Source of the DNA: an uncultured Candidatus Saccharibacteria bacterium
GTDB taxonomy: Bacteria > Patescibacteriota > Minisyncoccia > Phycocordibacterales > UBA5272
DNA: 64,000 bases
Direction of reading: 5' to 3'
Assembly: GCA_964464695.1 (NCBI GenBank)
Contig: CAYXKW010000005.1
Coordinates: 8,677-72,676, forward strand
Shown here: positions 1 to 64,000 of the stretch, piece by piece
Numbering within the stretch: position 1 is the first letter of the stretch
Layout of the letters: every line of letters starts with the position of its first letter
The notes under the pieces: generated by a model
Databases searched by the model: none
Seen by the model: the letters and a program-made list of their open reading frames with translations, nothing else
What the model was told of the DNA's origin: nothing
Position numbers and translations under genes: made by a program

Positions 1-1008
1 CCCTTGTGATAACCTTGGCACTTTGGTTTCTACTAAGTCACTCGCAGAAATAATTGTTGTTTTTTCAATATTAATATACTCCGTTGCAACAAGCGCTGTC
101 ATTAATTTAGTAATTGCACCAATTGAAATCACTTTTGATTTATCTTGCTCTAGGAAAACATAGTTATTGTGCATATCTGCGAACAGAAAAGAATTTGTTT
201 CAAGTACCGGCTTTTTTTCTGTATACGAAAATGTGTCCAAAATAAAATCTTTTTCATACACAAGAATTGGCGTACCAATCGTCACTTCATCAAATATCTT
301 TTTTGCATCTTCGTCAGTCAGACGAACACAACCACCAGAAAAAGTAGATGAAACAGGTGACCCATCATCATACTTTGGCCATCCGTGGATAAAAAAGTTC
401 CCTTGGAACTGCATACTCCACGGCTGTGACACATGCCCCATACTTGAATAGTGTGATTTTTCTTTTGTTTGTATTTTATATAATCCTGCAGGAGTTTCCC
501 ACCACGAACCTTCCTTTCCTTTTGTCTTTACTGGCACTTCAACCGTTACAACACCTTCTTTGTATACTCGCGCAATCATTTGTGATAAATCTACCTCAAC
601 AAATGTTGCTTTTTCATTAATGAACTGTGTTCGTACTTTATTAAAAAAATCAGGATTAGAAAGTGCTGGTTGAACTCCATAACTAAACACAACTTTATCT
701 GGGGAAGTTGCCGCCTCTGTCATAAGAACATAATTATTTACATTTGTTCCAAAATATACAAATAAAACAGCAGAAAAGCCGATAGCCACAAGTAGTGTAC
801 TGATGAATGTGAGTGCGCTTACTTCCCCGTAGAATAGCTTACGAAACGAAAAATGCTTCTGCTCTTCCGGATGTTCCACAAAATAAAAAGCCTGATCAAT
901 ATCTTCCTTACTCCACCCATCTGCTAGAAGTTCTTTTCTAATCGTCGCTTCCTCCATCCATTCAGACTTCCTGAGTGTGACATGTTTTACTAACTGCTTG
1001 TGATACAT
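1..1008 (-). CDS. L,D-transpeptidase (YkuD) domain protein fused to a D,D-carboxypeptidase/PBP-like C-terminal region; the 3' end runs off the window
   Basis: My translation of the minus strand from ATG at 1008 gives MYHKQLVKHV..., with a YkuD catalytic core (HGWPKYDDGSPVSSTFSGGCVRL, Cys nucleophile). Downstream is a serine-peptidase SxxK-like motif (SIGAITKLMTAL). The frame is open to position 1. It is absent from the ORF track because no stop lies in the window. Confidence 0.6.
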   Translation of the reverse strand, partial: MYHKQLVKHVTLRKSEWMEEATIRKELLADGWSKEDIDQAFYFVEHPEEQKHFSFRKLFYGEVSALTFISTLLVAIGFSAVLFVYFGTNVNNYVLMTEAATSPDKVVFSYGVQPALSNPDFFNKVRTQFINEKATFVEVDLSQMIARVYKEGVVTVEVPVKTKGKEGSWWETPAGLYKIQTKEKSHYSSMGHVSQPWSMQFQGNFFIHGWPKYDDGSPVSSTFSGGCVRLTDEDAKKIFDEVTIGTPILVYEKDFILDTFSYTEKKPVLETNSFLFADMHNNYVFLEQDKSKVISIGAITKLMTALVATEYINIEKTTIISASDLVETKVPRLSQG

Positions 1009-1015
1009 AGTGACA

Positions 1016-1198
1016 TTACCATGAATACCCTTTTCTATTGATGATTATTATCGTTAATCCGAGCGCAATAAATATCCCTCCCCCAACTACACCACCCATG
1101 CCGATTGGACCCTGTAATGATGCAAGGATCCCAAGACCGTTAGCAAAACATCCCATAATAATAAATACAAACCCGATAAATTTAAGAAAGGATTTCAT
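1016..1198 (-). CDS. small hypothetical membrane protein, using the internal start MKSFLKFIGF
   Basis: 60-aa ORF with a hydrophobic, Gly-rich segment (GILASLQGPIGMGGVVGGGIFIALGLTIIII). No homology recognised. Confidence 0.25.
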   Translation of the reverse strand: MKSFLKFIGFVFIIMGCFANGLGILASLQGPIGMGGVVGGGIFIALGLTIIIINRKGYSW

Positions 1199-1294
1199 GA
1201 GGTAAGTATAGCAGGAGAATGAAGGAGATTTGGTTAGATGCTCACAATTGAGCAATACGTAAAAGCATCATCTTACGATGGTGCTATTAATTTC

Positions 1295-1388
1295 TGTGAA
1301 CGTTCAGCAGATAGAACTTAGTGGATTCATTGCCACGCAAAGTTTATTTGTTAGTTTTTAGTGTATCATTTTGACCCTTATCGTGAGA
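1295..1388. repeat. ~94-bp direct repeat, copy 1; its partner is at 2431-2524
   Basis: tgtgaacgttcagcagatagaacttagtggattc...ttagtttttagtgtatcattttgacccttatcgtgaga aligns with copy 2 at ~88% identity. This was seen directly in the sequence. Confidence 0.85.
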
Positions 1389-1449
1389 TCTTTAATAATT
1401 CATTTTTTAAAATATTCCCCATTTTGTCAATTACTCTAGTGACGATATG

Positions 1450-2223
1450 TTAATATGTAGTGATTAGTATTCTAGAAAACACTGTTTCTTTTAAAGTATC
1501 TCTTAAATCTTCTTCCTGTTCTTTTGGGGATATAAAATAAAGGATTTGTTCAGGTTGTATTTGCAAAAAACCAGAAGGGTTAATATCTTTGAACAAAAGA
1601 GAGGTCTTAATATTCTCCTCTTTCTCATAATTCTCTGAAAAAGGGGCTCTGTATTTTGATCTTATTCTATATTCTCTTTCATATTTGTGGTCAGATGTCT
1701 CAACCCATTTCAACAATTCAATTAAATGTGAATAAAGAGGGTTGGTGAAGGAATCTGGTAACTGAGGGCAACTTAAAAGTAGATCTTCATACATTTTTAT
1801 AGTATAAGCACCTTCAACATCTATCCACTTACCGCCTAAAAACATTTGAGGCTTTGGTTTAGGAATACTTTCAACTAAAAGACCTCTAAGTAGCTCGAAG
1901 ACTTTTCCATTTTTTTCGATATACACAACAGGCTTCATTCCATTATCCAAACACCAGCTATAATTTATCGCAATACCAAATGGACCAAACTGTCCAAGAG
2001 GAATATACTTTTTGAAATCTTGGTTGACGGGAATAGCGGTAAAACAGACCATCCCAAGATTAATATCAGGAACGTCTTTATTAATATCCCCAAAAAGTAA
2101 CTCCCAGGTTTTTGTCTGGTTGTACATAAACACAAAACCATTTTCCAGTATCGAGAGTAAGCTTCCGACGCTCCTAGTACAGTGAACGATGACAGATTCT
2201 TGATTTAAAATCTCGCCAGACAT
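1450..2223 (-). CDS. AbiGi-like abortive-infection protein (putative)
   Basis: 257-aa ORF. The N-terminal signature VIVHCTRSVGSLLSILENGF resembles the conserved hFT(K/R)S..L..IL..GF opening of the AbiGi family, recalled from memory. The gene stands alone and is flanked by the direct repeats. Confidence 0.35.
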   Translation of the reverse strand: MSGEILNQESVIVHCTRSVGSLLSILENGFVFMYNQTKTWELLFGDINKDVPDINLGMVCFTAIPVNQDFKKYIPLGQFGPFGIAINYSWCLDNGMKPVVYIEKNGKVFELLRGLLVESIPKPKPQMFLGGKWIDVEGAYTIKMYEDLLLSCPQLPDSFTNPLYSHLIELLKWVETSDHKYEREYRIRSKYRAPFSENYEKEENIKTSLLFKDINPSGFLQIQPEQILYFISPKEQEEDLRDTLKETVFSRILITTY

Positions 2224-2275
2224 TATAATGGTTAGTTTAAATAGAAATTAAAATAAAAGCAATTAAATTTGCCAC

Positions 2276-2350
2276 CCACAGAGAGTCGGTCACGAAACTT
2301 CTCCTCGTAAACTCGTCGATAAAGTTTCGCGACCCCGTATTCGACTCTCC
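2276..2350 (-). repeat. structured dispersed repeat element, GAGTCGAATACGGG...GTGACCGACTC family, in inverted orientation
   Basis: The reverse complement GGAGAGTCGAATACGGGGTCGCGAAAC...GTGACCGACTCTC matches 18921-18985 (GAGGAGTCGAATACGGGTCGGAAATC...GTGACCGACTCC). The ends GGAGTCG/CGACTCC are inverted repeats. Confidence 0.7.
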
Positions 2351-2390
2351 CACAAACCACGCAGGTGGTTTGCTCTCTATTGATCACAGT

Positions 2391-2429
2391 CAACAAAAAT
2401 ACACAGGAAGAACCTGTGTATTTTTGTTG
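2391..2429. repeat. perfect 17-bp-stem hairpin (caacaaaaatacacagg / cctgtgtatttttgttg) with a 5-nt loop
   Basis: Seen directly. It lies between the repeat element and direct-repeat copy 2. Confidence 0.8.
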
Positions 2430-2430
2430 A

Positions 2431-2524
2431 TGTGAGCGTTCAGCAGATAGAACTTACTGGGTTCGTTACCCCACAAAGCTTATTTGTTAGTTTTTAGTAT
2501 ACCATTTTAACCCTTCTCGTGAGC
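2431..2524. repeat. ~94-bp direct repeat, copy 2
   Basis: tgtgagcgttcagcagatagaacttactgggttcgttacc...ttagtttttagtataccattttaacccttctcgtgagc. Confidence 0.85.
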
Positions 2525-2921
2525 CTATTAAAAAGTGACAAAAGTGACACTTTTTACACAATTTAATTACAGCCAGATGTCACTATTTTTTACATATAGT
2601 TATATATTCTTCTATACATCAACAAGTGTAGATATATTAATTTGGTAGATACTTGAAATAGGATCAAAAACCAGTTCTCGATTAGAAAAAACAGCGGAAA
2701 AATGAGAAGAATTTTCTAATCATTTCTATTTAAACCTTATATATCAACGAATTTGTTTTATTTTGACTCAATATTTTGACACCAAAAACTTGTGATATAA
2801 TAAGAGGTAACAGCAGAGGTGCACGAAGCAGTGCAATGAGTAACTTTTTAGATAAAGGCTCACGTAATCTTGAAAAAGATACGTGGGCCTTTGTTTGTTT
2901 TAAATCCCTAACAAACAACAT

Positions 2922-4202
2922 ATGACTAAAAATATACAAGTCGTTTATCTATCAGTTGCCAGCCTTAACCCATCAGAGTACAATCCTCGCAAACATACAA
3001 CGGAACAAGCAAATCAGCTTAAAGAGAGTATTAAGCGATTCGGATTCATAGATCCAATAATCTGTAACAGTGCCAAAGGTCGAGAGAATACCGTTATCGG
3101 AGGGCACTTCCGCCTTGAGATGGCGAAGGAACTCAACATCACAGAAGTTCCTGTTGTGTTCGTAAACATTTCAGATCTTGAAAAGGAACAGGAGTTGAAT
3201 GTTCGCTTGAACAAAAACACTGGAGAATTTGATTTTGAAAAACTCCAACAATTAAACTTCGATATGCTGCTCGATATCGGTTTCGATCAAAAGGAGCTCG
3301 ACGACATATGGAATAACAAACTTAACAACAATGAGTTCAATGTCGAAGAAGAACTCAAGAAGATTAAGGAACCAAAGACACGAAAAGGCGACATTATTGT
3401 AATGGACGGATGCAGATTGATCTGTGGCGATTCACTTCTCCCTGAAACACTTCAAAAGCTTTTTGGTGACGAACGTGCTTCCTTAATAATCTCGGATCCA
3501 ATCTACAACATTTCTGTGAATTATGACAGTGGAATTGGGGGCAAACAAAGTTATGGAGGTACAGTCGATGATAACAAGACAGACAAGGAGTATGAAAACT
3601 TCTTGAGAAAGAGCATGGTCGCAGCACTCGCAGTAACAAAAGCTGATGCTAATATATTTTACTGGAGCGATCAGGCATATATCTGGCTTATTCAAACTCT
3701 CTACCGTGAACTTGGTATAACTAATCGTCGTGTGTGCATATGGTTGAAGAACTCACAAAATTGCGTACCTAAGGTAGCTTTCAACAAATGCTATGAACCG
3801 TGCACGTACGGTACTCGTGGTAAGCCGTATATTACAAAAGGTGTAAATGATCTCAATGAGATTATGAATGATGACATGACAACTGGTAATGATTTGTTAC
3901 AACAAGCACAAGATCATCTAACGGTATGGATGGAAAAGAGACTCTCTGGAAATGAGTACGAGCACAGCACTATGAAGCCAGATGAGGTCTATCAAAAAGC
4001 CATTCGTCGTTGTACAAAAATGAACGATATCATTCTTGATAGCTTCTCTGGTTCAGGAAGTACGATTATTGCAGGTATTAAGCTCAAACGCAGAGTGTAC
4101 GCTGTTGAAATTGAAGAAGTATTTTGTGACTTAACGATACGACGCTATGAAGCGTTAACAGGCAAAAAAGCAAAGGTTATCCGAAATGGCGAAAAAGGAT
4201 AA
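2922..4202 (+). CDS. ParB-like nuclease domain fused to a DNA methyltransferase, of the phage-type ParB/methylase kind
   Basis: N-terminal ParB/Srx-like region (IGGHFRLEMAKELNITEVPVVFV). C-terminal methyltransferase motif IV (SDPIYNI, a DPPY variant) lies upstream of motif I (ILDSFSGSGST), the beta-class order for N6A/N4C methyltransferases. Confidence 0.7.
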   Translation: MTKNIQVVYLSVASLNPSEYNPRKHTTEQANQLKESIKRFGFIDPIICNSAKGRENTVIGGHFRLEMAKELNITEVPVVFVNISDLEKEQELNVRLNKNTGEFDFEKLQQLNFDMLLDIGFDQKELDDIWNNKLNNNEFNVEEELKKIKEPKTRKGDIIVMDGCRLICGDSLLPETLQKLFGDERASLIISDPIYNISVNYDSGIGGKQSYGGTVDDNKTDKEYENFLRKSMVAALAVTKADANIFYWSDQAYIWLIQTLYRELGITNRRVCIWLKNSQNCVPKVAFNKCYEPCTYGTRGKPYITKGVNDLNEIMNDDMTTGNDLLQQAQDHLTVWMEKRLSGNEYEHSTMKPDEVYQKAIRRCTKMNDIILDSFSGSGSTIIAGIKLKRRVYAVEIEEVFCDLTIRRYEALTGKKAKVIRNGEKG

Positions 4203-4599
4203 AAAGGTTAAAGACTTTCTTGAACACCTTAACACCGTTCCCAATATTTCTCTCGCCTGTGAAAAAGTTGGCTTAGCGAGGAATACAATCTATCGTTGGT
4301 GTAAGGAAGATAAAGAGTTTCAGGAAAGTGTTGATAATGCACTTTTATGTGGCGTAGATTCTATTACAGATCTTGCAGAGAGTAAGCTCATAACTCATAT
4401 CAATAATGGAAACTTACGTTCTATTCAGTATTGGTTAGATAATCACAAAAAAGAGTATATACGACCACGAGTTATCGTAGATTCAAAAGATTCACTTGAA
4501 CCAATTTCGTACATTGAGATTCTTCCAGTAGATCCTAATAATCTTCCACCACCTCTACCGTTAAATGAATTTGATCTTCCTTTAGATTATATTGGTTAA
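4186..4599 (+). CDS. phage terminase small subunit-like HTH protein
   Basis: NTIYRWCKEDKEFQESVDNAL...LRSIQYWLDNHKKEYIRPR matches the conserved TerS N-terminal pattern (TVxRWL..EFR...AR..ADAL ... RLxVDTRKWxLSK). It overlaps the upstream gene by 17 nt. Confidence 0.55.
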   Translation: MAKKDKKVKDFLEHLNTVPNISLACEKVGLARNTIYRWCKEDKEFQESVDNALLCGVDSITDLAESKLITHINNGNLRSIQYWLDNHKKEYIRPRVIVDSKDSLEPISYIEILPVDPNNLPPPLPLNEFDLPLDYIG

Positions 4600-4733
4600 T
4601 AGTAACGGTAACAAAAACTATGACATAATGTCGTAGTTTTTGATATTTTGTAATATTTTTTTACTCTCACAATGTCGTCTTTTTTAGTTCTGCATAGACT
4701 ATGCAGGGATTATGGTTCTGTCATTAATATAAT

Positions 4734-6056
4734 ATGGAGACAAGAACAATTGGAAAGATACATAGCTCTGTAACCTTATCAGAAGTAAGAGTTAAGTACT
4801 GTCTATATGCTAGAAAATCAACTGAGTCAGATGAAATGCAAGCTTTGTCGATAGATTCACAGATTAAAGAAATGGAAGCTATAGCAGAGCGTTTAGGACT
4901 TTATGTTGTAGAAGTTAAAAGAGAATCTCATTCAGCAAAAGCTTCGGGTCAACGACCAGTGTATAAAAAGCTATTATCAGAAATTGATCAAGGAAAGTTT
5001 AACGGTGTATTAACGTGGGCGCCAGATCGGTTAAGTAGAAATGCAGGCGACCTGGGATCACTTGTTGATTTAATGGATCAGCGAAAATTAATCCATATAC
5101 AAACATATGGTCAAACTTTTTCTAACTCTCCTAATGAAAAGTTCTTGCTCATGATTCTTTGTTCTCAAGCAAAACTAGAAAATGATAATAAAAGTATTAA
5201 TGTTAAAAGAGGATTGAGAGCAAGAGTTGAAATGGGGTTATGGCCATGTCGTCCACCAACAGGATATACGAAGTTTAAAAGAATGGATCAAAAGTGCGAG
5301 TCTGTTATAGATGAAGTAAGGGCACCAATAATTAAACAAATGTTTGAAAAGGTTGGGTACGATGGTTGGTCTGGTAGAAAGGTGTGGGGTTGGCTTAAAG
5401 ATGATAAAGATTTTAAGACAGAGAATAATATACATCTAAGCTTAGGTAACTTTTATCGACTACTGCAAAATCACTTCTATTATGGAAGATTTGAATTCCC
5501 TAAAAACTCAGGAAATTGGTATAACGGATCACACATTCCAATTATCACAAAAGAACTCTTTGATTTAGTTCAAGAGAAAATTAAGAGTCAAATATTAGAA
5601 CCTAAAACCGAACAAAAGGAATTCGCTTTTACAAAGATCATGACATGCGGTCTGTGTGGTTCTGGTATTACAGCAGACGAGAAATTTAAACACCAACAAA
5701 ATGGTAATGTTCATAGATATGTGTACTACAAATGCACAAGAACGAGAGATCAGAATTGTCCCTGTGGTTTCCTTAATGAAGAGGATTTAATAGAACAACT
5801 AAAAGACCTCATTGATGATCTTAATATTCAGATAGTCCCCATGAAAGAGAAAATCACTAATGAGGTCAGAAGATTCAAGAAGTTTCAACATATGCTACTA
5901 GGAAACAAAACACCAATATCCGTTAAAGATATTGATATTCGTAACTATGCGAAGTTTATTTTGGTTGAGGGAGAAATGGAGGAAAAGAGAGAATTTTTTA
6001 AATGTCTCAATTCTAAGATACTACTATCGAATAAGAAAATTTTATTAGTAAATTAA
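4734..6056 (+). CDS. large serine recombinase, a phage-type integrase/resolvase
   Basis: N-terminal resolvase domain with catalytic Ser (YARKSTESDE ... LTWAPDRLSRN), a recombinase domain and a Cys-rich zinc ribbon (CGLCGS...YYKCTRTRDQNCPCG). 440 aa. Confidence 0.8.
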   Translation: METRTIGKIHSSVTLSEVRVKYCLYARKSTESDEMQALSIDSQIKEMEAIAERLGLYVVEVKRESHSAKASGQRPVYKKLLSEIDQGKFNGVLTWAPDRLSRNAGDLGSLVDLMDQRKLIHIQTYGQTFSNSPNEKFLLMILCSQAKLENDNKSINVKRGLRARVEMGLWPCRPPTGYTKFKRMDQKCESVIDEVRAPIIKQMFEKVGYDGWSGRKVWGWLKDDKDFKTENNIHLSLGNFYRLLQNHFYYGRFEFPKNSGNWYNGSHIPIITKELFDLVQEKIKSQILEPKTEQKEFAFTKIMTCGLCGSGITADEKFKHQQNGNVHRYVYYKCTRTRDQNCPCGFLNEEDLIEQLKDLIDDLNIQIVPMKEKITNEVRRFKKFQHMLLGNKTPISVKDIDIRNYAKFILVEGEMEEKREFFKCLNSKILLSNKKILLVN

Positions 6057-6094
6057 ACATATTTTCATGGTAAAATACATCATAATTAACCTTA

Positions 6095-6646
6095 ATGGAA
6101 GCTCTAATCTTAACTTATAAATATTGGATTATATTGCCTTTAGCTATTGTAGAAGGTCCAATTATAACCATAATAGCTTCATTTCTCGCTAGTATTGGTT
6201 TATTAAATGTATTTTTCGTTTACCCATTAGTTCTTTTAGGGGATATCATCGGTGACATTATTCATTATTTTGTTGGTAGAGTTGGTGGTAATAGAATAAT
6301 AAAAAAGTACGGTCATTATTTTAAAGTAACAGAAGATAATATTCATGAAGTTAAAGCGAAGTATTTTAATAATAAAAATTCACTTTGGAAAATTATTACT
6401 CTAAGTAAAATTACACATGCCCCATCATCTCTAATTATGTTGGTTTCTGGTATTGTGAAAATTGATTTTAAGCAGTTTTTACTAATTACGACTGTTAATA
6501 ATATTTTTAAAGTACTTGCATTCGTGCTCATCGGTTTCTTCTTCGGTAAGTCATACTTAGTGATTGAAAATTATATTAGTAATTCTTGGGTAATTTTTCT
6601 ACCAATATTTGGAATCATTGTTTACTTTTTATATTCAAAAAAATAA
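6095..6646 (+). CDS. DedA/SNARE-associated (VTT domain) membrane protein
   Basis: Multi-TM protein with the DedA-like motif LAIVEGPIITIIASFLASIG and a GDIIGDIIHYFVGR region. Confidence 0.6.
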   Translation: MEALILTYKYWIILPLAIVEGPIITIIASFLASIGLLNVFFVYPLVLLGDIIGDIIHYFVGRVGGNRIIKKYGHYFKVTEDNIHEVKAKYFNNKNSLWKIITLSKITHAPSSLIMLVSGIVKIDFKQFLLITTVNNIFKVLAFVLIGFFFGKSYLVIENYISNSWVIFLPIFGIIVYFLYSKK

Positions 6647-6649
6647 TGT

Positions 6650-7339
6650 ATGAAAAAGATATCTTGTATAATTCCAACTTATAATGAAGAAGAACAAATA
6701 GAAACAATACTCAGAACTTTAAACCCGTTACTGGGTAATACTTTAGACGAGGTAATAGTAATTGATGACTTTTCTTCTGACAGAACGAAGAAAATAGTTA
6801 AAGGACACAAAAATATCCTTTTGATTGAACATACAAAAAATGAAGGGAAGAGTAAAACCATTGCAGACGGAATTAGGGGAGCAAAGAATGATATCATTCT
6901 AATGATTGATGGTGACCTAATTGGATTAAACGAAACTAATATTTTAAATCTAGTTAATCCTATACTTACTAACTTAGCTGATATATCTATAAGTTATAGA
7001 GGTAATACACCTAAGTGGTGGATTCATTTTTTTAAGATCGAAACTTTTAGTGGAGAGAGATGTTTCTATAAAGAATTACTTTTGGACAATTTAAAGGAAA
7101 TAGAATATTTACCAGGATATGGATTAGAGGTTTACATCAATGAAAAGTTAGTTAGGAATAAACTTAGGATAAAGTCTGTCCCGATGAATAATGTAACAAT
7201 AAAATTTAAATGGCACAAACATGGCGTGATTATTGGTGTTTGGAAAGAACTATTAATGTGGAAAAATATTTTTGCCACAGTAAACCCTATAAAATTAATT
7301 ATACAAGTCGCAAAAATGAAGAAACTTTTGATTGATTAA
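6650..7339 (+). CDS. family 2 glycosyltransferase, polyprenyl-phosphate sugar transferase-like
   Basis: ISCIIPTYNEEEQI ... VIVIDDFSSDRT ... DGDL. GT-A fold with a DxD motif. Confidence 0.7.
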   Translation: MKKISCIIPTYNEEEQIETILRTLNPLLGNTLDEVIVIDDFSSDRTKKIVKGHKNILLIEHTKNEGKSKTIADGIRGAKNDIILMIDGDLIGLNETNILNLVNPILTNLADISISYRGNTPKWWIHFFKIETFSGERCFYKELLLDNLKEIEYLPGYGLEVYINEKLVRNKLRIKSVPMNNVTIKFKWHKHGVIIGVWKELLMWKNIFATVNPIKLIIQVAKMKKLLID

Positions 7340-8430
7340 AGTTTATACTTTCGTAGTATTGGTTTGTAGATATATAAAGAGATTTTTGACAATACAGACC
7401 ATAGCAATCTTCTTGCTAGATTTAAGTGTTGTGTATTAATAAACATATATTCAATTTCTGGCACAGCTCCTCTATTTAACTTAAAACTCGGTGCCCCAGA
7501 ACTTATATTGAGAAATAAACCATTATCATATGCGTATTTAATAATATAGATTAAACATCTTCTGTATAAAGCATTCTCGCTTGGTCGGTTAATTTCGTAT
7601 CCAACAATTGGAGCTGTAACAGTAACAGTGTCACCTATTAATCCAACTACAGCAACAAATTTACCCTGTTCTATATCTAGTAGTAACCTTAGATGCAGTA
7701 GATTTTCTTTACAAAGTTTTTGCATATAAAGTGCCGTATATTGAATATTTTCTTCAGTGTATTTCTCTAGGTAGAGTTTATTATAAAGAACTTCTGCAAT
7801 TTTAAAATGCTCAATATTATCAACATCAGGGCTGGTGAATATGTACTTTTCTGATTTTAATAGTTCAAGATCCCTGATAGCATCTCTTTTCTTTAAATTA
7901 AAACTTGGAAATATATAGACTTGTCTTGTAACAATTTGTATCCACCCATTTCTGAGTAAATTAGTAAGAATTTCATTATTTTGAGTTCCATTTATAGACC
8001 TAATTGCCAGTGTGTGGTCAGGATGTCTCTTTACTGCTTTTTTAGTTAAAGATTTAATATCTATGTCTTTCCAATACTCACTAAAAAAGTTAGTTGATAA
8101 CATATAGTTATTTAATGTTTGTATCTTATCTACTTTAAAAAATGAAAGGAAAGACGAGAATAAATTTATTACCACTCTCATAAGAAAAATGAGTACAAAA
8201 TTTTTTATCTTGTGAAGTTCTACTTTAGAGTAGTTTATGATCATCCCATTAGGGGAAACAACATAGCAGTTGTTTTCAAATACCTCGTCTGTAACTGTTG
8301 AGAGTATTAGTTTATTATCAAGTTCATAATATTCAATTTTAGTTTTTATATTATTAAAAAGATGTTCAATTTTATTTGAACAAAGTATTGAATGTAATTT
8401 GTATGAAAAGTCTTTTTCTAAGTTATCCAT
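7336..8430 (-). CDS. FemAB/CelD-like GNAT-fold acyl(aminoacyl)transferase (putative)
   Basis: The C-terminal half shows a GNAT-like pattern (VAVVGLIGDTVTVTAPIVGY...ALYRRCLIYIIKYAYDNGLFLNISSG). It overlaps the upstream ATP-grasp gene by 8 nt. Identification is weak. Confidence 0.3.
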   Translation of the reverse strand: MDNLEKDFSYKLHSILCSNKIEHLFNNIKTKIEYYELDNKLILSTVTDEVFENNCYVVSPNGMIINYSKVELHKIKNFVLIFLMRVVINLFSSFLSFFKVDKIQTLNNYMLSTNFFSEYWKDIDIKSLTKKAVKRHPDHTLAIRSINGTQNNEILTNLLRNGWIQIVTRQVYIFPSFNLKKRDAIRDLELLKSEKYIFTSPDVDNIEHFKIAEVLYNKLYLEKYTEENIQYTALYMQKLCKENLLHLRLLLDIEQGKFVAVVGLIGDTVTVTAPIVGYEINRPSENALYRRCLIYIIKYAYDNGLFLNISSGAPSFKLNRGAVPEIEYMFINTQHLNLARRLLWSVLSKISLYIYKPILRKYKL

Positions 8431-9514
8431 TGTATTCTATATCATGAGTGGTTGCCGCGGCAAAAGAAGTTTTATAACGTATTGTTATATACATCATTTC
8501 TAAAAAAGATAAAATCTGTGCCTTAACAGGAAGCTCACCGACAACATCCCTTGCTTTTTTATAGTCATGAATCAACTCAGGCAATCTTCCTTCATGGAGA
8601 TATTTAAACCAAAACATTAGATATATACTTTTACTTATTCTACAACTTTCAAACGGTTTTGTATCGTCTGATGAAAAAGTATTATTCTTAAAGTAAATTG
8701 AATCTGACAATAAATGCAATCCACTAGTTGCTCTTGGATTACACTCAAGTACATAGAGGTCTTTTCCATCATCAATAAAATCAAAAGCAATCTGACCATT
8801 ATATTTTGTATCCTTAGCAAACTGCTCTATAAAATTATTACATTTTTCATTTTTTGTTAATTCAAAATATGTTGACGCGGCATTATTTACTAAATATTTT
8901 GGCTTATAAACAATCTGACTAATAACCTTTCCTTTGTGAATTATGGCGTAATTACATAAATAAGATCCTTTTATAAACTGTTGTTGCACCCAAGGATACT
9001 TTTCTGATATATCTAATCCTAGTATGCTTTTTTTGGTGACATCCCTTATAACATTTGTTCCAAATCTAGAAAAAACAGGTTTGAGGAGTGTATCTTTATC
9101 TTCAGTTCTGATTTGATTAATACTTTCTATTAACCTCATCTCGGGTACTTTAACAAAATTATTCATAAATTGCTTAAATGTAAATTTATTATGAAGTCCA
9201 AGCAATAGACCATTCTCAGGAATAAAAACCTTTTCCTTTAGTGCTGTATCTTGAACGACTGAGCTTAAGTAAAAAACGTCTTCACAGGTAGGTATAACAA
9301 AATCACTGTTCTCTATAATCCTAATGATCTCTCTTTTATAGTTTTTGAAATCTAGTTTTGGTGAAGGTATTTTTATAAATTTTACATTTTTATAATATTT
9401 AGCCATCGGAAAGTACAAAGAGTCAACTACAGTAACGTCGTGACCAGATCTTTGCATAATTTTAACCCATTCTATGGTTACAGGGGCTCTTGGACAAGTA
9501 ATAGTAACTTTCAT
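8423..9514 (-). CDS. ATP-grasp domain enzyme, probably a carboxylate-amine ligase
   Basis: DLYVLECNPRATSGLHLL is typical of the ATP-grasp C-terminal catalytic region. 363 aa. Confidence 0.6.
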   Translation of the reverse strand: MKVTITCPRAPVTIEWVKIMQRSGHDVTVVDSLYFPMAKYYKNVKFIKIPSPKLDFKNYKREIIRIIENSDFVIPTCEDVFYLSSVVQDTALKEKVFIPENGLLLGLHNKFTFKQFMNNFVKVPEMRLIESINQIRTEDKDTLLKPVFSRFGTNVIRDVTKKSILGLDISEKYPWVQQQFIKGSYLCNYAIIHKGKVISQIVYKPKYLVNNAASTYFELTKNEKCNNFIEQFAKDTKYNGQIAFDFIDDGKDLYVLECNPRATSGLHLLSDSIYFKNNTFSSDDTKPFESCRISKSIYLMFWFKYLHEGRLPELIHDYKKARDVVGELPVKAQILSFLEMMYITIRYKTSFAAATTHDIEYNG

Positions 9515-9516
9515 AT

Positions 9517-10023
9517 TTATGAGACTAGTTTTTTAACAAGAGAACTACTATTTAAAATAATATTGTGAGTACCAACTAAGTTTTTATGAATGTGTGAATT
9601 ATTATATTTTGTAAAAATAAAAGGAACAGTAGTATCAAATAAAAATCCATATGATTTTTGTTCTCTTACCTGTATATGTGTTTTGTATGGTAATTTATTG
9701 ATTATTTTTCTAAACCACACAAATTTCACTTGGTGGGGCGAAGCTATTGTTATAATGCTATCTATTTTTTTGTATAGTTCTTCTTTTAAAGAGTAAGAAA
9801 TAACTCCACCAAAAGAGTGTCCTACCAAAATAAACTTACCATCCTCTTTTTCTAAGAAAGAGTTAATCTCACCAATTAATGCAAGATGTTTACCTGTTTG
9901 GTGTAATGTATAAAACATCGGAAAATAAAAAACCTCCATACCTATGGATTCAAAAGCTTTTAAAATAAGATAATTTCTAAATCTAAAATTATGTATACCT
10001 TGTATAAAAATTACTTTTTTCAT
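9517..10023 (-). CDS. alpha/beta hydrolase, thioesterase or lipase-like
   Basis: GxSxG nucleophile elbow (LVGHSFGGVIS). 168 aa. Confidence 0.5.
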   Translation of the reverse strand: MKKVIFIQGIHNFRFRNYLILKAFESIGMEVFYFPMFYTLHQTGKHLALIGEINSFLEKEDGKFILVGHSFGGVISYSLKEELYKKIDSIITIASPHQVKFVWFRKIINKLPYKTHIQVREQKSYGFLFDTTVPFIFTKYNNSHIHKNLVGTHNIILNSSSLVKKLVS

Positions 10024-10031
10024 GAGAGGTA

Positions 10032-10946
10032 TTAAAAATCAACAAAAGACTTTGTTGGATTGTATTTTAACATATTTTTAGCTTTGTTTATAGAAAGATA
10101 ATGGTTAGAAGTCATCTGGTGGACTATGTATTTACTTATAAAAGGCGCTTTTTTAATACTTAATAACTTAAAAAGAATCTCTAATATAGAACCAATTAAA
10201 AAAGCTACTTTTGTTGATATATATAGATTTTTTGCTTGTATATTAAACTTCTTTTTAACATGTGCCATTAGGCTATTTATTTTTACTGATTCTTGGTCTG
10301 CGATGTTAAAAATTTCTTTCTGAAATTCTTCTTTTGTTTCAATGCTGTTTTTAATTGCCAGACAAAGATTATCTATATGCGTTATTGAAATAGTATTATC
10401 ACCACTTCCTAAAATAATAAATCTATTAAATCTATGAGACCTTAATAATCTTGGTATAATTTTTTTATCCATAGCACCATAAATGACATGCGGTCTTAGT
10501 ATTATTTTTTGTGATTTACTATCATGATTTAAAACAACCAGTTCTGCTTCATATTTTGATTGACTATACCCATTTAAAAAATTACCACACATAGATGCCT
10601 CATCAATTGTGTGATTGATGTCCTCAGGGTCATAGACACTACATGAACTTATGTATATAAACTTTTGCAAGTTAGAAAAACTATCTAATGTGTTTTTCGT
10701 ACCAACACAATTATTCTCATAGCATTCCTTATAAGTTGCCCAATCATCAACGGTTCCAGCACAGTGAACTAAAACATCAATTTGAACTGGGTGACTTATT
10801 TGCCCATTAGATATGTCCCAATAAGTAAAGTTCTTGTCATTTTTTCTTCGCGAGAAACCAACAACATCATAGTTGTGTTTTTGTAAGTAAGTATAGAGAG
10901 AACCCCCTACAAATCCATTTACTCCAGTGATTCCTATTTTTAACAT
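10032..10946 (-). CDS. NAD(P)-dependent SDR, epimerase/dehydratase/reductase family
   Basis: N-terminal Rossmann motif GITGVNGFVGGSL. Its start is translationally coupled to the upstream AMP-ligase stop, so it could act as a reductase (R) domain partner. Confidence 0.6.
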   Translation of the reverse strand: MLKIGITGVNGFVGGSLYTYLQKHNYDVVGFSRRKNDKNFTYWDISNGQISHPVQIDVLVHCAGTVDDWATYKECYENNCVGTKNTLDSFSNLQKFIYISSCSVYDPEDINHTIDEASMCGNFLNGYSQSKYEAELVVLNHDSKSQKIILRPHVIYGAMDKKIIPRLLRSHRFNRFIILGSGDNTISITHIDNLCLAIKNSIETKEEFQKEIFNIADQESVKINSLMAHVKKKFNIQAKNLYISTKVAFLIGSILEILFKLLSIKKAPFISKYIVHQMTSNHYLSINKAKNMLKYNPTKSFVDF

Positions 10947-12469
10947 AAACTGTTACTAGTGATATAGTATTTTATTTTGTTCTTATCTATTTTTTGTGTT
11001 CTACCACTAAGAGGAAGTTCCATTATGATGATTTTATCAGGAAGAGCTGTTTTATCTATACTGTGCTCTCCTTTGCTTAATTCATTAAATATTCTTTTCT
11101 CAAAAGTCTTATTATCCTCTTGTAAGGTCATATCTTTTTCAATAGCTAAATAAATTTTCTCATCTTCTAATTCATCATTATAAATTCCCACCATTGCACA
11201 GTTTTTAATACCCCTTATATTACTTATCGTAGATTCAAAAATTGAGGGGTATATATTATAATTTTTTCTTATAATCATGTCTTTTTTTCTCCCTAATAGT
11301 ACTAGCCCATTTTTATCAAGAGTCCCTAGATCTCCAGTGTAATGTTCTGTTACCTTATCTAGTCCGAGGTATCTATTAAAAAGATTTTTTCCAGAAACAC
11401 AAATTTCATTGTCTATTATTCTTATTGTGACACCATTTGCAACTGTTCCTAGTAAGTCACCATTTGTATTTAAATTTATCTTATCTTGTAACTCCACATA
11501 CGAGATGGGTAATATTTCCGTTGCCCCGTAAACACAGATAACTTTTGTACTTTTAGATATTATTGTATTTAGTTTAGATAAAAATCCTTTTAAAACAGGA
11601 GCTGAGCCTAGGACGATTGTTTCAAGTGTATTTGGAAGTTTTACATTGTTTCGAGAACAAAACTCCATTGTTTGATTATACTCGGCAGGGATTCCAAAAG
11701 TTTTGTTTACTTTAAATTTAAGTACATCTTTATAAAACTTATCTGTTTTAAAATTAAGGTTACTTGGCAATACTACTCGTGACCCTGACAGGATAGACGC
11801 TAATAAAAAATGAAGTTGTGAGGAGTAGAAAATGTCAGTATGTTGTATATTAAGAATTTCTTCAATTTTTTTAAGTATTTCAAATAAGGATTCGTAGGTA
11901 TGAACCACGCCCTTCGGAATACCCGTTGTGCCAGATGTAAAAATAATTACAGAGTCTTTTTGATCATCTGTGCGTATTTCAGTAAAATTAGACTTATTAT
12001 TTTCAACTTTTTTAACGAGTATTTTATTAAGTTTTCTGAGTGTACTTATATCAGGAATATTTATATGGAACATCTTTATGAGAGTTTCAATATAAGGGGT
12101 GTTAATTATAGTGTTGAGAATCGGATCTACTAATACGTGTTCTGGTTTTGCAAAGTTAACTCTCCCAATAAAATTATCTTTCCCCATTGATGGGTCAGCT
12201 AAGACTAAAACACCACCAGCTCTAATAATTGCAAATATATACACAATACTTTCAATACTTGGTTTTGCTAGGAATAAGACTTTGTCCTCTTTTTTAAAAC
12301 CATTCTTAACTAAACGAATTGCTACTGAATCAATCTGAAGTAAAAAATCTTTAAAACTAATTTTTTTACCATTAGTAGTTTCTATAATTGATGTATCTTT
12401 TAGAAACTCTTTTTGTGAAAATAGTTTCTCTAAAATAAGATTAGAATACAAATTAATCTGTGATTTCAT
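10940..12469 (-). CDS. AMP-dependent synthetase/ligase, an adenylation enzyme
   Basis: AMP-binding core motif IFTSGTTGIPKGVVHT. 509 aa. It overlaps the upstream ACP gene. Confidence 0.75.
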   Translation of the reverse strand: MKSQINLYSNLILEKLFSQKEFLKDTSIIETTNGKKISFKDFLLQIDSVAIRLVKNGFKKEDKVLFLAKPSIESIVYIFAIIRAGGVLVLADPSMGKDNFIGRVNFAKPEHVLVDPILNTIINTPYIETLIKMFHINIPDISTLRKLNKILVKKVENNKSNFTEIRTDDQKDSVIIFTSGTTGIPKGVVHTYESLFEILKKIEEILNIQHTDIFYSSQLHFLLASILSGSRVVLPSNLNFKTDKFYKDVLKFKVNKTFGIPAEYNQTMEFCSRNNVKLPNTLETIVLGSAPVLKGFLSKLNTIISKSTKVICVYGATEILPISYVELQDKINLNTNGDLLGTVANGVTIRIIDNEICVSGKNLFNRYLGLDKVTEHYTGDLGTLDKNGLVLLGRKKDMIIRKNYNIYPSIFESTISNIRGIKNCAMVGIYNDELEDEKIYLAIEKDMTLQEDNKTFEKRIFNELSKGEHSIDKTALPDKIIIMELPLSGRTQKIDKNKIKYYITSNSLC

Positions 12470-12695
12470 TGTTAATTACCTTTAGTACATCACCTAGGGT
12501 TTTATATTTTCTAAATAGTTCTTTATTTTTAGGCTCAATGGTATATTTATTTTTAACTACAGCCAAAAGCTCCCCAAGATCTATCGAATCTTTAATATAG
12601 ATAGAAAGATCAGAAGATTCATTTAAGTCTTCTTGTATCTCAAATATGTAATTTAGTATCTCCACTAAGTTATCTTGTGTCATTTTGCTATGCAT
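12453..12695 (-). CDS. acyl carrier protein (phosphopantetheine-binding)
   Basis: 80-aa acidic protein with a DSIDLGEL serine attachment motif. Confidence 0.6.
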   Translation of the reverse strand: MHSKMTQDNLVEILNYIFEIQEDLNESSDLSIYIKDSIDLGELLAVVKNKYTIEPKNKELFRKYKTLGDVLKVINNEITD

Positions 12696-13479
12696 TTTTT
12701 CCTTTATAAAAAGATGACTGCTCCTCTTTGTATTTATGGTGTAGTGTACCCATTACTTTATCCCAGAAAGAAAAATACAACCCGTAATTTAAATAACCAT
12801 ATTTATGATGCATATTATGGTGGATAGAACTTGTAAAAACTGCACCAAGTTTTTTATTCATAGTAGGGGTTAGGAATTCATACCCCAAATGACCAATTGT
12901 GTTTCCTATAGAATTAATAATAAATACTGCTACAACCGTATAAATATGAACTGGAATAATAAGACACATTAATATAAAATAAAATCCAAAAATAACATTC
13001 CCCAGAGGACTAAAAGAGAAATTTGTGAATGGTGTTGGGTTTTTATTTGTATGGTGAACCGCATGAGTATATTTGAAGACTGTCTCATGTGAATGCATGA
13101 ATCGGTGCACCCAGTAAAAATATGTATCCTGAAGTCCTGCAAATAATAGTATTGTAAATACAAAGTATAGATTACTGTGTTCAGAAATATCAAAATATAC
13201 TTTTGTATATCCATGATTTACTAAAGATATTAAAATATAGGCTATTATAATATAACAAAGCATGCTTACTGTAGACCATTTAATATCGAAAATAATACTA
13301 TCTTTGCTTGGTTCTTCGCTCTGAATTTTGTAGTCTCTTAAAGTGTTCTTTTTTAATTTATATACATAAAGATAAGCTATTGATCCTAGAATATAGTTAC
13401 AAGATAAAAAAACACCCACAAATAAATAAAAGTAGTTTATATGATCTATTTGCAATAAATTGTTTAGATTTGAAAGCAT
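12688..13479 (-). CDS. fatty acid hydroxylase / sterol desaturase family membrane di-iron enzyme
   Basis: Histidine boxes HRFMHSH, HAVHH and HHNMHH in a multi-TM protein. Confidence 0.65.
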   Translation of the reverse strand: MLSNLNNLLQIDHINYFYLFVGVFLSCNYILGSIAYLYVYKLKKNTLRDYKIQSEEPSKDSIIFDIKWSTVSMLCYIIIAYILISLVNHGYTKVYFDISEHSNLYFVFTILLFAGLQDTYFYWVHRFMHSHETVFKYTHAVHHTNKNPTPFTNFSFSPLGNVIFGFYFILMCLIIPVHIYTVVAVFIINSIGNTIGHLGYEFLTPTMNKKLGAVFTSSIHHNMHHKYGYLNYGLYFSFWDKVMGTLHHKYKEEQSSFYKGKNA

Positions 13480-13575
13480 AATTATGACTTAATAATAGCA
13501 CAATTTACCTAAAATTTTAAAAAATAACAGCACCAAAGATAAAGGTACTGTCATATGTTTTTCAACATGTAAAAT

Positions 13576-14250
13576 CTATTGTTTCCAAACACTTTTAAGG
13601 AAAGACCCGTATTTGAGGAAATGCAAAGTCTGTTCATGAACCTGCCCTGAAAAAACAAGTCCTGTGTGACTTGTAAAAACTTTTGTATGGGGGATATTCT
13701 CCCCAACCTGAGTTTCACTAACTAGGACAACACCGTCATTTTCAAGTAACTTTTTATAACCCTCAAGACCTTTAGCGTTGGGGAGTAAATCAAGCAACTT
13801 AAACGTCGACGCTACCCTAAACAGATTAAAAGTATCATCCGTTCCTGCGATAACGCCAATGCGAACAGGCGTGTCTAGTGGCATTGTCACTCCGTCAGTT
13901 GCGATCAATCTTATTGCCTTAGGTAACATCCATGAAGTTTTGCCTTGAGAGATGGTTCTCCCTAGGATAGACCCATTGAGTGGTGATCCTAAGCAGACAA
14001 CCTTTTCAAGACTTGGGAACTGTTTCAAGTGGTATGCCGTGATTGTGCCCCCTAAACTATGACCAACAATAACCTGAGGGCGAAAATCATTAACTTCTTT
14101 GATAAATCTAGTTGTGATGTCATCTGTTTCTGGAATGAGTGGGTAGCTAAAGACTTTTACATCATATCCAGCATCCTTTAACTTTTTTACGAAAGGTGAC
14201 ATCAAAAACGCATTCATGAACATACCGTGAACTAAAAGAACTTTGTCCAT
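13576..14250 (-). CDS. alpha/beta hydrolase; start chosen at the internal MDKVLLVHGM
   Basis: GHSLGG nucleophile elbow. HG oxyanion motif near the N-terminus. Confidence 0.5.
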   Translation of the reverse strand: MDKVLLVHGMFMNAFLMSPFVKKLKDAGYDVKVFSYPLIPETDDITTRFIKEVNDFRPQVIVGHSLGGTITAYHLKQFPSLEKVVCLGSPLNGSILGRTISQGKTSWMLPKAIRLIATDGVTMPLDTPVRIGVIAGTDDTFNLFRVASTFKLLDLLPNAKGLEGYKKLLENDGVVLVSETQVGENIPHTKVFTSHTGLVFSGQVHEQTLHFLKYGSFLKSVWKQ

Positions 14251-14306
14251 TGCTAATCTCCTGTAATTAGAACTACAAATAAGACTACAGGAACACAACG
14301 ACTGAG

Positions 14307-14837
14307 TCAATTTGTCTTTAAAGAAATAGAAAATATATAACCATTATCTTCAAAGAGATTACTTATCCAGGTACTGTTTTCCTTTTTCAGAGTTATATAG
14401 CCCTTAACGTAAGTTACTATTTTATATTGATTTGGATTAGAAATTGTTTCGTCAGATTTCTGAACAGACTCTTTCAAAGACCACATAACAGTTTCTTGGG
14501 TTGTTGTCTTTTTATAGAATTTCGTTAAAATAGACAATTCATTTTCATCGCAACAATAACTAAGTAGTTCTCTTTTTCTTGGACGTAAGTATTCAACATC
14601 AATGCCTATATTAAAATCTTTACACAAAGCCACAAAAACTATTTCCTGTGAATCAGAAACCGAACAAAATAAATCTTCATGGTTGGATATGTAGGGTTTA
14701 TTGTTTTTCTTTTTTATCACCACATCAAGACCAAAAGCATTTTTAGCTAAAGTTTTAAGTAGCAGATATTTATCTGTGATACTTTTGTTTCCTATCTTAT
14801 AAAATACAACTTTTTTGTTTAAAACTATTTTTTGCAT
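14307..14837 (-). CDS. 4'-phosphopantetheinyl transferase (Sfp/AcpS superfamily)
   Basis: YISNHEDLFCSVS ... FNIGIDVEYLRPR resembles the PPTase motifs (SISHS / GIDIE). Confidence 0.5.
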   Translation of the reverse strand: MQKIVLNKKVVFYKIGNKSITDKYLLLKTLAKNAFGLDVVIKKKNNKPYISNHEDLFCSVSDSQEIVFVALCKDFNIGIDVEYLRPRKRELLSYCCDENELSILTKFYKKTTTQETVMWSLKESVQKSDETISNPNQYKIVTYVKGYITLKKENSTWISNLFEDNGYIFSISLKTN

Positions 14838-14876
14838 TATTTACTGTATAAGTTTAGTATACTAGATACCATACTC

Positions 14877-15881
14877 ATGAAATCTAAAATTACAGCGCTG
14901 GCATACTATTTGCCAGAAAAAATAGTGACCAATAGTGAAATAGAGGCTAAGTTACAACAAAATAACCCTCATCTACACATACCTGAAAACATTATAGGGA
15001 TAACCACAGGTATAAAATCTAGAAGGTTTTGTGGTGAAAACGAATATAACTCAACGTTAGCATCTAAGGCGGCACTAGTTTTATTTGAAAAATATAGTAT
15101 CAACCCAAAAGATATTGATTTACTTATTTTTGCTTCAGCAGGACAGGATCTCATTGAACCTGCAACTTCTCACATAGTGCAAGATATTTTAAAAACATCT
15201 TGTAGAGTATTTGATATAAAAAATGCTTGTAATGGATTTATAGACGCATTAATTGTAGCAGATGCTTTTATTAAATCTGGAATACATAAAAATATACTTA
15301 TTGTAACAGGTGAGGTTTGTTCAAGTGTTATTAAATGGAATCTAAAAGATAGAGATGATTTAAAAAATAGTTTCCCAGGGTATACGTTAGGAGATATGGG
15401 GACAGCTATTTTAGTGCAAGAATCAAATAATGATTTTGGACTAGTAGTGAGTGAGTGTTTAAATGATAGCAGTAAATGGAAGGTTGGAACTCTACCAACT
15501 GGAGGATCTAGGCACCCTCGAGGTGATGAGTACACATATTTTAGTGGTGATGGTCCACAGTTGAGAGATTCTTTTGCAAAAATTGCACCAAAGTTTTTTA
15601 ACGATTTCCTAATAAAAAATAATATAGATAAAGATACTATTGACCATATCTGTATGCACCAAGTTTCTAAAGCTTACTTAGAAGAAATGGTTTCTTCATT
15701 GAAAATTGATCCTAATAAGATTATTCATACTGCGGAACAATTCGGTAATGTCGCCGCCGCCACAATTCCACTTCAGCTTGCACTATTAAATGAAAAAGAA
15801 AAGATAAAAAAAGGAGATAAAATTTTACTAATAGGTTTAGCGGGAGGGGTTAGTGTTGAGCTTGTATATATTATTTGGTAA
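14877..15881 (+). CDS. 3-oxoacyl-ACP synthase III-like (FabH/KAS III family) condensing enzyme
   Basis: MKSKITALAYYLPEKIVTNSEIE has a FabH-like N-terminus. Cys region NACNGFIDAL. C-terminal GNVAAATIPL. Start taken at an internal Met of the 14832 ORF. Confidence 0.7.
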   Translation: MKSKITALAYYLPEKIVTNSEIEAKLQQNNPHLHIPENIIGITTGIKSRRFCGENEYNSTLASKAALVLFEKYSINPKDIDLLIFASAGQDLIEPATSHIVQDILKTSCRVFDIKNACNGFIDALIVADAFIKSGIHKNILIVTGEVCSSVIKWNLKDRDDLKNSFPGYTLGDMGTAILVQESNNDFGLVVSECLNDSSKWKVGTLPTGGSRHPRGDEYTYFSGDGPQLRDSFAKIAPKFFNDFLIKNNIDKDTIDHICMHQVSKAYLEEMVSSLKIDPNKIIHTAEQFGNVAAATIPLQLALLNEKEKIKKGDKILLIGLAGGVSVELVYIIW

Positions 15882-17352
15882 ATAATTCTAATATTTTTTG
15901 TCTATTTGGTTTCAATGTATGAGTATAAGGAAAATCAGTACTGTTAAATAAAGTCACTTTTTCTATTTTAATATTGTTAGGTAATTTTGAATGAAGATGA
16001 TCTAAATCTATTGTAATCTTTTGTTCAGATTTTATTGCACAGTATATAACTGGGGAATCTTGTCTTAGTTCATGCACGATGCAAACCTCTTCAGTATCCG
16101 TAATAGTAGAGATAATATACTCCAAATCTTCAGCAAAAATCTTATCTCCAGTTGGCCATACAATTAGATTTTTAGTTCTACCTTTCAGTACTAAATTGTT
16201 ATTCTTATCAAAGTCAACAACATCACCTGTATTAAATTCAGTATTACTATAATTTGGATAATATCCTAAAAATATATTATCTCCTGATACCACTAGTTCA
16301 TTATTTTCATTTTTTGTATATTTTAAACCCTTTACAATCTGACCAACATTACCCTCTTTCCTTTTTTGGTTTATAGATATTGAGATAACAGGTGATGTCT
16401 CAGTTAGCCCATAACCAAGATGAACTTTATATCCGAGTCCTTGAAAGAAATCATCTGTTTCTTTGCTTAACATTGCCCCACCAACGACAAAACTTTTCAG
16501 ACTTGTACCTATTTGATTTCTGATAACACTAAACAATACTCTTCTTACTATACTTGGGGCATACGATGAAAGTATAATAAATCTCTTCACTAGATTTCTA
16601 ATATTTTTGTTACGAATCTTTCTAAGAATAGATGATTGTATTAAATACAAAACTTTAGGAACAACTATTATAGTTTTTATCTTATATTTTCTTATAGCTT
16701 TTATTATTTTAAATGAATCAGGTTTTTCTAAAAAAACTATATGTGAACCAACTAGCAGAGGTATTATTAGTCCTGTTGTTTGTTGATAAGCATGGGACAT
16801 TGGTAAAATACTAAGTACAGACTCTTCTTTTGTATGGTGATATATATCAAGAATTTGGTATGCATTTGTTAGAATATTCTTCTGACTTAGCATTACTCCC
16901 TTTGGTATACCCCATGTACCAGAAGTAAAAAGTATTTCTGAAACATCATTTGAATTGCTGTTAAATAATGTTTCTGTGCGTGTTTCTCGTGACAGTAGTT
17001 CTTCTATGTGTAAAACATGACCATTTTTTAATGTGTATGAATTAGAAATAACTAGTATAGGTTTAATATTTTCAATGACACTATCTATAAAGTTTTGACT
17101 TACTCTAGTGTCAACAGGCACTATTACCCCACCTTTTAAGATTACAGCAAAATAGATACAAACCCATTCTATATTTGGTATATCAAATAAAACAACCCTG
17201 TCACCTTTCTTCACTTCATGTAACTTAGAAATATATTTGTATATCTGCTTATACACATCACCATACGTTATATTAATTTCACTTTCAAAACTAGAAAAAG
17301 CAGTATCGTTGTTATCTTTAAATCTGTCTACTAATTGTTTGAAAGAGTCCAT
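15871..17352 (-). CDS. AMP-dependent synthetase/ligase, a fatty-acyl-AMP ligase-like second adenylation enzyme
   Basis: LFTSGTWGIPKGVMLS AMP-binding motif. 493 aa. Confidence 0.7.
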   Translation of the reverse strand: MDSFKQLVDRFKDNNDTAFSSFESEINITYGDVYKQIYKYISKLHEVKKGDRVVLFDIPNIEWVCIYFAVILKGGVIVPVDTRVSQNFIDSVIENIKPILVISNSYTLKNGHVLHIEELLSRETRTETLFNSNSNDVSEILFTSGTWGIPKGVMLSQKNILTNAYQILDIYHHTKEESVLSILPMSHAYQQTTGLIIPLLVGSHIVFLEKPDSFKIIKAIRKYKIKTIIVVPKVLYLIQSSILRKIRNKNIRNLVKRFIILSSYAPSIVRRVLFSVIRNQIGTSLKSFVVGGAMLSKETDDFFQGLGYKVHLGYGLTETSPVISISINQKRKEGNVGQIVKGLKYTKNENNELVVSGDNIFLGYYPNYSNTEFNTGDVVDFDKNNNLVLKGRTKNLIVWPTGDKIFAEDLEYIISTITDTEEVCIVHELRQDSPVIYCAIKSEQKITIDLDHLHSKLPNNIKIEKVTLFNSTDFPYTHTLKPNRQKILELFTK

Positions 17353-17439
17353 TTGGGAGTTATTATAACTACATTATAACATCTTTGTATATCGTAGTTT
17401 TATTAAATACATACTATAATGGTACTATTAAAATAAACT

Positions 17440-18261
17440 ATGAAAATAAAACAATCTAGTAAGAAATGGTATGTCGTACTTCTAATTCTTTTTATTTCTA
17501 CTATAGTTTATCTTTCCATACGACCAACAAATAATGCTGACTGGACTTTGGATCAGCAGATATTGCCATCTGCCAAGATTTCTAATGATTTAGTAACAAT
17601 CGAGAATGTCCGTAATTTTAGATATACGAATACAAGTGATTACACGCCTAATTACTACACCAAGACATATGATTTGAGTAAGATAAAAACAGTTGATTAT
17701 ATTGTTGAACCATTTGGAGAATTCAGTGGTGCAGCACACACGTTTCTTTCATTTGGATTTGAGGGAGATCAATATGTTTCAATCTCTGTAGAAATTCGCA
17801 AAAAGAAAGGACAATCATTTTCTCCATGGAAAGGACTGCTTAAACAGTACACCCTTGTCTATGTTGTTGCAGATGAGCAGGATGTAGTAAAACTAAGAAC
17901 AAATTACAGAAAGGATGATGTGTATGTATACCCAACTAGAATTGACCAAGCACATGCAAAACAATTGTTTTTAAGCATGATGCAAAGAGTTAACAAGCTT
18001 CATGATGATCCTGAATTTTACAATACTATCACTAATACTTGTACCACAAATATTGTTCGTCATGTGAATGAGGTATCAGAAGTAAAAGTACCCTTTAGTT
18101 ACAAAGTGCTTATGCCTGGATATTCAGATAAGCTAGCCTATGATTTAGGGCTCCTCGACACCACACTCCCATATGACAAGATACGAGAAAGGTATCAGAT
18201 TAATGATAAGGCTATGAAGTATGCTAATGACCAAAACTTCTCTATTAAAATAAGAGAATAA
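17440..18261 (+). CDS. hypothetical protein with an N-terminal membrane anchor, possibly DUF4105-like
   Basis: One TM segment (WYVVLLILFISTIVYLSI), then a soluble domain. No confident family assignment. Confidence 0.4.
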   Translation: MKIKQSSKKWYVVLLILFISTIVYLSIRPTNNADWTLDQQILPSAKISNDLVTIENVRNFRYTNTSDYTPNYYTKTYDLSKIKTVDYIVEPFGEFSGAAHTFLSFGFEGDQYVSISVEIRKKKGQSFSPWKGLLKQYTLVYVVADEQDVVKLRTNYRKDDVYVYPTRIDQAHAKQLFLSMMQRVNKLHDDPEFYNTITNTCTTNIVRHVNEVSEVKVPFSYKVLMPGYSDKLAYDLGLLDTTLPYDKIRERYQINDKAMKYANDQNFSIKIRE

Positions 18262-18331
18262 GCTTTGGTTCTTATAATTTAAGACTAACCGAAAAGCATT
18301 ATAAACGACGCTTCTCGTGCTAGCTGTTGAA

Positions 18332-18405
18332 GGTGACCCCACGGAGAGTCGAACTCCGCTTACCGGCATGAAAAGCCGATGTCCTAACCGATAGACGATG
18401 GGGCC
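18332..18405 (-). tRNA. tRNA-Glu (UUC)
   Basis: Reverse complement GGCCCCATCGTCTATCGGTTAGGACATCGGCTTTTCATGCCGGTAAGCGGAGTTCGACTCTCCGTGGGGTCACC folds as a cloverleaf. Acceptor stem is 7 bp, anticodon loop TTTTCAT gives UUC, and the T-loop is GTTCGACT. Confidence 0.85.
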
Positions 18406-18439
18406 AATATTATTATTCTATATGTACACTCTATCATTC

Positions 18440-18538
18440 CCTCCGGCATGAAAAGCCGACTGCGCCTCACGGCGTGATTTACTAATCACCTAACCGATAG
18501 ACGAATTAGCAGATTCGTGGCTTGGCCCGATGGGGCCA
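18440..18538 (-). pseudogene. tRNA-Glu-like 5' fragment (first ~43 nt) split by two hairpin-forming insertions, with no T-arm or acceptor 3' strand
   Basis: Reverse complement reads GGCCCCATCG [GGCCAAGCCACGAATCTGCTAATTC] GTCTATCGGTTAGG [TGATTAGTAAATCACGCCGTGAGGCGCAG] TCGGCTTTTCATGCCGG. The three blocks are identical to tRNA-Glu positions 1-10, 11-24 and 27-43. Confidence 0.6.
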
Positions 18539-18658
18539 ATTTATAGATACAACTTAGAGTAGCTTTTACCTACTAAAGTCCTTGTATACTAACACAAAAG
18601 TTTACTTTTTCAAAATCGGTGGTAGTGTTGTATACTATATAACTATAAGAGCGGTTGG

Positions 18659-18680
18659 CTCGAGAAGCTTGGCTTCAAAG
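18659..18680 (+). promoter_or_regulatory. conserved palindrome-core motif TCGAGAAGCTTGGCTTC(A/G)AA about 90 bp upstream of tRNA-Val
   Basis: The same 20-mer occurs on the minus strand at 61191-61210 and 61316-61335 upstream of tRNA-Ile. It is followed by a perfect 10-bp hairpin at 18683-18706. Confidence 0.4.
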
Positions 18681-18766
18681 ATGCTTGAAACCAGCAGGTT
18701 TCAAGCGCAAGATGGTAGATATATCAATGCGTATACAAAGTGTGCCGGTGAAACAAATATAAACAC

Positions 18767-18839
18767 GGGCGGTTAGCTCAGTTGGTAGAGCGCCACATTG
18801 ACGTTGTGGATGTCAGAGGTTCGACTCCTCTATCGCCCA
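18767..18839 (+). tRNA. tRNA-Val (GAC)
   Basis: GGGCGGTTAGCTCAGTTGGTAGAGCGCCACATTGACGTTGTGGATGTCAGAGGTTCGACTCCTCTATCGCCCA. Anticodon loop TTGACGT gives GAC. Acceptor stem is 7 bp. Confidence 0.85.
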
Positions 18840-18896
18840 CAGAAATACAAAAAGCAGAATCACATGATTCTGCTTTTTGTATTTCTGTGGGCGATA
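18831..18896. repeat. perfect 30-bp inverted repeat (hairpin) whose 5' arm includes the last 9 nt of tRNA-Val; 6-nt loop cacatg
   Basis: 18831-18860 is exactly the reverse complement of 18867-18896. A second 9-bp hairpin, gaaaatgaa/ttcattttc, lies at 18898-18919. Confidence 0.85.
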
Positions 18897-18920
18897 AGAA
18901 AATGAACTGCTTCATTTTCG

Positions 18921-18985
18921 TGAGGAGTCGAATACGGGTCGGAAATCTACTTCGAACGTAGTGAGATAGATTTGTGACCGACTCC
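18921..18985 (+). repeat. structured dispersed repeat element of the same family as 2276-2350, followed to ~19130 by degenerate related boxes (GACGTCGCGAAGCC, GACGTCGAAGTCGGGTCG, GTCGACTTCGCGAA, GTAGCCGACTCCGTG)
   Basis: Seen directly in the sequence. Confidence 0.7.
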
Positions 18986-19243
18986 TTTTCTGCTGGTCGA
19001 ACTGAGACGTCGCGAAGCCATTTTTGTATTCAAAACTGTGACGTCGAAGTCGGGTCGTCTACAGATGTCGACTAATTTACCAGTCGACTTCGCGAAAAAA
19101 GATTTGTAGCCGACTCCGTGAAATTACATGTAACAAAACCACTCCTCTAACCCCTTACCCTACAAACCAGTCTTCTATCCCATTTTTTATGCTACTATTA
19201 TAGTACTTACTAGTTACCGTATTTCGTACTCTTTTACACTACT

Positions 19244-19669
19244 ATGAACACTTCTATTACATGGAACGAACAGTATTCTATTAATGTCCCCTCAATCGAT
19301 GAGCAACATAAATATTTCATTAAGCTTTGCAATGATCTCTTAGCACTTGGAACAAAAGAATCCATAGATAGGCAAGATGCTCTAATTGGCATTATGAAAT
19401 TTGGTGATTATACTGCATACCACTTGGCTGAAGAAGAAGAGTTTCTTATCAAAGTAAATTCCCCTGATGCATTTATCCACGTACATGCTCACAGTCAGTT
19501 CAGAGAGAAAATAAATGAATACATCACTCTTATTCGTATTGAAACAAGTGATGTGAAAAAAGTCACCTTAGAAACATCTACATTTGCAAGCACATGGCTT
19601 TTGGAGCACATTGAATTAATTAAGAAGAACTCTACTCAAACAGAAACAAAACTTGGAGAATTCGCATAA
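19244..19669 (+). CDS. hemerythrin-like metal-binding protein (bacteriohemerythrin family)
   Basis: N-terminal ITWNEQYSINVPSIDEQHKYFIKLCNDL, then His-rich HVHAHSQF. Matches the hemerythrin HHE pattern. Confidence 0.6.
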   Translation: MNTSITWNEQYSINVPSIDEQHKYFIKLCNDLLALGTKESIDRQDALIGIMKFGDYTAYHLAEEEEFLIKVNSPDAFIHVHAHSQFREKINEYITLIRIETSDVKKVTLETSTFASTWLLEHIELIKKNSTQTETKLGEFA

Positions 19670-19678
19670 CTACACACA

Positions 19679-21430
19679 ATGAACTCAGACACTAACCTAC
19701 GAGACTTATCTACAACTGGAGGTTGGATGAGGAATGCTCGTGTAGCAATTGTACTTATTGTAATTGGCAGCTTATTCCTACGTTCTAGGTTCGACCTTTT
19801 CCATTACGACACAAGCATCCTACTTAAAGTATCCTTCTTGTACCTCCTGACAAGTACTTTCTTTGCACTATTTAACAAAAAAATAAGAACAACCAGCCAA
19901 GAAAAGCTTGCCACATATTTTGAACTTACCGTTGATATTATTTTCATAACTCTTATCGTGTACTCAACCGGAGGAGTGCAGAGCAGACTTGCATTTTTAT
20001 ATATTGTCCCTATTTTATCTGGTTCATTACTCTCCCCTTTTGCATCAATCATCATTGGACTTTCAACACTTGTTGCATATTTTGGCCTTATATATGCAGA
20101 ATATACAAATTTTATTACTTCCGTCTTCACTGATACGGTAGCTGATGTATATTTTTCAAAAATACAGATGATACGACAATCACTTATTGTCATCATTACA
20201 ACATTCATTGGAGCGTATTACTTTAATAGTATTAAAAAACTAAATACTCAAATTGTTAACATTAAGGAAGAATCAACCGCGAAAAGTAAAGCAATCTTAG
20301 AGAGTATCGGTGACGGAATTATCGTAACAGACCGCCAAGGAATTATTGTCGAGATTAATGATAAAGCCTTACACTTACTTAACTTAGATTTTGAAGACTG
20401 TGTCGGGAAACCACACCATGCTGTATGGAATGTTACAACACAAAAAGGAGAGCCTGCCCTACTTTCAGAAAGACCAATTGAGAAAGTTCTTGCAACTGGT
20501 ATCCGTTTCTTCAATACTACCGCAACAACAACTACATATTATGAAAGAAAGAACATGGGCACATTCCCTGTTCTTACAACGGTAACGCCTGTTACCTTAA
20601 ATGATAAAACCATTGGTGTTGTGGAATCATTTAGAGATATCACTATGGATAAAAAAGTGGATGAGGCGAAGAGTGAATTCATTTCAATTGCGTCTCATCA
20701 ATTAAAAACACCTCCGACTGCAATCAAGCTTCTCACTGAAAGACTTCTTGGATCTAAAATGGGCGAATTGAACGAAAAGCAAAAGGAGTACATTACTGAT
20801 ATCCATACCTCGAACCAAAGAATGATTGAGCTTGTAAACGCTCTTTTGAATGTATCAAGGATAGAGCTTGGAGGATTTTCAATTCAAGCAAAAGATTTTG
20901 ATTCACTGTCACTACTAAAAAATGCAATCACAGAATTAACACCTCTCGCAGAAAGAAAAAGCATACATATCTCCACTTCATTCCAGGAGTCGAACTTACT
21001 GCTTCCACTTGATGAAACACTTTTCCGTGTTCTAGTTACTAACTTAATAACTAACGCTATCAGATATTCTCACGAAAATAGCGAGCTGGTAATTTCTTAT
21101 ACAAAAAGCACACAAGGTGAAACTGTTGGTGATAAGAAATTAACTCAGGATTACCATATTTTTAGCTTTACAGATACTGGTCTTGGTATTCCTGACGATG
21201 AAAAGGATAAAATATTTACAAAGTTTTACAGAGCAAGTAACACTAAAGAAAACCACCCTGACGGGACTGGTCTTGGGTTATATATCGTAAAATCGATTCT
21301 TAAAAAATCAGGCGGAGATTTATGGTTTATTTCTAAAAAAGACGTTGGTTCAACTTTTTATATCGGTCTACCAATTTCTGGTATGAAATCAGTCGACACT
21401 GGTAAAATAATATCTCCCCCTTTAGAGTAA
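19679..21430 (+). CDS. membrane-bound PAS-domain sensor histidine kinase
   Basis: N-terminal TM segments, a PAS-like region (ILESIGDGIIVTDRQGIIVEIN), the H-box SHQLKTPPTAIK and an ATPase G-box GTGLGLYIVK. Confidence 0.8.
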   Translation: MNSDTNLRDLSTTGGWMRNARVAIVLIVIGSLFLRSRFDLFHYDTSILLKVSFLYLLTSTFFALFNKKIRTTSQEKLATYFELTVDIIFITLIVYSTGGVQSRLAFLYIVPILSGSLLSPFASIIIGLSTLVAYFGLIYAEYTNFITSVFTDTVADVYFSKIQMIRQSLIVIITTFIGAYYFNSIKKLNTQIVNIKEESTAKSKAILESIGDGIIVTDRQGIIVEINDKALHLLNLDFEDCVGKPHHAVWNVTTQKGEPALLSERPIEKVLATGIRFFNTTATTTTYYERKNMGTFPVLTTVTPVTLNDKTIGVVESFRDITMDKKVDEAKSEFISIASHQLKTPPTAIKLLTERLLGSKMGELNEKQKEYITDIHTSNQRMIELVNALLNVSRIELGGFSIQAKDFDSLSLLKNAITELTPLAERKSIHISTSFQESNLLLPLDETLFRVLVTNLITNAIRYSHENSELVISYTKSTQGETVGDKKLTQDYHIFSFTDTGLGIPDDEKDKIFTKFYRASNTKENHPDGTGLGLYIVKSILKKSGGDLWFISKKDVGSTFYIGLPISGMKSVDTGKIISPPLE

Positions 21431-21459
21431 CAAATGCAGCATGTTATACTTTATCTCAT

Positions 21460-21861
21460 ATGAATGACGCCACAAAAATTTTAATTGTTGAGGATGAAGT
21501 ATTAATAAGAAAAGCATACACTGAAGAACTGCAAAGCGAAGGTTTTACTGTTATTGTTGCGGGGAATGGAAAGGAAGGACTAGACACAGCACTTGCAGAA
21601 AAACCAGATCTTATACTACTTGATATTCTTATGCCAATTATGGATGGCGTCACTATGATGGGAAAATTGCGAGAAAGTGGTGAATACGGAGCACAGGTAC
21701 CTATCATACTTTTAACGAACCTTTCAACTAACGAGGAGAAAATACTCGAGGCTGTGGTCAAGGATAAACCAGCTCTTTACCTTGAAAAAGCATCCTGGGA
21801 TTTAGCAAAAGTTGTAGAAAAGATAAAAGAATATCTTAAAGATAAGCCTGAGGTTGTCTAG
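21460..21861 (+). CDS. single-domain response regulator (receiver only)
   Basis: ILIVEDEVLIRKAY...LILLDILMPIMDG. 133 aa with no output domain. Confidence 0.75.
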   Translation: MNDATKILIVEDEVLIRKAYTEELQSEGFTVIVAGNGKEGLDTALAEKPDLILLDILMPIMDGVTMMGKLRESGEYGAQVPIILLTNLSTNEEKILEAVVKDKPALYLEKASWDLAKVVEKIKEYLKDKPEVV

Positions 21862-21890
21862 TTCCAAGTTCAACTCAATATTTTTTATGA

Positions 21891-22337
21891 TTATTCGTGG
21901 TGATATTTTTCACCTTTTATAATCGTAAGAGCCCTGTATATTTGTTCAAGTATAATTATGCGTACGAGCATATGAGGAAATACAAGTGAAGATAATTTCC
22001 AAACATAGTTTGCTCGGTCTATCACTTTTTCTGAAACTCCATACGCGCCACCAATAATAAACACCATTCTCCGAACTGAATCAACCATTCTATTCTCTAT
22101 CAATTCAGCCAGTGCTTCACTTTTTATATCTTTCCCCTTCTCATCAAGTAACACTACATAATCTTCTTTTTTAAGAAGTGAACTAATTTTATCTCCTTCC
22201 TTTTCCTTTGTAACATCGTGTGCGATATACACCCACTCCAGAGGGAGATACCTGAACAACCTAAGTTCATAGTGTTTTACAAGGTCATTACTTATTTCAT
22301 CTTTTTCTTTTCCAACACTCATAATGACAATTTTCAT
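21891..22337 (-). CDS. rlmH: 23S rRNA (pseudouridine1915-N3)-methyltransferase RlmH
   Basis: SPOUT/YbeA pattern: FIIGGAYGVSEKV ... SSLVFPHMLVRIIILEQIYRALTIIKGEKYHH. Confidence 0.75.
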   Translation of the reverse strand: MKIVIMSVGKEKDEISNDLVKHYELRLFRYLPLEWVYIAHDVTKEKEGDKISSLLKKEDYVVLLDEKGKDIKSEALAELIENRMVDSVRRMVFIIGGAYGVSEKVIDRANYVWKLSSLVFPHMLVRIIILEQIYRALTIIKGEKYHHE

Positions 22338-22422
22338 ACCATAACTCTACGATATAAAAAGAATATTCGCAAACTAAGTGCAGTCGCGCAGGATAATGAT
22401 ACTGTAGTATACTAGGCTCATT

Positions 22423-23604
22423 ATGATTCTTCTTGCGATAGAAACGAGTTGCGACGAAACAGCAATCTCAATCGTTAAACGTGTACGTGGTAAGCAAGTG
22501 CGATTTGAGTCACTTTCACACAAAGTACTCTCTCAGATTGACCTACACGCCCAATACGGGGGCGTCTTCCCAGCTCTTGCAAAGCGTGAACATACAAAAG
22601 CAATTACTCAGCTGATAGCAGAAACTCTTGAGGAAGCTGATCTTTTAGTTGAGAGAGTTAACACCTACCATATCCCTAGTGCGGAGCGAAAAAAATTAGA
22701 TACTCTTTTGGAACGAGAACCGGAGATGCTCGTGGCAATGAAAGTGCTTTTTGAAGGAATTCAAAAGCCTGCAATTGATGCGATTGCAGTTACTTCTGGA
22801 CCAGGGCTTGAGCCAGCGCTTTGGGTTGGAATAAACGCTGCACTTGCACTTCGCATGATCTGGGATATTCCAGTGTATCCAATTAACCACATGGAGGGTC
22901 ACATTGTTGCGGGTCTCATTTCCCTGTCTGATTCTACGTACGAAATCTCTGATTTTGATTTACCTGCTGTTGCGCTCCTTATTTCTGGTGGTCACACTGA
23001 ACTGGTACACGTACCTAAACTTCGAAGTTACAAGGTAATAGGAAAAACAAGAGATGATGCTGTTGGTGAAGCATTTGATAAAGCAGCTCGCATGCTAGGA
23101 CTACCCTATCCTGGAGGACCAGAAATTTCAAGATTAGCGGAACTAGCACGAAAGGAAGGAATCATTGTAGACGAAGATTTACGACTCCCTAGACCAATGT
23201 TACATAGCGGAGACCTTCATTTTTCTTTCAGTGGATTGAAAACTGCCGTGCTTACAAGAATTAATAAACGAGGCACAATCGATGAGGTAACAAAAAAAAT
23301 GCTTGCTCTTGAATTTGAAAATGCAGTAACAGATGTACTTGTTACAAAAGTGAAGCAGGCACTCTACGAAACACGAGCGAACACGCTTATTGTTGGAGGT
23401 GGTGTGAGTGCTAACACGCACATACGAGCATCACTGAAACGTCTTTCTGAATTGGAAGGATTTACACTCTTTATTCCTAATAGGAATCTTTCTACTGATA
23501 ACGGTCTTATGATTGCTTCTACAGGATTACTTCATCTTGCTGAAAATGAAACTCCTAAAGTCAAAATTGTGGCGAATGGCAGCTGGTCAGTGGAGAGCTG
23601 TTAG
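22423..23604 (+). CDS. tsaD: tRNA N6-adenosine threonylcarbamoyltransferase TsaD (Kae1/Gcp family); a long form with insertions
   Basis: LAIETSCDETAISIV N-terminus and the Kae1-type metal-binding HxxxH pattern (NHMEGHIVAGL). 393 aa, with an extra segment after the N-terminal lobe. Confidence 0.75.
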   Translation: MILLAIETSCDETAISIVKRVRGKQVRFESLSHKVLSQIDLHAQYGGVFPALAKREHTKAITQLIAETLEEADLLVERVNTYHIPSAERKKLDTLLEREPEMLVAMKVLFEGIQKPAIDAIAVTSGPGLEPALWVGINAALALRMIWDIPVYPINHMEGHIVAGLISLSDSTYEISDFDLPAVALLISGGHTELVHVPKLRSYKVIGKTRDDAVGEAFDKAARMLGLPYPGGPEISRLAELARKEGIIVDEDLRLPRPMLHSGDLHFSFSGLKTAVLTRINKRGTIDEVTKKMLALEFENAVTDVLVTKVKQALYETRANTLIVGGGVSANTHIRASLKRLSELEGFTLFIPNRNLSTDNGLMIASTGLLHLAENETPKVKIVANGSWSVESC

Positions 23605-23661
23605 CTCTTAGCTCTTAGCTGGTAGTCTGCAGCAAACATTAAACACCATTCAATACAAAAG

Positions 23662-23696
23662 AAAGAGCGAAACCTTACGGTCTCGCTCTTTCTTTT
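23662..23696 (+). terminator. intrinsic terminator after tsaD
   Basis: aaagagcgaaacc ttac ggtctcgctcttt followed by cttttg. Confidence 0.6.
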
Positions 23697-23877
23697 GCCT
23701 CGCACCCAATTGTGGTGAGCGTGGCATGCTCCAAAGATAAATGCCTTATGTGAGCGCAGTCGCCCACCGCAATTACTTGCGAAGTGGGTAACCACGCTAT
23801 GTAGTATACCTGCTTGTAAAGAATAGTTCAAAGGAATAAGGTGTGCTGTACTGTCGTAAGCTGAACCAGAACTTGTC

Positions 23878-24384
23878 CTATAGCTTGGCGTTAATATATT
23901 TATAAACTTCTTCTTGATTTAGTGTTTCAATATCTACAACAATTGCTTGTGGCCTCTTTTTAATATATTCTTGGATCTCTTCCCAAAACTCCACCACTTT
24001 TTCTGGCGTTAATAAACTGTTTTCTCTATATCCTCTTTCTTCAGCTCTTTTGATAACAAGTTCTCTGCTCGCATTAAGTACAAACTCCAATACGTTTGCG
24101 TTGTACTTTTTACCTAGTTCAATAAATCTTTCGACTATCTCCACATCAATAAAAACTTTATCAATAATAACATCGTGGCCAGATTTCAAATATGTTTCGA
24201 CAATTGATTCTGACACAAGTAATGAGAGTTGCTTACTTTCAACCTTATTTTCTCTATATCCACTAATATACCGTCGCAATGCGTCTATATCCACCAAAAA
24301 AGAAAGTGGTTGGGTTTGGTGAATTTTTTGTGCGACAGTACTTTTTCCTATTCCTGTCGGACCATTCATAATAATGAGTTTCAT
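23878..24384 (-). CDS. P-loop NTPase, small kinase-like (AAA_33 / shikimate-kinase-like fold)
   Basis: Walker A IIMNGPTGIGKSTVAQKI. 168 aa. Confidence 0.5.
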   Translation of the reverse strand: MKLIIMNGPTGIGKSTVAQKIHQTQPLSFLVDIDALRRYISGYRENKVESKQLSLLVSESIVETYLKSGHDVIIDKVFIDVEIVERFIELGKKYNANVLEFVLNASRELVIKRAEERGYRENSLLTPEKVVEFWEEIQEYIKKRPQAIVVDIETLNQEEVYKYINAKL

Positions 24385-24404
24385 ATATGTCTAATAAATT
24401 AGTT

Positions 24405-24938
24405 TTATTCTTTGTAAATGAAGTCCAAAACTTCTTTTGCAACCTGTGCTCCATTTTTATTTGTTGTTTCTATAATTTTATAGTTATTTTGTAAACAACT
24501 ATCTCTTAAAATATTTGAATAGTAAACATTATCCTCTATAAATTTTTCTACACTTTTATTAGTAGCTCTAAAAAGTTCTTTTATCGAACTTTCATCAAGG
24601 TAACGACTTCTAATTCTTTCTGAAATAGTATCTGTATCAGCATCAAGAAATATAACAACTGGTTTATCACCGAGCTTCTCAGCCATCTCTTCTATTTCTT
24701 CTGGCTTCATAAATCCGCAAACAACTGTATTTTTGTTTTGTTTCTTTTTTTCAATACCAAGATGTAGCCAATATTCTGTTTCAGATTTTCGCCATTCTTT
24801 ATCTGCATTATTAGGTACACCTCTCTCGTCAAAGTCATACATATTAAAATTACTCTCCGAAAGATTGTTCTTAAGTAGATTAAATGTAGTCGTCTTACCT
24901 ACACCATTAGCACCTATTACAAAAAATACTTTATTCAT
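24405..24938 (-). CDS. P-loop NTPase, small kinase-like; a paralog of the preceding gene
   Basis: Walker A FVIGANGVGKTTTFNLL. 177 aa. Confidence 0.5.
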   Translation of the reverse strand: MNKVFFVIGANGVGKTTTFNLLKNNLSESNFNMYDFDERGVPNNADKEWRKSETEYWLHLGIEKKKQNKNTVVCGFMKPEEIEEMAEKLGDKPVVIFLDADTDTISERIRSRYLDESSIKELFRATNKSVEKFIEDNVYYSNILRDSCLQNNYKIIETTNKNGAQVAKEVLDFIYKE

Positions 24939-25093
24939 ACAAACAGTATATCAGTCCTATTTTTCCTATGGCGAAAATTTTAAAGTGAAAAGCGCTCTAC
25001 TTTTATTTAGCATACTATTTTATTGGAAAAATTGATTCAGCTACGCGAAGCCTAAAGATTTTTTGAAAGAGATGTAGTAACCCTACATTGACT

Positions 25094-25122
25094 GAAAAAA
25101 ATCTTATAGCGACAAAGTAGAC
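25094..25122. repeat. 29-bp direct repeat gaaaaaaatcttatagcgacaaagtagac, copy 1
   Basis: An identical copy lies at 25275-25303. Both sit inside an intergenic region that also carries repeat-family boxes (CAGCTACGCGAAGCC, CAGCTACGGATACC). Confidence 0.8.
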
Positions 25123-25274
25123 CTCTAATTTTTCAGCTACGGATACCTTCGTCGAGACTAAGACACAAATTTACCGATTCGTCTTTACTCCTTAATTTTA
25201 TGGCAGAAAGTGCTTTAGATACAAGGCACGAAGAATTTTTTCGACTAAGATGTACAAGAGGTACCTCGCATGGA

Positions 25275-25303
25275 GAAAAAAATCTTATAGCGACAAAGTA
25301 GAC
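25275..25303. repeat. 29-bp direct repeat, copy 2
   Basis: Identical to 25094-25122. Confidence 0.8.
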
Positions 25304-25466
25304 TCCCAATTTCTTAGATTGTAATCAATCTTTTGAAATTGCAGTACCCTTGGGTATGAAGTACTTTATGCCATAAAACATAAGGCCACTCTTGCGAGTG
25401 GACTTATGCAGGCATTTATTTATCTTGTAGAGCACACCTTCATGCACTCACAACTATAAGTATATA

Positions 25467-27683
25467 CTATTTCTTCGGAGCAGCAAGAAGTTGCTTAATA
25501 TATTCATCAATTTCTTTTGCAATTGTTGGATTCTTCTTTTTCTCTTCATTGAGAATTTCAATAGCAAGATTTATTTGTCCTGATGAAACAATCCCACTTA
25601 ACACATCTGGATCAAAACTAGTGTCTTGTCCTTTTGAAGCAGCATATGCTTTAGCTTCTTTATACTTTCCATTGTACGCCGCACTGATCATCATCCACTT
25701 CAATGCGTCATTACATGTGATAGAAAGATCATACGTTTGACGCCCAAGAGCATAGGCTTGATCGAACTTCTTCTGAACAAGATACGCACGAGTAAGGTCA
25801 AATGCAATGAGTTGCTTGTTCGGAGCAAGAACCATAGCGTCCTTGAGAACTCTTTCTGCATTTACTGAATCCCCTACACCATTGAAGAACATACCATAAA
25901 TAGAGAGCATTCTGACATCATTTTTATTAGCTTCGTAAGAAATATTAATATCATTAACGGTAGCTAAAATAAGATTATTTAAGGCTTGTGTTATCAGTTG
26001 TCGCTCTCCCTGAGGAATTTCTTCTGGAATCTTAATTTGTGACATACGAATTGTCATTTGTAAGAATTGCTCACGCGCCTCAATACTCCCAAGCGTATTC
26101 ATGTTAATTGCATTGATAAAATTATCCTGCTGAATTTTTACTTTATCTTGGAATGGCTTATTAGGATCTGTTTGGACAATACTCATTGCCTCAATAACCA
26201 TTTTATTTACAAGGAGAGGTCTGTAGTTAAGGAAATAGAACGTTACAAGTAAAGCTATACCAATTATCGGAGCAACTAACAAGTTCATTTGATCCTTATC
26301 AAACAATACCTTCCCATGATGCTCTCCTCCTGCCTTAGTACGAGATGTGATGTACGCAAGTAGTGCAAAGAAGAGGATGTAACTTGTTAAGTTGTCGAAT
26401 ACAAAGAAGTTGTGAATGAAATACCCTGCGAGCATACCGGTTAATATAGCTTTTTCTGAAAGCGACATCTGATTTTCTCGCCTCCACATGAACCAAAGTG
26501 TTACACCATACAATGAGAGGTAAGTAAGGAGTCCGAGTGCCCCTGCTGCTACAAGCCAGTCAAAGAATACATTGTGAGAGCGGTCATACCACGGCTCTAG
26601 GTTACACATGTTATTTGGCAAGAACTTGCGTGCAAAGACATAACTAAAGTTATCTTGACCATATCCTAGAATTGGTCTTTCTTTCCATGCTTCGTAACTA
26701 ATCTTCCACATTGAGAGACGACTTGCGCCAGTAATATCATTTGGTGAAATTGTAGCAATACGCGCCAAAACAGTATTTGATTTTACAAAACTAGAATCCT
26801 TAAAAACAAAGATTGAAGCAAGCGCAATTACCCCAATAACTGTTGCGATAGCGAAGTTCTGAAGTACAACACCTCTTTTCTTCCAGGCAATAATACCGCA
26901 TGTAATAAAACCTCCAACAGCTAATCCAATCATAGCTCCACGAGTACCTGATAAAAGTACACCTAGAATATTCATGATAATCAAAACTGGGTAAAACCAT
27001 TGTTTCTTTGGATTCTTTGACTGTGACCAAAGTAGGGCAGCAATAAAGACGTGCATTAAGCAGTACACTCCAAAATATGCAGAGTTACCAATCGTTGCAT
27101 CGAGTCGATTGCTACTCATGTGAATCGGGAAACGTGCAGCGAACCATGCTCCAGCACTTGGAAAGAGATTGTACAATAGCTGACCTTTCACCCCAAACAA
27201 CTGCGCATACCCATAAAGTACAATTAGTATGTCCGCCGCTAAAAATATCTTCAACATTTTTCGCCACTCTTCAAGCGACCGAATCATCACAGTAAGTACA
27301 AAGAAATATGCAAAGAAGTGAATATGCCCTACGAATCCTTCCATTCTTTCAAAATTACTCCACATACTCTTCTCTCTATCAACACCAAATAAATCTGCAA
27401 GGAGAAGTACAATAATGAAAAGCCCGTATGCAATCATTATTGGAGACTTTCTAATGTTAATTCTATACGAAGAATCAGAAAGAGCGAGAATTGCCCAGCC
27501 AGCCAAAGCTACCTCAACGAGTATTCTAAAGATAATATTTTTCCCTGAAATAAACGGGAAAAACATCCCTGTTCCTGTAAACCAACTTATGACGTCCAAT
27601 TTTCCACCATCTGCCACATGGAGCACGATAAATGGAATGATCGCAAGACACACCCACACAACTTTCTTTATAATATTTTGCAT
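25467..27683 (-). CDS. O-antigen ligase/polymerase (Wzy_C)-like multi-TM protein with a C-terminal TPR-repeat domain
   Basis: About 12 TM segments with a Wzy_C-like loop (LLSGTRGAMIGLAVGGF). The C-terminal ~250 aa has TPR-like repeats (AYALGRQTYDL, KEAKAYAASKG). Confidence 0.55.
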   Translation of the reverse strand: MQNIIKKVVWVCLAIIPFIVLHVADGGKLDVISWFTGTGMFFPFISGKNIIFRILVEVALAGWAILALSDSSYRINIRKSPIMIAYGLFIIVLLLADLFGVDREKSMWSNFERMEGFVGHIHFFAYFFVLTVMIRSLEEWRKMLKIFLAADILIVLYGYAQLFGVKGQLLYNLFPSAGAWFAARFPIHMSSNRLDATIGNSAYFGVYCLMHVFIAALLWSQSKNPKKQWFYPVLIIMNILGVLLSGTRGAMIGLAVGGFITCGIIAWKKRGVVLQNFAIATVIGVIALASIFVFKDSSFVKSNTVLARIATISPNDITGASRLSMWKISYEAWKERPILGYGQDNFSYVFARKFLPNNMCNLEPWYDRSHNVFFDWLVAAGALGLLTYLSLYGVTLWFMWRRENQMSLSEKAILTGMLAGYFIHNFFVFDNLTSYILFFALLAYITSRTKAGGEHHGKVLFDKDQMNLLVAPIIGIALLVTFYFLNYRPLLVNKMVIEAMSIVQTDPNKPFQDKVKIQQDNFINAINMNTLGSIEAREQFLQMTIRMSQIKIPEEIPQGERQLITQALNNLILATVNDINISYEANKNDVRMLSIYGMFFNGVGDSVNAERVLKDAMVLAPNKQLIAFDLTRAYLVQKKFDQAYALGRQTYDLSITCNDALKWMMISAAYNGKYKEAKAYAASKGQDTSFDPDVLSGIVSSGQINLAIEILNEEKKKNPTIAKEIDEYIKQLLAAPKK

Positions 27684-27796
27684 ACGAAATTGTATTTTAA
27701 AACTTTGTTATACGGAATAATTACTGAAGTGTAGCACAAAGAAGATTACTTTTGTCAGATTTTATATCTTGACATTTATACTAAATACTATAAATA

Positions 27797-28573
27797 CTAC
27801 TTCTTCGTAAACCAAAAACATCCACACCCGTAAATTTGTTTATCTGCCTGCTCTTTGGTTGCGTTATAGATAATTCCTTTTTCTACTGCATTGTCAGGAA
27901 TAAGCGAAAACTCTTTAAGGTTGAGTCCTGGGAACATTTCAATCACCATTTGATACGAATAAATTCTGTGCGCATTAAATTGTATCTGGGGACGCCCGAC
28001 AGGAACTACAAACAAAAGGCTTCCATTTTTTGCTACAACTCTTTCAAGCTCTTGTGCAGCCTTTACATCCCCTTCTGGTTGTATTGGGTCGCCATACCTT
28101 CCTAACCCAACGTGTTCAACTGTGTGCATACAAGAAAGACTCTCAATTGAATTATCCTCAAAATGAAGGTCGGTTAGATTTGCAGACGAAGATGTAAGCC
28201 CTGAAAGATTTAATTTTGCTGGTCTGTAATCATAAAAGTGAACCGGTGAAAACGCAGAAACTATGGAAGAAAAATAAAGACTTGATGAAATATCAGTGTG
28301 CGAAGTAGCTCCAATCTCTTTTACTTTACGAGCTGCCCAAGCTGTGTGATACACATAATGTGCGTCAAATCTAGTAAAAGGTGTGTTCTCAAAAAGAACT
28401 GGCATCACAGATGTCAAAGGAATTGAGAACCTTTTTTCTGTATCTTTTTGCTTGTATGCAAAGTAATCCAAAATAATTACCGGAAAAAACAAAAAGGATT
28501 TTACTTTATTAAGTGTCCTTTTTACCGAACGCAAGAAATAATACATACAATAAGAAAGTAATGAGAACCTCAA
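27797..28573 (-). CDS. SAM-dependent methyltransferase-like protein (DUF268-like)
   Basis: SCMHTVEHVGLGRYGDPI...NGSLLFVVPVG resembles the methyltransferase-fold DUF268 family. Identification is weak. Confidence 0.35.
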   Translation of the reverse strand: MRFSLLSYCMYYFLRSVKRTLNKVKSFLFFPVIILDYFAYKQKDTEKRFSIPLTSVMPVLFENTPFTRFDAHYVYHTAWAARKVKEIGATSHTDISSSLYFSSIVSAFSPVHFYDYRPAKLNLSGLTSSSANLTDLHFEDNSIESLSCMHTVEHVGLGRYGDPIQPEGDVKAAQELERVVAKNGSLLFVVPVGRPQIQFNAHRIYSYQMVIEMFPGLNLKEFSLIPDNAVEKGIIYNATKEQADKQIYGCGCFWFTKK

Positions 28574-28640
28574 TAAATAATATTATGGAGTATAACATGA
28601 TGCTATACTTGCAATACAAAGAGCAGTACTACGTACAAAT

Positions 28641-29333
28641 ATGATCCCAAAAATAATCCACTACTGCTGGTTCGGAAAATCTCCAAAAGGCGAACTAATT
28701 GACAGATGTATAGCGAGCTGGAAAAAATATTGTCCAGAGTATGTGATCGTCAGATGGGACGAAGATACTTTTGATGTAGAGAGCCATCCATTTACTTCTA
28801 AGATGTATCGAGAGCGTAAGTTTGCATTTGTTGCTGACTACGTTCGTCTTATTGCACTATACAAAGAAGGAGGAATCTATCTTGATACTGACATGCTACT
28901 AGTTCAACCGCTGGATACATTACTTGATACATCGCTTTTACTTGGAAAAGAATCAGATGCCTTTATTAGTTGTGGGATGATTGGTGCCGTTCCCCATCAC
29001 CCATTTATAGAAAGTATGCGCGCGAAATATGACGCCATTGAAGAACTTCGACCAAATCCGGTTATTATGACTGAGCTCTACAATGCAATGCATCCATCAG
29101 AGGCGACAGTACTTCATCCGAAAGCTTTTTATCCGTATGATGCTCATCATATCCATGAGTACCAGGGTCAAAACCTTGGCAAGGATGTTTACGGTGTTCA
29201 TCTGTGGAATTATTCTTGGGGACATCCACTTAATAAATTTTTTAAGAAAATTGGAGTATATAGATTCGGCAAAAAAATTGTGGAAATTCTTGGTATTAAA
29301 AAAGTGATTAAGAAATTGCTTGGTTTTGTATAA
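28641..29333 (+). CDS. glycosyltransferase with a DXD motif (GT32 / Och1-like 'Gly_transf_sug' family)
   Basis: IPKIIHYCWFGKSPKGEL ... YVRLIALYKEGGIYLDTDM. Confidence 0.7.
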   Translation: MIPKIIHYCWFGKSPKGELIDRCIASWKKYCPEYVIVRWDEDTFDVESHPFTSKMYRERKFAFVADYVRLIALYKEGGIYLDTDMLLVQPLDTLLDTSLLLGKESDAFISCGMIGAVPHHPFIESMRAKYDAIEELRPNPVIMTELYNAMHPSEATVLHPKAFYPYDAHHIHEYQGQNLGKDVYGVHLWNYSWGHPLNKFFKKIGVYRFGKKIVEILGIKKVIKKLLGFV

Positions 29334-29398
29334 ATAAGTTAAGAGTTAGTAAAGTTATAAAGTTCATAAAGTAGAAAGTTGATACACGTACAATACAT

Positions 29399-29746
29399 AT
29401 GAAAATAGAAAAATTTGAAGACATCTACTCATGGCAAAAAGCCAAGTCTTTGTCTCTTTTTGTCTATAAAGTCTTCAGAACAAACAAAGACTATGCATTT
29501 CGAGACCAGATACAAAGGGCTAGCGTTTCTATATTAAATAATATTGCTGAAGGTTTTGAGAGAAAAAGCAACAAAGAGTTAAGTCACTTTCTTTTTATCG
29601 CAAAAGGTTCTTGTGGGGAAGTGAGATCAATGCTCTACCTTGCTCTAGAATTAGGATATATTTCTGAAAAAGATTTCCAAAAAATGTATACTGAGTGTAT
29701 CGAAATATCAAAAATGATGTCAGGACTTATAAAAACCCTAGTCTAA
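29399..29746 (+). CDS. four-helix-bundle protein, the TIGR02436 family often encoded in 23S rRNA intervening sequences
   Basis: FEDIYSWQKAKSLSLFVYKV ... ILNNIAEGFERKSNKE ... AKGSCGEVRSMLYLA are hallmark motifs. Confidence 0.8.
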   Translation: MKIEKFEDIYSWQKAKSLSLFVYKVFRTNKDYAFRDQIQRASVSILNNIAEGFERKSNKELSHFLFIAKGSCGEVRSMLYLALELGYISEKDFQKMYTECIEISKMMSGLIKTLV

Positions 29747-29841
29747 AATCACTTTATGAACTCCTTTCTTTATAACTTTATGAACTTTTCCCCTGTATTA
29801 CTTTACAAACTTTATAACTTTAATAACTTTCAACTAATCGT

Positions 29842-30618
29842 ATGAAATTTAGTATTATCACCCCAACACATAAAAGAAAAGAAAAGTTAGAGCGTGCGGT
29901 CTCTTCTTTATTGTCTCAGACGTACACAGATTGGGAGTTGATTATTGTAAACGATTCACCCTACGACGAAACCTACAAGGAATTTGCTTCTTCTATTAAC
30001 GACGCAAGAATCCGTTATTATGTAAACCAAAAAAACGAAGGCGTAAATTACTCTCGGAATTTCGCACTTGATAAACTTTCCGCAGACTCCAAATGGGTAA
30101 TTATGTTAGATGATGATGACTACCTTGCACCGGATGCTCTTGCTACATTTTCACAACTAATACTATTAAACATTGGAAATAAGTGGCTAATGACTAATCG
30201 CACATACCGAAACGGAGTATCTGTAACACACGCTCCACAAGAAGACACTCTGTATTCCTACACTACAAGCTATCTTCTCTTTAAACAAATCAAAGGTGAT
30301 GCGACTCATTGTATAGAAACAAAATTAATAACTCAGTCACATGCTCGGTTTTCAAAATATGTAAAACAAGGAGAAGAGTGGTTCTTCTTTTATCAGATTG
30401 GGCTACATACCAAACTCTTCTACCACGACCACAATAGCACCATCACAGATGGCTATGATGCTGAACAAGGACTTAATTTTCGTAAGCGTACTTTTACTGA
30501 AAAATATGAAACGATCCTCAAACTCTTTTATGAAGGTGGTAGAAAAAAAATACTACGACCAACATTTCTCATGTATCTATTCTTTAGAACTTTAAAGCTC
30601 TTCATCCCAAAAAAATAG
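29842..30618 (+). CDS. family 2 glycosyltransferase
   Basis: FSIITPTHKRKEKLERAVSSLLSQTYTDWELIIVNDSP ... MLDDDD. Confidence 0.7.
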   Translation: MKFSIITPTHKRKEKLERAVSSLLSQTYTDWELIIVNDSPYDETYKEFASSINDARIRYYVNQKNEGVNYSRNFALDKLSADSKWVIMLDDDDYLAPDALATFSQLILLNIGNKWLMTNRTYRNGVSVTHAPQEDTLYSYTTSYLLFKQIKGDATHCIETKLITQSHARFSKYVKQGEEWFFFYQIGLHTKLFYHDHNSTITDGYDAEQGLNFRKRTFTEKYETILKLFYEGGRKKILRPTFLMYLFFRTLKLFIPKK

Positions 30619-30681
30619 ACATTCAGGAAACCTTGAATGTCTTGATGTGAAAACGTGTCTAATCTTGAAAGATATCTCAGC

Positions 30682-31497
30682 TTAAGAAGCCATCATCCTG
30701 CTGACCATGAATTTTGCAACCTTTTCATTGCCGGCGATGAGTGGATACTCACCTTTTGGATCGAAAGGCATCGTGCCGATTGAGTTACCTTCATGATCAA
30801 GGACAATTCCACCGGCGCCCTTAATGAGCGCATAAACTGCACCAATTTCTTCTGCACGAACAGAAATCCCACCCATACACGCAGAGATATCAGAAAGTGT
30901 GTACATGAGATTTCCGACAACAGAACCAGCACAACGAATGAAAACTTCTTCGGCAAATGTGGTGTAGGCTTTCATTCCTGCTTTGTAGAAAGTGTCGAGA
31001 TACACCGGAGTAGTCTTGTGAACTTCCCAATCAGGACTCAAGGTAACCTTGTCGCCATTGTGGTCAATAGTATCTTTCCCATCGAAGATAAAGAAGTTAC
31101 CCGTTGTGTGCTCAATCATTCCGGCAACCAGTACATCATCAAGTGTTGGTTGAAGTCCATTGAAAAAAGCAACAAGCGTTCCGAAAGGAAGCATTTCTTT
31201 ACCCCGCTTATAGTTGATGCTTCCATCGAGCGGATCCATCGCAAACGTGTAAAGCGGATTTTTGTGCGACGCACCGATATCCCCAGCTTCTTCAGAATAA
31301 ATTTGCACAGGCAGACCTCTCCCTTGAATATGACTCAGCACAGCCTCTTCAATGGCGACATCCATCAGGAGTGATTTATCCCCTTTGGAATTTGTCGTAC
31401 CTATCTCACCTTTCTGACTTGAGACACCCAAGAGGTACATGCGATGTGCAACGGAAAGAATTTTCTCAAGCTCTTGAACTAGATTGATTTGCATTCT
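30682..31497 (-). CDS. inositol-monophosphatase-family phosphatase (IMPase/SuhB-like); start chosen at MQINLVQ
   Basis: DPLDGS metal-binding motif and C-terminal GGISVRAEEIGAVYALIKGAGGIVLD. GC is ~45%, against ~34% in the flanks. Confidence 0.65.
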   Translation of the reverse strand, partial: RMQINLVQELEKILSVAHRMYLLGVSSQKGEIGTTNSKGDKSLLMDVAIEEAVLSHIQGRGLPVQIYSEEAGDIGASHKNPLYTFAMDPLDGSINYKRGKEMLPFGTLVAFFNGLQPTLDDVLVAGMIEHTTGNFFIFDGKDTIDHNGDKVTLSPDWEVHKTTPVYLDTFYKAGMKAYTTFAEEVFIRCAGSVVGNLMYTLSDISACMGGISVRAEEIGAVYALIKGAGGIVLDHEGNSIGTMPFDPKGEYPLIAGNEKVAKFMVSRMMAS

Positions 31498-31574
31498 GCT
31501 TTCCCCTTCATATGTAAAGTTATTTAACGAAAAAAGAACATATTTATTTTGGCATTTATTTCTGAATTTGTCAA

Positions 31575-31603
31575 TTGACAAATTAAGTTAAATATGCTAT
31601 AAT
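31575..31603 (+). promoter_or_regulatory. consensus sigma70-type promoter TTGACA-N17-TATAAT
   Basis: ttgaca at 31575-31580, a 17-nt spacer, tataat at 31598-31603. The -35 sits inside the perfect 10-bp palindrome gtcaattgac. An SD-like aaggaaaa precedes the ATG at 31663. Confidence 0.55.
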
Positions 31604-31662
31604 ATATATACCTTTAAGGTCTGATTCCGCACAGTTTGCGGGGCTCTTTAACAAGGAAAAGC

Positions 31663-32385
31663 ATGAGCAATCTCAAGTGGCCAATTTTCACAGCCGAAAG
31701 CGTCTTCCAAGGCGTTCGCGACCTCGGCATCATGTCGTGGCCTCGTCTCTCTGATCCGGTTGCTATCACGGAATATTTGCGTGACGCGAGTTCGGATCAA
31801 TTGAAGACGTACGAACGCTTCGCCCCGAAGAGTTCGGTGGTTTACCACAAGAACCCGCACAACGGAACAACGTTCGATGGGTTCAAGGTGGACTTCAAGC
31901 CCTACGCCTGCGTCTTCGCACTGATTGACGGTATGGTGCCGGTTACTGCCGAGTGGAAACATGGCAACGATCGCATCACCCTCGTCCCAGTCTGTGGCGT
32001 CCCCGGTAAAACCGAAGATAGCTTCACAACTCTGACCGAGAAGATGTACGCTGTTGGTTTGCGTGAATGGGAAGAAGAAACGGGCACCAAGCTGAAGAAC
32101 CTGGTCCCACTTTCCGGCCCCGAAGGCATCTACTCGACGGTGCGCAACTGCAAGGTGCAGTGCTTCCCCTTCTTGGGTGAAGTCGAGGACAATGTCGTCC
32201 AAGGACCGACCAAGTTCGACGACACCGAGCATTTGAAGATGGTTCTCATTCCGCTTCCGGAATGGATCCAGCTCATCACAAGTGTTGAACTGTGGGCACA
32301 GAACCCAGACTTCGGTCTGGAAGCCTGCACGCGAGACGTGACATGGGCAGCCCTCCACAAAATGGGCCGCCTCCAACTGGTCTAA
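31663..32385 (+). CDS. NUDIX hydrolase, high GC (~55%); a horizontally acquired gene
   Basis: NUDIX box ...EKMYAVGLREWEEETGT. Uniformly GC-rich codons in a ~34%-GC genome. A consensus promoter lies upstream and a strong terminator downstream. The overlapping minus-strand ORFs are GC-induced artefacts. Confidence 0.65.
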   Translation: MSNLKWPIFTAESVFQGVRDLGIMSWPRLSDPVAITEYLRDASSDQLKTYERFAPKSSVVYHKNPHNGTTFDGFKVDFKPYACVFALIDGMVPVTAEWKHGNDRITLVPVCGVPGKTEDSFTTLTEKMYAVGLREWEEETGTKLKNLVPLSGPEGIYSTVRNCKVQCFPFLGEVEDNVVQGPTKFDDTEHLKMVLIPLPEWIQLITSVELWAQNPDFGLEACTRDVTWAALHKMGRLQLV

Positions 32386-32409
32386 GGGTCATCTTGCCCT
32401 TTTGACCAG

Positions 32410-32446
32410 AAACCGCCGCCTTCATCATGGAGGCGGTTTTTTTATA
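32410..32446 (+). terminator. rho-independent terminator: aaaccgccgcc...ggcggttt followed by a T-run
   Basis: Seen directly in the sequence. Confidence 0.75.
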
Positions 32447-32497
32447 CAACAGCGTACGAAAGTAAACGAAATACAAGCATAAACCTCACATCTCAGC

Positions 32498-32525
32498 TTG
32501 ATTAGTCATTTTTTTTCTATATAAT
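32498..32525 (+). promoter_or_regulatory. promoter TTGATT-N16-TATAAT upstream of the GDP-mannose epimerase operon
   Basis: ttgatt at 32498-32503, tataat at 32520-32525. Confidence 0.4.
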
Positions 32526-32581
32526 AGATTGTATGTTTGGTTCGCAGAAATTATAACTTTTAGTACGATATTATTTTTATT

Positions 32582-33550
32582 ATGAAAACAGCACTCGTTT
32601 GTGGAGCAGGAGGTTTTATTGGAGGACATCTTGTAAAACGTCTCAAAGATGAAGGTTTTTGGGTTCGCGGTGTCGACTTAAAAAAGAACGAGTACTCAAA
32701 GTCAAATGCTGATGAATTTATTATCGGAGATCTTCGTGATCAAAAACTTTGCGAGACTATTCTTGATAAGTCGTTCGATGAGGTGTACCAACTAGCTGCT
32801 GATATGGGTGGTGCTGGCTATATTTTTACTGGCGAGCACGATGCTGATGTTATGCATAATTCTGCAACTATTAATCTCAACATTCTCCACTACGGACAAA
32901 AAATTGGGATCAAAAAAATATTCTACTCTTCTTCTGCATGTATCTACCCTGAGTACAATCAACTTGATCCAGAAAATCCAAAGTGCTCAGAAGAGTCAGC
33001 TTACCCTGCGGCTCCAGACAGTGAATATGGTTGGGAGAAATTATTTAGTGAAAGACTCTACCTTTCATACAACAGAAACTATAAAATGGATGTTCGTGTA
33101 GCGCGATTCCATAATATTTTCGGGCCAGAAGGTACGTGGGAAGGAGGTAAGGAAAAAGCCCCAGCTGCGATGTGTAGAAAAATTGCAGAAGTGAAGAATG
33201 GCGGCGAAATAGAAATCTGGGGAGACGGTCGTCAAACGCGATCATTCCTCTATATCGATGAATGTTTAGAAGGTGTACGAAGACTTATGGATTCTGATTT
33301 CTTAGGACCTGTAAACATTGGATCAGATGAGATGGTAACCATCAATCAGCTCGCTGAAATGGTTGCAGAAATTGCTGGTAAAAAAATTACTATCAATCAC
33401 ATTCCTGGACCACTTGGCGTACGTGGAAGAAACTCAGACAATGAGCTCATTGAGAAAAAAATTGGATGGAGACCACACTTCTCACTAAAAAATGGTCTTG
33501 AGATTACTTATACATGGATACACAATCAAGTGGAAGCAAAAAAGAAATAA
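32582..33550 (+). CDS. GDP-mannose 3,5-epimerase (GME-like SDR)
   Basis: Block-by-block match to plant/bacterial GME as recalled: ADMGGAGYI, FYSSSACIYPEYNQL, EYGWEKL, RFHNIFGPEGTWEGGKEKAPAAMCRK, WGDGRQTRSFLYIDEC, VNIGSDEMVTINQLAEM, HIPGPLGVRGRNSDN. Confidence 0.75.
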   Translation: MKTALVCGAGGFIGGHLVKRLKDEGFWVRGVDLKKNEYSKSNADEFIIGDLRDQKLCETILDKSFDEVYQLAADMGGAGYIFTGEHDADVMHNSATINLNILHYGQKIGIKKIFYSSSACIYPEYNQLDPENPKCSEESAYPAAPDSEYGWEKLFSERLYLSYNRNYKMDVRVARFHNIFGPEGTWEGGKEKAPAAMCRKIAEVKNGGEIEIWGDGRQTRSFLYIDECLEGVRRLMDSDFLGPVNIGSDEMVTINQLAEMVAEIAGKKITINHIPGPLGVRGRNSDNELIEKKIGWRPHFSLKNGLEITYTWIHNQVEAKKK

Positions 33551-34101
33551 TCCCTTGGGAACTTTTAAGCGAGGAAAATATTTCCCCAAGCCATTACTTT
33601 CCTCTCTTTAAGCAGAAGGTTAAAATTCATAACGGAAAAGTTTTTGATGATTACTACATTACGAAGCTTGTAGATGCAACTATGGTGGTTGCAGTTACAA
33701 AAGAAAAAGAGTTACTCATGGTGAGACAGTGGCGACAAGGTACTTTAGAAATTACTCTTGAACTACCCTGTGGTCAAAATGATCCACATGAAAGCACTCT
33801 TGATGCTGCAAAGCGAGAGCTACACGAAGAAACTGGTGCAAATGTCATATCAGAACTTGTTCCACTTGGAAAAGTTTCTCCAATCACTCCCAAAGCAACG
33901 CTTCGTATCTACGGTTATTTTTGTACAATTGATTCAACGCTTGAGAAGCAAGACTTAGATGACACTGAGAACATTGAGGTAATTAAAGTCCCTTTCACTG
34001 ATATCGATAAGCTCCTCCTTTCGGGAGAAATCAACGCGGCAGATACTATCTCTTTTATCTCATTAGCACGAATAAAGTTTCCTAAATTATTTTTACTATA
34101 A
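33514..34101 (+). CDS. NUDIX hydrolase, of the nucleotide-sugar or ADP-ribose pyrophosphatase type
   Basis: NUDIX box ELPCGQNDPHESTLDAAKRELHEETG. The true start may be an internal codon, because the ORF overlaps the upstream gene by 37 nt. Confidence 0.7.
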   Translation: MDTQSSGSKKEIIPWELLSEENISPSHYFPLFKQKVKIHNGKVFDDYYITKLVDATMVVAVTKEKELLMVRQWRQGTLEITLELPCGQNDPHESTLDAAKRELHEETGANVISELVPLGKVSPITPKATLRIYGYFCTIDSTLEKQDLDDTENIEVIKVPFTDIDKLLLSGEINAADTISFISLARIKFPKLFLL

Positions 34102-34112
34102 TATATAAACAA

Positions 34113-34973
34113 ATGAAAACAATTCTTGTAACAGGTGGGGCTGGATTTATTGGTTCAAACCTTATCAAAAAACTTCGAACGCATTACCCGAACGCTTCTA
34201 TTATATCTTTAGATAACTACTTTACAGGGAAAGAGGGAAACCATACCCCTGGTGTCACTTACAAGATTGGGCACACTAAGGATATAGCGCTTCACATAAC
34301 TGAGCAACCTGACTTGGTATTTCATCTTGGTGAGTACTCACGAGTCGAAAAAAGTTTTGATGATATGAAGACGGTTTTTGATTTTAATAAAAACGGAACA
34401 TTTGCAGTCCTTGAATTTTGCCGTGAAAATAAATCAAAATTAATTTATGCTGGGTCTAGTACTAAATTTGGTGACGGAGGTCTCGGTCGTGATCAGAGCC
34501 CATATGCTTGGACAAAAGCAACTAATACTGAACTCGTGATTAACTATGGTAATTGGTTTAACCTTAATTATGCAATCACATATTTCTATAACGTATACGG
34601 ACCAGGAGAAATTACAACTGGAGACTACGCAACTGTCATTGGAATATTTAAAGAAAAGTTTAAAAATAAAGAAAAACTTAATGTAGTTTCTCCAGGGTCA
34701 CAACTTCGAAATTTCACACATGTTGACGATATTGTGCGTGGCCTCATTCTAATTGGAGAAAAAGGTGAAGGAGATGAGTATGGACTTGGATCTGATCACG
34801 CATACAGTATCTTAGAAATCGCCAAGATGTTTAATCTTCCTATCGAAATGTTACCTGAAAGAAAAGGTAACCGCATGAGCGCTTCTGTTGAAACTCACAG
34901 GACAAAAAATGAGCTTAATTGGCAATCTGAAAAAAAAATTGAGGATTACATTAACAATATTATTAACGAATAG
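34113..34973 (+). CDS. NAD-dependent epimerase/dehydratase family protein
   Basis: ILVTGGAGFIGSNLIKKL Rossmann motif. Confidence 0.7.
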   Translation: MKTILVTGGAGFIGSNLIKKLRTHYPNASIISLDNYFTGKEGNHTPGVTYKIGHTKDIALHITEQPDLVFHLGEYSRVEKSFDDMKTVFDFNKNGTFAVLEFCRENKSKLIYAGSSTKFGDGGLGRDQSPYAWTKATNTELVINYGNWFNLNYAITYFYNVYGPGEITTGDYATVIGIFKEKFKNKEKLNVVSPGSQLRNFTHVDDIVRGLILIGEKGEGDEYGLGSDHAYSILEIAKMFNLPIEMLPERKGNRMSASVETHRTKNELNWQSEKKIEDYINNIINE

Positions 34974-34981
34974 TTACATTT

Positions 34982-35923
34982 CTACTTTCCTAATTCCTTA
35001 GAGAGAAGATTAATCTCACGAAGGATTCCTTCGAGTGAAGTGGTGGTTGGTTTATATCCGAGTAACTTAGCAGCTTTCTTACTTTTAGAAGCATAAATAT
35101 TTTTTGAAGGAGAAGATTTTGCTTTTGAGATATCCTTCTTAATCTCAAACTCAAGACCATATTTTTTATTCATTGATGCGAGTAAATCAAACTTGGAAAT
35201 TGGTTTTTTGCTGTAAACATCGAAGTAATCATTGATTTTCTTTTTTGCAATAATACTTTTTATGAGCACAAGTAAATCTTTTGGAGTAACATAATCACGA
35301 ACCATATTCTGACTATTTGTCGCAAGAACTTTTTTGGTTTGTATACAGTTTACAATCTCTGTCATTAAAAATAATGAGTCAGTATCAACCAAAGAGCTAA
35401 AAAAAGCAAACACTCGTAAGTCAACTATGTTCAAACTTGTGAGTGACCGATGTTTTGCCTCAGCATTTATTTTCGCAATAGTATAGGATTCACGTTGCCC
35501 GATAAATCCACCAGAAAGAGTTGTTACCGTACTCTCATCTTGTCTCTCTTCAACACTGTTTCCATAGACCGCCCCGCTACTAATATTTATATAGTGTGCC
35601 TTTGGATGCTGCTGCAGATATGTAATAACAAGTGAATCGACTTCTTCAGTAACCTTAAAAATCTCAAGAGGATTTTCTTTAAGGATTGAAATACCACTAA
35701 TACCTGTACAGTTAATAATTACGTCATATTCCCCTTCATTAAATTCACCAAAGGAATGAATACCATACTTGGCACTTTTAGGAACATCTCTTATAATCGT
35801 AGTAATTTTTTCTTGTGAACGAGAGAATAGGAAAAGTGTGTATCCTTTTTTCTCTAAAAAAAATTCTCTTAATAATGACCTCCCTATGTATCCTGTTACA
35901 CCTAAAATGGCAATCTTTTTCAT
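34982..35923 (-). CDS. NAD(P)-dependent SDR (epimerase/reductase); a candidate 4-keto reductase for the CDP-sugar pathway
   Basis: IAILGVTGYIGRSL Rossmann motif. Sits immediately downstream of the TPP enzyme. Confidence 0.55.
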   Translation of the reverse strand: MKKIAILGVTGYIGRSLLREFFLEKKGYTLFLFSRSQEKITTIIRDVPKSAKYGIHSFGEFNEGEYDVIINCTGISGISILKENPLEIFKVTEEVDSLVITYLQQHPKAHYINISSGAVYGNSVEERQDESTVTTLSGGFIGQRESYTIAKINAEAKHRSLTSLNIVDLRVFAFFSSLVDTDSLFLMTEIVNCIQTKKVLATNSQNMVRDYVTPKDLLVLIKSIIAKKKINDYFDVYSKKPISKFDLLASMNKKYGLEFEIKKDISKAKSSPSKNIYASKSKKAAKLLGYKPTTTSLEGILREINLLSKELGK

Positions 35924-35925
35924 AC

Positions 35926-37707
35926 TTATGAATTCTTTAATATTTTCTTCAAACTTTCTAAATATGTTTTTTGTGTATCATCGAGATATGGAGCTTGATC
36001 ATCTAGTGCATGACCGTAGACCATCTTCGGTTGTAGTGGTGCGTGCATATCAATATCCACTTCAATTAGCATTGGACCTTTATGTGCAATAATCTGTGCT
36101 AACACCTCATCGTTTTCTTGAATACTTGAAATCTTCTTGTAGTCTAAACTGTACGCTCCTGCCAACTTTTTAAAATCAGGATAACCATAACCTATGACCG
36201 TTGATTGATAATTCTTGTTGAAATAAAGATCTTGGAATTCTCGTACCATGCCAAGTGATTTATTATGCATAATAAAAAGTTTCATTGGAATCTTATTACG
36301 ACTTACGGTTTCTAACTCTTGTATGTTTATTTGAATCCCCCCATCACCACTAATAACTACTAGGTCAGATTTTTGGTCAGCATACCAGGCACCAACAGCT
36401 GCTGGTAAAGCGAATCCCATAGCCCCCATCCCTCCTGAAAAGAGTAGCCGTTGACCGTTTTTTATTTTCCAGGACTGAGCACACCACATCTGGTTCTGGC
36501 CAACATCAACTACAATATTTGTGGATGCTGGAGTTTGTAAAGAAAGTTCACGTAAAAAGGTATTCGGGTTAATTGATGCTTTATATTCACTAATTCGAGT
36601 AAATTTATTTTGTACAGCATGTATAAAAGTAAACCAACTAAGTTTTTTCGCAGTTGTTATATGTTGTACTTCATTAAAAAAAGTTTTTAAATCAGTCTCA
36701 ATGGAAAGTTTTGATTTGATCGAGTAGTTTATCGAACTACTGTCGATATCAACATGAACAACTGTTGCTCCAGGATTAAAAAATTTTGCATCCCCTGTTT
36801 GTCTAATATCAAGCCTCGTCCCGAGAGCAATAATTAGGTCCGCGTTTGCAAACGTTATATTAGCATCTCTGTTTCCATTTGACCCAATATAGCCAACGTA
36901 AAGTGAGGAATTTTGGTATGAATCTATTCCCATGAGAGATGAGATAACTGGTAGATTATTTCTAGAAACAAACTGTGCTAATTCTTTGGTAGCCCCAGAA
37001 AGTCTTACTCCATTACCTGCAAGAACTAGTGGTGCTTTTGATTTTGTAAGGAGGGTCTCAAGAGCTTTAATTTTAGAAGAAGGAATTTTTTTGGTGAATT
37101 TTTTATCTTTATTTTCTAAAATTGCATGTTCCTTTGAGCCAAAAAAATGTCTGACGGTGGTCACATCTATCATTGTTCTCTGAAGATTAATAGGGATATC
37201 GACCACAACAGACCCAGACCTTCCTCGTTTCATAACATAATACGCTTTCTCTAACTCATACATTACATCCTCTGGATTACACACCATGACCGCATACTTT
37301 GTTAATGTCTTCACGACACTTACAATATCAGTTTCTTGAAACCCTTCTTGTCGAACATTTTCATTTTTCTTGAGGTTATCAGTATGTACTTGCCCCAAAA
37401 TAAACATAGCTGGGGTAGAGTCAAAATAACAACTTCCAATTGCGGTTATGAGATTAGTTGCTCCTGGTCCGCTTGTTGCAATTGCAACCCCAAAGTTCTG
37501 ACTTGTTCTCCCGTATCCTTCAGCTGCAAAGCCAGCTGCTTGCTCATGATGCATAGGAACACATGTAATACCAGAACGCTTACTAATCGCGTCTTCAAGA
37601 AACGCAATCATACCTCCGCTCAAATCAAAGACATGGGTAGTTTTCTTCTCAACCAGAAAATCAACAATAAGATCCGCACATAGTTTTTTTTCCTGTACTT
37701 TTTTCAT
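35926..37707 (-). CDS. thiamine-pyrophosphate-dependent enzyme of the acetolactate-synthase large-subunit family (YerE-like two-carbon branching enzyme candidate)
   Basis: TPP-binding motif GDGGIQINIQELETVSRNKIPMKLFIMHNKSLGMV. N-terminal TPP_enzyme_N-like region. 593 aa. Confidence 0.7.
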   Translation of the reverse strand: MKKVQEKKLCADLIVDFLVEKKTTHVFDLSGGMIAFLEDAISKRSGITCVPMHHEQAAGFAAEGYGRTSQNFGVAIATSGPGATNLITAIGSCYFDSTPAMFILGQVHTDNLKKNENVRQEGFQETDIVSVVKTLTKYAVMVCNPEDVMYELEKAYYVMKRGRSGSVVVDIPINLQRTMIDVTTVRHFFGSKEHAILENKDKKFTKKIPSSKIKALETLLTKSKAPLVLAGNGVRLSGATKELAQFVSRNNLPVISSLMGIDSYQNSSLYVGYIGSNGNRDANITFANADLIIALGTRLDIRQTGDAKFFNPGATVVHVDIDSSSINYSIKSKLSIETDLKTFFNEVQHITTAKKLSWFTFIHAVQNKFTRISEYKASINPNTFLRELSLQTPASTNIVVDVGQNQMWCAQSWKIKNGQRLLFSGGMGAMGFALPAAVGAWYADQKSDLVVISGDGGIQINIQELETVSRNKIPMKLFIMHNKSLGMVREFQDLYFNKNYQSTVIGYGYPDFKKLAGAYSLDYKKISSIQENDEVLAQIIAHKGPMLIEVDIDMHAPLQPKMVYGHALDDQAPYLDDTQKTYLESLKKILKNS

Positions 37708-37713
37708 GCTATT

Positions 37714-38484
37714 TTATTTCCACATTTTCCATGGCGCATTCCCTGTACTCCAAATCTCTTCAAGTTTATTTTTATCATTAAGAGTATCCATTGGTTTCCA
37801 AAATCCATCGTGAGCATATGCTTTCAACTTATGATCTTTTGCAAGTTGCTCTAGTGGACCTTTTTCAAAAATGGTTGTGTCATTTTCTAGGTATGAAAAA
37901 ATCTCAGGTTCTAGCACAAAAAAACCACCATTAATTTTTACTTTATTATCAGTCTTTTCACTAAACGCTGTAACCTTAGAGTCGTTATCGATAGTCAATG
38001 TTCCAAACCTACCCTCAGGTGCAACTGCAGTCACTGTTACTGTTCCTTTATTTTTTTTATGAAAATTAACCAATTCGGTTATATTCACATCTCCTACTCC
38101 GTCTCCATAGGTAACCATGAATGTTTCATTGCCAATATATTCTTGAATCCTTTTAATACGACCGCCTGTCATTGTGCTTGCTCCTGTTTCCACAAGTGTC
38201 ACTTTCCATTTCTCTGCGTGACTTTTATGAACTGTCAAAGACCCGTCTTCTAAATTAAGAGTCACATCACTGTTATGTAACATATGATCATTAAACCAGT
38301 CTTTTATATAATGGCTTTTATACCCAAGACAGATGACAAATTCATTATAACCGTGATGCGAGTATATTTTCATGATATGCCAAAGAACTGGTTTGCCACC
38401 AATCTCAACCATAGGTTTTGGTTTAATGAGTGTTTCTTCATTTAATCTTGTTCCAAGTCCGCCTGCAAGTATCACAACTTTCAT
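37714..38484 (-). CDS. rfbF: glucose-1-phosphate cytidylyltransferase
   Basis: MKVVILAGGLGTRLNEETLIKPKPMVEIGGKPVLWHIMKIYSHHG closely matches the RfbF N-terminus. Confidence 0.8.
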   Translation of the reverse strand: MKVVILAGGLGTRLNEETLIKPKPMVEIGGKPVLWHIMKIYSHHGYNEFVICLGYKSHYIKDWFNDHMLHNSDVTLNLEDGSLTVHKSHAEKWKVTLVETGASTMTGGRIKRIQEYIGNETFMVTYGDGVGDVNITELVNFHKKNKGTVTVTAVAPEGRFGTLTIDNDSKVTAFSEKTDNKVKINGGFFVLEPEIFSYLENDTTIFEKGPLEQLAKDHKLKAYAHDGFWKPMDTLNDKNKLEEIWSTGNAPWKMWK

Positions 38485-38486
38485 AA

Positions 38487-39557
38487 TTATTTAAAAAAGG
38501 AATTAATTTGATTATTAGTAAATTCTACTACATCTTCATTTTTTTCATAATAATTTTTATACCAATCAAAAGTAAGAGTTATTGTATCTCCAAAGCTAAC
38601 TCTTGGTTCCCAGCCCAGCTGACGAAACGTTTTATTGATATCTAACGTTAGCAGACCTGCCTCATGTTTACCTGTTGTATCAGGCTCAATTACATATAAA
38701 AATTCAGGGACAACTTTCTTTGTTTCTTTCAGTAAACTTTCAACACTTGCAAAATTAGTAGTGTGTGGACCAAAATTCCATGCCTGAGAAAGATCTATTT
38801 CATTTTCATGTAGCCGTTTAGCTAACATTAAATACCCCGATAATGGCTCAAGTACATGTTGCCAAGGTCGCACTGATTCAGGGTTTCTTATTTCAACACT
38901 ATTTTTATCATGATATATCGATCTAACAACATCAGGAATGAGTCGATAGTCTGACCAGTCGCCACCTCCTATAACATTTCCAGCGCGTGCAATAGCGACA
39001 AGTGTCGAATGCTTCGTGCCAAAATCTTTTGGATTAAAGAAAGATTGAAGATACGAGTTCGTGATAATATCTGCCGCTGCTTTACTTGCACTATAAGGAT
39101 CATACCCACCAAGAGGATCACTTTCGCGATATGGATAGTGCCATTCCTTATTTTCATACACCTTGTCTGTTGTGATGACCACAGCACTCTTTACACACTC
39201 AACTTCACGTATCGCTTCAAGAATATTTGTAGTCCCCATACAGTTTGTGGAAAAGGTTTTTACAGGATCCTTATAGCTAGTTCTTACAATTGGCTGAGCC
39301 GCTAGGTGAAAAACAATTTCTGGTTTTTCCTTTTCAAAAATCTTTTTCATTTCCTCTCCATCTCGAATATCAGTGAAATAATTAGTTACTTTTTTTTCAA
39401 TGCCGAGTGCATCAAAAATATTAGGAGTTGTGGCAGGACGAAGAGAAACACCAACTACATCTGCTCCCCAAGTAAGCAATATCTGAGTAAGCCACGACCC
39501 CTTAAATCCAGTATGGCCGGTAATAAGGATTTTTTTGTTTGTATAAAATTCTTTCAT
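38487..39557 (-). CDS. rfbG: CDP-glucose 4,6-dehydratase
   Basis: KKILITGHTGFKGSWLTQIL plus SDR YxxxK (YSASKAA). 356 aa, adjacent to rfbF. Confidence 0.8.
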   Translation of the reverse strand: MKEFYTNKKILITGHTGFKGSWLTQILLTWGADVVGVSLRPATTPNIFDALGIEKKVTNYFTDIRDGEEMKKIFEKEKPEIVFHLAAQPIVRTSYKDPVKTFSTNCMGTTNILEAIREVECVKSAVVITTDKVYENKEWHYPYRESDPLGGYDPYSASKAAADIITNSYLQSFFNPKDFGTKHSTLVAIARAGNVIGGGDWSDYRLIPDVVRSIYHDKNSVEIRNPESVRPWQHVLEPLSGYLMLAKRLHENEIDLSQAWNFGPHTTNFASVESLLKETKKVVPEFLYVIEPDTTGKHEAGLLTLDINKTFRQLGWEPRVSFGDTITLTFDWYKNYYEKNEDVVEFTNNQINSFFK

Positions 39558-39709
39558 TACTATATTATATTTCGATTATATCCTTTATTACACTCGTTAA
39601 CAAACTTAAATTTTATATAAAATAGCATGTATTTACGGTAATCTATCCGAAACATAACCCTACGGAAAATATCTTTTACTCTCTTACTGTTGCCATTAGG
39701 AAACAAAAA

Positions 39710-39737
39710 GCCCAGAACAAAGTTCTGGGTAGTGGTC
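39710..39737 (-). terminator. intrinsic terminator for 39779..40318 (cccagaac/gttctggg stem, then a T-run on the minus strand)
   Basis: Seen directly in the sequence. Confidence 0.6.
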
Positions 39738-39778
39738 ACAGTCTCTTGATGATACTGCAACACATTTAAAAGACTATT

Positions 39779-40318
39779 TTAGTCACACAAAAGAATTCCA
39801 TCAATCAGGTACTGTTTAACTCGACGGAGAATGTACTTATGGTGAGCAAGAGTATTGTCTGGCAGATCATCTAGTGAAAAAAAACTTGCCCCCTGCTGAT
39901 TAATAAAAACAGAGGTCAGATAAGCGATGTGTACCAAGGAACATTCCACACGAGTTGGATTACTATTTGGACCATCTTCCTCAATCCCTCTGTAAACGCC
40001 CATCCAACCAATAGGTTGAGGTTTAGTTACCGTCACACCGAAGTTTTTTGTCAGCTCACCCGAAACGAGCTTCTCCCGACGCTCAGGGATTGTTTCCCAA
40101 GCATTCCACACTGAGCCCGGATGGTGCCATCCTTTGAATTCAAAATCGTCCCTATACACAAGGAAAACTTCGTTTCTTTCATTAAGAACAATGAGCTCAA
40201 TCGGAACTGTTGGGAAAATCTTTACCAGTGCATGCCACAGGGAGCCACGGATATCAGTGCTAACTGCTTTTCCCAAAAGAGTCGTCAGTTGAAGTTTCTC
40301 TTCTTGGTTGAGAGCCAT
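39779..40318 (-). CDS. hypothetical protein, possibly a degenerate NUDIX-like fold; GC (~43%) somewhat above the local background
   Basis: 179-aa ORF with its own terminator. GWHHPGSVWNAWETIPERREKLVSGEL is only loosely NUDIX-like. Confidence 0.4.
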   Translation of the reverse strand: MALNQEEKLQLTTLLGKAVSTDIRGSLWHALVKIFPTVPIELIVLNERNEVFLVYRDDFEFKGWHHPGSVWNAWETIPERREKLVSGELTKNFGVTVTKPQPIGWMGVYRGIEEDGPNSNPTRVECSLVHIAYLTSVFINQQGASFFSLDDLPDNTLAHHKYILRRVKQYLIDGILLCD

Positions 40319-40488
40319 GTAGAACCTCTTTCAATAGTAAATAAAAAAAGAAAGACAGAGCCGAAAGCTCTCATTATTTATTATATAACAAATATAAGAT
40401 TTGTCAATTATCAACGCCCTTACCAAAACGCCTCGACAACTTTTTTGTTACATGATTACACATCCTCAAATTTGAGTTCTTAGTGAAG

Positions 40489-40517
40489 TTAATTCATTAT
40501 ATTTACTATGATATAAT
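40489..40517 (+). promoter_or_regulatory. extended -10 promoter (TGaTATAAT) upstream of the DegT/wzx/GT operon
   Basis: tgatataat at 40509-40517, 43 nt upstream of the ATG at 40560. Confidence 0.35.
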
Positions 40518-40559
40518 ATCGAAATACACTAAGCGGTATCATTTAATACATTAATTACT

Positions 40560-41783
40560 ATGGCAAAAGCAAAACAAGCAAAATTACGAGTTCCTTATGG
40601 ATTTTCAGTACACGGACAAGAAGAGATTGATGCAGTGGTAGAAGTTTTACGTGGTAATACTGCTATCGGTGACAAAACAACTGAATTTGAAGCAAAGGTT
40701 GCTAAGATGTTCGGTAAAAAATTTGGCGTCATGGTTAACTCTGGCTCTTCTGCTAATCTTCTTGCATTTGAATTACTCAACCTTCCTAAAGGTTCTGAAG
40801 TAATAACCCCTGCTCTTACATTTGCAACTGTTGTTGCACCTATTGTTCAAAAAGGACTCATTCCTGTTTTTGTTGATGTTGACCCAACAACATACTTAGT
40901 AAATATCGAACAAGTAAAAAGTGCCATCACTAAAAAAACAAAAGCACTCATGATTCCTCTACTTATGGGGAATATCCCAAACATGAAGGAGCTTGCTGCG
41001 ATTGCAAAAAAACATAAACTTTTCTTTATCGAGGATTCGTGCGATACTCTTGGCGGAAAATTTGAAGGTAAACCTACTGGATTGCACTCTGACATCTCGG
41101 TGACTAGTTTTTATGGATCACATATAATTAATGGTGCAGGAGGAGGAGGAATGATCATGGTGAATGATCCAAAGTGGGAACAGCGACTTAAGGTTCTTCG
41201 TGGCTGGGGTCGTCAATCATCTCTCTATGGAGAGAAAGGTAATTCTGAACTTCTTAAGAATCGTTTCAATTATAAACTTGGAGGCATCCCTTACGATAAC
41301 AAATTTATTTTTAGTGAGGTTGGATACAATTTTCTTCCTCTTGAGATTTCTTCTGCATTTGCGCTTGCACAAATGAAACGACTCCCAGGTTTTTTGGAGA
41401 AAAGAAGAGTAAATTTTGAGAATCTTATGAGCTACATTGGGAGTAAGGATAAATACTTTATACTACCGACGCAGACACCAGATACAGAAACTGCGTGGTT
41501 AGCATTTCCTATTATCATTAAACCAAAGTCCCCTTTCACAAGACTTGAAATTGTAACGTATCTTGAGGAAGCAAACATTCAAACACGTCCAGTTTTTGCT
41601 GGTAATATTCTTAAGCAACCAGGATATCGTAAAATAGAAAATAGAAAAATTAGTGCGGCATTTCCAAATACAGACACCATCATGAAAAATGCTTTTGTGT
41701 TGGCATGTCACCATGGACTAGATGAGCACCAAATCAAGTACGTGCAAGATACAATGGATACATTTCTTGCAAAGTATAAATAA
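40560..41783 (+). CDS. DegT/DnrJ/EryC1/StrS-family PLP/PMP enzyme with His replacing the Schiff-base Lys; a sugar 3-dehydrase (E1/ColD-like) candidate
   Basis: Family signatures GVMVNSGSSANLLA and DSCDTLGG. At the usual SFxxxK position the sequence is SFYGSHIINGAGGGG, with H instead of K as in CDP-6-deoxy-4-hexulose 3-dehydrase and ColD. Confidence 0.65.
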   Translation: MAKAKQAKLRVPYGFSVHGQEEIDAVVEVLRGNTAIGDKTTEFEAKVAKMFGKKFGVMVNSGSSANLLAFELLNLPKGSEVITPALTFATVVAPIVQKGLIPVFVDVDPTTYLVNIEQVKSAITKKTKALMIPLLMGNIPNMKELAAIAKKHKLFFIEDSCDTLGGKFEGKPTGLHSDISVTSFYGSHIINGAGGGGMIMVNDPKWEQRLKVLRGWGRQSSLYGEKGNSELLKNRFNYKLGGIPYDNKFIFSEVGYNFLPLEISSAFALAQMKRLPGFLEKRRVNFENLMSYIGSKDKYFILPTQTPDTETAWLAFPIIIKPKSPFTRLEIVTYLEEANIQTRPVFAGNILKQPGYRKIENRKISAAFPNTDTIMKNAFVLACHHGLDEHQIKYVQDTMDTFLAKYK

Positions 41784-41850
41784 CAAATAAAGTAACAGTG
41801 GTGAAATAGTAAGAAAAAGCACATAACCAATTCTTACAAATTAAATACTC

Positions 41851-43146
41851 ATGAAGTACTCCGAAATCACAAACTACGTACGTGAAAAAATAAAACACCC
41901 AGGAGTACAAAAACACACCAAAAACATGGGGTGGATGTTTTTTGCAAAAATTGCAAGTATGATTATTGCATTTATTGCAACTGCATATATCGCAAGAAAT
42001 CTTGGGCCAACAAATTATGGAGAACTAAGTTACGCAATTAGCTTTGTTGGCATTTTTTCATTCCTTGCTTCTCTTGGTGTTGAACAAATCTTATACCGTG
42101 ACGCAATACGTAATCCGGAAAAAAGAGATGTGTACCTCGGCAGCGCAATCGCTTTACGTATTATTACATCACTAGCAACAGCATTACTGTGTGTCTTAGT
42201 TGCGCTCCTAGTGTCCCCTAAAGATGTTTCACTTCTGCTTATTATTATAATAAGTATGACGTTTGTAAGTGGATCGTTTGGTCTCCTTACAACTGAATTT
42301 CAGGCGGATGCACAATCGAAATATCCATCAATTTTTTCAATCTTTATAGTTATTGTTTTAAATCTTTTAAAAATACTGGTTATTTACTTTGATAAAGGTG
42401 TCATTTATTTAGCAGGGGTAATACTTCTTGAACCGATTCTCTACTCAGCAATGTTTATGTATCTCCGTTCAAAATTTTACGGGAGCCTGCAAAACCTTAG
42501 CTTCGATAAAGGGATAGCTATTCAACTTTTAAAAGATTCTTACCCACTTATATTTGCTTCTGCATTCTTTTTAATTTATGCAAGGATTGACCAAGTAATG
42601 ATTAAAAACATGATGGGAGCTCAATATGTAGGGCTATATGATGCAGCGGTTAGAATGTCAGAAATTTCATATTTTATTCCAAATATAATTGTTGCAGCAC
42701 TGTTTCCAGCAATAATAAATGCTAAAAAAATATCGGACACATTGTACTTTAAAAGACTCAAGAAAATACTTATTTTACTACTTGTGGTATCAGCTGGAAT
42801 TGCTTGTGTAACAGCACTCCTATCTAAATACTTTACACTAATCATCTTTGGTACAAAATTTTTAGAAACAGTACCTATCCTAGAGATTTACGTATGGAGC
42901 AATATAGGCGCTGCGCTTAATCTACTTATTCAACAAATTCTTATTGCTGAAAATTTTACCAAAAAAGTTACTTTAACAATCTTTTTTGGTATGGCAATCA
43001 ACGTAATACTTAACTTTATTTTTATACCTCGTTTCGGTATGGCTGGCGCTGCATATGCAAGTCTCATCTCGTATTTCATTCCTTTTCTTACACTGTTTAT
43101 GTTCAAGAATACTAGATTCCTCTTTATTAATATACTAAAAAGTTAG
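41851..43146 (+). CDS. wzx: Wzx-type polysaccharide/O-antigen flippase (MOP superfamily)
   Basis: 431 aa, ~12 TM segments, polysacc_synt-like N-terminus (FFAKIASMIIAFIATAYIARNLGPTNYG). Confidence 0.7.
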   Translation: MKYSEITNYVREKIKHPGVQKHTKNMGWMFFAKIASMIIAFIATAYIARNLGPTNYGELSYAISFVGIFSFLASLGVEQILYRDAIRNPEKRDVYLGSAIALRIITSLATALLCVLVALLVSPKDVSLLLIIIISMTFVSGSFGLLTTEFQADAQSKYPSIFSIFIVIVLNLLKILVIYFDKGVIYLAGVILLEPILYSAMFMYLRSKFYGSLQNLSFDKGIAIQLLKDSYPLIFASAFFLIYARIDQVMIKNMMGAQYVGLYDAAVRMSEISYFIPNIIVAALFPAIINAKKISDTLYFKRLKKILILLLVVSAGIACVTALLSKYFTLIIFGTKFLETVPILEIYVWSNIGAALNLLIQQILIAENFTKKVTLTIFFGMAINVILNFIFIPRFGMAGAAYASLISYFIPFLTLFMFKNTRFLFINILKS

Positions 43147-43212
43147 AACAGTAGCCTTCAACGCTTTTACCTCTTGCTAAAAAGAAATATACCATCCTAA
43201 TCATTACCATTC

Positions 43213-44184
43213 ATGAAAACTCCTCTTCTAACAATAAGTATTCCAACATATAACAGGGCACATTATCTAGAAGACTGCCTTAACAGTATTAATATTCAAC
43301 TTGACCGTCACAAAGAACTGCAAGACATAGTCGAGGTTGTTATATCGGATAACGCAAGCACAGATTCTACTAAAGAAGTTGCAGAGAAGTACAGAGATAG
43401 TTTTAAAAATTTTGTTTATATTGTAAATGAAAAGAATCTTGGTTTCGATTTAAATATCTTCAACGTCGTAAAGAACTCATCTGGTGTTTATTGTTGGTAT
43501 CTGGCGGACGATGACGTTTTAATTAATGGATCAATTGATTACATAATTGAAAAACTACAGTCAAATAAATATGACGTAATCACCATGGGTTCATCACCAG
43601 TAACCGAAGCTGATTATAGAGTTCGTAAAACATTTAACAATAACGATATACATGAGACAAAAAATGCAGATGAGTTTTTTCATGGTAACCATAACCTAGG
43701 AGGAGTCAGTAACCTACTTTTTAATCGAGAGTCATGGATGAAGTCTGTTGATGTTGAAAACCATCTTCCATACTGGTTATATAACGAAACAGTCCTAAAA
43801 ATATTCACAATGACTGACAAAAAAATGCTCAATGTCTTGCAAACGTTAATTTATACTGGTCAGGATTGTAGATGGTCAGAAAATGGAGCAGAACTTTTTA
43901 CATTTATAAACTCAAATCTAATGCTAGAAAGAGTCTCTCATCTCGGATTTGATAAAAAAAGAATTGATTCTATTTTAGAGAAAAATAGAAAATTAATCCC
44001 TATAATTCTTTTACGCGCTAAAGGACATGGTTTAGATTGTAATTTTAAGAACTTAGATTATATTTATAAAAATTTAAGTAAAGTAGGGATACTTTATTTG
44101 TCTATAGCCACAATACTATACTTTATTCCAAATAAAATCATAATACTTATTCGTGATCTTAGAAAAAAAATGAAGAAATGGTAA
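43213..44184 (+). CDS. family 2 glycosyltransferase
   Basis: LLTISIPTYNRAHYLEDCLNSI ... VISDNASTDST ... ADDD. Confidence 0.7.
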   Translation: MKTPLLTISIPTYNRAHYLEDCLNSINIQLDRHKELQDIVEVVISDNASTDSTKEVAEKYRDSFKNFVYIVNEKNLGFDLNIFNVVKNSSGVYCWYLADDDVLINGSIDYIIEKLQSNKYDVITMGSSPVTEADYRVRKTFNNNDIHETKNADEFFHGNHNLGGVSNLLFNRESWMKSVDVENHLPYWLYNETVLKIFTMTDKKMLNVLQTLIYTGQDCRWSENGAELFTFINSNLMLERVSHLGFDKKRIDSILEKNRKLIPIILLRAKGHGLDCNFKNLDYIYKNLSKVGILYLSIATILYFIPNKIIILIRDLRKKMKKW

Positions 44185-44292
44185 TGTTTTTTAATTTTAT
44201 AGATACCTAAAAAACCTCTATTTTTTAAATATGCTGATGAAAAAAATATGTTATAATTTAGTTATTATTATCACTATTTCTTTGTAATTTCC

Positions 44293-45216
44293 ATGCAAAA
44301 ATTCTCATCAAAAATAAGAGGTATCACTCGTGGGATTAAACAAAGACTTTTCTATATCAGAAATGCTAAGTATGGATTTAGCTTTATATTCCTCCTCCCT
44401 GGATCCTTGCGTGAAAAATTTGGAGACAATACATTCTTTAGAACATTAATTAAAAACAATAAAAATATACACTTAAGAAAATCAGGTAGCTCCATGTTAC
44501 TCCAAGCAGGTAATTTTACTTTACGATTCCCGAAAGGTTGTTTCTATGAAACTGATTTTTTTGACATATTATACCCTAGGCTACATCTTAAAGACGACCT
44601 CATCGAGAATATTGTTTATAAAAATCCATTTTATGTGTCTGAGGGTTCATACGAAAAATTTGGAGTAAGGCTTTCACCTGATGATTTTGTTCTTGATGCT
44701 GGTGCAAATATTGGTATGTTTTCAGTATTAGCCAGTAGCGTTGTTGGCGAACATGGCAAAATTTTTGCATTTGAACCACTTAAAGAAATTAGTGATGTCC
44801 TTGAAGAAAATAATTCTAAAAATAATTGTAATAATATAATTATTGAAAATAAAATACTGGGAGAAAAAAATAAAACAGTGGAATTTTATTATAATCTTGA
44901 CTCAAATTATAATGCAGCTTCAAAAACATTAAAACACGATGGTGACAAAGTTGTTTCATTAGAGCAAGTAACTTTAGACGAGTACGTTATGAAAAATAAT
45001 ATTAAAAAAATAAATTTCATTAAAGCAGACATAGAAGGAGCAGAGAGAGACCTCCTTAAAGGTGCAGAAAAAACCATAAAGGAATTTAAACCAAAACTCG
45101 CAATCAGGACGTATCATCTTCCAGATGACCCTGAAGTGCTCTATAACATAGTAAGGAGTTATGTGCCAGAGTACAATATTAAGCTAGACAATAAAACATT
45201 ATACGCATGGATGTAA
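44293..45216 (+). CDS. FkbM-family SAM-dependent methyltransferase
   Basis: VLDAGANIGMFSVLASSVVGEHGKIFAFEP is the typical FkbM motif. Confidence 0.65.
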   Translation: MQKFSSKIRGITRGIKQRLFYIRNAKYGFSFIFLLPGSLREKFGDNTFFRTLIKNNKNIHLRKSGSSMLLQAGNFTLRFPKGCFYETDFFDILYPRLHLKDDLIENIVYKNPFYVSEGSYEKFGVRLSPDDFVLDAGANIGMFSVLASSVVGEHGKIFAFEPLKEISDVLEENNSKNNCNNIIIENKILGEKNKTVEFYYNLDSNYNAASKTLKHDGDKVVSLEQVTLDEYVMKNNIKKINFIKADIEGAERDLLKGAEKTIKEFKPKLAIRTYHLPDDPEVLYNIVRSYVPEYNIKLDNKTLYAWM

Positions 45217-46190
45217 CCAAAAAAAACCAAAAAATTATTGCTCTTATCCCTTTTAGAAATGAAGAGTGGATTTTGAAGGAGTTTATTTCTTCAGTTAAGA
45301 AAATAACTCCTAACATAGTTGCGTACGACGACGGATCTACTGACGGAGGAACTGCACTGCTACAAGATGCAGGTGCAACAATTTTAAAAAAGAGTTTTGA
45401 AGTAAAGTCAGGTTGGGCTGAACATAATATACGTCAAATACTTTTAACTGAGGGGAGGAAGCTCGGCGGTACGCATTTTATATGTCTAGACGCTGATGAA
45501 ATTTTTTCAAATAACTTCTATAAACATGCTGAAAAAACCATTCTGTCTTTACTTCCAGGACAAAGTTTATGGATGGACTGGGTAACATTATACAGAGACA
45601 TACACACGGAGAGAATTGATGGTGTTTATAAAAATATTAATAAGAATTTTATTTTTTGTGATGATAAAGACATTGAATTTACCTATGCATTTCTAGGGGT
45701 TAGTAGAACCCCTGGGGACCTTCGTAATAAATGTACGGTTGGCAGAAATATTGGTTCAGTGATACATTACCAATATCTAAATATCGACAGATCGGCAATG
45801 AAACGTGTTTGGTATATGTGTTCGGAACATATACAAAATATTAGGACACCTCTGAGAATTAATACTACCTATGATATACAGAAAGACAGGGATACAATTC
45901 TAACCCAAGGAATAGACAACGATGCGGCTTTTAATATTGTTGATAAGACAATTTCCGAATATAAACAGCAAGAAGACTGGAGATTCAAAACATTACTTGA
46001 GTGGTTTGAAAAATATGGTATTGAATTTTTTGAGCCACTTGATATATGGGAAATAGATTATTTTAAAAAGTTATTCAAAGAAAAAACAGGAAGAGACCCA
46101 GAGCCATCTGTTCTCCCCCCTTGGCTTTTGTACGTAAATGACATTAAGAATAAAATAAAGGTATCTCTCTATTACATAAGAGGTAAATAA
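45207..46190 (+). CDS. family 2 glycosyltransferase
   Basis: IIALIPFRNEEWILKEF...VAYDDGSTDG ... CLDADE. Confidence 0.6.
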   Translation: MDVTKKNQKIIALIPFRNEEWILKEFISSVKKITPNIVAYDDGSTDGGTALLQDAGATILKKSFEVKSGWAEHNIRQILLTEGRKLGGTHFICLDADEIFSNNFYKHAEKTILSLLPGQSLWMDWVTLYRDIHTERIDGVYKNINKNFIFCDDKDIEFTYAFLGVSRTPGDLRNKCTVGRNIGSVIHYQYLNIDRSAMKRVWYMCSEHIQNIRTPLRINTTYDIQKDRDTILTQGIDNDAAFNIVDKTISEYKQQEDWRFKTLLEWFEKYGIEFFEPLDIWEIDYFKKLFKEKTGRDPEPSVLPPWLLYVNDIKNKIKVSLYYIRGK

Positions 46191-46203
46191 ATGCACTTAA
46201 CTC

Positions 46204-47124
46204 ATGGAAATATTTTCTAACTTTAAAAAAAATGTCCCTCTTCCAGTGCGTATACATGTTGGACCAATTGTTGCATATTTTTTCTACAAATATCATACGC
46301 GCATACGAAAAAATCCATTTTCACCAAAAATTCTTTCAATTGAGGAAACTCTTGATCTGCTCCATGAAAAGAGTCTCTCTGCTATTCGTTTCGGAGATGG
46401 TGAAATATCCATCATTGGTAAGATAAGTCTTTCGTTTCAAAAAAGTAATACCAAACTTGCTGAGGAACTTAAGAAAATCATCCAAGTAAACGACCCTAAA
46501 CTTCTCATTTGTATATTAAATATTTGGGATAAAAGAATACATGAACTGGAGAAACATGTGTACACTTTTGAACTCCATCACTTTTTGAAGTATCGAACTA
46601 TTTGGACTTCATTACTTTCTTTAACTCAGACCTACGGAGATGCTTTCATAACCAGACCATACATCACCCTGAAAGACAAAGATAGAGCAAGTAGTATCTT
46701 CAAGAAACTAAAATTACTCTGGCATAACAAGGAGGTTGTTTTAATTGAAGGTGAAAAAGCAAGAAGTGGTGTAGGTAATGATTTATTTTCCGAGACCGCT
46801 TCATTAGAAAGGATACTCTGTCCCTCGGAGGATGCTTTTGAAAAATATAATGAAATTAAAGAAATCTGCTTAAAAATAAATAAGGGTAAACTTATTCTTA
46901 TATCTCTTGGCCCAACAGCAAAACCTCTTGCGTATGAACTTTTCCTTGCTGGCTACAGAGTTATTGATATTGGCCACACTGATATGGAGTACGAAATGTA
47001 CATTCGAAAAGAGTCCAAAATAACAAAAGTTCCATATAAATATTTTAACGAAATAAATGAGAGGAATCCAGAAGACTGTAGTGACGAAACATATCTTAGC
47101 CAGATAATTGCAAAAATAACCTAA
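46204..47124 (+). CDS. GT-D fold glycosyltransferase-like protein (DUF1792 family)
   Basis: SAIRFGDGEISIIG matches the DUF1792 RFGDGE signature. Confidence 0.5.
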   Translation: MEIFSNFKKNVPLPVRIHVGPIVAYFFYKYHTRIRKNPFSPKILSIEETLDLLHEKSLSAIRFGDGEISIIGKISLSFQKSNTKLAEELKKIIQVNDPKLLICILNIWDKRIHELEKHVYTFELHHFLKYRTIWTSLLSLTQTYGDAFITRPYITLKDKDRASSIFKKLKLLWHNKEVVLIEGEKARSGVGNDLFSETASLERILCPSEDAFEKYNEIKEICLKINKGKLILISLGPTAKPLAYELFLAGYRVIDIGHTDMEYEMYIRKESKITKVPYKYFNEINERNPEDCSDETYLSQIIAKIT

Positions 47125-47177
47125 AAGTTCATTAAATGTTATAATTATCTATACTTTAATAAATTCGAAATAAACAC

Positions 47178-48041
47178 ATGAAATATCTAGTCTTAGGATC
47201 CAGTGGTCAAATTGGTGAAGCGCTTGTCTCACAAATCAGAAAAAATAAGGAGCATCAGGTATTCGAATTTGATTTAGAAAATTCTCCAACAGAAGACTTA
47301 AGAACATATAAAAATGAATTGCTTGAAAAGCTCGTCCAAGATGTAGACTTTGTATTCTTTTTAGCGTTTGATGTCGGAGGATCAAGATATTTAGCTACAT
47401 ATCAGAATACATATGATTTTGTTTCAAATAATATGAAAATAATGGACAGAACTTTTGATGTTCTCAAAAAAAATAATAAACCATTTATTTTTGCCTCAAG
47501 CCAAATGGCAAACATGTCATACTCAAGTTATGGTCTCTTAAAATCAATTGGTGAGAAGACTACGGAGATCCTTGGTGGGATTGTTGTAAAATTTTGGAAT
47601 GTCTACGGCCTAGAGCATGATAAAAATAAATTTCATGTGATTACAGATCTCATCATTAAAGCTGCTTCAACTGGCAATATTAATTTAATGACAGACGGAA
47701 CAGAAGAAAGACAGTTTCTATACGCTGAAGACTGCAGTGAATGTCTGTTAACCCTCTCCTCTCAGTATCGAAACATCCCAAGAACTGAAGAACTTCATGT
47801 TACTAATTTTAAGTGGACAAACATTCTTGAAGTAGCCACTATTATTGCATCACATTTCCCAAATTCAATAATTACCCCAGCCACTTCAAAAGATGAAGTG
47901 CAGAAGAACAAGAGAAATGAACCAAATACATCGATCCTAAATTACTGGAAGCCAAAAACAAACATAGAGGATGGAATTTCATCTATTGTCGCTGAAATGA
48001 AAAAACATCCTGCGAAATATCCTGGAATGCCATTAAATTAA
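47178..48041 (+). CDS. NAD-dependent epimerase/dehydratase family protein
   Basis: YLVLGSSGQIGEALVSQI Rossmann motif. Confidence 0.55.
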   Translation: MKYLVLGSSGQIGEALVSQIRKNKEHQVFEFDLENSPTEDLRTYKNELLEKLVQDVDFVFFLAFDVGGSRYLATYQNTYDFVSNNMKIMDRTFDVLKKNNKPFIFASSQMANMSYSSYGLLKSIGEKTTEILGGIVVKFWNVYGLEHDKNKFHVITDLIIKAASTGNINLMTDGTEERQFLYAEDCSECLLTLSSQYRNIPRTEELHVTNFKWTNILEVATIIASHFPNSIITPATSKDEVQKNKRNEPNTSILNYWKPKTNIEDGISSIVAEMKKHPAKYPGMPLN

Positions 48042-48069
48042 AAGCAAAACTTTAACGTAAAAGATCCTT

Positions 48070-48828
48070 ATGAAAATAACTAATGCATTGAAAGCATCAA
48101 AATATTACCAATTGCGTGTAATGATTGAATCTTTAATTGAGAATACTATAGGATCTTTTTTGTTCCAGTATCAAAAAAAAGATAACATGTTTAATTGGTT
48201 CTATAATAGTTTAAAGTATCAATTAGACAATCAACTTTACTCTCCACGATTTAATTACTATGAATTTGGGGTGGCGAGTGGTGGCTCAATGAAAATCTAC
48301 ATACTGGCATTAAAGAAGTTTTGTAAGGACCACAACCAAGATATCACCAAGTATCACATCTATGGTTTTGATAGTTTTTCAGGACTTCCAGAGGGAACAC
48401 AAGAAGACGTGCGAGCAGATTGGGCTAAAGGTAATTTTAGTTACGGAAAAGAAATTGTCATGAGCATGATCAAGTCTACAGGATTTCCAGTGAATAATGT
48501 CCACCTTGTTGAAGGGTTTTTTGAAGATACATTAACAAATAAACTAAGAGATACTTGCTCAAAACATGTACCATCAATTATAAATATGGATGCTGACTTC
48601 CACTCATCTACAGTAGCGGCATTTGCTTGGCTTCAACCTATGCTTGCAAGTGGGGCATTGTTTAGATTTGATGACATTTGGGCATTTTATGGGCACCCTG
48701 AAAAAGGAGAAATTAAAGCAATTAATGATTTTAATGAATTGAAAAATGGAACTCTTACACAATTTCCTATTCTTGGATTAGCAAGTTACGTATACATATA
48801 TGCTAAAAGAGATTTTGAATACATATAA
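48070..48828 (+). CDS. TylF/MycF-like (macrocin O-methyltransferase family) SAM-dependent sugar O-methyltransferase
   Basis: YEFGVASGGSMKIY ... NMDADFHSSTVAAFAWLQPMLASGALFRFDDIWAF follows the TylF pattern. Confidence 0.5.
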   Translation: MKITNALKASKYYQLRVMIESLIENTIGSFLFQYQKKDNMFNWFYNSLKYQLDNQLYSPRFNYYEFGVASGGSMKIYILALKKFCKDHNQDITKYHIYGFDSFSGLPEGTQEDVRADWAKGNFSYGKEIVMSMIKSTGFPVNNVHLVEGFFEDTLTNKLRDTCSKHVPSIINMDADFHSSTVAAFAWLQPMLASGALFRFDDIWAFYGHPEKGEIKAINDFNELKNGTLTQFPILGLASYVYIYAKRDFEYI

Positions 48829-48837
48829 TAAAGTATA

Positions 48838-49905
48838 ATGAAAAAAATTAAAGTTGCTTACTGTAAATATAAACATACTGATCATACGACTCCAACTACC
48901 TGGAACTTTTATATTCACAATATTTTACAAAAATATTACGCTGTAGAAATATCAGAAAACCCGGACTATGTTTTTTACCATGAGTCAACGTATGAATACC
49001 TAAAATATGATTGTGTTAGAATTTTTTATACAGCAGAAAATGTCAGCCCAAACTTTAACCTGTGTGATTATGCAATTGCCAATGACTGGCTTACTTTTGG
49101 TGACAGATACCACCGACTATCTTCGTTTCTAATTGCAACTTTCTACTCAGACAAGGACTTAGAGCTTTTAAAAGATGTTGACATTACTAAGCCAAAGCAA
49201 TTTACTTTAGAAGACTTAGCAAAAAAGAAAGATTTTTGCAGTTTTGTATATTCAAACTACAATGCTGATGAAAGACGGAAAGAACTTCTGGATACAATCA
49301 ATACATACAAGAAAGTTAACTCGGGCGGCAAATATTTAAACAATATTGGAGGACCAACAGACAGTAAGCTTGGCTTTGAGATGGGTCACAAGTTCTCGAT
49401 GGCAATCGAGAACTCATGTAGAGACGGCTATACGACCGACAGAATTGTTTGTGGGTTTATGGCAAACACTATCCCCATTTATTGGGGGAATCCGCTAATA
49501 GGTAAAGAATTTAACACTAAGCGTTTTATTAATTGCCATGATTTTAATTCTTTTGAGGAAGTATTGGCACGTATCAAAGAAATTGACACTAATGATGAAC
49601 TATTTTTACAAATTATGAACGAACCTCTTTTTGCTGATGGGTATTCCTTCGATATCGCAAATGAAGGTATTGAAGCATTTTTAAAAAATATAATAGATCA
49701 ACCTCTAGAGAAAGCCCCTAGACGTACTATTAATCAAGCTAGAGCAAAAGAAATGGAAGAAAATGAATTCCTTATATCTAAATATATTATTCTAAAATCA
49801 ACAATCAAGAAAATATTGGCAACAATGTACAAGCCTTTTAAGAAGATTAAATTTATTGAAAATTTTAAACAAGAATATTTCAGAAAAAGAATACTGAAAA
49901 AATAA
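48838..49905 (+). CDS. GT10 alpha-1,3/4-fucosyltransferase-family glycosyltransferase
   Basis: KFSMAIENSCRDGYTTDRIVCGFMANTIPIYWG matches the FucT motif (K)FYLAFENS...YVTEK. Confidence 0.65.
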   Translation: MKKIKVAYCKYKHTDHTTPTTWNFYIHNILQKYYAVEISENPDYVFYHESTYEYLKYDCVRIFYTAENVSPNFNLCDYAIANDWLTFGDRYHRLSSFLIATFYSDKDLELLKDVDITKPKQFTLEDLAKKKDFCSFVYSNYNADERRKELLDTINTYKKVNSGGKYLNNIGGPTDSKLGFEMGHKFSMAIENSCRDGYTTDRIVCGFMANTIPIYWGNPLIGKEFNTKRFINCHDFNSFEEVLARIKEIDTNDELFLQIMNEPLFADGYSFDIANEGIEAFLKNIIDQPLEKAPRRTINQARAKEMEENEFLISKYIILKSTIKKILATMYKPFKKIKFIENFKQEYFRKRILKK

Positions 49906-49907
49906 GA

Positions 49908-50912
49908 TTAGTTATTTTTTAATTGTTGAAGTTTTTCTTTGAGAAATTTTCTAAACCTTAAATCATAAATTGATAAGATATACGCAACAATAAATATACT
50001 ACTTGCGATAAAAATTGAAAACACTGTAATTGTTCCATATGAGCCTGTGTGCTGAGAAATGATCGTACTCCCTATCTTCCAATGTAGTAAATAGAGTGGG
50101 TAGGTTATGCCTCCTAAAATAAAAGCGATTTTAGCGAAATGTTTGTTCTTGGCAAAATCAAACTTAGATAAGAAAACTCCTAAGAACATTATTGTAAATA
50201 AAGCCTGCACAATAACAAGTTCTCCATGGTCGAAACTACCTGTAAAATTAGTGATTGTCTCCTTTTGTCCTTGTAACTTATCGCTAATATACATTGGCAT
50301 CATCCAAGAACCAACAAGAATAGCACTATAAGCTAGTCTACTTCTTACAGTAGAGGTTTCCCATTTATCAACAATAAGTGCAAGTATGCCTCCAAAAATA
50401 AAGTATGGGGCAAATCGTACACTGAGTAGCTTAAAGAACATAACTTGGTCTAGCTGGAAATAAAAACTAAAAAAGGAAACGGCAAGCCAGAGTGCATAAA
50501 ACCAGGCAATATACTTTTTTGAAAATAACCACACAAAAACACCAATATAAAAATAGAAAAGTAGTTCAAATGTTAGCGTCCAATATGAGCCGTCAATCAT
50601 AATTTCCATATGACCATTATTAAACATAAGTAGCCCTAGTAAAAAGTGTTTAAAAGATATGCTCGTATTATAAAAAATAGTCACAAGAAACGTAATAGAT
50701 GCACAGACCCAAAATATTGGATACAGTCGAATGAATCTACCGATGATATACTCCTTAATTCCCTTGTCTAAGCTAAAATAAATCACAAAACCAGATATCA
50801 TAAAGAAAAGATATATTCCGAGTCTACCGTAGTGGAATAAGAAGGTGTGGTGAAAAAAAACGGCCATTGCCGAAAAAAAACGCAAGAGGTCTAATATTGT
50901 GAAATACATCAT
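49908..50912 (-). CDS. acyltransferase family 3 membrane O-acyltransferase (OafA-like)
   Basis: FFHHTFLFHYGRLGIYLFFMISGFVIYFSL and ~10 TM segments. Confidence 0.7.
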   Translation of the reverse strand: MMYFTILDLLRFFSAMAVFFHHTFLFHYGRLGIYLFFMISGFVIYFSLDKGIKEYIIGRFIRLYPIFWVCASITFLVTIFYNTSISFKHFLLGLLMFNNGHMEIMIDGSYWTLTFELLFYFYIGVFVWLFSKKYIAWFYALWLAVSFFSFYFQLDQVMFFKLLSVRFAPYFIFGGILALIVDKWETSTVRSRLAYSAILVGSWMMPMYISDKLQGQKETITNFTGSFDHGELVIVQALFTIMFLGVFLSKFDFAKNKHFAKIAFILGGITYPLYLLHWKIGSTIISQHTGSYGTITVFSIFIASSIFIVAYILSIYDLRFRKFLKEKLQQLKNN

Positions 50913-50918
50913 TTTTGG

Positions 50919-52295
50919 TCACCCAACTCTACCATATTCATCATCAAAACGCATAATATCGTCCTCTCCAAGATATGAACCTGTCTGGACTTCGATAATC
51001 TCGAGCACCCCCTCTCCTTTGTTTTCTAAACGATGTTTTGTACCGGCAGGTATGTATGAACTTTCATTTTCCTCAAGCAACAAAAAGGAGTCCCCGTGGG
51101 TTACTCCCGCTTTACCTTTTACCACAACCCAATGCTCAGACCTTTTTTCATGTGACTGAAGCGAAAGCCTGCCATTTTTATATACAGTAATTTTTTTTAC
51201 TTTATGGTTAGGTTCATCCACCAAAACCTCATATTTACCCCAAGGACGATACCCTAACAAATTGTGGTCAACTTCTGCCATATGCATCTCCTTCATCTTT
51301 TCAACAATTTTCTTCACATCTTCTCCAGTTCCTCTTTTTTTAATAAGAAGACCATCAGGAGTATCAATAATATTGAGATCATTCACACCAATAGTTGCTA
51401 CAATTTTATTAGCAGTACTATGAATAAAAATGTTACTTGAATTTAAACTAACGTGCTTCTTGTTTACTTTATTTTGATGCAACTCAGCCAGACTATCAAA
51501 CGAACCTATATCATTCCAACCAAAATTGCCCTCATAAACAACTACATTATTAGACTTTTCTGATATAGCATAATCAATTGAAATAGACGGCATCTTTGCA
51601 AAATTAAACATAAACTCATCCATTGTTTTCTCAAAGTGTTTATAAATATCTGGTGCATGTGTCTTCATTTCTTGAACAAATGATGCCAATGAAAATAAAT
51701 ACATCCCTGAATTCCAAGTGTATTCCCCAGAAGCAATGTATTTATTTGCAGTTTCTTCGTTTGGTTTCTCTTTAAATTCATCAACCTTATAATACGTAGT
51801 GAGGAGCCCCCCTTTCCTAATATAACCATACCCAGTTTCAGCTTTAGTTGGAGTTATTCCGATTGTCCCAATAAAAGAATGTATGTTCTGTGTAAAATCT
51901 TTTACGATTGCACTAAATCCAGAAACATCTTCTATGTAGTGATCCGATGGAGCAATAAGTATACACGTATCCTGTGGAACCTTTTTAACATCAAGTAGAT
52001 GTTTTACTGCAAAGGTAATTGCTGGGGCAGTATTTAAAGAAGCTGGTTCAATAAGAATTTGGTTAGCATTAAAATCCTTATCAACTTCTTGAAGTTGATG
52101 AAGAACATTATAATAACCTTCTTTATTAGTAACTACAAAAATATGAGAAGTTGGCATCAACCCCTTCATTCTAAAAAAGGTTTCTTGAATCAAAGAATGT
52201 TCACCATACAAATTTAAAAATTGTTTTGGGTAACTTTTCCTGGAAACTGGCCACAGCCTGGTACCTGCTCCTCCGCAAAGAATTACTGAATACAT
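50919..52295 (-). CDS. manC: mannose-1-phosphate guanylyltransferase / mannose-6-phosphate isomerase (bifunctional)
   Basis: MYSVILCGGAGTRLWPVSRKSYPKQFLNL N-terminus, and a C-terminal cupin (VKKITVYKNGRLSLQSHEKRSEHWVVVKG). Confidence 0.85.
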   Translation of the reverse strand: MYSVILCGGAGTRLWPVSRKSYPKQFLNLYGEHSLIQETFFRMKGLMPTSHIFVVTNKEGYYNVLHQLQEVDKDFNANQILIEPASLNTAPAITFAVKHLLDVKKVPQDTCILIAPSDHYIEDVSGFSAIVKDFTQNIHSFIGTIGITPTKAETGYGYIRKGGLLTTYYKVDEFKEKPNEETANKYIASGEYTWNSGMYLFSLASFVQEMKTHAPDIYKHFEKTMDEFMFNFAKMPSISIDYAISEKSNNVVVYEGNFGWNDIGSFDSLAELHQNKVNKKHVSLNSSNIFIHSTANKIVATIGVNDLNIIDTPDGLLIKKRGTGEDVKKIVEKMKEMHMAEVDHNLLGYRPWGKYEVLVDEPNHKVKKITVYKNGRLSLQSHEKRSEHWVVVKGKAGVTHGDSFLLLEENESSYIPAGTKHRLENKGEGVLEIIEVQTGSYLGEDDIMRFDDEYGRVG

Positions 52296-52343
52296 TTCAG
52301 CATTATACCATAAATGACCCTATTTATTTTTAGCCAAATCAAA

Positions 52344-53150
52344 CTATATTCTTACCCATCCGTCAAATTCTACGTCTTCATTTGGAGCTTTCCACCATGG
52401 CGAAGCGTACCATTTTTTAAGTGCGACAATTTTCTTATTTGAATTAGTTGAGAGCCACGCGCCCCACCATGAGTACGTACTGTTTGCAATGATAAAATTT
52501 TGACCAAGTGTCATAAGCATCAACTCCTCATAATCTGTAAAGCCTTGACCGCTTACCATGGACATTGGTCTATTTATTGCATTTTCTAACCATTCTTTGT
52601 TATCTGAAAATCCAAATATTTCACAGTCTTCATCAAAATGAGTTAAGGCTTCTTTGTAGTATGGTTCCTCAATCCTTGTGAATGTTTTATTCAAGATATG
52701 GTCAGTGCGCCTCGCATGAATCATAAGTGGTTTGTTTGCCTGAAGAATTCTTTGTTCCCATTCTTTGTACTTGTCACTTTTTTCTCGGAGAGTTACTTCT
52801 TTTAGAATAATTTCTCTTATTTTTTTAAAATATTTTTCTGAGACAAAATAACCATCTGCATAATAATTATCTTTTTGTAGATTTACTGCCACATAACGAA
52901 CACGTCTTGTCACGTCAATTTTATTGATAATACGAGTTAGTAATTTCTGCTTTGGATATTGTTGTACAGTTCTAATTGAATCACTAATTAAAAATCTATC
53001 GAGAAGATACTCACGTTTTGTGTATTTTGTATTCACTTCAAAAAAACTTGTATCGAAAACTACATCCTTCCCTTCCTCCATAAGAGCTCTACCGTATGCA
53101 TATTGAAACAACTGGTTTCCTAAACCTCCTTGAATAGCTACTGTAATCAT
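52344..53150 (-). CDS. GT11 alpha-1,2-fucosyltransferase-family glycosyltransferase
   Basis: N-terminus MITVAIQGGLGNQLFQYAYG is the GT11 signature. C-terminal NSTYSWWGAW. Confidence 0.8.
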   Translation of the reverse strand: MITVAIQGGLGNQLFQYAYGRALMEEGKDVVFDTSFFEVNTKYTKREYLLDRFLISDSIRTVQQYPKQKLLTRIINKIDVTRRVRYVAVNLQKDNYYADGYFVSEKYFKKIREIILKEVTLREKSDKYKEWEQRILQANKPLMIHARRTDHILNKTFTRIEEPYYKEALTHFDEDCEIFGFSDNKEWLENAINRPMSMVSGQGFTDYEELMLMTLGQNFIIANSTYSWWGAWLSTNSNKKIVALKKWYASPWWKAPNEDVEFDGWVRI

Positions 53151-53219
53151 AATTAATCAAGTATACCAATAAGTTACGCTTGAAGTGAAGCTGCCTTTGG
53201 TACTACAAGGCAAACATGG

Positions 53220-54554
53220 CTATCTGATAAAGAAAGATCTGAAAAATGCTACTAACCGCGTATCTTTTTGGGGATTTTTTACAAGCAAAGAAGAAGTACT
53301 TTTACTTATGCTTACTACTTTACTAATACCAGTTGGAGTAGCTGTTTGGACTTTCTTTTGAATGTTTACTTGTGTGGTTGCCACTTTTTTAATCTGATTA
53401 AGTGATACATTTTCAGGTATTTTTTGTATTTGATGTATTGGAGTAGTTGAAGCACTTGTCTGAGATAGTCGTAGCACTTCTTCCATATTTTGAAAGAGAA
53501 GTTTAATGAGTGTGCTTGATGAAATTGTTGTGCTTGCAAAACCTAAAGCAGATCCTGGGAAACGTGTCACACCTTGCGCAAGAAGAGTGTTTTTTGGAAA
53601 AGTAAATAATGCACCATCTACTGACAACCGCCACAAAGAAAGATCCAGGTCATACGTATTTGGATTTGTAATATCGACATACGGACCATACTTGCCCATG
53701 GCTATTGGGGTGATAGAAATGTCTGGCGGCACCACCGTAACAATTATCCTACCCGTTCCTGCAATAAGCCCATTTGTTCCTTCAACTTGAGCAATATACC
53801 TGCCTGGATATAAGTACCTATACACTGTTGAACTTCCTGTACTCTGTCCACCGTCACCAAATGCCCATGTGTACACCATATTACTTATTGCGCTTCCTGC
53901 TCGAGTTGTGCTGTACACAGAAAATGTAGACGGGGCACCTGCGACTACCACTTTTTCTTGTGGTAAAAATAAAGTAATGTCCGCGAGTGGCGGTGACGTC
54001 TGCGCGATAGTTGTTTGGTTGCCAGTTTGAGTAGTTGTTGTTGGTGTAGTATCCTCTGATACGAGAGCTTTATTTTCTTCTCCTGGAGTTGGTGCTCCAC
54101 TACTAAAAGATCCGTTTATCAAAGAGTATGTTTGTCCTTCTTTTGCAGCAGTGTATGAAGAAATGGTATCCGCAACAACTCCTGCTAGTTTAATTTCAAT
54201 TGAAGTAACTCCGGTATTTACTAAACTAACAGAACTCTTTACAAGAACTCCTGCGTACGTTGGGTAATCTTGAGTAAATCGCGTACTACCACTCACTATA
54301 GAAGCAATGACACCATACATATGTGGACCGAGTGTAGTCCCTCCTGACACAGGAGTAGCTACAACAAAATTCCCTCCCTTAATGGAAATAGTGAGCGATG
54401 AAATATCTACATCGCTTTCAGAATTGTTATACACCTCTATCCATTCTCGTCCACTGTCATCCCCTATTGGGTTAGACATTATTTCACTAATAACAAGAGC
54501 CTGTACACTTACAATCGAACTTACAAAAATAAGAAATAGTAGTGACAGTTTCAT
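53220..54554 (-). CDS. secreted lamin-tail-domain (LTD) protein with a Thr/Ser-rich linker
   Basis: Signal peptide, then VISEIMSNPIGDDSGREWIEVYN (LTD signature), then a TTPTTTTQTGNQTT low-complexity linker. Confidence 0.55.
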   Translation of the reverse strand: MKLSLLFLIFVSSIVSVQALVISEIMSNPIGDDSGREWIEVYNNSESDVDISSLTISIKGGNFVVATPVSGGTTLGPHMYGVIASIVSGSTRFTQDYPTYAGVLVKSSVSLVNTGVTSIEIKLAGVVADTISSYTAAKEGQTYSLINGSFSSGAPTPGEENKALVSEDTTPTTTTQTGNQTTIAQTSPPLADITLFLPQEKVVVAGAPSTFSVYSTTRAGSAISNMVYTWAFGDGGQSTGSSTVYRYLYPGRYIAQVEGTNGLIAGTGRIIVTVVPPDISITPIAMGKYGPYVDITNPNTYDLDLSLWRLSVDGALFTFPKNTLLAQGVTRFPGSALGFASTTISSSTLIKLLFQNMEEVLRLSQTSASTTPIHQIQKIPENVSLNQIKKVATTQVNIQKKVQTATPTGISKVVSISKSTSSLLVKNPQKDTRLVAFFRSFFIR

Positions 54555-54559
54555 GATAA

Positions 54560-56548
54560 TTAATCTTCTATTAACTTCCGAAGAATTTCTTCATCAATCT
54601 CCTTTCTAATTTTTAATTCAATTTTCTTGTTGTATCCTTCATCTTCATCGTCTCGCCTGTTTATCATTCTTCCTTCAGATATTCTCTTAGTTTGGGATTC
54701 TTCGGCTTGAGCAACCCTTTTATCTGTTAGTTGGGTTGTCTCTGACTTATGTTCATTCATTGCTTTTGCAAGTGCGTCTTTTAATGATAACGCTGGTTTG
54801 TCATCAAAGGTTGGAGTGGAAATATTTTTAAGCGGACTTTCATACCGAGGTGTCTCTGGTTGATATTGTTTTTTCTGAGCTTGTGGAGGGCGATGAAATT
54901 GTTCTTCTATTTTTCTATTTTCAACGTATGACTCTTGTTTAGTAAACTCTTTCTTAGGCTCCTCTTCACGTCGTGGTGCGATAGCACGCGGAGGAAGTGG
55001 CGTGGTATCGGTAATTTTCCTAACACGAAGGTCACGCCCTTCTCGAGCGACCACTTCTTCTTGTTTTAGCTCAGATCTTTGCTCAATTTTCTGGTCTTGT
55101 ACTTGCTCTTGTTTTTGGTAGACCGTTTTATTATTGTAATTAGTTGTTTGAGTTTTTGGCTGATATGGCTCCCTTTTTCTTTCCTGATAATCCTGTGGTT
55201 GCGTACGTACCGGCGCATCGTACGGTTTATCTTTTGGTTTTTCTACAAACTCTTTTTTAACTGGTGTGTAAAATTCAATAACTTCATTCTCTACATCAAA
55301 TCGTGGACGACCATAGGTTGTACGAGTGTACGCAATAACAGCCTGAGCAAATGAACTAGCTGGTTGCTGAATTGGATCAAGTGTTTTTGCTGAAAATGGC
55401 GCAGACCCAACTCCGTCGATCATGAGACGCAAATATATTTGATGTGCTGAAAGATTTACGATGTCATCCATGGTAAAGGTTGGCGCAAATTCTTTCTCAA
55501 AAATCTCAGCATCAGTTGCTCCAACTCGAAAGACAACCATAGTCCCAACGTTACCAAACACCGCAGCCTTTACCTCGTCTTCCATTTGCTCCACATACTG
55601 ATGAGCTACCGTGAGTGCAAGATTATACTTACGAGCTTCTGATAAAATTGAAGCAAACGACTCATTCGCAAAGTTTTGAAACTCATCCACATAAAAATAA
55701 AAAGGTGGCAATTTCTCTAGTTCGTATGGCCCAGCATCAGCACGTGACATGGCAGCTAAATAAATTTTAGTAACTAGAAGTGATCCAATAAGGTTTGCAT
55801 TCCCCTCTCCTACTTTTCCTTTTGAAAGATTCACAATCAGAATCTTTTTTTCATCCATCAGTTTCCTGATATCAAAAGAGGTTTTTTTCTGACCAATAAT
55901 ATTTCTAATAAGCGGGTTTGCAACGAACTGCCCGACCTTGTTTTGGATTGCAGGAGCTGCTTCTGCTGCGAATTTATCTGTATAGTTTGCATACTCTTTC
56001 TCCCAAAAATCTTTGACTGTTGGATCGGTAACATTTGAGACAATAAACTTTCGGTAATCTTTATCTATCAACATGCGATTAACACCAAGTAGTGATTGGC
56101 CTTCGTTTTCAAGCAACGCCAAAATAATATTGTTAAGAATATACTCCATACGTGAAGAGAATTGATCCTTAAACAACTTTTTAAACGCAGCCATGACACC
56201 GTTTGCAACAAGGTATCGCTTATCAGACTCAACCTTTTCCAACACATTTAGTCCAATTGGATGTTCACCGTCAAATGGAGCAAAATATACTACGTCTTTT
56301 ATACGTGATTCTGGAATATGGTCCAGTAACTTTTCTGCCATAGAACCGTGTGGATCAAGAACACAAAGACCTTCACCATTATTAATGTCTTGGATAGCTA
56401 AGTTTTCCAAAAACGTAGACTTTCCCATACCTGTTTTACCAATAACATAGGTATGTCGTGTTCTGTCTCGCTCTTTGATTCCAAACTTTAGTTCTTTGTT
56501 TCGAAAATCGACCTTGCCGATATAGGTTACTCTCTGATGTTCACTCAT
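54560..56548 (-). CDS. VirD4/TraD-like (type IV coupling protein-like) P-loop ATPase with a ~250-aa disordered Glu/Lys/Gln/Pro-rich C-terminal tail
   Basis: Walker A YVIGKTGMGKST, then LCVLDPHG (the DPKG-like motif of T4CPs), and Walker B YFYVDEFQNF. No N-terminal TM segments. The tail spans EFVEKPKDKPYDAPVRTQPQDYQERKREPYQPK... to the C-terminus. Confidence 0.5.
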   Translation of the reverse strand: MSEHQRVTYIGKVDFRNKELKFGIKERDRTRHTYVIGKTGMGKSTFLENLAIQDINNGEGLCVLDPHGSMAEKLLDHIPESRIKDVVYFAPFDGEHPIGLNVLEKVESDKRYLVANGVMAAFKKLFKDQFSSRMEYILNNIILALLENEGQSLLGVNRMLIDKDYRKFIVSNVTDPTVKDFWEKEYANYTDKFAAEAAPAIQNKVGQFVANPLIRNIIGQKKTSFDIRKLMDEKKILIVNLSKGKVGEGNANLIGSLLVTKIYLAAMSRADAGPYELEKLPPFYFYVDEFQNFANESFASILSEARKYNLALTVAHQYVEQMEDEVKAAVFGNVGTMVVFRVGATDAEIFEKEFAPTFTMDDIVNLSAHQIYLRLMIDGVGSAPFSAKTLDPIQQPASSFAQAVIAYTRTTYGRPRFDVENEVIEFYTPVKKEFVEKPKDKPYDAPVRTQPQDYQERKREPYQPKTQTTNYNNKTVYQKQEQVQDQKIEQRSELKQEEVVAREGRDLRVRKITDTTPLPPRAIAPRREEEPKKEFTKQESYVENRKIEEQFHRPPQAQKKQYQPETPRYESPLKNISTPTFDDKPALSLKDALAKAMNEHKSETTQLTDKRVAQAEESQTKRISEGRMINRRDDEDEGYNKKIELKIRKEIDEEILRKLIED

Positions 56549-56970
56549 ACCTCCTAGTATACCTACAGGAAGAGTTAGTTACTAGTTGATAGGCTTTTAT
56601 GTACTCCCTCTATCGTGTGCGAGTACTTAATAAATACGTAGAATTTAGTTGGCTGCAGAATAATCAAAAATTATTTTATGCGTTCACAATGTGGTGAGGT
56701 GATGGCTTACTCTCAGTTTCTTGGTGATGCTCACTGTGTACAACCTTCTTTCTAAGATCAAGGGTGCTGATAAATAATAGTACTCCTGCAAAAATAAAAA
56801 CAACTTCTTTAAAAACGCTAGGAATAAAAATCCAAGGAGACAAAATAAGAAGAACCGCAACTGAGCGTTTAATTCCAAGTGGTGACATAATGAAAACAGT
56901 ATACAGGAATAGACGCTTCGAGACAATCGCACTTTTTTGGTGTTTTTTTCAGTGAGGTATACTACTACAA

Positions 56971-57723
56971 ATGGAACAAGTAGGCACAAAACTAGAAACG
57001 AGACTAAAAAAAGTATTCGTAGGTATCTGCCTTTTGTACGCAATTATTACACATTTCTTAGTAGCTCTACATCTCTCGAATCAGAGTTTTCCTGTTGGTG
57101 TAGCGGTAATTACTATGGCACTAACCCTCATTCTTACATGGGTGTTTATCGGTGGAATCCTTCAACTGCAATTCTTACAAAAATACCACAGGCAATTAAC
57201 AACTCCAACAACCTCACCTGTTCTATATTTTACCCTCTTTGCAACAGCGCTTGCTTGTCTTGAGGAAATTATCACAGTCTCTATCACTAATCTTGCTCCA
57301 CTTTACGGTGTAAAAGTTGGAGAAGCGTACATCACTGCCTCCACTAATTACTTTGATGTCATTTTTCTACATAGCGTTATAGTTTTTGTGCCAATGATTA
57401 TTACACTTGGCTTAATATTAAAGCGATATGAAATTTCTCCATTCAAAGCCCTGCTTATGTGGGGTACTGTTGGGGTTATTGGAGAGGCTTCATTTGGCGG
57501 AACACAGGCATTCCTAACAGCCCCGAGTTGGATATTTATTTATGGACTAATGGTTTATGTCCCATCGTATATTTTTATTAACACCACCAGAAAAAAACCT
57601 TCTATTTTTTTATACCCATTTTTTATTGTAATAATTCTTGTCTCAGCAATTAGTGTCGTTTGGATTCCTCAAGTACTAAACCATCCAAGCATACACTTTC
57701 AACCAATCACGCTAACACAATAA
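56971..57723 (+). CDS. hypothetical polytopic membrane protein
   Basis: 250 aa, 6-7 hydrophobic segments, no recognised family. Confidence 0.4.
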   Translation: MEQVGTKLETRLKKVFVGICLLYAIITHFLVALHLSNQSFPVGVAVITMALTLILTWVFIGGILQLQFLQKYHRQLTTPTTSPVLYFTLFATALACLEEIITVSITNLAPLYGVKVGEAYITASTNYFDVIFLHSVIVFVPMIITLGLILKRYEISPFKALLMWGTVGVIGEASFGGTQAFLTAPSWIFIYGLMVYVPSYIFINTTRKKPSIFLYPFFIVIILVSAISVVWIPQVLNHPSIHFQPITLTQ

Positions 57724-57749
57724 GCTACTGAGTTTTACACTACAGAAAT

Positions 57750-58457
57750 TTATTTACCGGAGACAATAACAACAAATTCTCCGCGGACTTTATCTTTATG
57801 TTGTGTAAAATAATCTTGAACTTCTTTTGCAGTGCCACGGACGACTTCTTCGTGTAACTTAGTAAGCTCTCTCGCGACGACCACAAGTCTAGGCGCTTCT
57901 GTAGACAAAGGTAAAAGGCTGACAGTTAATGCCTGTAAAGTCTTTTCTATTCGATGGACTGATTCATAAAAAACTGACGTGTGATTACTTTCTGCAATAG
58001 TTGTAAAAAGTGTCTCTCTTCCCTTTTTGTGTGGCATGAACCCGTAAAACGTAAACATCGAGGATGTAATACCAGAAGCTGAAAGTGCTGTGGATAATGC
58101 TGACGCACCAGGTAACGCAATAACATTCACATCTGGTAATTCCTTTCGGACTTTATCTACTAAAAGCACTCCAGGGTCGGAGATGGTTGGTGTGCCTGCA
58201 TCTGATACAAGAGCGAGTGACTTCCCTTCTTCTAAAAGACTCATTATTTTCTCAATATTTTTTATGCCAGTTTGTGCATAAAAAACAGTAGTCTTAGTCG
58301 TAATGTCATACTCTTTAAAAAGTCTTTGAGTAACAGACGTGTCCTCACACAAGACAAGATCTACTTCTTTAAGAATACGAACAGCTCGAAGCGTCATGTC
58401 TTCGAGGTTCCCGATTGGAGTTGGTACGATATATAATTTTCCAAATGTTTCTTCCAT
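57750..58457 (-). CDS. rsmI: 16S rRNA (cytidine1402-2'-O)-methyltransferase RsmI
   Basis: KLYIVPTPIGNLEDMTLRAVRILKEVDLVLCEDT is the canonical RsmI / tetrapyrrole-methylase-fold N-terminus. Confidence 0.8.
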   Translation of the reverse strand: MEETFGKLYIVPTPIGNLEDMTLRAVRILKEVDLVLCEDTSVTQRLFKEYDITTKTTVFYAQTGIKNIEKIMSLLEEGKSLALVSDAGTPTISDPGVLLVDKVRKELPDVNVIALPGASALSTALSASGITSSMFTFYGFMPHKKGRETLFTTIAESNHTSVFYESVHRIEKTLQALTVSLLPLSTEAPRLVVVARELTKLHEEVVRGTAKEVQDYFTQHKDKVRGEFVVIVSGK

Positions 58458-58526
58458 CTGTGTATCCTAGCAATAATTAGGTAAATAAAAAAGCGACACA
58501 TCATGTGCCGCTTCAGAAACGGAAAT

Positions 58527-58925
58527 TTAATGAACAAATTTACAAGGTTTGCCACGTTTAGTGCGTACGATATTCCCAAAAGCGTTAATAACGTACATAG
58601 GCAATAAAAAACCTTGTCTATATTGTTCGCAAACAACTAACCAGAAAAATATTCCTCTCAGATCTATTACTTTCACAATTGAAAATCTCAACCCTTCAGA
58701 ACTTGTACGGAAAAGAAACTTTTGCTTTGGAACAAAGAAGTCAATAACCTTTTTACCTTTTCGACAGTGTACTGGTGAAATATCGCGTTTATCTGCATGA
58801 TGCACTAATGTTTGAAAATTTGGACATTCACCAAAAAAGCTCACGGCTAATTTTTCAACCACCCGAAACTCAAAACTCCTTCGCTTTAAAGCTGCCTCAC
58901 TTGAGTGGTGTTTAAATTCATACAT
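58527..58925 (-). CDS. hypothetical protein, possibly a DUF559/Vsr-like endonuclease fold
   Basis: 132-aa ORF. SEAALKRR...KVIDFFVPKQKFLF loosely resembles DUF559. Uncertain whether it is expressed. Confidence 0.25.
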   Translation of the reverse strand: MYEFKHHSSEAALKRRSFEFRVVEKLAVSFFGECPNFQTLVHHADKRDISPVHCRKGKKVIDFFVPKQKFLFRTSSEGLRFSIVKVIDLRGIFFWLVVCEQYRQGFLLPMYVINAFGNIVRTKRGKPCKFVH

Positions 58926-59052
58926 CTCTATCTCCTTCTGACTTGCATTTTTAAAAGAAAATTCGCACGTGAAATTTCATGTGCGATACATTATATATTA
59001 TACCATAAAATACTAAACTAAGCAACTTCTACTTGCACGGCACATATTTCAT

Positions 59053-60054
59053 CTAATGTATATAATTAACTTCTTTTTCAAGCTTCATCTCAATTTTTTC
59101 ATAAATTATAGTGATGATCGAATTTGCAAATAACTCAAGCTCAGATGCCTCTCCTTGGCCATAATTGACCAGTACAAGGGGTTGGTTAGGCCATGAGCCA
59201 ATATTTCCCGTCTGTACCCCTTTCATACATGCTACATGCTCTATGAGCCAGGCAGCAGGTACCTTAAAAGCATCTCCATGTGGAATGAGTGGTATATCTG
59301 GGTAGGTCTGGCGAATGCCTTCGGCCTTCGCCACATCAATAATCGGATTCTTAAAAAATGAACCTGCGTTTGGGTTTACTTTCCAGTCTGGTAATTTTGC
59401 TTTTCTAGTTGCCACCACGAGATTCCGAATTTCCTCAAGAGAGACGCTTTCTCTTCCTGCGAGATAATCCAGCGGCTTGTACGTCAACACTGGGGTTGAG
59501 CGTGTTGTAAGTTTGATGCGTATACTTACAATAATATATCTTCCTTGTTCGTGTTTAAAGATTGAATCACGATATCCAAACTGACATTCTTCATTTGTTA
59601 ATTCTAAAAAGCAATAACGGTTCATATCGTACACCCGAACAGAGACCAGAACATCTTGTAACTCAGTTCCGTATGCTCCGATGTTTTGGATAGGTGCAGC
59701 CCCAACTGTTCCCGGGATATACGAAAGATTTTCTATTCCCCATAACTTTTTTTCTACCGCCATCTGCACAATGTCATCCCACACTTCCCCTCCTCCAATT
59801 TCCAAAAAACATATATCACCCTCTTCGAAAAAAGTGGCTCCTTTAATTTCATTTTTTATAACTAAAAAATTCCTTAAGTCATTTCCAAAGTACGTATTTG
59901 TACCTTCTCCGAGAATATGAGTGCGGAGGCCTTCGGCCTCCGCACTCATGACCGCATCCTCCAACTCTCCTTCATTTCGTACCACCACCATATTCACCTC
60001 CCCACCAATCCGAAGAGACGTATATTCCTTAAGTTGGGCTCGTATAATTTGCAT
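59053..60054 (-). CDS. murB: UDP-N-acetylenolpyruvoylglucosamine reductase
   Basis: FAD-binding N-terminus (LRIGGEVNMVVV), the MurB motif NAGSFFKNP, and a C-terminal substrate-binding domain. Confidence 0.8.
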   Translation of the reverse strand: MQIIRAQLKEYTSLRIGGEVNMVVVRNEGELEDAVMSAEAEGLRTHILGEGTNTYFGNDLRNFLVIKNEIKGATFFEEGDICFLEIGGGEVWDDIVQMAVEKKLWGIENLSYIPGTVGAAPIQNIGAYGTELQDVLVSVRVYDMNRYCFLELTNEECQFGYRDSIFKHEQGRYIIVSIRIKLTTRSTPVLTYKPLDYLAGRESVSLEEIRNLVVATRKAKLPDWKVNPNAGSFFKNPIIDVAKAEGIRQTYPDIPLIPHGDAFKVPAAWLIEHVACMKGVQTGNIGSWPNQPLVLVNYGQGEASELELFANSIITIIYEKIEMKLEKEVNYIH

Positions 60055-60243
60055 CTAGTAATGGTATCAAAATTAACAATAATTGACACTTATTACCAAT
60101 TTCCAAAAAACAAAAATATCCTTTATTTGTAAAAGGCTTTATAAAAACACTCAATGTAGATGTTGCAAAACAGTATTCAATGTGTTCCAATGACATATAC
60201 AGTTCTTTCTTACTCTAGACTTTACCCGAAAAGGAGGCGCACA

Positions 60244-60924
60244 ATGAATGGAGAAATTCAAATACTCACAGTGCCGTTTGATATCAAACAACAAATCACT
60301 GACGACACATTGTTACAAAGACTCGAATTCATTGGACTCACCCCTGATGAAATTTTTGAACAAGGTGACCAAATAAGAATTGCAAAATTTCAAGAAAGCG
60401 ATTTTGGAGATCTGTCATTACCTTCAGCGCTTGAAGCAAAAAAAACAGAAGCTGATCCGCTTGTAGGAATATTTGCAATTACCACTGAAACTATCCATGA
60501 GAGGACAGTTAGCACCGTACTTGGACAACTCTACATTTACAGCGCGCGCTCGGCTATCCCATTTATTGAAGGGGCGTTTGAGAAAACACTGAGTTACTAC
60601 CGTCGGTTGTATTTTGATGAAGTTATTCTGTATTTTGGAGCTTTGGGATTAGATACAGAAAAATTCAAAAGTGTCGCCTTATCAAAAACGGCCCGAGAAG
60701 TTGAGAAGATCTTCAAAGCTGGTTTTGACTATGCGATAAAAGAGTCGTGCGTCATGGCTTTTGCATGCACACATCCGACAGCAATCAAGTATTACGTAAA
60801 TCAGCTTGGTTTTGCTGAGCTTGGAAAGGTTGATAAAATTCCAGAACTTGCAAATAATCCAGGCATACTGCTTCACGTGACACCTACCAGCGTCAAACTA
60901 GAAAGACTCTCCCTTGTTCAATGA
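60244..60924 (+). CDS. hypothetical protein
   Basis: Start MNGEIQ is preceded by aaaggagg, a Shine-Dalgarno-like sequence. No family recognised. Confidence 0.4.
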   Translation: MNGEIQILTVPFDIKQQITDDTLLQRLEFIGLTPDEIFEQGDQIRIAKFQESDFGDLSLPSALEAKKTEADPLVGIFAITTETIHERTVSTVLGQLYIYSARSAIPFIEGAFEKTLSYYRRLYFDEVILYFGALGLDTEKFKSVALSKTAREVEKIFKAGFDYAIKESCVMAFACTHPTAIKYYVNQLGFAELGKVDKIPELANNPGILLHVTPTSVKLERLSLVQ

Positions 60925-61032
60925 AAAATGAACCCTTGAAGAGCACCGAAACCAGGTGCTCTTTTTTATTATTTATTAGTGCTTAGTCAAAATAAGAAAA
61001 ATACAAAAGCACCCTTTCGAGTGCTTTTGATC

Positions 61033-61108
61033 TGGTGCGCGGTCCTGGATTCGAACCAGGGACCGCTCGAGTATCAGTCGAGTGCTCTACCAACTGAGCT
61101 AACCGCGC
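61033..61108 (-). tRNA. tRNA-Ile (GAU), CCA encoded
   Basis: Reverse complement GCGCGGTTAGCTCAGTTGGTAGAGCACTCGACTGATACTCGAGCGGTCCCTGGTTCGAATCCAGGACCGCGCACCA. Anticodon loop CTGATAC gives GAU. Confidence 0.85.
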
Positions 61109-61190
61109 ATTTTATTATGTATATCACCCACACACCCTGTGCACATTAGAACATGTCTATCGCATCTTTCGCCCGCTGGCCAAAGACGTC

Positions 61191-61210
61191 TTCGAAGCCA
61201 AGCTTCTCGA
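61191..61210 (-). promoter_or_regulatory. TCGAGAAGCTTGGCTTCGAA motif, copy proximal to tRNA-Ile (~85 bp upstream)
   Basis: Same 20-mer as 18659-18680 and 61316-61335. It contains the 8-bp palindrome GAAGCTTC. Confidence 0.4.
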
Positions 61211-61315
61211 ACTGTGTCGAAAGCTTGCTAGCTGTTCGACATCTTCGGGCTGAATTAGCAAATTCATGTCTTGGACCGAGCCGCTCGCGTCCTTCGTCTG
61301 CTGACTACGGACATT

Positions 61316-61335
61316 TTCGAAGCCAAGCTTCTCGA
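61316..61335 (-). promoter_or_regulatory. TCGAGAAGCTTGGCTTCGAA motif, copy distal to tRNA-Ile (~210 bp upstream)
   Basis: Identical 20-mer. Its flank CTGACTACGGACATTTTCGAAGCC resembles the repeat-family boxes elsewhere. Confidence 0.4.
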
Positions 61336-61365
61336 GCCAACTGCGCATTCAATTTTTATTCGTTG

Positions 61366-61402
61366 TAATACTGGCAAAATTAGCAATTTTGCCAGTATTA
61401 CA
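61366..61402. repeat. perfect 17-bp-stem hairpin (gtaatactggcaaaatt / aattttgccagtattac) with a 3-nt loop
   Basis: Seen directly in the sequence. Confidence 0.8.
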
Positions 61403-61593
61403 TTTACAATCAAAGTAGTTTAACGTATTCATTAATCTACTTTCGTATTTGATATACTACCATAAAATATAGCCATAGGAAAGTACGATATTACGCTTAC
61501 TTCTCTTCTTTTGTATGACGATTGAGATGAAACTTCTTTTACTGTAGTATAGAGAAAGACCCGTAACTTCAACCAATAACCTAAGGAGCCATC

Positions 61594-62028
61594 ATGGCCT
61601 TGATTATTTTTTTCTTTGTTGCAATCCTAGTCACCACAGTGTGCTTAATCAAAGCTGTCATCTTTGCTTATCAAGCAAAAAAGATTGACGAAAGTGTTAG
61701 CATTGCCAATCGTAGATTAAAAAATAACCTACAAGCAATGCACATAAATTGGATTATGGGATTTCACCTTACAGGAGCAACCTCAGTCGCATTGATTCTG
61801 CTTATCGTAGTCATACATGGTGGAAATTGGGGACCCCTTCCAGTTCTGTACACTCACCGTCTTTTGGTCATTGCAAGTGTCATACTGCTTGGTTCTGCTC
61901 TTTTTTTTAATGGCAAAAAAAGCAAAAAAACTCACAGAAAAATAGTGTACTATTTTCTTTTTGTGTACATGCTGACACTTACCACAGGGCTTTGGCTTTT
62001 GGCTAAACACCCCTTACTTTGGGGTTAA
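61594..62028 (+). CDS. hypothetical membrane protein
   Basis: SD aaggag precedes the ATG. 4 TM segments. Followed by the terminator at 62049-62077. Confidence 0.5.
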   Translation: MALIIFFFVAILVTTVCLIKAVIFAYQAKKIDESVSIANRRLKNNLQAMHINWIMGFHLTGATSVALILLIVVIHGGNWGPLPVLYTHRLLVIASVILLGSALFFNGKKSKKTHRKIVYYFLFVYMLTLTTGLWLLAKHPLLWG

Positions 62029-62048
62029 GCATACCAAAAAACCCATTC

Positions 62049-62077
62049 ATCGACCACACTAGTGTGGTCGATTTTTT
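62049..62077 (+). terminator. intrinsic terminator (tcgaccacac ta gtgtggtcga, then TTTTTT)
   Basis: Seen directly in the sequence. Confidence 0.8.
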
Positions 62078-62083
62078 ATTGGA

Positions 62084-62109
62084 ATAAAAAAAGACCCTTG
62101 TGAGGGGTC
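62084..62109 (-). terminator. intrinsic terminator for the minus-strand gene 62131..62358 (agaccct/ggggtct stem, T-run on the minus strand)
   Basis: Seen directly in the sequence. Confidence 0.65.
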
Positions 62110-62130
62110 TTTCCTACGAAGAATATCCTT

Positions 62131-62358
62131 TCAGAGGTCTTCGTAGATTCGTTGAACAATCCGTGCGAAGCGTCCACTGCCGTGACGATATTGCATCAAG
62201 ATTGTGCCAGTCAAAAGCGTCATCGTAAAGAAGAGACCTGCCCACATGAGCATTTCTGCCGGCGGTGTAAAGATGTCGACTGTCACCCACTTGTAGGATA
62301 CAAAGAGTGTAACAAGCGCCATGACTGCAAGAGCAATGGTATTCAGTGTACGATTCAT
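62131..62358 (-). CDS. small hypothetical membrane protein (75 aa, 2 TM)
   Basis: The ORF has its own terminator and elevated GC. Confidence 0.45.
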   Translation of the reverse strand: MNRTLNTIALAVMALVTLFVSYKWVTVDIFTPPAEMLMWAGLFFTMTLLTGTILMQYRHGSGRFARIVQRIYEDL

Positions 62359-62508
62359 AAAGAACTCCTAAGTTATCGATATATTTATTATAACACTTTT
62401 AAATACTAAAGTCAATAGCTTATAAAACCCTTCATTTACTTGACAAAAAGGACATGTTTAGTAGGATAACCTTAGAATTGTTCAATCAAATAGCATAGGA
62501 GAACTTTC

Positions 62509-62916
62509 ATGCCATCTACAAGAACACCTCGTGAGGAACTTGAGTCCAGGAAGTGGGGTATCTGCTCGACGGACCAAAAAACATTAGAGAAAATGTTTGA
62601 GGTGTTCTATTCTCTTGGACTACTTGGTCCAATTCATGAACACCTGCTGATTCACTCTCTTTTTAAAAACCGACCTCAAAAAAGATACAACGTCCCTTTT
62701 GTGGTCGTTGAATACTTGTCGAAAAATAGAAAAGAAGGTGGCTATGAATTTTTTGCTTTTTACAAACTGTCGATTACCACCCCGTGGAATTTATACCGAG
62801 AAGGTTCTAGGATGCATTCTGAAACTCTTGGCAAGTTTTTCTCTGGCCCTGATTTCACTAAACACAGACTATCGAAAATAAATACGGTAGTCGCACCTGT
62901 TCGGCACCCTAAATAA
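62509..62916 (+). CDS. hypothetical protein
   Basis: SD ggagaa precedes the ATG. 135 aa. No family recognised. Confidence 0.45.
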   Translation: MPSTRTPREELESRKWGICSTDQKTLEKMFEVFYSLGLLGPIHEHLLIHSLFKNRPQKRYNVPFVVVEYLSKNRKEGGYEFFAFYKLSITTPWNLYREGSRMHSETLGKFFSGPDFTKHRLSKINTVVAPVRHPK

Positions 62917-62917
62917 C

Positions 62918-63340
62918 TTGAAACCTTTAAAGATGGAGATACACATGGCACAAAAATTTTTGGATGGCTTTGGTAAAACACCCCGAGTTGCAACTGAGCT
63001 GACGGAATTTCAAAAAAGGCAATTAAGGAGTGACAAGTGGTTCGTTGAGTATACGAACACAGACACCCGTAATGCAATTGCCCAAGGGCTTGAACTTGTG
63101 GACCATGATGGTGATACCATTTTTTATGACGGTAGAACACTTCATGGTTTTAAGATTGATTTTGACAAAATCATGTTCATGATGGACAGCAAGAGTAACA
63201 TGGTATACGAATTTGTCGTCTACCATAAAAAACCAACTGATCAGAACTGGGCGAAGTGGAGATTGAATATGAAAGCCCCACAGGAGATTCTGAACAAGCA
63301 TGTGCGTTCTGGACATGTGGTTCGGCCAAAAGGTGCATAA
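62918..63340 (+). CDS. hypothetical protein; start uncertain (TTG at 62918 or ATG at 62933/62945)
   Basis: Followed by the strong terminator at 63355-63386. Confidence 0.45.
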   Translation: MKPLKMEIHMAQKFLDGFGKTPRVATELTEFQKRQLRSDKWFVEYTNTDTRNAIAQGLELVDHDGDTIFYDGRTLHGFKIDFDKIMFMMDSKSNMVYEFVVYHKKPTDQNWAKWRLNMKAPQEILNKHVRSGHVVRPKGA

Positions 63341-63354
63341 GCAGGTTCTGTGCA

Positions 63355-63386
63355 GGAGGGGTTCGCGAAGCGAACCCCTCCTTTTT
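63355..63386 (+). terminator. intrinsic terminator (ggaggggttcgc gaa gcgaacccctcc, then TTTTT)
   Basis: 12-bp GC-rich stem followed by a T-run. Confidence 0.85.
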
Positions 63387-63631
63387 CTATTCTCTCGTAC
63401 TTCCGCCAACATAATACAAAAAAACACCCTCTTCGGGCTTTAATTATTACTTTCATACATTACAGAAATTGTGCTTTTATTTTTCTATCTTTCTTTTGTC
63501 ACACTCTAGCGCTTGCGCGACTTTTGGTATATTTCGTAATACCACGGAAAGTGTTAAAGGATCACTTTCAAGTCCTCATCTAAAACTTAAATAATCGACA
63601 AGATTCGTACACCCTACCGAAGTAGGTATGT

Positions 63632-64000
63632 AGAACAATTTCACATTGAATTAATCCACGACCAGCTTCCGCTAGCCGTGCCTTGTTACGACTTACTCCC
63701 TGTCACCGAATTTACCTTAGTCCTGGACAAGCCAAGCCTTTGGGTACCCCCGGCTCCCTTGAGTTGACGGGCAGTGAGTACAAGAGACGAGAACGTATTC
63801 ACCGCGGTTTAGCTGACCCGCGATTACTAGCAATTCCGGCTTCATGTGGTCGAGTTGCAGACCACAATCTGAACTGGCGGGCGGTTTGAAGGATTGGCTC
63901 AGGGTTACCCCGTCGCGACCCGTTGTCCGCCCGATTGTATTATGTGTGTAGCCCAGGATGTCAAAGGGACATGCTGACCTGGCGTCATCCTCTCCTTCCT
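63632..64000 (-). rRNA. rrs: 16S ribosomal RNA, 3' terminal ~370 nt (partial; continues beyond the window)
   Basis: The reverse complement contains GCGGTGAATACGTTCTCG...CTTGTACTCACTGCCCGTCA...AAGTCGTAACAAGG (the 1390-1500 region and helix 44/45), and further upstream AGGAAGGAGAGGATGACGCCAGGTCAGCATGTCCCTTTGACATCCTGGGCTACACACATAATACAAT (the ~1175-1250 region). Confidence 0.9.

Follow-up and report, generated by a model that had tools for sequence, protein, structure and literature searches.

A probable composite genomic island at the 3' end of tRNA-Glu in a Candidatus Saccharibacteria genome

Introduction

What is the mobile unit at this locus, how far does it reach, and which enzyme put it there? 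The first-pass annotation of the 64-kb stretch of DNA analysed here (hereafter, the window) had singled out positions 1295-6056 as a phage-derived mobile islet, in which an AbiGi-like gene bracketed by direct repeats is followed by a ParB-methyltransferase fusion, a small-terminase-like gene (TerS) and a large serine recombinase (LSR#1). As mobile elements and their integration sites are almost unknown in the hard-to-manipulate Saccharibacteria (TM7), an island in one of these genomes is of particular value. We read window positions 1296-18405 as a composite genomic island that arose through site-specific integration at the tRNA-Glu(UUC) 3' end, and would put the probability of this reading at roughly three in four.

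Results

Table 1. Features of the island and of its flanks in the window (coordinates are window positions).
Feature	Position	Strand	Remarks
Element A, 92-nt	1296-1387	-	terminal core TGTGA (1295-1299) marks the distal limit of the AbiGi segment
AbiGi-family gene, 257 aa, stand-alone	1450-2223	-	cargo of the distal segment
Relic attachment arm	2268-2373	-	from fold and homology to the L026 LSR#2 island
Perfect 18-bp palindrome	2390-2430	.	from repeat search and junction sequences
Element B, 92-nt attachment arm, distal island end	2432-2523	-	crossover core GTGA at 2432-2435
Conserved extension of element B	2524-2592	.	GTGACA motifs, two direct and one inverted
Extended -10 promoter-like site, methyltransferase operon (putative)	2791-2801	+	TGTGATATAAT; conserved in L018
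ParB_N and N6/N4 DNA methyltransferase fusion, 426 aa	2922-4202	+	backbone gene 1
Small-terminase-like HTH protein, 137 aa	4186-4599	+	backbone gene 2
Conserved leader of recombinase gene	4658-4733	+	palindrome ctgcata-gac-tatgcag at 4690-4706
LSR#1, large serine recombinase, 440 aa	4734-6056	+	proposed island integrase
Island cargo	6095-18261		missing in L043 and L045
tRNA-proximal island end (P' arm)	18311-18331	.	CTTCTCGTGCTAGCTGTTGAA
tRNA-Glu(UUC), integration target	18332-18405	-	crossover core GTGA at 18333-18336

The extent of the island becomes apparent upon comparison with two near-identical relatives, L043 and L045, from which 15.9 kb of the window (2436-18332) are absent. L043 1510-7022 corresponds to window 18333-23844 (98.4% identity), 1345-1513 to window 2265-2435 and 1-927 to window 373-1299; in L045, 266-3820 corresponds to window 18333-21887 (99.7% identity) and 123-269 to window 2288-2435. 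In both of these island-free loci tRNA-Glu directly adjoins the palindrome listed in Table 1, which is the native terminator-like hairpin that follows tRNA-Glu in such relatives and constitutes the left arm of attB, and the insertion point lies between the final bases of the tRNA gene and this hairpin. The hairpin region has diverged by ~12% between the window and the island-free relatives, and as such the latter represent other strains and not simple excisants. The mobile, integrative origin that had been proposed is upheld by this comparison, the segment being missing from close relatives and not conserved in synteny across them. The unit itself is not the 1295-6056 that had been delimited; the ParB-methyltransferase, TerS and recombinase genes are the conserved backbone end of an island that reaches tRNA-Glu. 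Its cargo is a low-GC lipid-type gene cluster (GC 0.27-0.32 over 6-18 kb) encoding DedA/VTT, GT2, ATP-grasp, epimerase, two AMP-binding enzymes, KAS III, fatty-acid hydroxylase, hydrolase, ACPS and Lnb_N. Neither an excised circle nor an attP junction of the island was found in the viral collection searched, and, so far as present mobility can be inferred, the island is probably fixed at this time or at most excision-competent.

The junctions define the site of exchange. The empty site reads TTGA-T-GTGA-C-CCCACGG, the distal junction of the window TTGA-T-GTGA-G-CGTTCAGC, and the tRNA junction of the window GTTGAA-G-GTGA-C-CCCACGG; common to all is GTGA only, and the exchange took place inside these 4 bp. 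The attB site is the 3' end of tRNA-Glu together with its terminator. Joining of the two island ends yields a 38-bp symmetric attP with 15-bp inverted repeats flanking the GTGA core, in which 12 of 15 positions of the inverted repeat agree (GTGCTAGCTGTTGAA / TTCAGCAGATAGAAC) around an 8-bp spacer. A score of 12 is seen in only 0.17% of 20,000 random junctions, and attB, attL and attR score 7-8. The reconstructed attP lies around GTGCTAGCTGTTGAAGGTGAGCGTTCAGCAGATAGAAC; the island ends of L035 rebuild the same site, and the P' motif stands after tRNA-Glu in five loci (named relatives: L035, L032, L005 and L008).

The distal end of the island is provided by one of the two direct repeats. A repeat search delimits these at 1295-1398 and 2431-2534 (104 nt, 84% identity), pairwise alignment gives a well-conserved core of ~92-94 nt, and the family profile places the copies at 1296-1387 and 2432-2523 (elements A and B). 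They are the only copies in the window, where the chance expectation for a 19-mer of the core is 0.01. The repeats flanking the AbiGi gene are thus present as described, but they are not a private bracket of that gene, since the family spans many CPR loci (some 20 copies, spread over 13 or more Saccharibacteria/CPR loci, beside unrelated genes). Element and tRNA-Glu are co-oriented in all six of the loci that hold both. The 92-nt repeats form the distal attachment arm in recombinase islands inserting at the 3' end of tRNA-Glu, and element A is such an arm, which would mimic the 3' part of the tRNA. At the nucleotide level the resemblance of element and tRNA-Glu is below what nhmmer reports; the two are linked through homology of the recombinase tails, motifs in common and an intermediate form in L037. 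Homology between L043 and the window breaks off exactly at 1299, the end of element A. The extension of element B is invariant in the window, L018, L019 and L020, and the DNA after the element B core varies by strain, being AbiGi in the window, a 111-aa ORF in L018, and an island of a second recombinase family, LSR#2, in L019 and L020. As a separate observation, the element arrays of L005 and L018 contain attP-like internal junctions, which simple attP x attB chemistry does not predict.

tRNA-Glu is an integration target in CPR. The LSR#2 recombinases of these organisms end inside the antisense tRNA-Glu and have a 19-nt flanking repeat; the antisense frame of the window tRNA-Glu reads VTPRRVELRLPA*, and P0151 and P0152 end in precisely this sequence. 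The LSR#2 of L019 terminates inside the 92-nt element with a homologous tail (VSVQQIEL...), and LSR#2-type enzymes too use tRNA-Glu and this element.

All four gene calls of the first-pass annotation were borne out by Pfam, PADLOC and PHROG profile searches. The ParB_N and N6_N4_Mtase matches of the fusion protein both exceed the Pfam cut-off (phrog_498, E=1.8e-92), its orthologues occupy the corresponding position in L018, L035, L037 and L042, and the -10-like site upstream is a putative promoter of the methyltransferase operon. For the TerS-like protein every Pfam match is below cut-off and PHROG small-terminase families do match (best E=1e-8); in relatives its orthologues lie directly upstream of the large terminase (TerL). 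The Resolvase, Recombinase and Zn_ribbon_recom domains of LSR#1 all exceed the Pfam cut-off, and the enzyme is conserved at 77-95% identity in more than 120 CPR cluster representatives, versus at most 26% identity to integrases in 50,697 phage records. Its leader retains 93% identity in L032-L034 despite different upstream genes, and contains the palindrome reported earlier, albeit one base to the left. C-termini of LSR#1 and the genes downstream differ between loci. In seven independent loci the 92-nt element is located on the flank of LSR#1 that carries the methyltransferase (those named for an element beyond the methyltransferase are the window, L018, L019, L025, L035 and L037-L039). It is only by association that LSR#1 is proposed as the island integrase.

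In relatives the full backbone consists of methyltransferase, TerS, TerL and recombinase. A deletion series runs from the complete L037 (TerL is phrog_38, E=1e-79) through the window, without TerL, to L019, which retains 47 TerL codons, and L025, which retains a recombinase scrap only. The backbone of the window has apparently decayed through loss of TerL.

The AbiGi gene belongs to a second, independently variable segment, which includes repeat A and is bounded by the same core. At the corresponding position in L043 the AbiGi gene is missing, other DNA replacing both it and repeat A. The view that the Abi gene had been mobilised separately stands insofar as the segment was separately acquired, but the repeats are island attachment arms; the junction on the tRNA side of the segment carries a degenerate core (GCCA) and lacks the P' motif. 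The protein matches PF10899 slightly below the 22.4-bit cut-off (E=2.6e-4, 21.5 bits) and the PADLOC AbiGi model at E=2e-9, it has 176 relatives in a 50%-clustered library, and 22 of 28 members of its family match PF10899; judged on these profiles it is a real but distant AbiGi member. An ADP-ribosyltransferase-like fold is predicted (AF2 model, pLDDT 89.7), and H14, Y101 and E184/R186 within an ExE(W/Y)R motif are invariant. The protein is probably a defence cargo, acting as an ADP-ribosyltransferase-like effector.

Upstream of the AbiGi gene, a very stable minus-strand hairpin region (2262-2400, fold z = -5.0) had been overlooked, as had the palindrome at 2390-2430 and the extension to tRNA-Glu at 18332-18405. 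The hairpin is a relic attachment arm from an older tRNA-Glu island. Its parts are a T-arm mimic into which a long hairpin is inserted (2280-2350), a small hairpin at 2352-2373 and a degenerate version of the tRNA-Glu 3' end (GACTCTCTGTGGGTGGCA); it is homologous to the distal end of the L026 LSR#2 island with two compensatory stem changes, and it adjoins tRNA-Glu in the island-free relatives.

Discussion

It is reasonable to postulate that LSR#1, which is intact, inserted the island via an attP x attB exchange at a central dinucleotide in GTGA. The ParB-methyltransferase, TerS and, in relatives, TerL would form a conserved backbone that may protect the element and package it for transfer in phage particles, although a packaging role of TerS/TerL is conjectural. 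As newer elements inserted at the tRNA, older att remnants would have been displaced outward; the AbiGi segment with its repeat A and the hairpin relic would be such remnants.

One alternative, which we regard as unlikely, is that AbiGi and its two repeats are a self-contained cassette of a serine-recombinase-run, integron-like system that captures and shuffles genes in trans downstream of tRNA-Glu. Co-oriented element arrays do separate single unrelated genes in L005, L018, L023 and L037 (the order in L005 being tRNA-Glu, 220-aa gene, element, methyltransferase, element, dehydrogenase, element), stop codons are 1-12 nt away from the element, internal array junctions are identical to the reconstructed attP, and cargo differs from strain to strain after the core of element B. 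However, no excised cassette was seen, the arrays are equally explicable by decay of larger islands or by homologous recombination between arms, and the AbiGi segment has a degenerate proximal core and no P' motif. Large serine recombinases are also not known to recombine attP with attL or attR.

Improbable, in our estimation, is a decayed prophage, of which the methyltransferase, TerS and recombinase would be left after deletion of structural and lysis genes, with cargo and repeats incidental. The phage-derived origin proposed at the outset is supported only in part: the ParB-methyltransferase, TerS and TerL are of phage type, two LSR#1 relatives lie on viral-database contigs, and the backbone deletions are stepwise. 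Against this, phage structural genes are absent from 1295-6056, as had been noted, and portal, capsid, tail and lysis genes occur in none of ~10 related contexts, two viral-database contigs included. In L042, a viral contig, TerL and recombinase are separated by 8 kb that encode a PIF1 helicase, a PD-(D/E)XK nuclease, a ResIII/TnsA-like protein and an opposite-strand methyltransferase, and L041 has type I R-M genes. Furthermore, many genomes share, at ~80% identity, one and the same arrangement of methyltransferase, TerS, TerL and recombinase, which would not be expected of a random deletion product.

There is likewise little probability that another recombinase, of the LSR#2 type and absent from the window, made the insertions, LSR#1 being cargo or an inversion/resolution enzyme. 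LSR#2 enzymes are demonstrably located at tRNA-Glu, the site itself encoding their C-terminus, the L019 frame runs into the 92-nt element, and LSR#1 is situated 2.2 kb inside the island and not at an end. LSR#2 islands nevertheless differ in both the distal arm (hairpin type, 19-nt repeat) and the proximal arm, the 92-nt arm co-occurs with LSR#1 in the seven loci above, and intact LSR#2 is in none of the LSR#1 islands examined. Least probable is that the 92-nt repeats serve as a mobile promoter, leader or small RNA between genes and not as recombination sites, for which an extended -10-like TGATATACT on the gene strand, a usual position 25-75 nt upstream of the next gene start with hairpins after it, and similar boxes upstream of true tRNA-Glu genes could be cited, but the box is lost in diverged copies while both end blocks are invariant, there is no conserved RNA fold (-3.5 kcal/mol; single-sequence z about 0) and no Rfam match, strain breakpoints fall exactly at the element end in both A and B, the element end and far island end together form a symmetric attP, and a recombinase reading frame enters the element. 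Promoter and recombination roles of the element could be compatible.

By analogy, the site-specific island at tRNA-Glu is best likened to the tRNA-linked accretion of tycheposons and related integrative islands. In either case the elements integrate on the 3' side of a tRNA gene, where att remnants or partial tRNAs stay behind, later arrivals drive older elements deeper with degenerate integrases or remnants scattered, a modular backbone is joined to adaptive or defence cargo, and the streamlined host genomes are without conjugative elements (bioRxiv 10.1101/2020.12.28.424599). Tyrosine recombinases are used by 910 of 937 tycheposons (Hackl et al., bioRxiv 10.1101/2020.12.28.424599), whereas here the enzyme is a large serine recombinase and the host a CPR bacterium. 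Here attB and attP agree over only 4 bp, with a tRNA-like mimic arm and no exact partial tRNA, and the backbone is methyltransferase, TerS and TerL, without tycheposon-typical replication genes; the likeness drawn here is one of features.

Phage-inducible chromosomal islands and satellites are similarly small, with an integrase and packaging gene(s) (TerS), no full virion set and often defence genes. In contrast, no replication, regulation or interference module was found in the island, and its relatives have both TerS and TerL, the latter absent from the window copy. In staphylococci, SCC elements enter the 3' end of rlmH/orfX through the serine recombinases CcrAB. SCC and the islands described here would have in common that a serine recombinase acts at the 3' end of a conserved gene, and that elements and recombinase-less cassettes form tandem arrays separated by short direct repeats, but they differ in target gene and recombinase subfamily, and SCC is without a terminase or ParB-methyltransferase backbone. 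Lactococcal AbiG is a two-component system (AbiGi and AbiGii) of unknown mechanism (PMC13064643); the 257-aa protein shares the AbiGi family, yet has no AbiGii partner nearby and only ~8-30% identity to characterised members. Last, LSR#1 has the three-domain architecture of the phiC31, Bxb1 and A118-type integrases, and the island attP is of typical size for phage serine integrases, is dyad-symmetric and has a very short core in common with its partner site, although LSR#1 would differ in targeting the 3' end of a tRNA.

Results

Two related contigs (L043 and L045), retrieved through a look-up of the hemerythrin gene that lies beyond the tRNAs, follow the window closely from the 3' end of tRNA-Glu(UUC) onward, the former at 98.4% identity over 18333-23844 and the latter, starting at the same tRNA end, at 99.7% over 18333-21887. 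Across the tRNA, the two contigs pass directly into a homologue of window 2435-2265, a region holding a palindrome and a hairpin, after which L043 picks up again at 1299-373 (a 79-aa ORF and an L,D-transpeptidase gene); the flanks of the missing stretch are 95-99.7% identical to the window. Because both relatives run from tRNA-Glu straight into 2435-2265, the 15.9 kb between 2436 and 18332 is an insertion, polymorphic in its presence at the tRNA gene among close relatives, and the comparison establishes that the insertion was site-specific, at the 3' end of tRNA-Glu. The first-pass annotation had proposed a mobile islet at 1295-6056 and a comparison with relatives that would reveal its attachment sites. 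The integrative origin holds, and the comparison did yield island-free relatives and att junctions, but the extent has to be redrawn, as three of the islet's genes belong to a larger island, together with one copy of a direct repeat (element B) and 12 kb of cargo low in GC. This cargo (GC 0.27-0.32; acyl-activating, KAS III, hydroxylase, phosphopantetheinyl-transferase, glycosyltransferase and ATP-grasp genes) suggests that a Saccharibacterium gained a pathway for lipid or surface modification by horizontal transfer. One metagenome sample, 3300043411, holds both the island-free L045 and an island-bearing contig 100% identical to the window (L015), but their flank alleles differ. The viral contigs searched contained no attP junction and no match to the pattern of the direct repeat.

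Features of the island, its flanks and its junctions (positions are those of the window)
Feature	Position (strand)	Description
GTGACA-type motifs	1007-1016; 2577-2586	putative protein-binding sites
Element A	1296-1387 (-)	92-nt direct repeat
AbiGi segment	1300-2264	replaced by 417 nt in L043
AbiGi ORF	1450-2223 (-)
Hairpin region	2262-2400 (-)	-51.9 kcal/mol, z=-5.0 on the AbiGi strand
Palindrome	2390-2430	perfect, 18 bp
Element B	2432-2523 (-)	92-nt direct repeat
Island	2436-18332	15.9 kb
Two direct GTGACA copies	2534-2550	putative protein-binding sites
ParB-methyltransferase ORF	2922-4202 (+)	ParB_N, N6_N4_Mtase
TerS-like ORF	4186-4599 (+)	137 aa
Recombinase-leader palindrome	4690-4706
LSR#1 ORF	4734-6056 (+)	440-aa large serine recombinase
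Low-GC cargo	6001-18000	DedA, GT2, ATP-grasp, epimerase, two AMP-binding enzymes, KAS III, fatty-acid hydroxylase, ACPS, Lnb_N
tRNA-Glu(UUC)	18332-18405 (-)
Second tRNA-Glu-like sequence	18437-18537 (-)
Long inverted repeat/hairpin	18831-18900	immediately after tRNA-Val(GAC)
Hemerythrin gene	19244-19669
Second indel	23845-24973	relative to L043
P-loop kinase-like gene	23878-24384	AAA_33/Zeta-toxin-like
P-loop kinase-like gene	24405-24938	dNK/AAA-like
Empty-site junction		...TTATTGA-T-GTGA-C-CCCACGG...
Distal junction		...TTGTTGA-T-GTGA-G-CGTTCAGC...
tRNA junction		...GTTGAA-G-GTGA-C-CCCACGG...
Reconstructed attP (joined island ends)		GTGCTAGCTGTTGAA-GGTGAGCG-TTCAGCAGATAGAAC
Synthetic attP junction		...GTGCTAGCTGTTGAAGGTGAGCGTTCAGCAGATAGAAC...
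Synthetic attB junction (window's own flank alleles)		...CCTGTGTATTTTTGTTGATGTGACCCCACGGAGAGTCGAAC...

The only sequence common to the empty-site, distal and tRNA junctions is GTGA. A serine recombinase would leave such a short shared core; a tyrosine integrase would not. When the island ends are joined, the reconstructed attP shows a 12/15 inverted repeat around the core, a level reached by 0.17% of random junctions, while attB, attL and attR score 7-8, and the joined island ends of a related locus (L035) rebuild the same site. The imperfect dyad symmetry and the minimal attP/attB identity expected of serine-integrase att sites (about 40-50 bp, with a central dinucleotide) are both found. The recombinase of the island, LSR#1, carries three domains above cut-off (N-terminal resolvase catalytic domain, PF00239, E=3e-20; recombinase domain, PF07508, E=2e-11; zinc ribbon, PF13408, E=6e-9) and matches the integrase family phrog_95 at E=1e-61. 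Its homologues number more than 8000 database matches and more than 120 cluster representatives at 77-95% identity, one of them from Pacebacteria, with C-termini and following genes that vary by locus; a look-up of the exact protein gave no match. By association, LSR#1 is the candidate integrase that would catalyze the attP x attB exchange. The palindrome noted earlier in front of its gene is present, displaced by one base from the 4691-4707 first reported.

The direct repeat itself (1295-1398 and 2431-2534) is real: its copies agree at 84% over 104 nt, of which about 92-94 nt form a well-conserved core. It occurs only twice in the 64-kb window, where a 19-mer of the core is expected 0.01 times by chance. 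It had been taken for a private bracket of the AbiGi gene, and this reading does not survive a wider search. Genome and metagenome scans with the invariant blocks of the repeat, followed by a profile search of everything fetched, recovered about 20 sharp-ended copies of the 92-nt element in at least 13 distinct loci, and the adjoining genes differ in every one. The repeat core retrieves Saccharibacteria MAGs, and the window is itself from a Saccharibacterium (TM7). Several loci contain co-oriented arrays with a single gene between copies (3 copies in L005, 2 in L018, 2 in L023, 3 in L037), and there are arrays whose internal junctions resemble attP. Wherever element and tRNA-Glu share a locus (the window, L005, L008, L016, L026, L035) the two are co-oriented. 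The motif TTCAACAGCTAGCACGAGAAG stands directly after tRNA-Glu in the window, L035, L032, L005 and L008, and also after several copies of the element. The 92-nt arm is associated with LSR#1 backbones across the family; the cargo is variable.

Other explanations of the element fared poorly. A structured RNA is rejected, as single folds (z from 0.09 to -1.2) are no better than those of shuffled sequences, the consensus fold of 14 copies reaches -3.5 kcal/mol with essentially no covariation, and an Rfam search of the repeat returned nothing at E<=5. An integron is defined by an IntI tyrosine recombinase and a hairpin-forming attC; here there is neither hairpin nor tyrosine recombinase, the sole recombinase being a serine recombinase, and attC is ruled out. 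Terminal inverted repeats are absent, which rules out a MITE. Finally, a small ORF of 21 codons in the repeat is explained as the end of a recombinase frame.

In L019 and L020 the strand of the element carries a long reading frame that enters the element and stops there (...LLVSVQQIELSWFVTPQSLFVSF*); it encodes the C-terminal half of another large serine recombinase, LSR#2. Its relatives are CPR recombinases of about 569 aa with tails such as ...LVTPRRVELRLPA and ...LVTLRGIEPRF, whose genes end inside antisense tRNA-Glu(UUC) as called by ARAGORN; read in antisense, the tRNA-Glu of the window gives VTPRRVELRLPA*, which is identical to the tail of the relatives P0151 and P0152. In L026 a copy of the final 19 nt of the tRNA, 5.8 kb away, bounds an LSR#2 island. 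Because LSR#2 genes end in antisense tRNA-Glu, and given the 19-nt repeat, tRNA-Glu is an insertion target of serine-recombinase islands in this group of bacteria. In L019 the 92-nt element takes the position of the 3' part of the tRNA.

Some further features of these sequences may be recorded here. In the LSR#2-type family (L026, L028, L029-L031; P0151-P0193) the last ~12 codons come from the antisense tRNA-Glu strand, and the C-terminus therefore depends on the integration site. A second tRNA-Glu-like sequence (also at ~11745-11925 of L026) adjoins tRNA-Glu(UUC) on its upstream side; it is broken by inserted hairpins (GGCCCCATCG[..]TCTATCGGTTAGG[..]TCGGCTTTTCATGCCGG[..]), is conserved between the window and L026 and received no tRNA call from ARAGORN or Rfam. 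It could be a further att relic or an RNA gene of an unusual kind. The gene-strand 5' block of the element (1372-1387 and 2508-2523) reads CACGA(G/T)AAGGGT(C/T)A, with family consensus CACGAGAAGGGTCA, and resembles a cassette-end motif joined to the core (CACGAGAAG|GTCA), as is seen where the L043 segment ends; an older junction may be present within the 92-nt arm. Where the 79-aa ORF meets the transpeptidase gene, the sequence ATAGTGACAT occurs, whose exact inverse, ATGTCACTAT, lies in the extension of element B. The GTGACA-type motifs of the table may be protein-binding sites. The inverted repeat after tRNA-Val gives spurious microRNA-precursor matches in Rfam and has an inverted match in L043 and L044.

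The four genes of the first-pass annotation were recovered, with profile searches returning AbiGi, ParB_N and N6_N4_Mtase (both above the Pfam cut-off) and the recombinase. Its small-terminase call for the 137-aa protein draws support from PHROG small-terminase families (E=1e-8 to 4e-3), with Pfam matches falling below cut-off. Orthologues of this protein abut a large terminase in L037 and L042, and TerL is absent from the window. The gene order in L037-L040 is element(s), methyltransferase, the 137-aa TerS-like protein, a 485-aa protein and LSR#1, the 485-aa protein being a large terminase (phrog_38, E=1e-79). At the corresponding place the window has only 134 nt, and L019 retains the last 47 TerL codons. 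L018 has the layout of the window (element, small ORF, element, methyltransferase, TerS, recombinase) with a recombinase 93% identical but a methyltransferase only 45% identical; L019 has an element, a remnant, a recombinase 96% identical and the same downstream DedA/GT2 genes; and L025 has an element, five metabolic genes and a scrap of recombinase. The window, L019 and their relatives are a deletion series of a single backbone, which in the window is decayed. In two viral-database contigs (L041, L042) and in L032 and L035, the recombinase is separated from the packaging genes, or followed on its far side, by accessory genes that include restriction-modification genes, helicase-nuclease pairs and a diversity-generating retroelement, among others; no virion genes were found at these positions.

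Two features at the AbiGi gene had previously gone unmentioned, a stable hairpin and a perfect palindrome. As island-free relatives join tRNA-Glu straight to it, the palindrome is the native hairpin that follows the tRNA. The distal arm of the L026 LSR#2 island is a homologue of the z=-5 hairpin, the stem showing two compensatory changes; the hairpin is what remains of an older insertion and not a regulator of AbiGi. A riboregulator or retron-like RNA upstream of AbiGi is accordingly rejected, since the hairpin matches the distal att arm of an unrelated island and adjoins tRNA-Glu in strains that lack AbiGi. In three independent public assemblies, Logan contigs that match the window at 100% identity end exactly at 2324, 2407, 4731 and 5504. 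These ends were rejected as recombination points, there being no repeated k-mers within the window, and are probably graph tangles, because the missing stretches (the 5' half of the recombinase, the palindrome and the hairpin) are shared with other genomes.

The earlier suggestion that AbiGi sits in a separate unit was borne out. In L043, 417 nt containing small ORFs and P'-like (resembling the tRNA-proximal island end) and core sequences of their own stand in place of element A and the AbiGi gene, and the sequence shared with the window stops at TGTGA (1295-1299) and, at the far side, at the relic core. Because the replacement ends at these cores, the AbiGi gene belongs to a segment that varies separately and has att cores at its bounds, although its tRNA-proximal junction has a degenerate core, GCCA, and no P' motif. 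The protein matches Pfam weakly (E=2.6e-4, 0.9 bits under the PF10899 cut-off) and the AbiGi model of PADLOC at E=2e-9, and 22 of 28 relatives match PF10899. Its family, of about 176 representatives, has invariant residues that include H14, Y101 and E184/R186 in an ExE(W/Y)R motif. Structure prediction gave a confident model (pLDDT 89.7) that has no significant PDB match and only weak ones, to DarT and ADP-ribosylating toxins; the family profile found nothing meaningful among PDB sequences. AbiGi has been listed among ADP-ribosyltransferase-like families related to DarT (PMC12522546). Lactococcal AbiG is described as a two-protein system of unknown mechanism (PMC13064643); the window has no AbiGii partner next to AbiGi, whose neighbors are the 79-aa ORF, itself without matches, and non-coding att relics. 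The AbiGi protein is predicted defence cargo.

Discussion

The genomes of CPR/Patescibacteria are tiny, and few mobile elements have been recognised in them. Many genomic islands were reported from these bacteria in a recent survey, with integrases and sites unnamed (PMC12455944), and the searchable literature (serine recombinase/tRNA-Glu/Saccharibacteria; Patescibacteria islands) holds no description of the present system. In this work, the attB and attP of the LSR#1 island are resolved to the base, which provides a concrete candidate mechanism, a very widespread and highly conserved recombinase tied to a defined target in the last bases of tRNA-Glu, and explains repeats and hairpins that annotation would otherwise list as unknown RNAs.

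As to what kind of element this is, a prophage fits poorly, as neither the window's island nor the related contexts contain virion structural or lysis genes. A PICI-like satellite is matched in the presence of an integrase and packaging gene(s) without a full virion set (LSR#1 and the TerS-like protein, with TerL in relatives), but the backbone has no primase, replication or repressor genes. By description, the closest known kind is tRNA-linked accretion of islands by site-specific integrative elements such as tycheposons, in which newer insertions push older remnants outward (bioRxiv 10.1101/2020.12.28.424599). Att repeats, partial tRNA copies and older remnants are all found here (elements A and B; the hairpin relic with its copy of the tRNA-Glu 3' end; the L026 array), and newer insertions at tRNA-Glu would likewise have displaced older remnants outward. 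SCC elements are the closest serine-recombinase analogue. The island differs from known kinds in its large serine recombinase with a 4-bp core, its tRNA-mimic arm, its methyltransferase/TerS/TerL backbone and its CPR host.

Within this backbone the methyltransferase would protect incoming DNA, and TerS and TerL would package island DNA. A wider reading, to which we assign a probability of roughly 0.2, is that LSR#1 elements may be CPR-wide, self-packaging, satellite-like islands whose own TerS/TerL would load the excised circle into the capsids of a helper phage, and that, by way of the 92-nt and P' arms, single-gene cassettes without a recombinase (the AbiGi segment; the L005, L018 and L037 arrays) could be taken up and rearranged in trans downstream of tRNA-Glu. 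If true, this unlikely system would be a serine-recombinase counterpart of the integron and the main route of gene exchange in bacteria without conjugation. The island also offers a candidate site-specific integration tool for Saccharibacteria, whose genetics are only beginning.

How defence genes and metabolic clusters come into CPR genomes becomes testable, and the related loci offer further examples of cargo. The L029 island carries a type I R-M system and a NucS-like gene. At L032 9221-10624 (also in L033 and L034), a reverse transcriptase and a bAvd accessory gene form a diversity-generating retroelement, which on this CPR contig is cargo between the LSR#1 gene and tRNA-Glu(CUC) and adjoins a type III-like methyltransferase/helicase pair. 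Beyond the island, the second indel of the window holds two small P-loop kinase-like genes that are absent from L043.

Follow-up and report, generated by a model that had tools for sequence, protein, structure and literature searches.

A direct repeat that runs from within the T loop to the 3' end of a tRNA gene is, as Williams reportedly described in 2002 (Nucleic Acids Res 30:866), the classic signature of integrases that target the T loop. Elements of the IS200/IS605 type choose their targets through base pairing with sequence beside the foot of a hairpin. In Methanopyrus kandleri, a palindromic motif lies ~10 bp downstream of about half of the tRNA genes and has been proposed to act in 3' maturation (PMC5217627). 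We show here that Saccharibacteria-type (CPR) genomes bear, immediately 3' of many tRNA genes, a structured module whose outer arms are copied from the adjoining tRNA. Its anatomy, tRNA linkage, conservation and turnover are described for a window of 64,000 nucleotides (the whole stretch of DNA that was analysed) and for related loci in other genomes and in metagenomes. The module is apparently undescribed, with no Rfam family and no description in the literature searched. Rfam 15 reported only tRNAs and 16S rRNA in the window at its gathering score, and only spurious miRNA and snoRNA matches for the modules at E up to 10. Literature searches on Saccharibacteria or CPR plus tRNA returned nothing relevant, and those on palindromes 3' of tRNA genes returned only the M. 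kandleri motif.

Read along the sense strand, the tRNA gene is followed by a perfect A/T-rich palindrome of terminator-like form, then by P1, a small hairpin whose loop is CUGC, and lastly by a long hairpin. The palindrome is made of A- and T-tracts around a short GC-containing stem and often stretches to cover the last 10 nt of the tRNA. Such palindromes went uncalled by a simple terminator scan because their loops are shorter than 3 nt. The likeness to a terminator concerns the palindrome, not P1 or the long hairpin. In the consensus structure, P1 (8-9 bp) is followed by a basal stem, the bulge AAUACGG, a helix and a free apex. Both arms of the long hairpin come from the adjoining tRNA, the 5' arm being the reverse complement of positions 54-64 and the 3' arm repeating that tRNA directly, from position 56 onwards in the 3' direction. 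What lies between them is common to the family, namely the helix GGUCGCGAAA/UUUGUGACC with fixed G.U positions, the 5' bulge and the apex. A 3-nt CGA overlap is possible at the core boundaries.

The window contains two such tRNA-module pairs. tRNA-Val(GAC), called by ARAGORN and Rfam at 18767-18840 on the plus strand, owns module B, which follows it on the same strand at 18892-18992 (covariance model R1, 98.5 bits, E 1.4e-21). Module B comprises P1 (18899-18918), the 5' arm (18922-18932, GAGGAGTCGAA, the reverse complement of tRNA-Val 54-64), the conserved helix with its apex, a GTGAC (18974-18978) and the 3' arm (18979-18986). Between the gene and the module, a repeat search found a perfect palindrome at 18831-18896 (32-nt arms, 100% complementarity), whose left arm takes in the last 10 nt of tRNA-Val and whose centre resembles a bidirectional terminator hairpin. 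A tandem second module with a long bulge occupies 18993-19120, also on the plus strand, and contains the GACGTCGCGAAGCC box listed in the initial annotation. This diverged variant has no R1 match in the window; it aligns with the second modules of loci L036, L142 and L009, and its core aligns with an element behind tRNA-Arg in L026.

tRNA-Glu(UUC), called by the same two programs at 18332-18405 on the minus strand, owns module A, which lies on the minus strand at 2275-2379 (R1, 89.5 bits, E 1.9e-19). Here P1 spans 2353-2373 with the loop CUGC, the 5' arm GGGAGAGTCGAA is the reverse complement of the tRNA-Glu T loop and the 3' half of its T stem, and the bulge and the conserved helix follow. 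The long hairpin (2283-2347, minus strand) reads GAGTCGAATACGGGGTCGCGAAAC...GTTTCGTGACCGACTC, and the RNA fold of the module has a free energy of -35 kcal/mol (z -2.9). A decayed direct copy of the tRNA-Glu 3' end, reading CGACTCTCTGTGGGTGGCA, forms the 3' arm and flank of module A at 2270-2288 (minus strand). An A/T-rich perfect palindrome with 18-bp arms, again terminator-like, lies at 2390-2430 and was recognised from the sequence, from the comparison with L001 and in a palindrome survey. L001 is a contig of a strain 95-98% identical to the window, reached through an exact histidine-kinase protein. There, tRNA-Glu stands directly before the palindrome and module A, and module A therefore belongs to tRNA-Glu; in L018 and L036, too, tRNA-Glu directly precedes a palindrome of this type. 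The 3' end of module A in L001 is an exact 19-nt repeat of tRNA-Glu positions 56-74 (C56 to C74), CGACTCTCCGTGGGGTCAC. Modules A and B each fold into a long imperfect hairpin with a 5' bulge, and the composite pattern GAGTCG..GGTCG..GACCGACTC has two matches in the window, one in each of them, with none expected from 100 shuffles.

The dependence of the arms on the local tRNA extends beyond the window. Compared over 28 pairs of tRNA and module, the 5' arm and the reverse complement of tRNA 54-64 have a per-position identity of 0.86-1.0. The initial annotation had suggested looking for target-site duplications at the element boundaries; a duplication exists there, but where a MITE would have a short one it is a direct repeat of ~19 nt (tRNA 56-74). 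Starting at C56, it is perfect through position 74 in ~10 of the 28 copies and decayed past the T stem in the others. The two direct repeats are separated by only 150-190 bp. Both arms track the tRNA's own loop positions 59-60, and the loop variants TTCGACT, TTCGAAT, TTCGATT, TTCGAGT and TTCGATC are mirrored in them. The inverted termini thus vary from copy to copy, each being equal to the T-arm sequence of its neighbour, and it is for this reason that copies differ in their 'terminal inverted repeats'. The arms stay undecayed even in copies whose acceptor part of the repeat has decayed, which suggests that selection acts on them in place.

Several other interpretations of the module were discarded. 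A small ORF was rejected, the frame not being conserved across copies and the stems changing by compensation. A Y-shaped tRNA-like RNA with an acceptor stem as conserved unit was rejected as well, an antisense-acceptor segment and an intact acceptor copy occurring together in few copies. Hammerhead and box-C-like motifs (a CUGAUGA in one apex) are absent as a conserved feature across core types. A possible resemblance of UCGAAUACGGGGUCGCGAAAC to the 5' part of the tRNA-like domain of tmRNA was dropped as a lead; no tmRNA was called by ARAGORN at any of the loci, and none was matched by Rfam.

The initial annotation had described one dispersed module, a long perfect hairpin next to a structured element built of shared boxes, at four or more intergenic loci of the window. 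That observation is partly confirmed and its interpretation partly supported. The shared architecture stands at 2276-2429 and 18831-19130, on the evidence of R1 and the composite pattern; the perfect A/T-rich hairpins beside GC-richer sequence are real there (2390-2430 and 18831-18896), and folding bears out, for modules A and B, the proposed terminal inverted repeats closing one long imperfect hairpin. It falls at 61150-61402 and 25020-25340. With its filters off, R1 found nothing significant in the rest of the window (best E about 0.5-1, all outside the claimed elements), and these two loci are therefore not copies of the 3' module family. The larger part of the former, 61150-61345, is a 5' module of the kind described below, and its palindrome at 61364-61402, perfect as it is, does not adjoin any module. 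The latter had been listed as a partial copy, but 24990-25350 has no significant similarity to either family, and grouping 25020-25340 with either was rejected by local alignment against shuffles; the region holds only a local 43-nt direct repeat (25094/25275). The short boxes said to link the loci occur at chance frequency (CGAAGCC four times against 2.4 expected, CCGACTC three times against 1.7). The four loci are two unrelated families and chance boxes pooled together.

This bears directly on the possibility of a single REP/MITE-like family scattered over four or more intergenic loci upstream of unrelated genes, which we regard as very improbable. Two of the loci do share an element, and its copies do fold as hairpins. 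However, the 64 kb hold only two canonical copies and one variant, the other two loci belong to a different family or to none, and the neighbour that defines a copy is a tRNA. The genes named as downstream context (the AbiGi-like gene, the hemerythrin-kinase operon, tRNA-Ile and the P-loop kinases) are incidental; the constant neighbour is the tRNA gene on the 5' side. The module is tied to the 3' side of tRNAs and has neither the length nor the GTAG head of a REP, and none of 105 neighbouring ORFs matched a transposase family among the top families.

The expectation of a structured multi-copy family was well founded, and scanning other genomes with a pattern and a covariance model yielded many more copies. 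The pattern TCGAATACGGG-N20-50-GTGACCGAM, run over 185,579 species genomes, returned 113 loci, of which ~31 are true members, all in low-GC MAGs; the remainder are chance matches in GC-rich coding DNA. The member MAGs are labelled mostly Candidatus Saccharibacteria, with some Paceibacterota, Parcubacteria, Nomurabacteria or simply 'bacterium'. Of the labelled relatives, the one nearest to the window is L035, a Saccharibacteria MAG that shares synteny with it at 71-80% identity of nucleotides. R1, built from 34 copies, matched further copies behind other tRNAs of the same loci, and a metagenome scan added 64 loci. Saccharibacteria-like MAGs and metagenomes together supplied 96 copies (85 distinct), and the tRNAs that precede them have at least 25 anticodon types. 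Several of the copies lie at contig ends.

All 24 of the first-examined modules with an ARAGORN tRNA nearby lie downstream of that tRNA on the same strand, at 55-95 nt, or at ~200 nt where two modules stand in tandem. At the metagenome loci, 37 of 56 modules follow a same-strand tRNA, six sit at locus edges, and 13 have no upstream tRNA call. Most of these 13 are accounted for by three situations: an island end of the type seen in the window stands between tRNA and palindrome (L156 and L166, with related ends in L126, L136 and L157), the copy is placed after another module, or it comes after a tRNA interrupted by an intron-like insert. Roughly 40% of the further tRNA genes sampled near the index copies bear ~190 bp of this conserved, tRNA-tailored structure, and many tRNAs have no module at all. 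Among 105 neighbouring ORFs in 8-kb segments around ~30 loci, no transposase, integrase or recombinase family is enriched among the top families and the neighbours are housekeeping genes. No recombinase associated with the modules was found among these 105 and the 35 ORFs of the window, the window has no tyrosine recombinase, and no copy of the module motif was found in viral contigs.

A second family, built in a similar way, occurs in tRNA leaders. A sensitive self-comparison of the window revealed a repeat (GGCTCGAGAAGCTTGGCTTCGAAGATG...) at 18651-18697 and twice at 61172-61344. On the basis of repeat search and similarity, it defines a 5' module in the tRNA-Val leader (18648-18735, plus strand), which the first reading of the sequence had missed, and two tandem units in the tRNA-Ile leader (61150-61345, minus strand). 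The 5' module begins with a copy of tRNA positions 1-13 (...TAGCTC), continues with a covarying insert of two hairpins, GAG-hairpin-CGAAGATG-hairpin with an AGCA loop, and then resumes with the D-loop sequence CAGTTGGTAGA. For nine of ten matches to its pattern, a tRNA on the same strand (Val, Lys, Asp, Ala or Ile) follows at a distance of 79-204 nt. The leader of tRNA-Glu holds a partial copy of that tRNA (18443-18540, minus strand; blastn and repeat search), comprising its 5' two-thirds split by two hairpin-bearing inserts and including an exact 17-nt copy of the anticodon arm. A promoter-like site at 18607-18636 lies just 5' of 18648-18735, and promoter-like sites place the window's tRNA-Val and tRNA-Glu copies within the tRNA leaders. 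The tRNA genes can thus have an element of one kind on either side, and each kind is a piece of the tRNA split by a conserved hairpin insert, at the D loop in one case and at the T loop in the other.

The hairpins of the 3' module are supported by covariation. In an alignment of the 85 distinct copies that was itself fitted to the model, so that its counts lean towards that model, 95.5% of paired cells can pair (76% in shuffles), 21 of 27 pairs show double changes, and covariation scores 0.562, whereas shuffles score 0.193 and slid partners no more than 0.09; none of 500 shuffles reached the observed values. The helices were recovered unchanged by MAFFT and RNAalifold, run independently of the model. 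All but one of the 85 copies (84 of 85) have a G.U at one position, and another position varies between G.U, A-U and G-C. This fixed G.U, together with the fixed strand, favours a single-strand reading of the tRNA-sense strand. Watson-Crick pairs fill 94-97% of stem cells, and once the two fixed columns are set aside, G.U hardly exceeds A.C in number (44:33; by stem, 18:7 in P1, 22:20 in the basal stem and 4:6 in the variable helix). The mismatch spectra are symmetric, and the adjoining palindromes, though not alike in different orthologues, are perfect over up to 33 bp. Watson-Crick symmetry this close to perfect is found more typically in DNA palindromes than in the stems of an RNA. This symmetry and the scarcity of wobble pairs therefore incline us, to a moderate degree, towards a hairpin that would act at the DNA level; a structured regulatory RNA, as the initial annotation had offered among its readings, is possible.

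The main rival explanation takes up the RNA side of this evidence and holds that the module is a cis-acting structured RNA of the tRNA transcription unit, a trailer. Transcripts that read through from the tRNA, or that are initiated separately, would fold into P1 and the long hairpin, and the 5' arm would have two possible partners, the 3' arm of the module itself and the T arm of the tRNA beside it. The role might be termination or insulation, processing or quality control of the tRNA 3' end, or the binding of a protein, and the 5' module would have a matching role in the leader, where promoter-like sites indeed place it. The position on the tRNA sense strand at a fixed distance, the strong covariation with its near-invariant G.U, the conserved linkers and CUGC loop, and the retention of the module in many small-genome lineages all speak for such an RNA, as do arms that remain identical to the tRNA despite decay elsewhere in the repeat, as if the match matters. 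Nevertheless, we consider a trailer RNA rather unlikely. A strong terminator-like palindrome stands between tRNA and module, a distance of 16 kb parts module A of the window from its tRNA, and there are many tRNAs that lack a module. Orthologous sites differ in their core types, which do not follow tRNA identity, the variable stems have very little wobble, and no Rfam family matches.

The turnover of modules between genomes resembles that of a repeat family. Orthologous tRNAs occur with a module, without one, or with another core type; behind the orthologous tRNA-Arg(UCU), three genomes have three core types and a fourth has only a remnant. In 45 of 54 cases, a core has its nearest relative behind another type of tRNA, and one and the same core can be found in separate MAGs behind tRNAs that are not the same. 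Variants of P1 recur in different combinations, modules occur in tandem, and the orthologous A copies of two strains are 87.7% identical compared with 95-98% for their flanks. Several loci have intact downstream repeats, that is, displaced tRNA ends, followed by their own terminator; some of these repeats have CCA where the functional gene copy has only C-A. Empty sites consist of a plain tRNA-CCA plus terminator, an example being tRNA-Ile(GAU) of the window (61033-61108, minus strand), whose gene includes the CCA, has an ordinary terminator behind it and lacks a 3' module. CCA is encoded by 5 of 54 module-bearing tRNAs compared with 10 of 38 tRNAs without a module (Fisher p 0.044), a weak association that is blurred by variant modules missed by the model. 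Among close strains, no precise pair of filled and empty sites with exact boundaries was found.

Some of this could arise without any element. Hairpins might grow by inverted copying of their flank, and palindrome-templated (template-switch) mutagenesis beside the constrained end of a tRNA would then yield chains of sense and antisense tRNA-end copies as a functionless by-product. Sense and antisense copies of the tRNA end do alternate around successive hairpins, palindromes of at least 30 bp are perfect and differ between orthologues without ever being mismatched, and the symmetric mismatch spectra fit as well. We find this origin improbable all the same, for it leaves unexplained the conserved core, the bulge and the CUGC loop, the fixed G.T mismatches that persist despite the tendency to perfect palindromes, and the presence of identical cores in different genomes.

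Module A is separated from its tRNA by an island of 15.9 kb (2436-18332), which lies between the 3' end of tRNA-Glu and the palindrome with module A. The island is absent from L001 and L018, its junctions are exact to 4 nt, and in L001, where window positions 2436-18332 are lacking, the palindrome and module A directly follow tRNA-Glu. According to Pfam, the island encodes a large serine recombinase (4734-6056), a ParB-N6 DNA methylase, an HTH protein and acyl/lipid-type cargo; it uses the serine recombinase and leaves no long repeat. The same island end abuts modules in L156 and L166. Right behind the displaced tRNA-Glu end of module A lies the AbiGi-like gene segment (1300-2265), whose final 105 bp are also present in the island. 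The slot after the displaced tRNA end is itself variable: L018 has a DUF4238 gene there, L036 has a PGA_cap gene, and in L088 the slot is empty. The junction of tRNA and module and the displaced tRNA end are thus landing sites for serine-recombinase islands and small defence genes.

Given that tRNA ends are active integration sites here, the modules might be scars of tyrosine-integrase elements that target the T loop, reduced to attachment-site arms after loss of their cargo. The direct repeat begins in the T loop and runs to the tRNA 3' end, as such an origin would have it, and partial copies of the tRNA 5' part are found upstream too. We nonetheless think scars of this kind improbable. No integrase lies near any of about 30 loci, and a hairpin of 50-60 nt stands midway in what would be the crossover region. 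Random deletions would not leave one architecture of ~100 nt, with its conserved internal helix and compensatory changes, behind at least 25 tRNA types, as is the case here. The island in the window, for its part, has a serine recombinase, no long repeat and a different junction.

The reading that we prefer, with a probability of about 0.4, is that the 3' module is a non-autonomous DNA-hairpin insertion element that duplicates and restores the 3' end of a tRNA gene, or a domesticated descendant of one. Insertion mechanism, trans-acting factor and any function are what we infer here. A small element without cargo, acting as a DNA hairpin, would enter the T loop of a tRNA gene at position 55/56 and would supply a replacement 3' end with its own terminator, so that the original 3' end would be displaced downstream and become the second direct repeat. 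Once folded, the basal stem would rebuild the double-stranded T-arm target within a single strand, and a putative enzyme acting in trans might pair element and target through this rebuilt T arm, by analogy with CTX-phage attP, integron attC and IS200/IS605. Palindrome-templated correction could keep the arms matched to the local tRNA, and cores and P1 units would be swapped between tRNA loci. Linkage to tRNAs, copied arms, a displaced gene-like end, repeat-family dynamics, DNA-like stems and conserved hairpins argue for such an insertion element. On the other side, the conserved sequence is internal and the termini are variable, the reverse of ordinary MITEs, and each copy has up to three tRNA-specific segments, which would not be expected of a simple mobile element. 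The lack of an enriched transposase or integrase, of copies in viral contigs and of a precise filled and empty pair among close strains, in the samples described above, and the undecayed arms also count against insertion, and the fixed G.U, fixed strand and conserved linkers fit an RNA as well. In addition, CPR genomes are streamlined, at roughly 1 Mb, and selfish DNA is usually scarce in them.

We tentatively propose, with the odds leaning somewhat against it, that the module represents a new class of tRNA-templated hairpin element, which would be either hairpin-guided mobile DNA or a new cis-encoded RNA, with the 5' module as a companion built alike around the D loop. As mobile DNA, it would recognise T loops through a stem that mimics the target and would rebuild the gene on insertion. 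As an RNA, it would be encoded behind many of the tRNA genes of Saccharibacteria, a large share of them, and would contain the T arm of its own tRNA in both antisense and sense copy. In either case a tRNA-tailored structure is carried despite the tiny, streamlined genomes of Saccharibacteria and other CPR bacteria. If mobile, the module would show that non-autonomous elements can select an essential target, and repair it, in a way that is new, and would account for the gathering of islands and defence genes at tRNA ends in these genomes; if an RNA, it would point to an unknown step of tRNA expression in a major uncultivated lineage. For annotation, the covariance model provides a marker of module regions and helps to explain assembly breaks.

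Comparison with known systems places the module between several of them. Like the M. kandleri motif (PMC5217627), its palindrome lies 3' of many, but not all, tRNA genes in one lineage. The M. kandleri motif, however, is an archaeal simple palindrome of 18 nt (PMC5217627), and it has neither tRNA-derived arms nor sequence similarity to the module. With bacterial MITEs such as Correia, RUP, BOX and ERIC, the module shares a short, intergenic, hairpin-forming and multi-copy nature, subfamilies and a mosaic make-up. Its termini, in contrast, are not conserved between copies, it is confined to tRNA flanks, and no parent IS is known or nearby. The ends of IS200/IS605 elements, their PATE derivatives and REP/RAYT systems likewise consist of a conserved imperfect hairpin on one strand and are non-autonomous and multi-copy. 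The module differs from IS200/IS605 and REP in that no Y1/HUH transposase was seen and no GTAG/CGTC head appears in alignment A1. A REP is an imperfect palindrome of 20-40 nt, whereas the module has ~100 nt and two hairpins; and unlike in IS200/IS605, its putative 'guide' is 11 nt long and tRNA-specific and its insertion would duplicate ~19 nt.

Integron attC sites and CTX-phage attP(+) offer a closer parallel in their folding, as in both a hairpin stem of a single strand remakes a double-stranded site in a strand-specific manner. As in attC, the stem of the module has extrahelical bases (the 5' bulge), a freely variable apex and covarying helices. Yet the A1 consensus contains no R''/R' boxes (RYYYAAC ... 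GTTRRRY), there is no integron integrase (IntI) and no cassette array among the housekeeping neighbours, and the site mimicked in the proposed recombination would be the T arm of a tRNA instead of attI or dif. In genetic layout, finally, the module resembles the islands and prophages that tyrosine integrases insert into the T loop: a direct repeat of the tRNA begins inside the T loop and extends as far as the 3' end, a functional gene is restored, the displaced end lies downstream, and the site is a hotspot for further insertions. Unlike those, the 'island' of the module measures only ~150-190 bp, without integrase or cargo between the repeats. A conserved hairpin divides its would-be crossover region, an inverted copy of the T arm is always present, and one design stands behind at least 25 tRNA types.

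The 3' end of tRNA-Glu is exactly the insertion point of a strain-variable island of 15.9 kb (window 2436-18332), which shows an overlap of 4 nt at the junction and is missing from both L001, a strain 95-98% identical to the window, and L018, a locus from a relative. This island carries genes for a ParB-N6 methylase (2922-4202), an HTH protein (4186-4599) and a large serine recombinase (4734-6056), together with a cargo of two AMP-binding enzymes, a KAS-III-like protein, a phosphopantetheinyl transferase, a fatty-acid hydroxylase, an epimerase and a glycosyltransferase. In two further loci (L156 and L166), the end of the island recurs next to modules, the conserved hairpin elements found 3' of many tRNA genes. 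A segment with an AbiGi-like gene (1300-2265) directly adjoins the displaced tRNA-Glu end, a decayed direct copy of the 3' end of the gene (2270-2288, minus strand). The distal 105 bp of this segment are shared with the serine-recombinase island at 83-84% identity (2431-2534), and the segment appears to be what is left of a second such island, from the same family. In relatives the same slot is occupied by DUF4238 (L018) or PGA_cap (L036), or is empty (L088).

Another strain-specific indel is found at 23845-24973, where the window has two P-loop kinase genes, one AAA_33/zeta-toxin-like (23878-24384) and the other AAA_18-like (24405-24938), and L001 has about 13 nt at the equivalent place. The large polysaccharide-biosynthesis cluster (about 25.4-56.5 kb) includes a gene of the 23S rRNA intervening-sequence-protein family (PF05635; 29399-29746). 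Upstream of an O-antigen-ligase-like gene, the intergenic sequence holds a local 43-nt direct repeat (25094-25136 and 25275-25317, 88% identity) and a local 31-nt inverted repeat (25196-25226 and 25348-25378, 81%), both of which are kept in L001 and bear no relation to the tRNA modules.

Modules often lie less than 200 nt from a contig or locus end (L018, L029, L067, L079, L152, L164 and L179), and this frequent placement suggests that short-read assemblies of Saccharibacteria genomes break at these repeats. The terminator palindromes that occupy the spacers between tRNA and module (e.g. window 18831-18896, L130, L108 and L180) vary in sequence between genomes at orthologous positions, yet each is perfectly self-complementary over at least 30 bp, and 14 of them include exactly 10 nt of the tRNA. 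Together these features suggest that a template-switch process actively perfects palindromes in these genomes.

At the far end of the window (61033-64000), the 3' end of the 16S rRNA gene lies at 63644 and tRNA-Ile follows 2.5 kb downstream, with four small ORFs without assigned function on the opposite strand in between (61594-63340). Neither tRNA-Ala nor 23S follows within the window, which means that the genes of the rRNA operon are unlinked or the operon is interrupted. The related locus L013 has the tRNA-Ile segment in inverted orientation with respect to 16S.

Partial tRNA sequences were also observed. The tRNA-Glu leader contains a partial copy of tRNA-Glu (18443-18540), comprising the acceptor 5' strand, D arm and anticodon arm, which is split by two hairpin-bearing inserts of about 25-30 nt each, one with a CTGC-containing loop. 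Upstream of the module at 9184 in L160, a further related locus, some 150 nt of sequence that looks structured lead up to the 3' part of a tRNA (T arm and acceptor end). ARAGORN called no tRNA in this stretch (about 8950-9180), which may represent a tRNA gene with a group-I-type intron.

Follow-up and report, generated by a model that had tools for sequence, protein, structure and literature searches.

A predicted OleACD-like acyl-condensation cluster with its own carrier-protein loading set in a Saccharibacteria-like genome

The 64,000-nucleotide stretch of DNA analysed here (the window) contains a gene cluster whose most likely role, judging from sequence comparisons, is to couple two scavenged fatty acids and to decorate the product with hydroxyl, sugar and amino-acid groups. 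Its core would be an oleACD-type head-to-head condensation and beta-lactone module accompanied by tailoring enzymes, a reading to which we give about an even chance. Such a core follows the same logic as the oleACD, lipstatin and nocardiolactone pathways and matches a published predicted cluster type, OleA-GT-OleC-P450-OleD (PMC7064751). The cluster adds a carrier-protein loading set and an ATP-grasp/tandem-GNAT pair, and our literature search found no publication on this combination. The claim of an earlier note that no characterised system matches the arrangement thus stands for the combination but not for the core.

Gene layout and recurrence

The open reading frames lie exactly where the earlier note had placed them (Table 1). 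All eleven of its family assignments held in Pfam and NCBIfam profile searches, the ACP and the GNAT protein being assigned by an orthologue profile and an AlphaFold model, respectively. This agrees with its description of a self-contained cassette for acyl or lipid tailoring that brings its own ACP, PPTase, condensing enzyme, hydroxylase, ATP-grasp enzyme and Fem-like transferase. Ten minus-strand genes had been described as coupled; only the seven from the fatty-acid hydroxylase to the GNAT gene are tightly so, overlapping or sitting at most 8 nt apart. The PPTase/hydrolase and hydrolase/hydroxylase gaps measure about 56 and 96 nt, and the plus-strand KAS gene separates AMP-ligase 1 from the other nine genes. 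The KAS gene is convergent with the AMP-ligase 1 gene and overlaps its 3' end, an overlap kept in every variant-B locus. Gene calls place the likely starts of the KAS and of the 244-aa hydrolase 15 and 20 codons downstream, respectively, of those of the longest ORFs. The suggested search for synteny in related genomes showed gene set and order repeated on at least ten independent contigs, at 38-96% amino-acid identity, so the cluster is not a chance assembly.

Table 1. Features of the cluster and its flanks, in window coordinates
Feature	Position	Strand	Basis
Large serine recombinase	4734..6056	+	Resolvase, Recombinase, Zn_ribbon_recom domains; one island edge
DedA/VTT membrane protein	6095..6646	+	VTT_dom 45.7 bits; hydrophobic segments
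GT2 glycosyltransferase	6650..7339	+	PF00535 77 bits
Tandem-GNAT transferase	7336..8430	-	AlphaFold fold of aminoacyl-tRNA-dependent transferases
ATP-grasp carboxylate-amine ligase, PRK06849 family	8423..9514	-	ATP-grasp_3; PRK06849 305 bits (cut-off 406)
Small serine hydrolase, 168 aa, PGAP1-like	9517..10023	-	PGAP1 35.2 bits
Extended SDR, OleD/3-beta-HSD-like	10032..10946	-	Epimerase, 3Beta_HSD, NAD_binding_4
AMP-ligase 2	10940..12469	-	AMP-binding 146.8 bits
ACP, 80 aa	12453..12695	-	Motif and profile match
Membrane di-iron fatty-acid hydroxylase-family oxygenase	12688..13479	-	FA_hydroxylase PF04116, 92.8 bits
Serine alpha/beta hydrolase, 224 aa from likely start (longest ORF 13576-14310, 244 aa)	13576..14250	-	Abhydrolase matches
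4'-Phosphopantetheinyl transferase (PPTase)	14307..14837	-	Pfam ACPS 30.8 bits (cut-off 25)
OleA-like thiolase (KAS III fold)	14877..15881 (longest ORF from 14832)	+	Pfam ACP_syn_III, ACP_syn_III_C
AMP-ligase 1	15871..17352	-	AMP-binding 176 bits
Lnb_N (DUF4105-type) protein	17440..18261	+	Lnb_N 141.8 bits; N-terminal hydrophobic segment
tRNA-Glu	18332..18405	-	ARAGORN and Rfam; opposite edge of low-GC block

The condensing enzyme and its ligase and reductase partners

The KAS had been read as a KAS III enzyme; it is not a generic one, its sequence being OleA-like. Its alignment with X. campestris OleA (3row; 106.8 bits) runs from one end to the other, and it reads IEPAT where OleA has LEPST and FabH QFPST, placing Glu-Pro at the Glu117 position. 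It also has the HQVS of OleA, where FabH has HQAN, and a C-terminal Trp that is common to OleA but not found in FabH. The (I/L)EPAT motif was present in all five KAS orthologues; the KAS in the other type of cassette lacks it. Published work describes Glu117-Pro as essential, as present in almost every OleA and as found nowhere else in the thiolase superfamily (PMC7064751). These features indicate that the KAS is probably an OleA-like enzyme for head-to-head Claisen condensation. Against the Ole reading, the KAS, AMP-ligase 2 and the SDR each score below the curated NCBIfam Ole cut-off (for the KAS, 179.5 bits with PRK09258 against 285).

The KAS retains the Cys-His-Asn triad, and its scores with generic FabH models (192 bits) and with Neisseria FabH (127 bits) slightly exceed those with OleA. 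Both points are compatible with FabH-type decarboxylative chemistry leading to a lipoamino acid that resembles ornithine lipid, a reading we consider unlikely. Here a MatB-like ligase 2 would make malonyl-ACP or malonyl-CoA and ligase 1 the acyl primer; the KAS would perform one decarboxylative extension, the SDR would yield a 3-hydroxyacyl chain and a hydrolase would release it. The ATP-grasp enzyme would then link the chain to an amino acid through an amide bond, and the tandem GNAT would add a second aminoacyl group. The best solved relatives of ligase 2 are malonyl-CoA synthetases, matched over the full length, and a dedicated ACP suits FabH chemistry. The ATP-grasp enzyme, with L-amino-acid ligases and PylC among its nearest folds, needs a free carboxylate, and OlsE, one of the ornithine-lipid hydroxylases, belongs to the FA_hydroxylase family. 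However, FabH has Phe-Pro in place of the Glu-Pro of the KAS and differs at HQVS as noted above; the closest KAS relatives are paired with OleC/OleD-like partners and no ACP, and ligase 2 scores lower with the malonyl-CoA synthase model (106 bits, cut-off 558) than with PRK09274 (198 bits).

The Glu base and head-to-head chemistry are common to PpyS-, MxnB- and CorB-type enzymes. Another non-decarboxylative ketosynthase of this kind might form an alpha-pyrone or related ring from two carrier-bound chains; the product would then be neither a beta-lactone nor a lipid but a small signal or antibiotic for export. The dedicated ACP and the MFS exporters of L087, L088 and L101 would fit such a product, but the end-to-end similarity of the KAS is to OleA and the conserved OleC/OleD-like partner genes are no feature of pyrone synthase clusters; we regard this alternative as improbable.

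An OleA-like assignment also agrees with the genomic company of KAS relatives. The nearest metagenomic ones (35-52% identity) lie in KAS-ligase-SDR trios (L108, L114, L145) and also in KAS-GT2-P450-ligase-SDR operons, all five genes being present at 28 of 83 loci; many of the other loci are interrupted by contig ends. Actinoplanes atraurantiacus carries the same five functions in a slightly different gene order; its OleA showed activity, and the predicted product is a beta-lactone bearing hydroxyl and sugar groups (PMC7064751).

The top NCBIfam match of AMP-ligase 2 was PRK09274, followed by OleC models at 110.6 bits (cut-off 850) and 100 bits; none of these scores reached its cut-off. Against the Ole reading, the score with a generic model for long-chain acyl-CoA ligases was higher than with OleC, at 162 bits. 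AMP-ligase 1 lacked this PRK09274/OleC pattern in the NCBIfam search. Ligase 2 carries the motifs TSGTTGIPKG, YGATE and GRKKD, shares 28% identity with its counterpart in the five-gene operons and is fused to the FA_hydroxylase in L101. Its gene overlaps that of the SDR by 7 nt in the same order as oleC-oleD. We propose it as a candidate OleC/PRK09274-like beta-lactone synthetase or second acyl activator. The SDR matched best, over its full length, the OleD (2-alkyl-3-oxoalkanoate reductase) models (147 and 124 bits, cut-off 580). It is by sequence a candidate 2-alkyl-3-oxoacid reductase and contains YSQSK as well as the glycine-rich NAD(P) motif GITGVNGFVGG; in L101 it forms a fusion with the small hydrolase. 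The sister Saccharibacteria contig L006 holds the whole cluster, ACP and ligase included, without the SDR; reduction, and hence lactone closure, may therefore be dispensable or supplied elsewhere.

The earlier note had called the SDR R-domain-like and compared the cluster to a disassembled carboxylic-acid reductase or NRPS-like A-T-R module, in which ligase 2 would load the ACP and the SDR would release an aldehyde or alcohol. Such a module is favoured by the gene order, in which ACP, ligase and SDR follow one another with stop codons overlapping start codons, by the PPTase within the cluster and by partial SDR matches to NAD_binding_4 (54 bits) and the thioester-reductase domain (57 bits, cut-off 213). 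The OleD score of the SDR is far higher, however; its CAR score is 16.7 bits (cut-off 1300) and its best PDB match is NSDHL, a 3-beta-HSD-type sterol dehydrogenase. Homologous ligase-SDR pairs occur without a carrier protein in many loci, ligase 2 reaches 82 bits with the amino-acid adenylation model (cut-off 317), and L006 keeps ACP and ligase while lacking the SDR. Together with the OleA-like KAS, these results do not sustain the comparison, to which we assign a slim chance.

Acyl loading and decoration

Domain and profile searches upheld the ACP, PPTase and AMP-ligase assignments. AMP-ligase 1, described earlier as FAAL-like, a label that the searches do not support, matched only generic long-chain acyl-CoA/ACP synthetases and is a candidate fatty-acid activator that could load ACP or CoA. 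The ACP had no Pfam match; its orthologue profile matched solved ACPs from the PDB over the full length (E = 0.001), with Ser at the DS(L/I)D site, and an NCBIfam match gave E = 0.0079. IKDSIDLGE is invariant in five ACP orthologues. The PPTase gave weak AcpT/EntD/HetI matches in NCBIfam and is kept in L006, L007, L087, L088 and L101; PPTase and ACP motif are kept in all variant-B loci. The dedicated ACP counts against the Ole reading, since known Ole enzymes use acyl-CoA.

In the hydroxylase, the His boxes HRFMH, HAVHH and HHNMH are accompanied by three or more hydrophobic segments; related clusters have a P450, JmjC or Rieske oxygenase in its slot. The larger hydrolase has a GHSLGG nucleophile elbow and may, at a guess, be a thioesterase; the smaller has GHSFGG. 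Neither was accepted as OleB: both bear the GHSxGG serine elbow and the 168-aa protein is not OleB-like.

The GT2 gene, noted earlier as a neighbour, is convergent with the GNAT gene with a 4-nt overlap. It is plausibly part of the cluster, being kept beside it in L006, L007, L089 and L090, and a GT2 is likewise a constant component of the KAS-GT2-P450-ligase-SDR operons. DedA is 92-98% identical in L006, L089 and L090. It is possibly a flippase or exporter that replaces the MFS transporter found in L087, L088 and L101.

The AlphaFold model of the ATP-grasp enzyme (pLDDT 90) is nearest to PurK, the L-amino-acid ligases 3vot and RizA, and PylC. The GNAT protein had no Pfam match, and its model (pLDDT 94.6) shows two GNAT folds in tandem and most resembles FemX, MprF and Sbb17. 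These three are aminoacyl-tRNA-dependent transferases and, by analogy, the tandem GNAT probably draws on aminoacyl-tRNA. An ATP-grasp relative was found at 593 or more genome loci, where its pairing with the GNAT is invariant, and natural ATP-grasp::tandem-GNAT fusions exist. Our literature search found no published characterisation of this widespread pair, which most likely adds amino-acid groups to the scaffold.

Proposed pathway and genomic setting

From the observed family and fold assignments, OleA motif, synteny, gene fusions and island features, we infer every substrate, the step order, beta-lactone closure, the aminoacyl-tRNA donor and the product. The PPTase would convert the ACP to its holo form, and ligase 1 would activate scavenged fatty acids and load them on ACP or CoA. 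The OleA-like thiolase, with its Glu-Pro base, would condense two acyl thioesters non-decarboxylatively to a 2-alkyl-3-keto acid; malonyl-ACP would not be needed at this step, and hence no FAS II. The OleD-like SDR would reduce this to a 2-alkyl-3-hydroxy acid, whose carboxylate the OleC-like ligase 2 would adenylate to give a beta-lactone. Since no OleB-type decarboxylase is present, no olefin should be made. The di-iron enzyme would hydroxylate an alkyl chain, GT2 and the ATP-grasp/tandem-GNAT pair would add sugar and amino acid(s), and DedA (MFS in other variants) would move the product through the membrane or inside it. A point against this scheme is that, once the carboxylate is closed into a lactone, the scaffold offers the ATP-grasp enzyme no obvious carboxylate to act on.

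The GC content is 0.28-0.32 over 6-18 kb, against mostly 0.33-0.43 elsewhere in the window. The recombinase at one edge has homologues (50-96% identity) adjoining the cluster in L006, L087, L089, L090 and L100-L104, and lies beside it in at least five lineages; the L101 cluster is flanked by rve integrases. At the other edge, synteny with L089 picks up again at the tRNA-Glu gene. The Lnb_N protein is possibly a cluster member: small Lnb_N proteins lie within the cluster in L007 and L087. Its gene is present in L090 but missing from L089, which comes from a related genome.

With Lnb_N, DedA and GT2 genes at its edges, the cluster could be taken for lipid metabolism of the everyday housekeeping kind, concerned with lipid A, phospholipid or lipoprotein acylation and exotic in appearance alone. 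We consider this very remote: Pfam and NCBIfam searches gave no LpxA/D, PlsX/Y/C or FabD/G/Z/I matches. The low-GC island with its recombinase, the patchy distribution (exact cluster proteins on very few contigs) and the Lnb_N-free L089 also argue against it.

The cluster was also found in Saccharibacteria and Kaiserbacteria. The host is most likely an ultra-small candidate-phyla (Saccharibacteria-like) organism, and the oleACD-like cluster most likely represents a mobile, self-contained biosynthetic island in its genome.

Gene content and setting of the cluster

Pfam and NCBIfam searches bore out the families that the earlier note had read from the sequence: two AMP-binding ligases, a KAS III-fold enzyme, an ACPS-type phosphopantetheinyl transferase (PPTase), an extended SDR, two alpha/beta hydrolases, a fatty-acid hydroxylase and an ATP-grasp enzyme. 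The ORF map agrees with the one given there and, as also said there, a GT2 and a DedA/VTT protein adjoin the cluster (Pfam). The description of ten coupled minus-strand genes holds for the seven from the hydroxylase to the tandem GNAT, which overlap or lie at most 8 nt apart, but not for the others. Ligase 1 is not contiguous with the remaining nine, since the plus-strand KAS gene lies in between and overlaps its 3′ end. The probable starts of the KAS and of the 244-aa hydrolase are 15 and 20 codons downstream of the longest-ORF starts. The hydroxylase carries three His boxes. The 80-aa ORF called as ACP has no Pfam match; the call itself stands, as IKDSIDLGE is invariant across five orthologues and their profile matches solved ACPs from end to end, the Ser being in register. 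A carrier protein with a phosphopantetheine Ser is therefore present in the window together with a PPTase. We also looked for ordinary housekeeping lipid enzymes, and no LpxA/D- or PlsX/Y-type domain was found among the Pfam and NCBIfam matches of the window.

Features of the window and of related loci
Feature	Position	Strand	Remark
AbiGi-like protein, ParB-N/adenine-methyltransferase fusion, HTH_Tnp_1_2 protein	1450-4599		upstream of recombinase
Large serine recombinase	4734-6056		one island edge
Tandem GNAT	7336-8430	-
ATP-grasp	8423-9514	-
Small hydrolase	9517-10023	-	168 aa
SDR	10032-10946	-
Ligase 2	10940-12469	-
ACP	12453-12695	-
Fatty-acid hydroxylase	12688-13479	-
Larger hydrolase	13576-14250	-	224 aa
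PPTase	14307-14837	-
KAS	14877-15881	+
Ligase 1	15871-17352	-
Lnb_N	17440-18261		missing in syntenic L089
tRNA-Glu	18332-18405		other island edge
Partial tRNA-Glu copy	18443-18504		just upstream of intact tRNA-Glu
tRNA-Val	18767-18840
Perfect 32-nt inverted repeat	18831-18896		2-nt loop; begins within 3′ end of tRNA-Val
Hemerythrin / PAS histidine kinase / response regulator	19244-21861		missing in syntenic L089
TsaD	22423-23604		393 aa
Surface-polysaccharide region	25467-52295
VirD4/TraD-like coupling protein and Lamin-tail/PKD-domain protein	53220-56548		coupling protein 662 aa
tRNA-Ile	61033-61108
16S rRNA gene, 3′ end	63644-64000	-	about 2.5 kb from tRNA-Ile, ORFs between
Gap between ligase 2 and small hydrolase	L006:5794-5899		about 106 nt; SDR missing
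Hydroxylase::ligase 2, apparent fusion	L101:6761-9091	-	776 aa; same in L103
SDR::small hydrolase (PGAP1-like), apparent fusion	L101:5328-6764	-	478 aa; same in L103
Coq4-family protein	L087:9321-10004		between Lnb_N gene and ATP-grasp
Cupin_8/JmjC oxygenase, ligase, SDR, Glu-Pro KAS	L094:6445-11008		82-kb contig
Seven-gene cassette	L003:6047-13142		example
ATP-grasp::tandem GNAT, natural single-chain fusion	P0216		721 aa
ATP-grasp::tandem GNAT, natural single-chain fusion	P0215		763 aa
ATP-grasp::tandem GNAT, natural single-chain fusion	P0210		660 aa

The GC content is 0.28-0.32 over 6-18 kb, whereas most of the remaining window has 0.33-0.43, and the low-GC stretch lies between the recombinase and tRNA-Glu. 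The AbiGi-like match beyond the recombinase is just under the Pfam cut-off, and the boundary of the mobile element may lie as far out as about 1.4 kb. In five lineages or more, the cluster adjoins a homologous recombinase (50-96% identity), and rve integrases flank it in the related locus L101. The nearest genome locus, in a Candidatus Saccharibacteria MAG, has the same gene order at 68-92% identity; the second-nearest, in a Candidatus Kaiserbacteria MAG, shows 29-53%. In L089, a related metagenomic contig, the cluster has the neighbours that it has in the window (the tRNAs and the genes for SPOUT methyltransferase, TsaD and Wzy_C), so the island is fixed in this lineage. No convincing direct repeat that could mark att sites was found around 4.7-18.3 kb; the search gave just the partial tRNA-Glu copy, beyond the intact tRNA as seen from the island. 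A promoter and terminator scan was uninformative in this AT-rich DNA because the counts equal the shuffled expectation.

Other features of the window were recorded alongside. The partial tRNA-Glu copy (17 nt exact, 72% over 46 nt) may be an integration remnant or a decayed tRNA, and the two blocks missing from L089 are lineage-specific insertions or deletions around the tRNAs. TsaD matches its model in two stretches, which suggests that its N-terminal part carries an insertion; the length of 393 aa recurs in nearly all of its 120 nearest homologues (79-92% identity). The polysaccharide region encodes a Wzy_C ligase-like protein of 738 aa, several glycosyltransferases, an RfbH-like aminotransferase, a Wzx-like flippase, a mannose-1-phosphate guanylyltransferase and an acetolactate-synthase-like ThDP enzyme. 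The VirD4/TraD-like locus may belong to a machinery for conjugation or DNA uptake. No 23S gene occurs in the 60 kb that follow the 16S rRNA gene, and the rRNA genes are therefore unlinked.

The condensing enzyme and its partners

The window KAS has a thiolase/KAS III fold with the Pfam domains ACP_syn_III and ACP_syn_III_C. Its NACNG, MHQVS and FGNVAA motifs line up with catalytic residues in both FabH and OleA, and the Cys-His-Asn triad is complete. Xanthomonas campestris OleA (3row) aligns with it over the whole length. At the position of OleA Glu117 the window KAS reads DLIEPATSH, compared to DYLEPSTAS in OleA and DMQFPSTAT in FabH (in short, IEPAT, LEPST and QFPST), so that the Glu-Pro is common to the first two. 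This Glu117-Pro occurs in nearly all OleA proteins, is essential and is unique among thiolases, Glu117 being the general base supplied by the partner subunit (PMC7064751). The window KAS and OleA also have in common the HQVS motif and a C-terminal Trp. Both the Glu-Pro and the HQVS motifs are kept in all five orthologous KAS proteins compared (the window, L006, L007, L087 and L088), which represent variant B, the candidate-phyla form of the cluster. Neighbours of OleC and OleD type, ligase 2 and the SDR, stand in the same cluster. The KAS nevertheless falls under the curated NCBIfam cut-off, with 179.5 bits against 285 for PRK09258, a 338-residue model that we take to be OleA-type; the generic FabH model PRK09352 gave 192.3 bits (cut-off 249). 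This marginally higher score to FabH than to OleA is a weak point of an Ole-like reading, and it would suit the main rival explanation, in which a decarboxylative route of FabH type gives a 3-hydroxyacyl amino-acid lipid; the Glu-Pro at the Glu117 position argues against this rival.

Ligase 2 has the ANL fold (AMP-binding, 146.8 bits) with TSGTTGIPKG, YGATE and GRKKD present. Its top NCBIfam match is PRK09274 (198 bits, cut-off 478), followed by OleC models, among others, and it stays below the OleC equivalog cut-offs (110.6 against 850 for the Shewanella type, 100.7 against 900 for the Xanthomonas type). A further weak point of the Ole-like reading is that malonyl-CoA synthetases are the best solved relatives of ligase 2. 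The SDR carries a Gly-rich NAD(P) motif (GITGVNGFVGG) and YxxxK as YSQSK, and matches Pfam Epimerase and 3Beta_HSD. Its two top NCBIfam matches are OleD models, matched over the full length with 147.2 and 123.9 bits, short of the curated OleD cut-off of 580 bits. OleB belongs to the haloalkane-dehalogenase-type alpha/beta hydrolases, is about 300 aa long and uses Asp as nucleophile; the two window hydrolases are shorter, have serine elbows (GHSFGG and GHSLGG) and gave no NCBIfam match. Unlike the enzymes of the known Ole pathways, the KAS, ligase 2 and the SDR all score far under the curated Ole cut-offs, itself a weak point of the Ole-like reading, and for this reason the Ole-like proteins of the window are relatives of the Ole families and not members.

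The earlier note had compared the order of ACP, ligase 2 and SDR to a disassembled A-T-R or carboxylic-acid-reductase (CAR) module. The SDR matched the thioester-reductase model TIGR01746 only partially (residues 55-236; 57 bits against 213) and the CAR model with 16.7 bits against a cut-off of 1300, and its best solved relative is a 3-beta-HSD-type enzyme. Moreover, ligase-SDR pairs of the same families are widespread without a carrier protein, and L006, a sister Saccharibacteria contig, carries the cluster with no SDR, a loss that is also a weak point of the Ole-like reading. Both ligases scored 82-87 bits against 317 with TIGR01733, which speaks against an amino-acid or aryl-acid adenylation domain, and neither is specifically FAAL-like, as one had been labelled, or amino-acid-activating. 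The earlier interpretation as an acyl- or lipid-tailoring gene set thus remains, but not its A-T-R/CAR model, given the low thioester-reductase and CAR scores. On the sequence evidence, the condensing module is best read as Ole-like. The apparent fusions of hydroxylase with ligase 2 and of SDR with small hydrolase in L101 would tie these four genes together functionally.

A KAS-alignment scan of metagenomes gave 80 loci, which with three further contigs made 83 loci compared. A complete KAS-GT2-P450-ligase-SDR operon was found in 28 of the 83, with many more cut off by contig ends. Trios of KAS, ligase and SDR were seen as well, as in L108, L114 and L145, where the ligase and the SDR share 42-43% identity with the window enzymes. 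A different cluster type, with a Cupin_8/JmjC oxygenase, was seen in L094; its KAS is the nearest relative of the window KAS outside variant B (49%).

The window resembles the lipstatin (lstABCD), nocardiolactone (nltABCD) and OleABCD systems in having a Glu-Pro thiolase and an ANL ligase beside a 3-beta-HSD-type SDR. As in lipstatin and nocardiolactone biosynthesis, which are oleACD-type and oleB-less, there is no OleB-type decarboxylase, and the substrates are putatively fatty-acid-derived. In contrast to these two, the window has one KAS instead of an LstA/B or NltA/B pair, and an ATP-grasp enzyme and a tandem GNAT but no NRPS or formyltransferase. Known Ole enzymes use acyl-CoA, whereas the window adds a dedicated ACP, a PPTase and a second ligase; its host, unlike theirs, is a candidate-phyla bacterium.

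[quoted passage not shown] Metagenomic operons typified by L129 have the same five functions in slightly different gene order, and they hold closest relatives of the window KAS (identity 38% for the KAS, 28% for the ligase and 28% for the SDR). The window likewise has a Glu-Pro thiolase, a GT2, an oxygenase, a ligase and an SDR. However, its oxygenase is a membrane di-iron fatty-acid hydroxylase and not a P450, its GT2 is not detectably orthologous to that of the L129 type, and the gene order differs. Beyond the L129 type, it adds the ACP, PPTase, ligase 1, two serine hydrolases, ATP-grasp, tandem GNAT and DedA. The product of the Actinoplanes/L129 cluster is itself a prediction.

The ATP-grasp/tandem-GNAT pair

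The window ATP-grasp probably falls in NCBIfam PRK06849, annotated as 'hypothetical protein', with 305 bits against a cut-off of 406; a Pseudomonas orthologue scores 424.8. Its AlphaFold model (pLDDT 90) is nearest to PurK, L-amino-acid ligases and PylC. The adjoining GNAT protein matched no Pfam family at E <= 0.01, FemAB and DUF2156 included, and no PDB sequence. Its predicted structure (pLDDT 94.6) is a tandem GNAT fold, that of the aminoacyl-tRNA-dependent transferases (Fem, MprF-DUF2156 and Sbb17). Identity to FemX/FemA, the MprF C-terminal domain (DUF2156) and Sbb17 is only 9-15%, and unlike these the window GNAT has no flippase domain and belongs to a family that is always paired or fused with ATP-grasp. 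The family comprises 1237 clusters at 50% identity and includes proteins of 660-763 aa whose N-terminal half is an ATP-grasp. These natural fusions indicate that the two enzymes act as one unit.

When genomes were scanned, each species being represented by one, at least 593 loci proved to have a relative of the ATP-grasp. When ORFs were clustered, the tandem GNAT directly followed the ATP-grasp in 70 of 80 loci, and in most of the 80 the pair lay inside a cassette of KAS III, SDR, MBL, U447, ATP-grasp, GNAT and Rieske genes. U447 is TIGR02304, an 'F390 synthetase-related' PaaK-like ligase, and the MBL protein is lactonase-like. This seven-gene cassette (L003, L035, L067, L086 and about 55 more loci) spans at least 10 phyla, with hosts that include Pseudomonas, Vibrio, Legionella, Shewanella, Aliarcobacter, Campylobacter, Helicobacter, Paenibacillus, Streptococcus porcinus and others, and integrases or defence genes often adjoin it. 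The literature search found no published work on the pair or the cassette, and nothing relevant on a Saccharibacteria ACP/PPTase cluster. The mangotoxin mbo operon was rejected as a match to the cassette; its paper has no ATP-grasp, KAS III, epimerase or lactamase. An anti-phage role, considered because of a Ppl-like neighbour in Streptococcus porcinus, was rejected as well: PADLOC was negative for the window and for the Aliarcobacter and Streptococcus cassette proteins, apart from one 16.7-bit match at chance level.

An orthologous ATP-grasp and tandem GNAT, about 30-50% identical and always side by side, occur in both the window and the cassette, as do a KAS III-fold enzyme and SDRs of one family. 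The KAS proteins of the cassette all carry a hydrophobic residue before the Pro, as (I/M/L)P(C/Y/F)NAA, and PHQAS. Orthology of the window KAS with them was rejected, as the motif classes differ, and the two are different kinds of enzyme. Unlike the cassette, which has a KAS without Glu-Pro, a PaaK-like ligase and an MBL hydrolase but no ACP or PPTase, the window has no MBL, TIGR02304 or Rieske protein. The same three are missing from L006 and L007, and the candidate-phyla version in general is without MBL and TIGR02304 ligase and usually without Rieske, having in their place two AMP-binding ligases, an ACP, a PPTase and a fatty-acid hydroxylase. A Rieske protein does occur in L088 and L095 together with the hydroxylase, so the latter was rejected as a one-for-one Rieske substitute. 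The oxygenase slot differs between relatives, being filled by P450, JmjC/cupin, fatty-acid hydroxylase or Rieske proteins. In L087, an MFS transporter follows the GNAT.

Proposed pathway and its significance

Altogether, the cluster is best read as an oleACD-type module, made autonomous by its own carrier system, coupled to a widespread ATP-grasp/GNAT tailoring pair and carried on a mobile island in candidate-phyla bacteria. We hypothesize that the PPTase converts the ACP to its holo form and that ligase 1 loads it with scavenged fatty acids. The OleA-like thiolase would then join two acyl thioesters without need for malonyl-ACP, which would suit a Saccharibacteria host that, to our knowledge, is expected to lack FAS II. 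The SDR would reduce the 3-keto group, and ligase 2 would close a beta-lactone or activate the acid in another way. The hydroxylase may add a hydroxyl, the GT2 a sugar and the ATP-grasp/tandem-GNAT pair one or more amino acids, and DedA, or MFS in L087, L088 and L101, may export or flip the product. A weak point is that a closed lactone would leave no evident carboxylate for the ATP-grasp. The likeness to the mycolic system (FadD32, Pks13 and CmrA) goes no further than the chemical logic, in which a carrier protein is loaded by an acyl-AMP ligase, two fatty chains undergo condensation, and reduction of the 3-keto group gives a 2-alkyl-3-hydroxy 'mycolic' motif. Pks13 is a decarboxylative type I PKS, whereas the window has discrete enzymes and an OleA-like thiolase.

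In its most specific form, the proposal is that a candidate-phyla bacterium that lacks fatty-acid synthesis employs the island to join two fatty acids taken from its host, and that aminoacyl and glycosyl head groups are then put on the resulting two-tailed scaffold of 2-alkyl-3-hydroxy (mycolic) type; we consider this unlikely as it stands. If true, the product could be a glycerol-free membrane or surface lipid, or a lipstatin-like aminoacylated beta-lactone that inhibits serine hydrolases of the host. The ATP-grasp/tandem-GNAT pair occurs in at least 593 genomes and would, in either case, be a new NRPS-independent, tRNA-dependent unit for adding amino acids to natural products. Putatively, OleA/C/D-type chemistry is extended here to carrier-protein-bound substrates and to new phyla. 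The analysis also brings to light a large mobile pair of ATP-grasp and Fem/MprF-like tandem GNAT, and with it the seven-gene cassette, whose many hosts include Pseudomonas, Vibrio, Legionella and Campylobacter; the products of both could be worked out in cultivable organisms. Candidate-phyla bacteria are not known to synthesise more than very few lipids or specialised metabolites themselves. A self-sufficient island needing only free fatty acids would be rare lipid-derived chemistry in these epibionts and a candidate tool in the interaction between epibiont and host.
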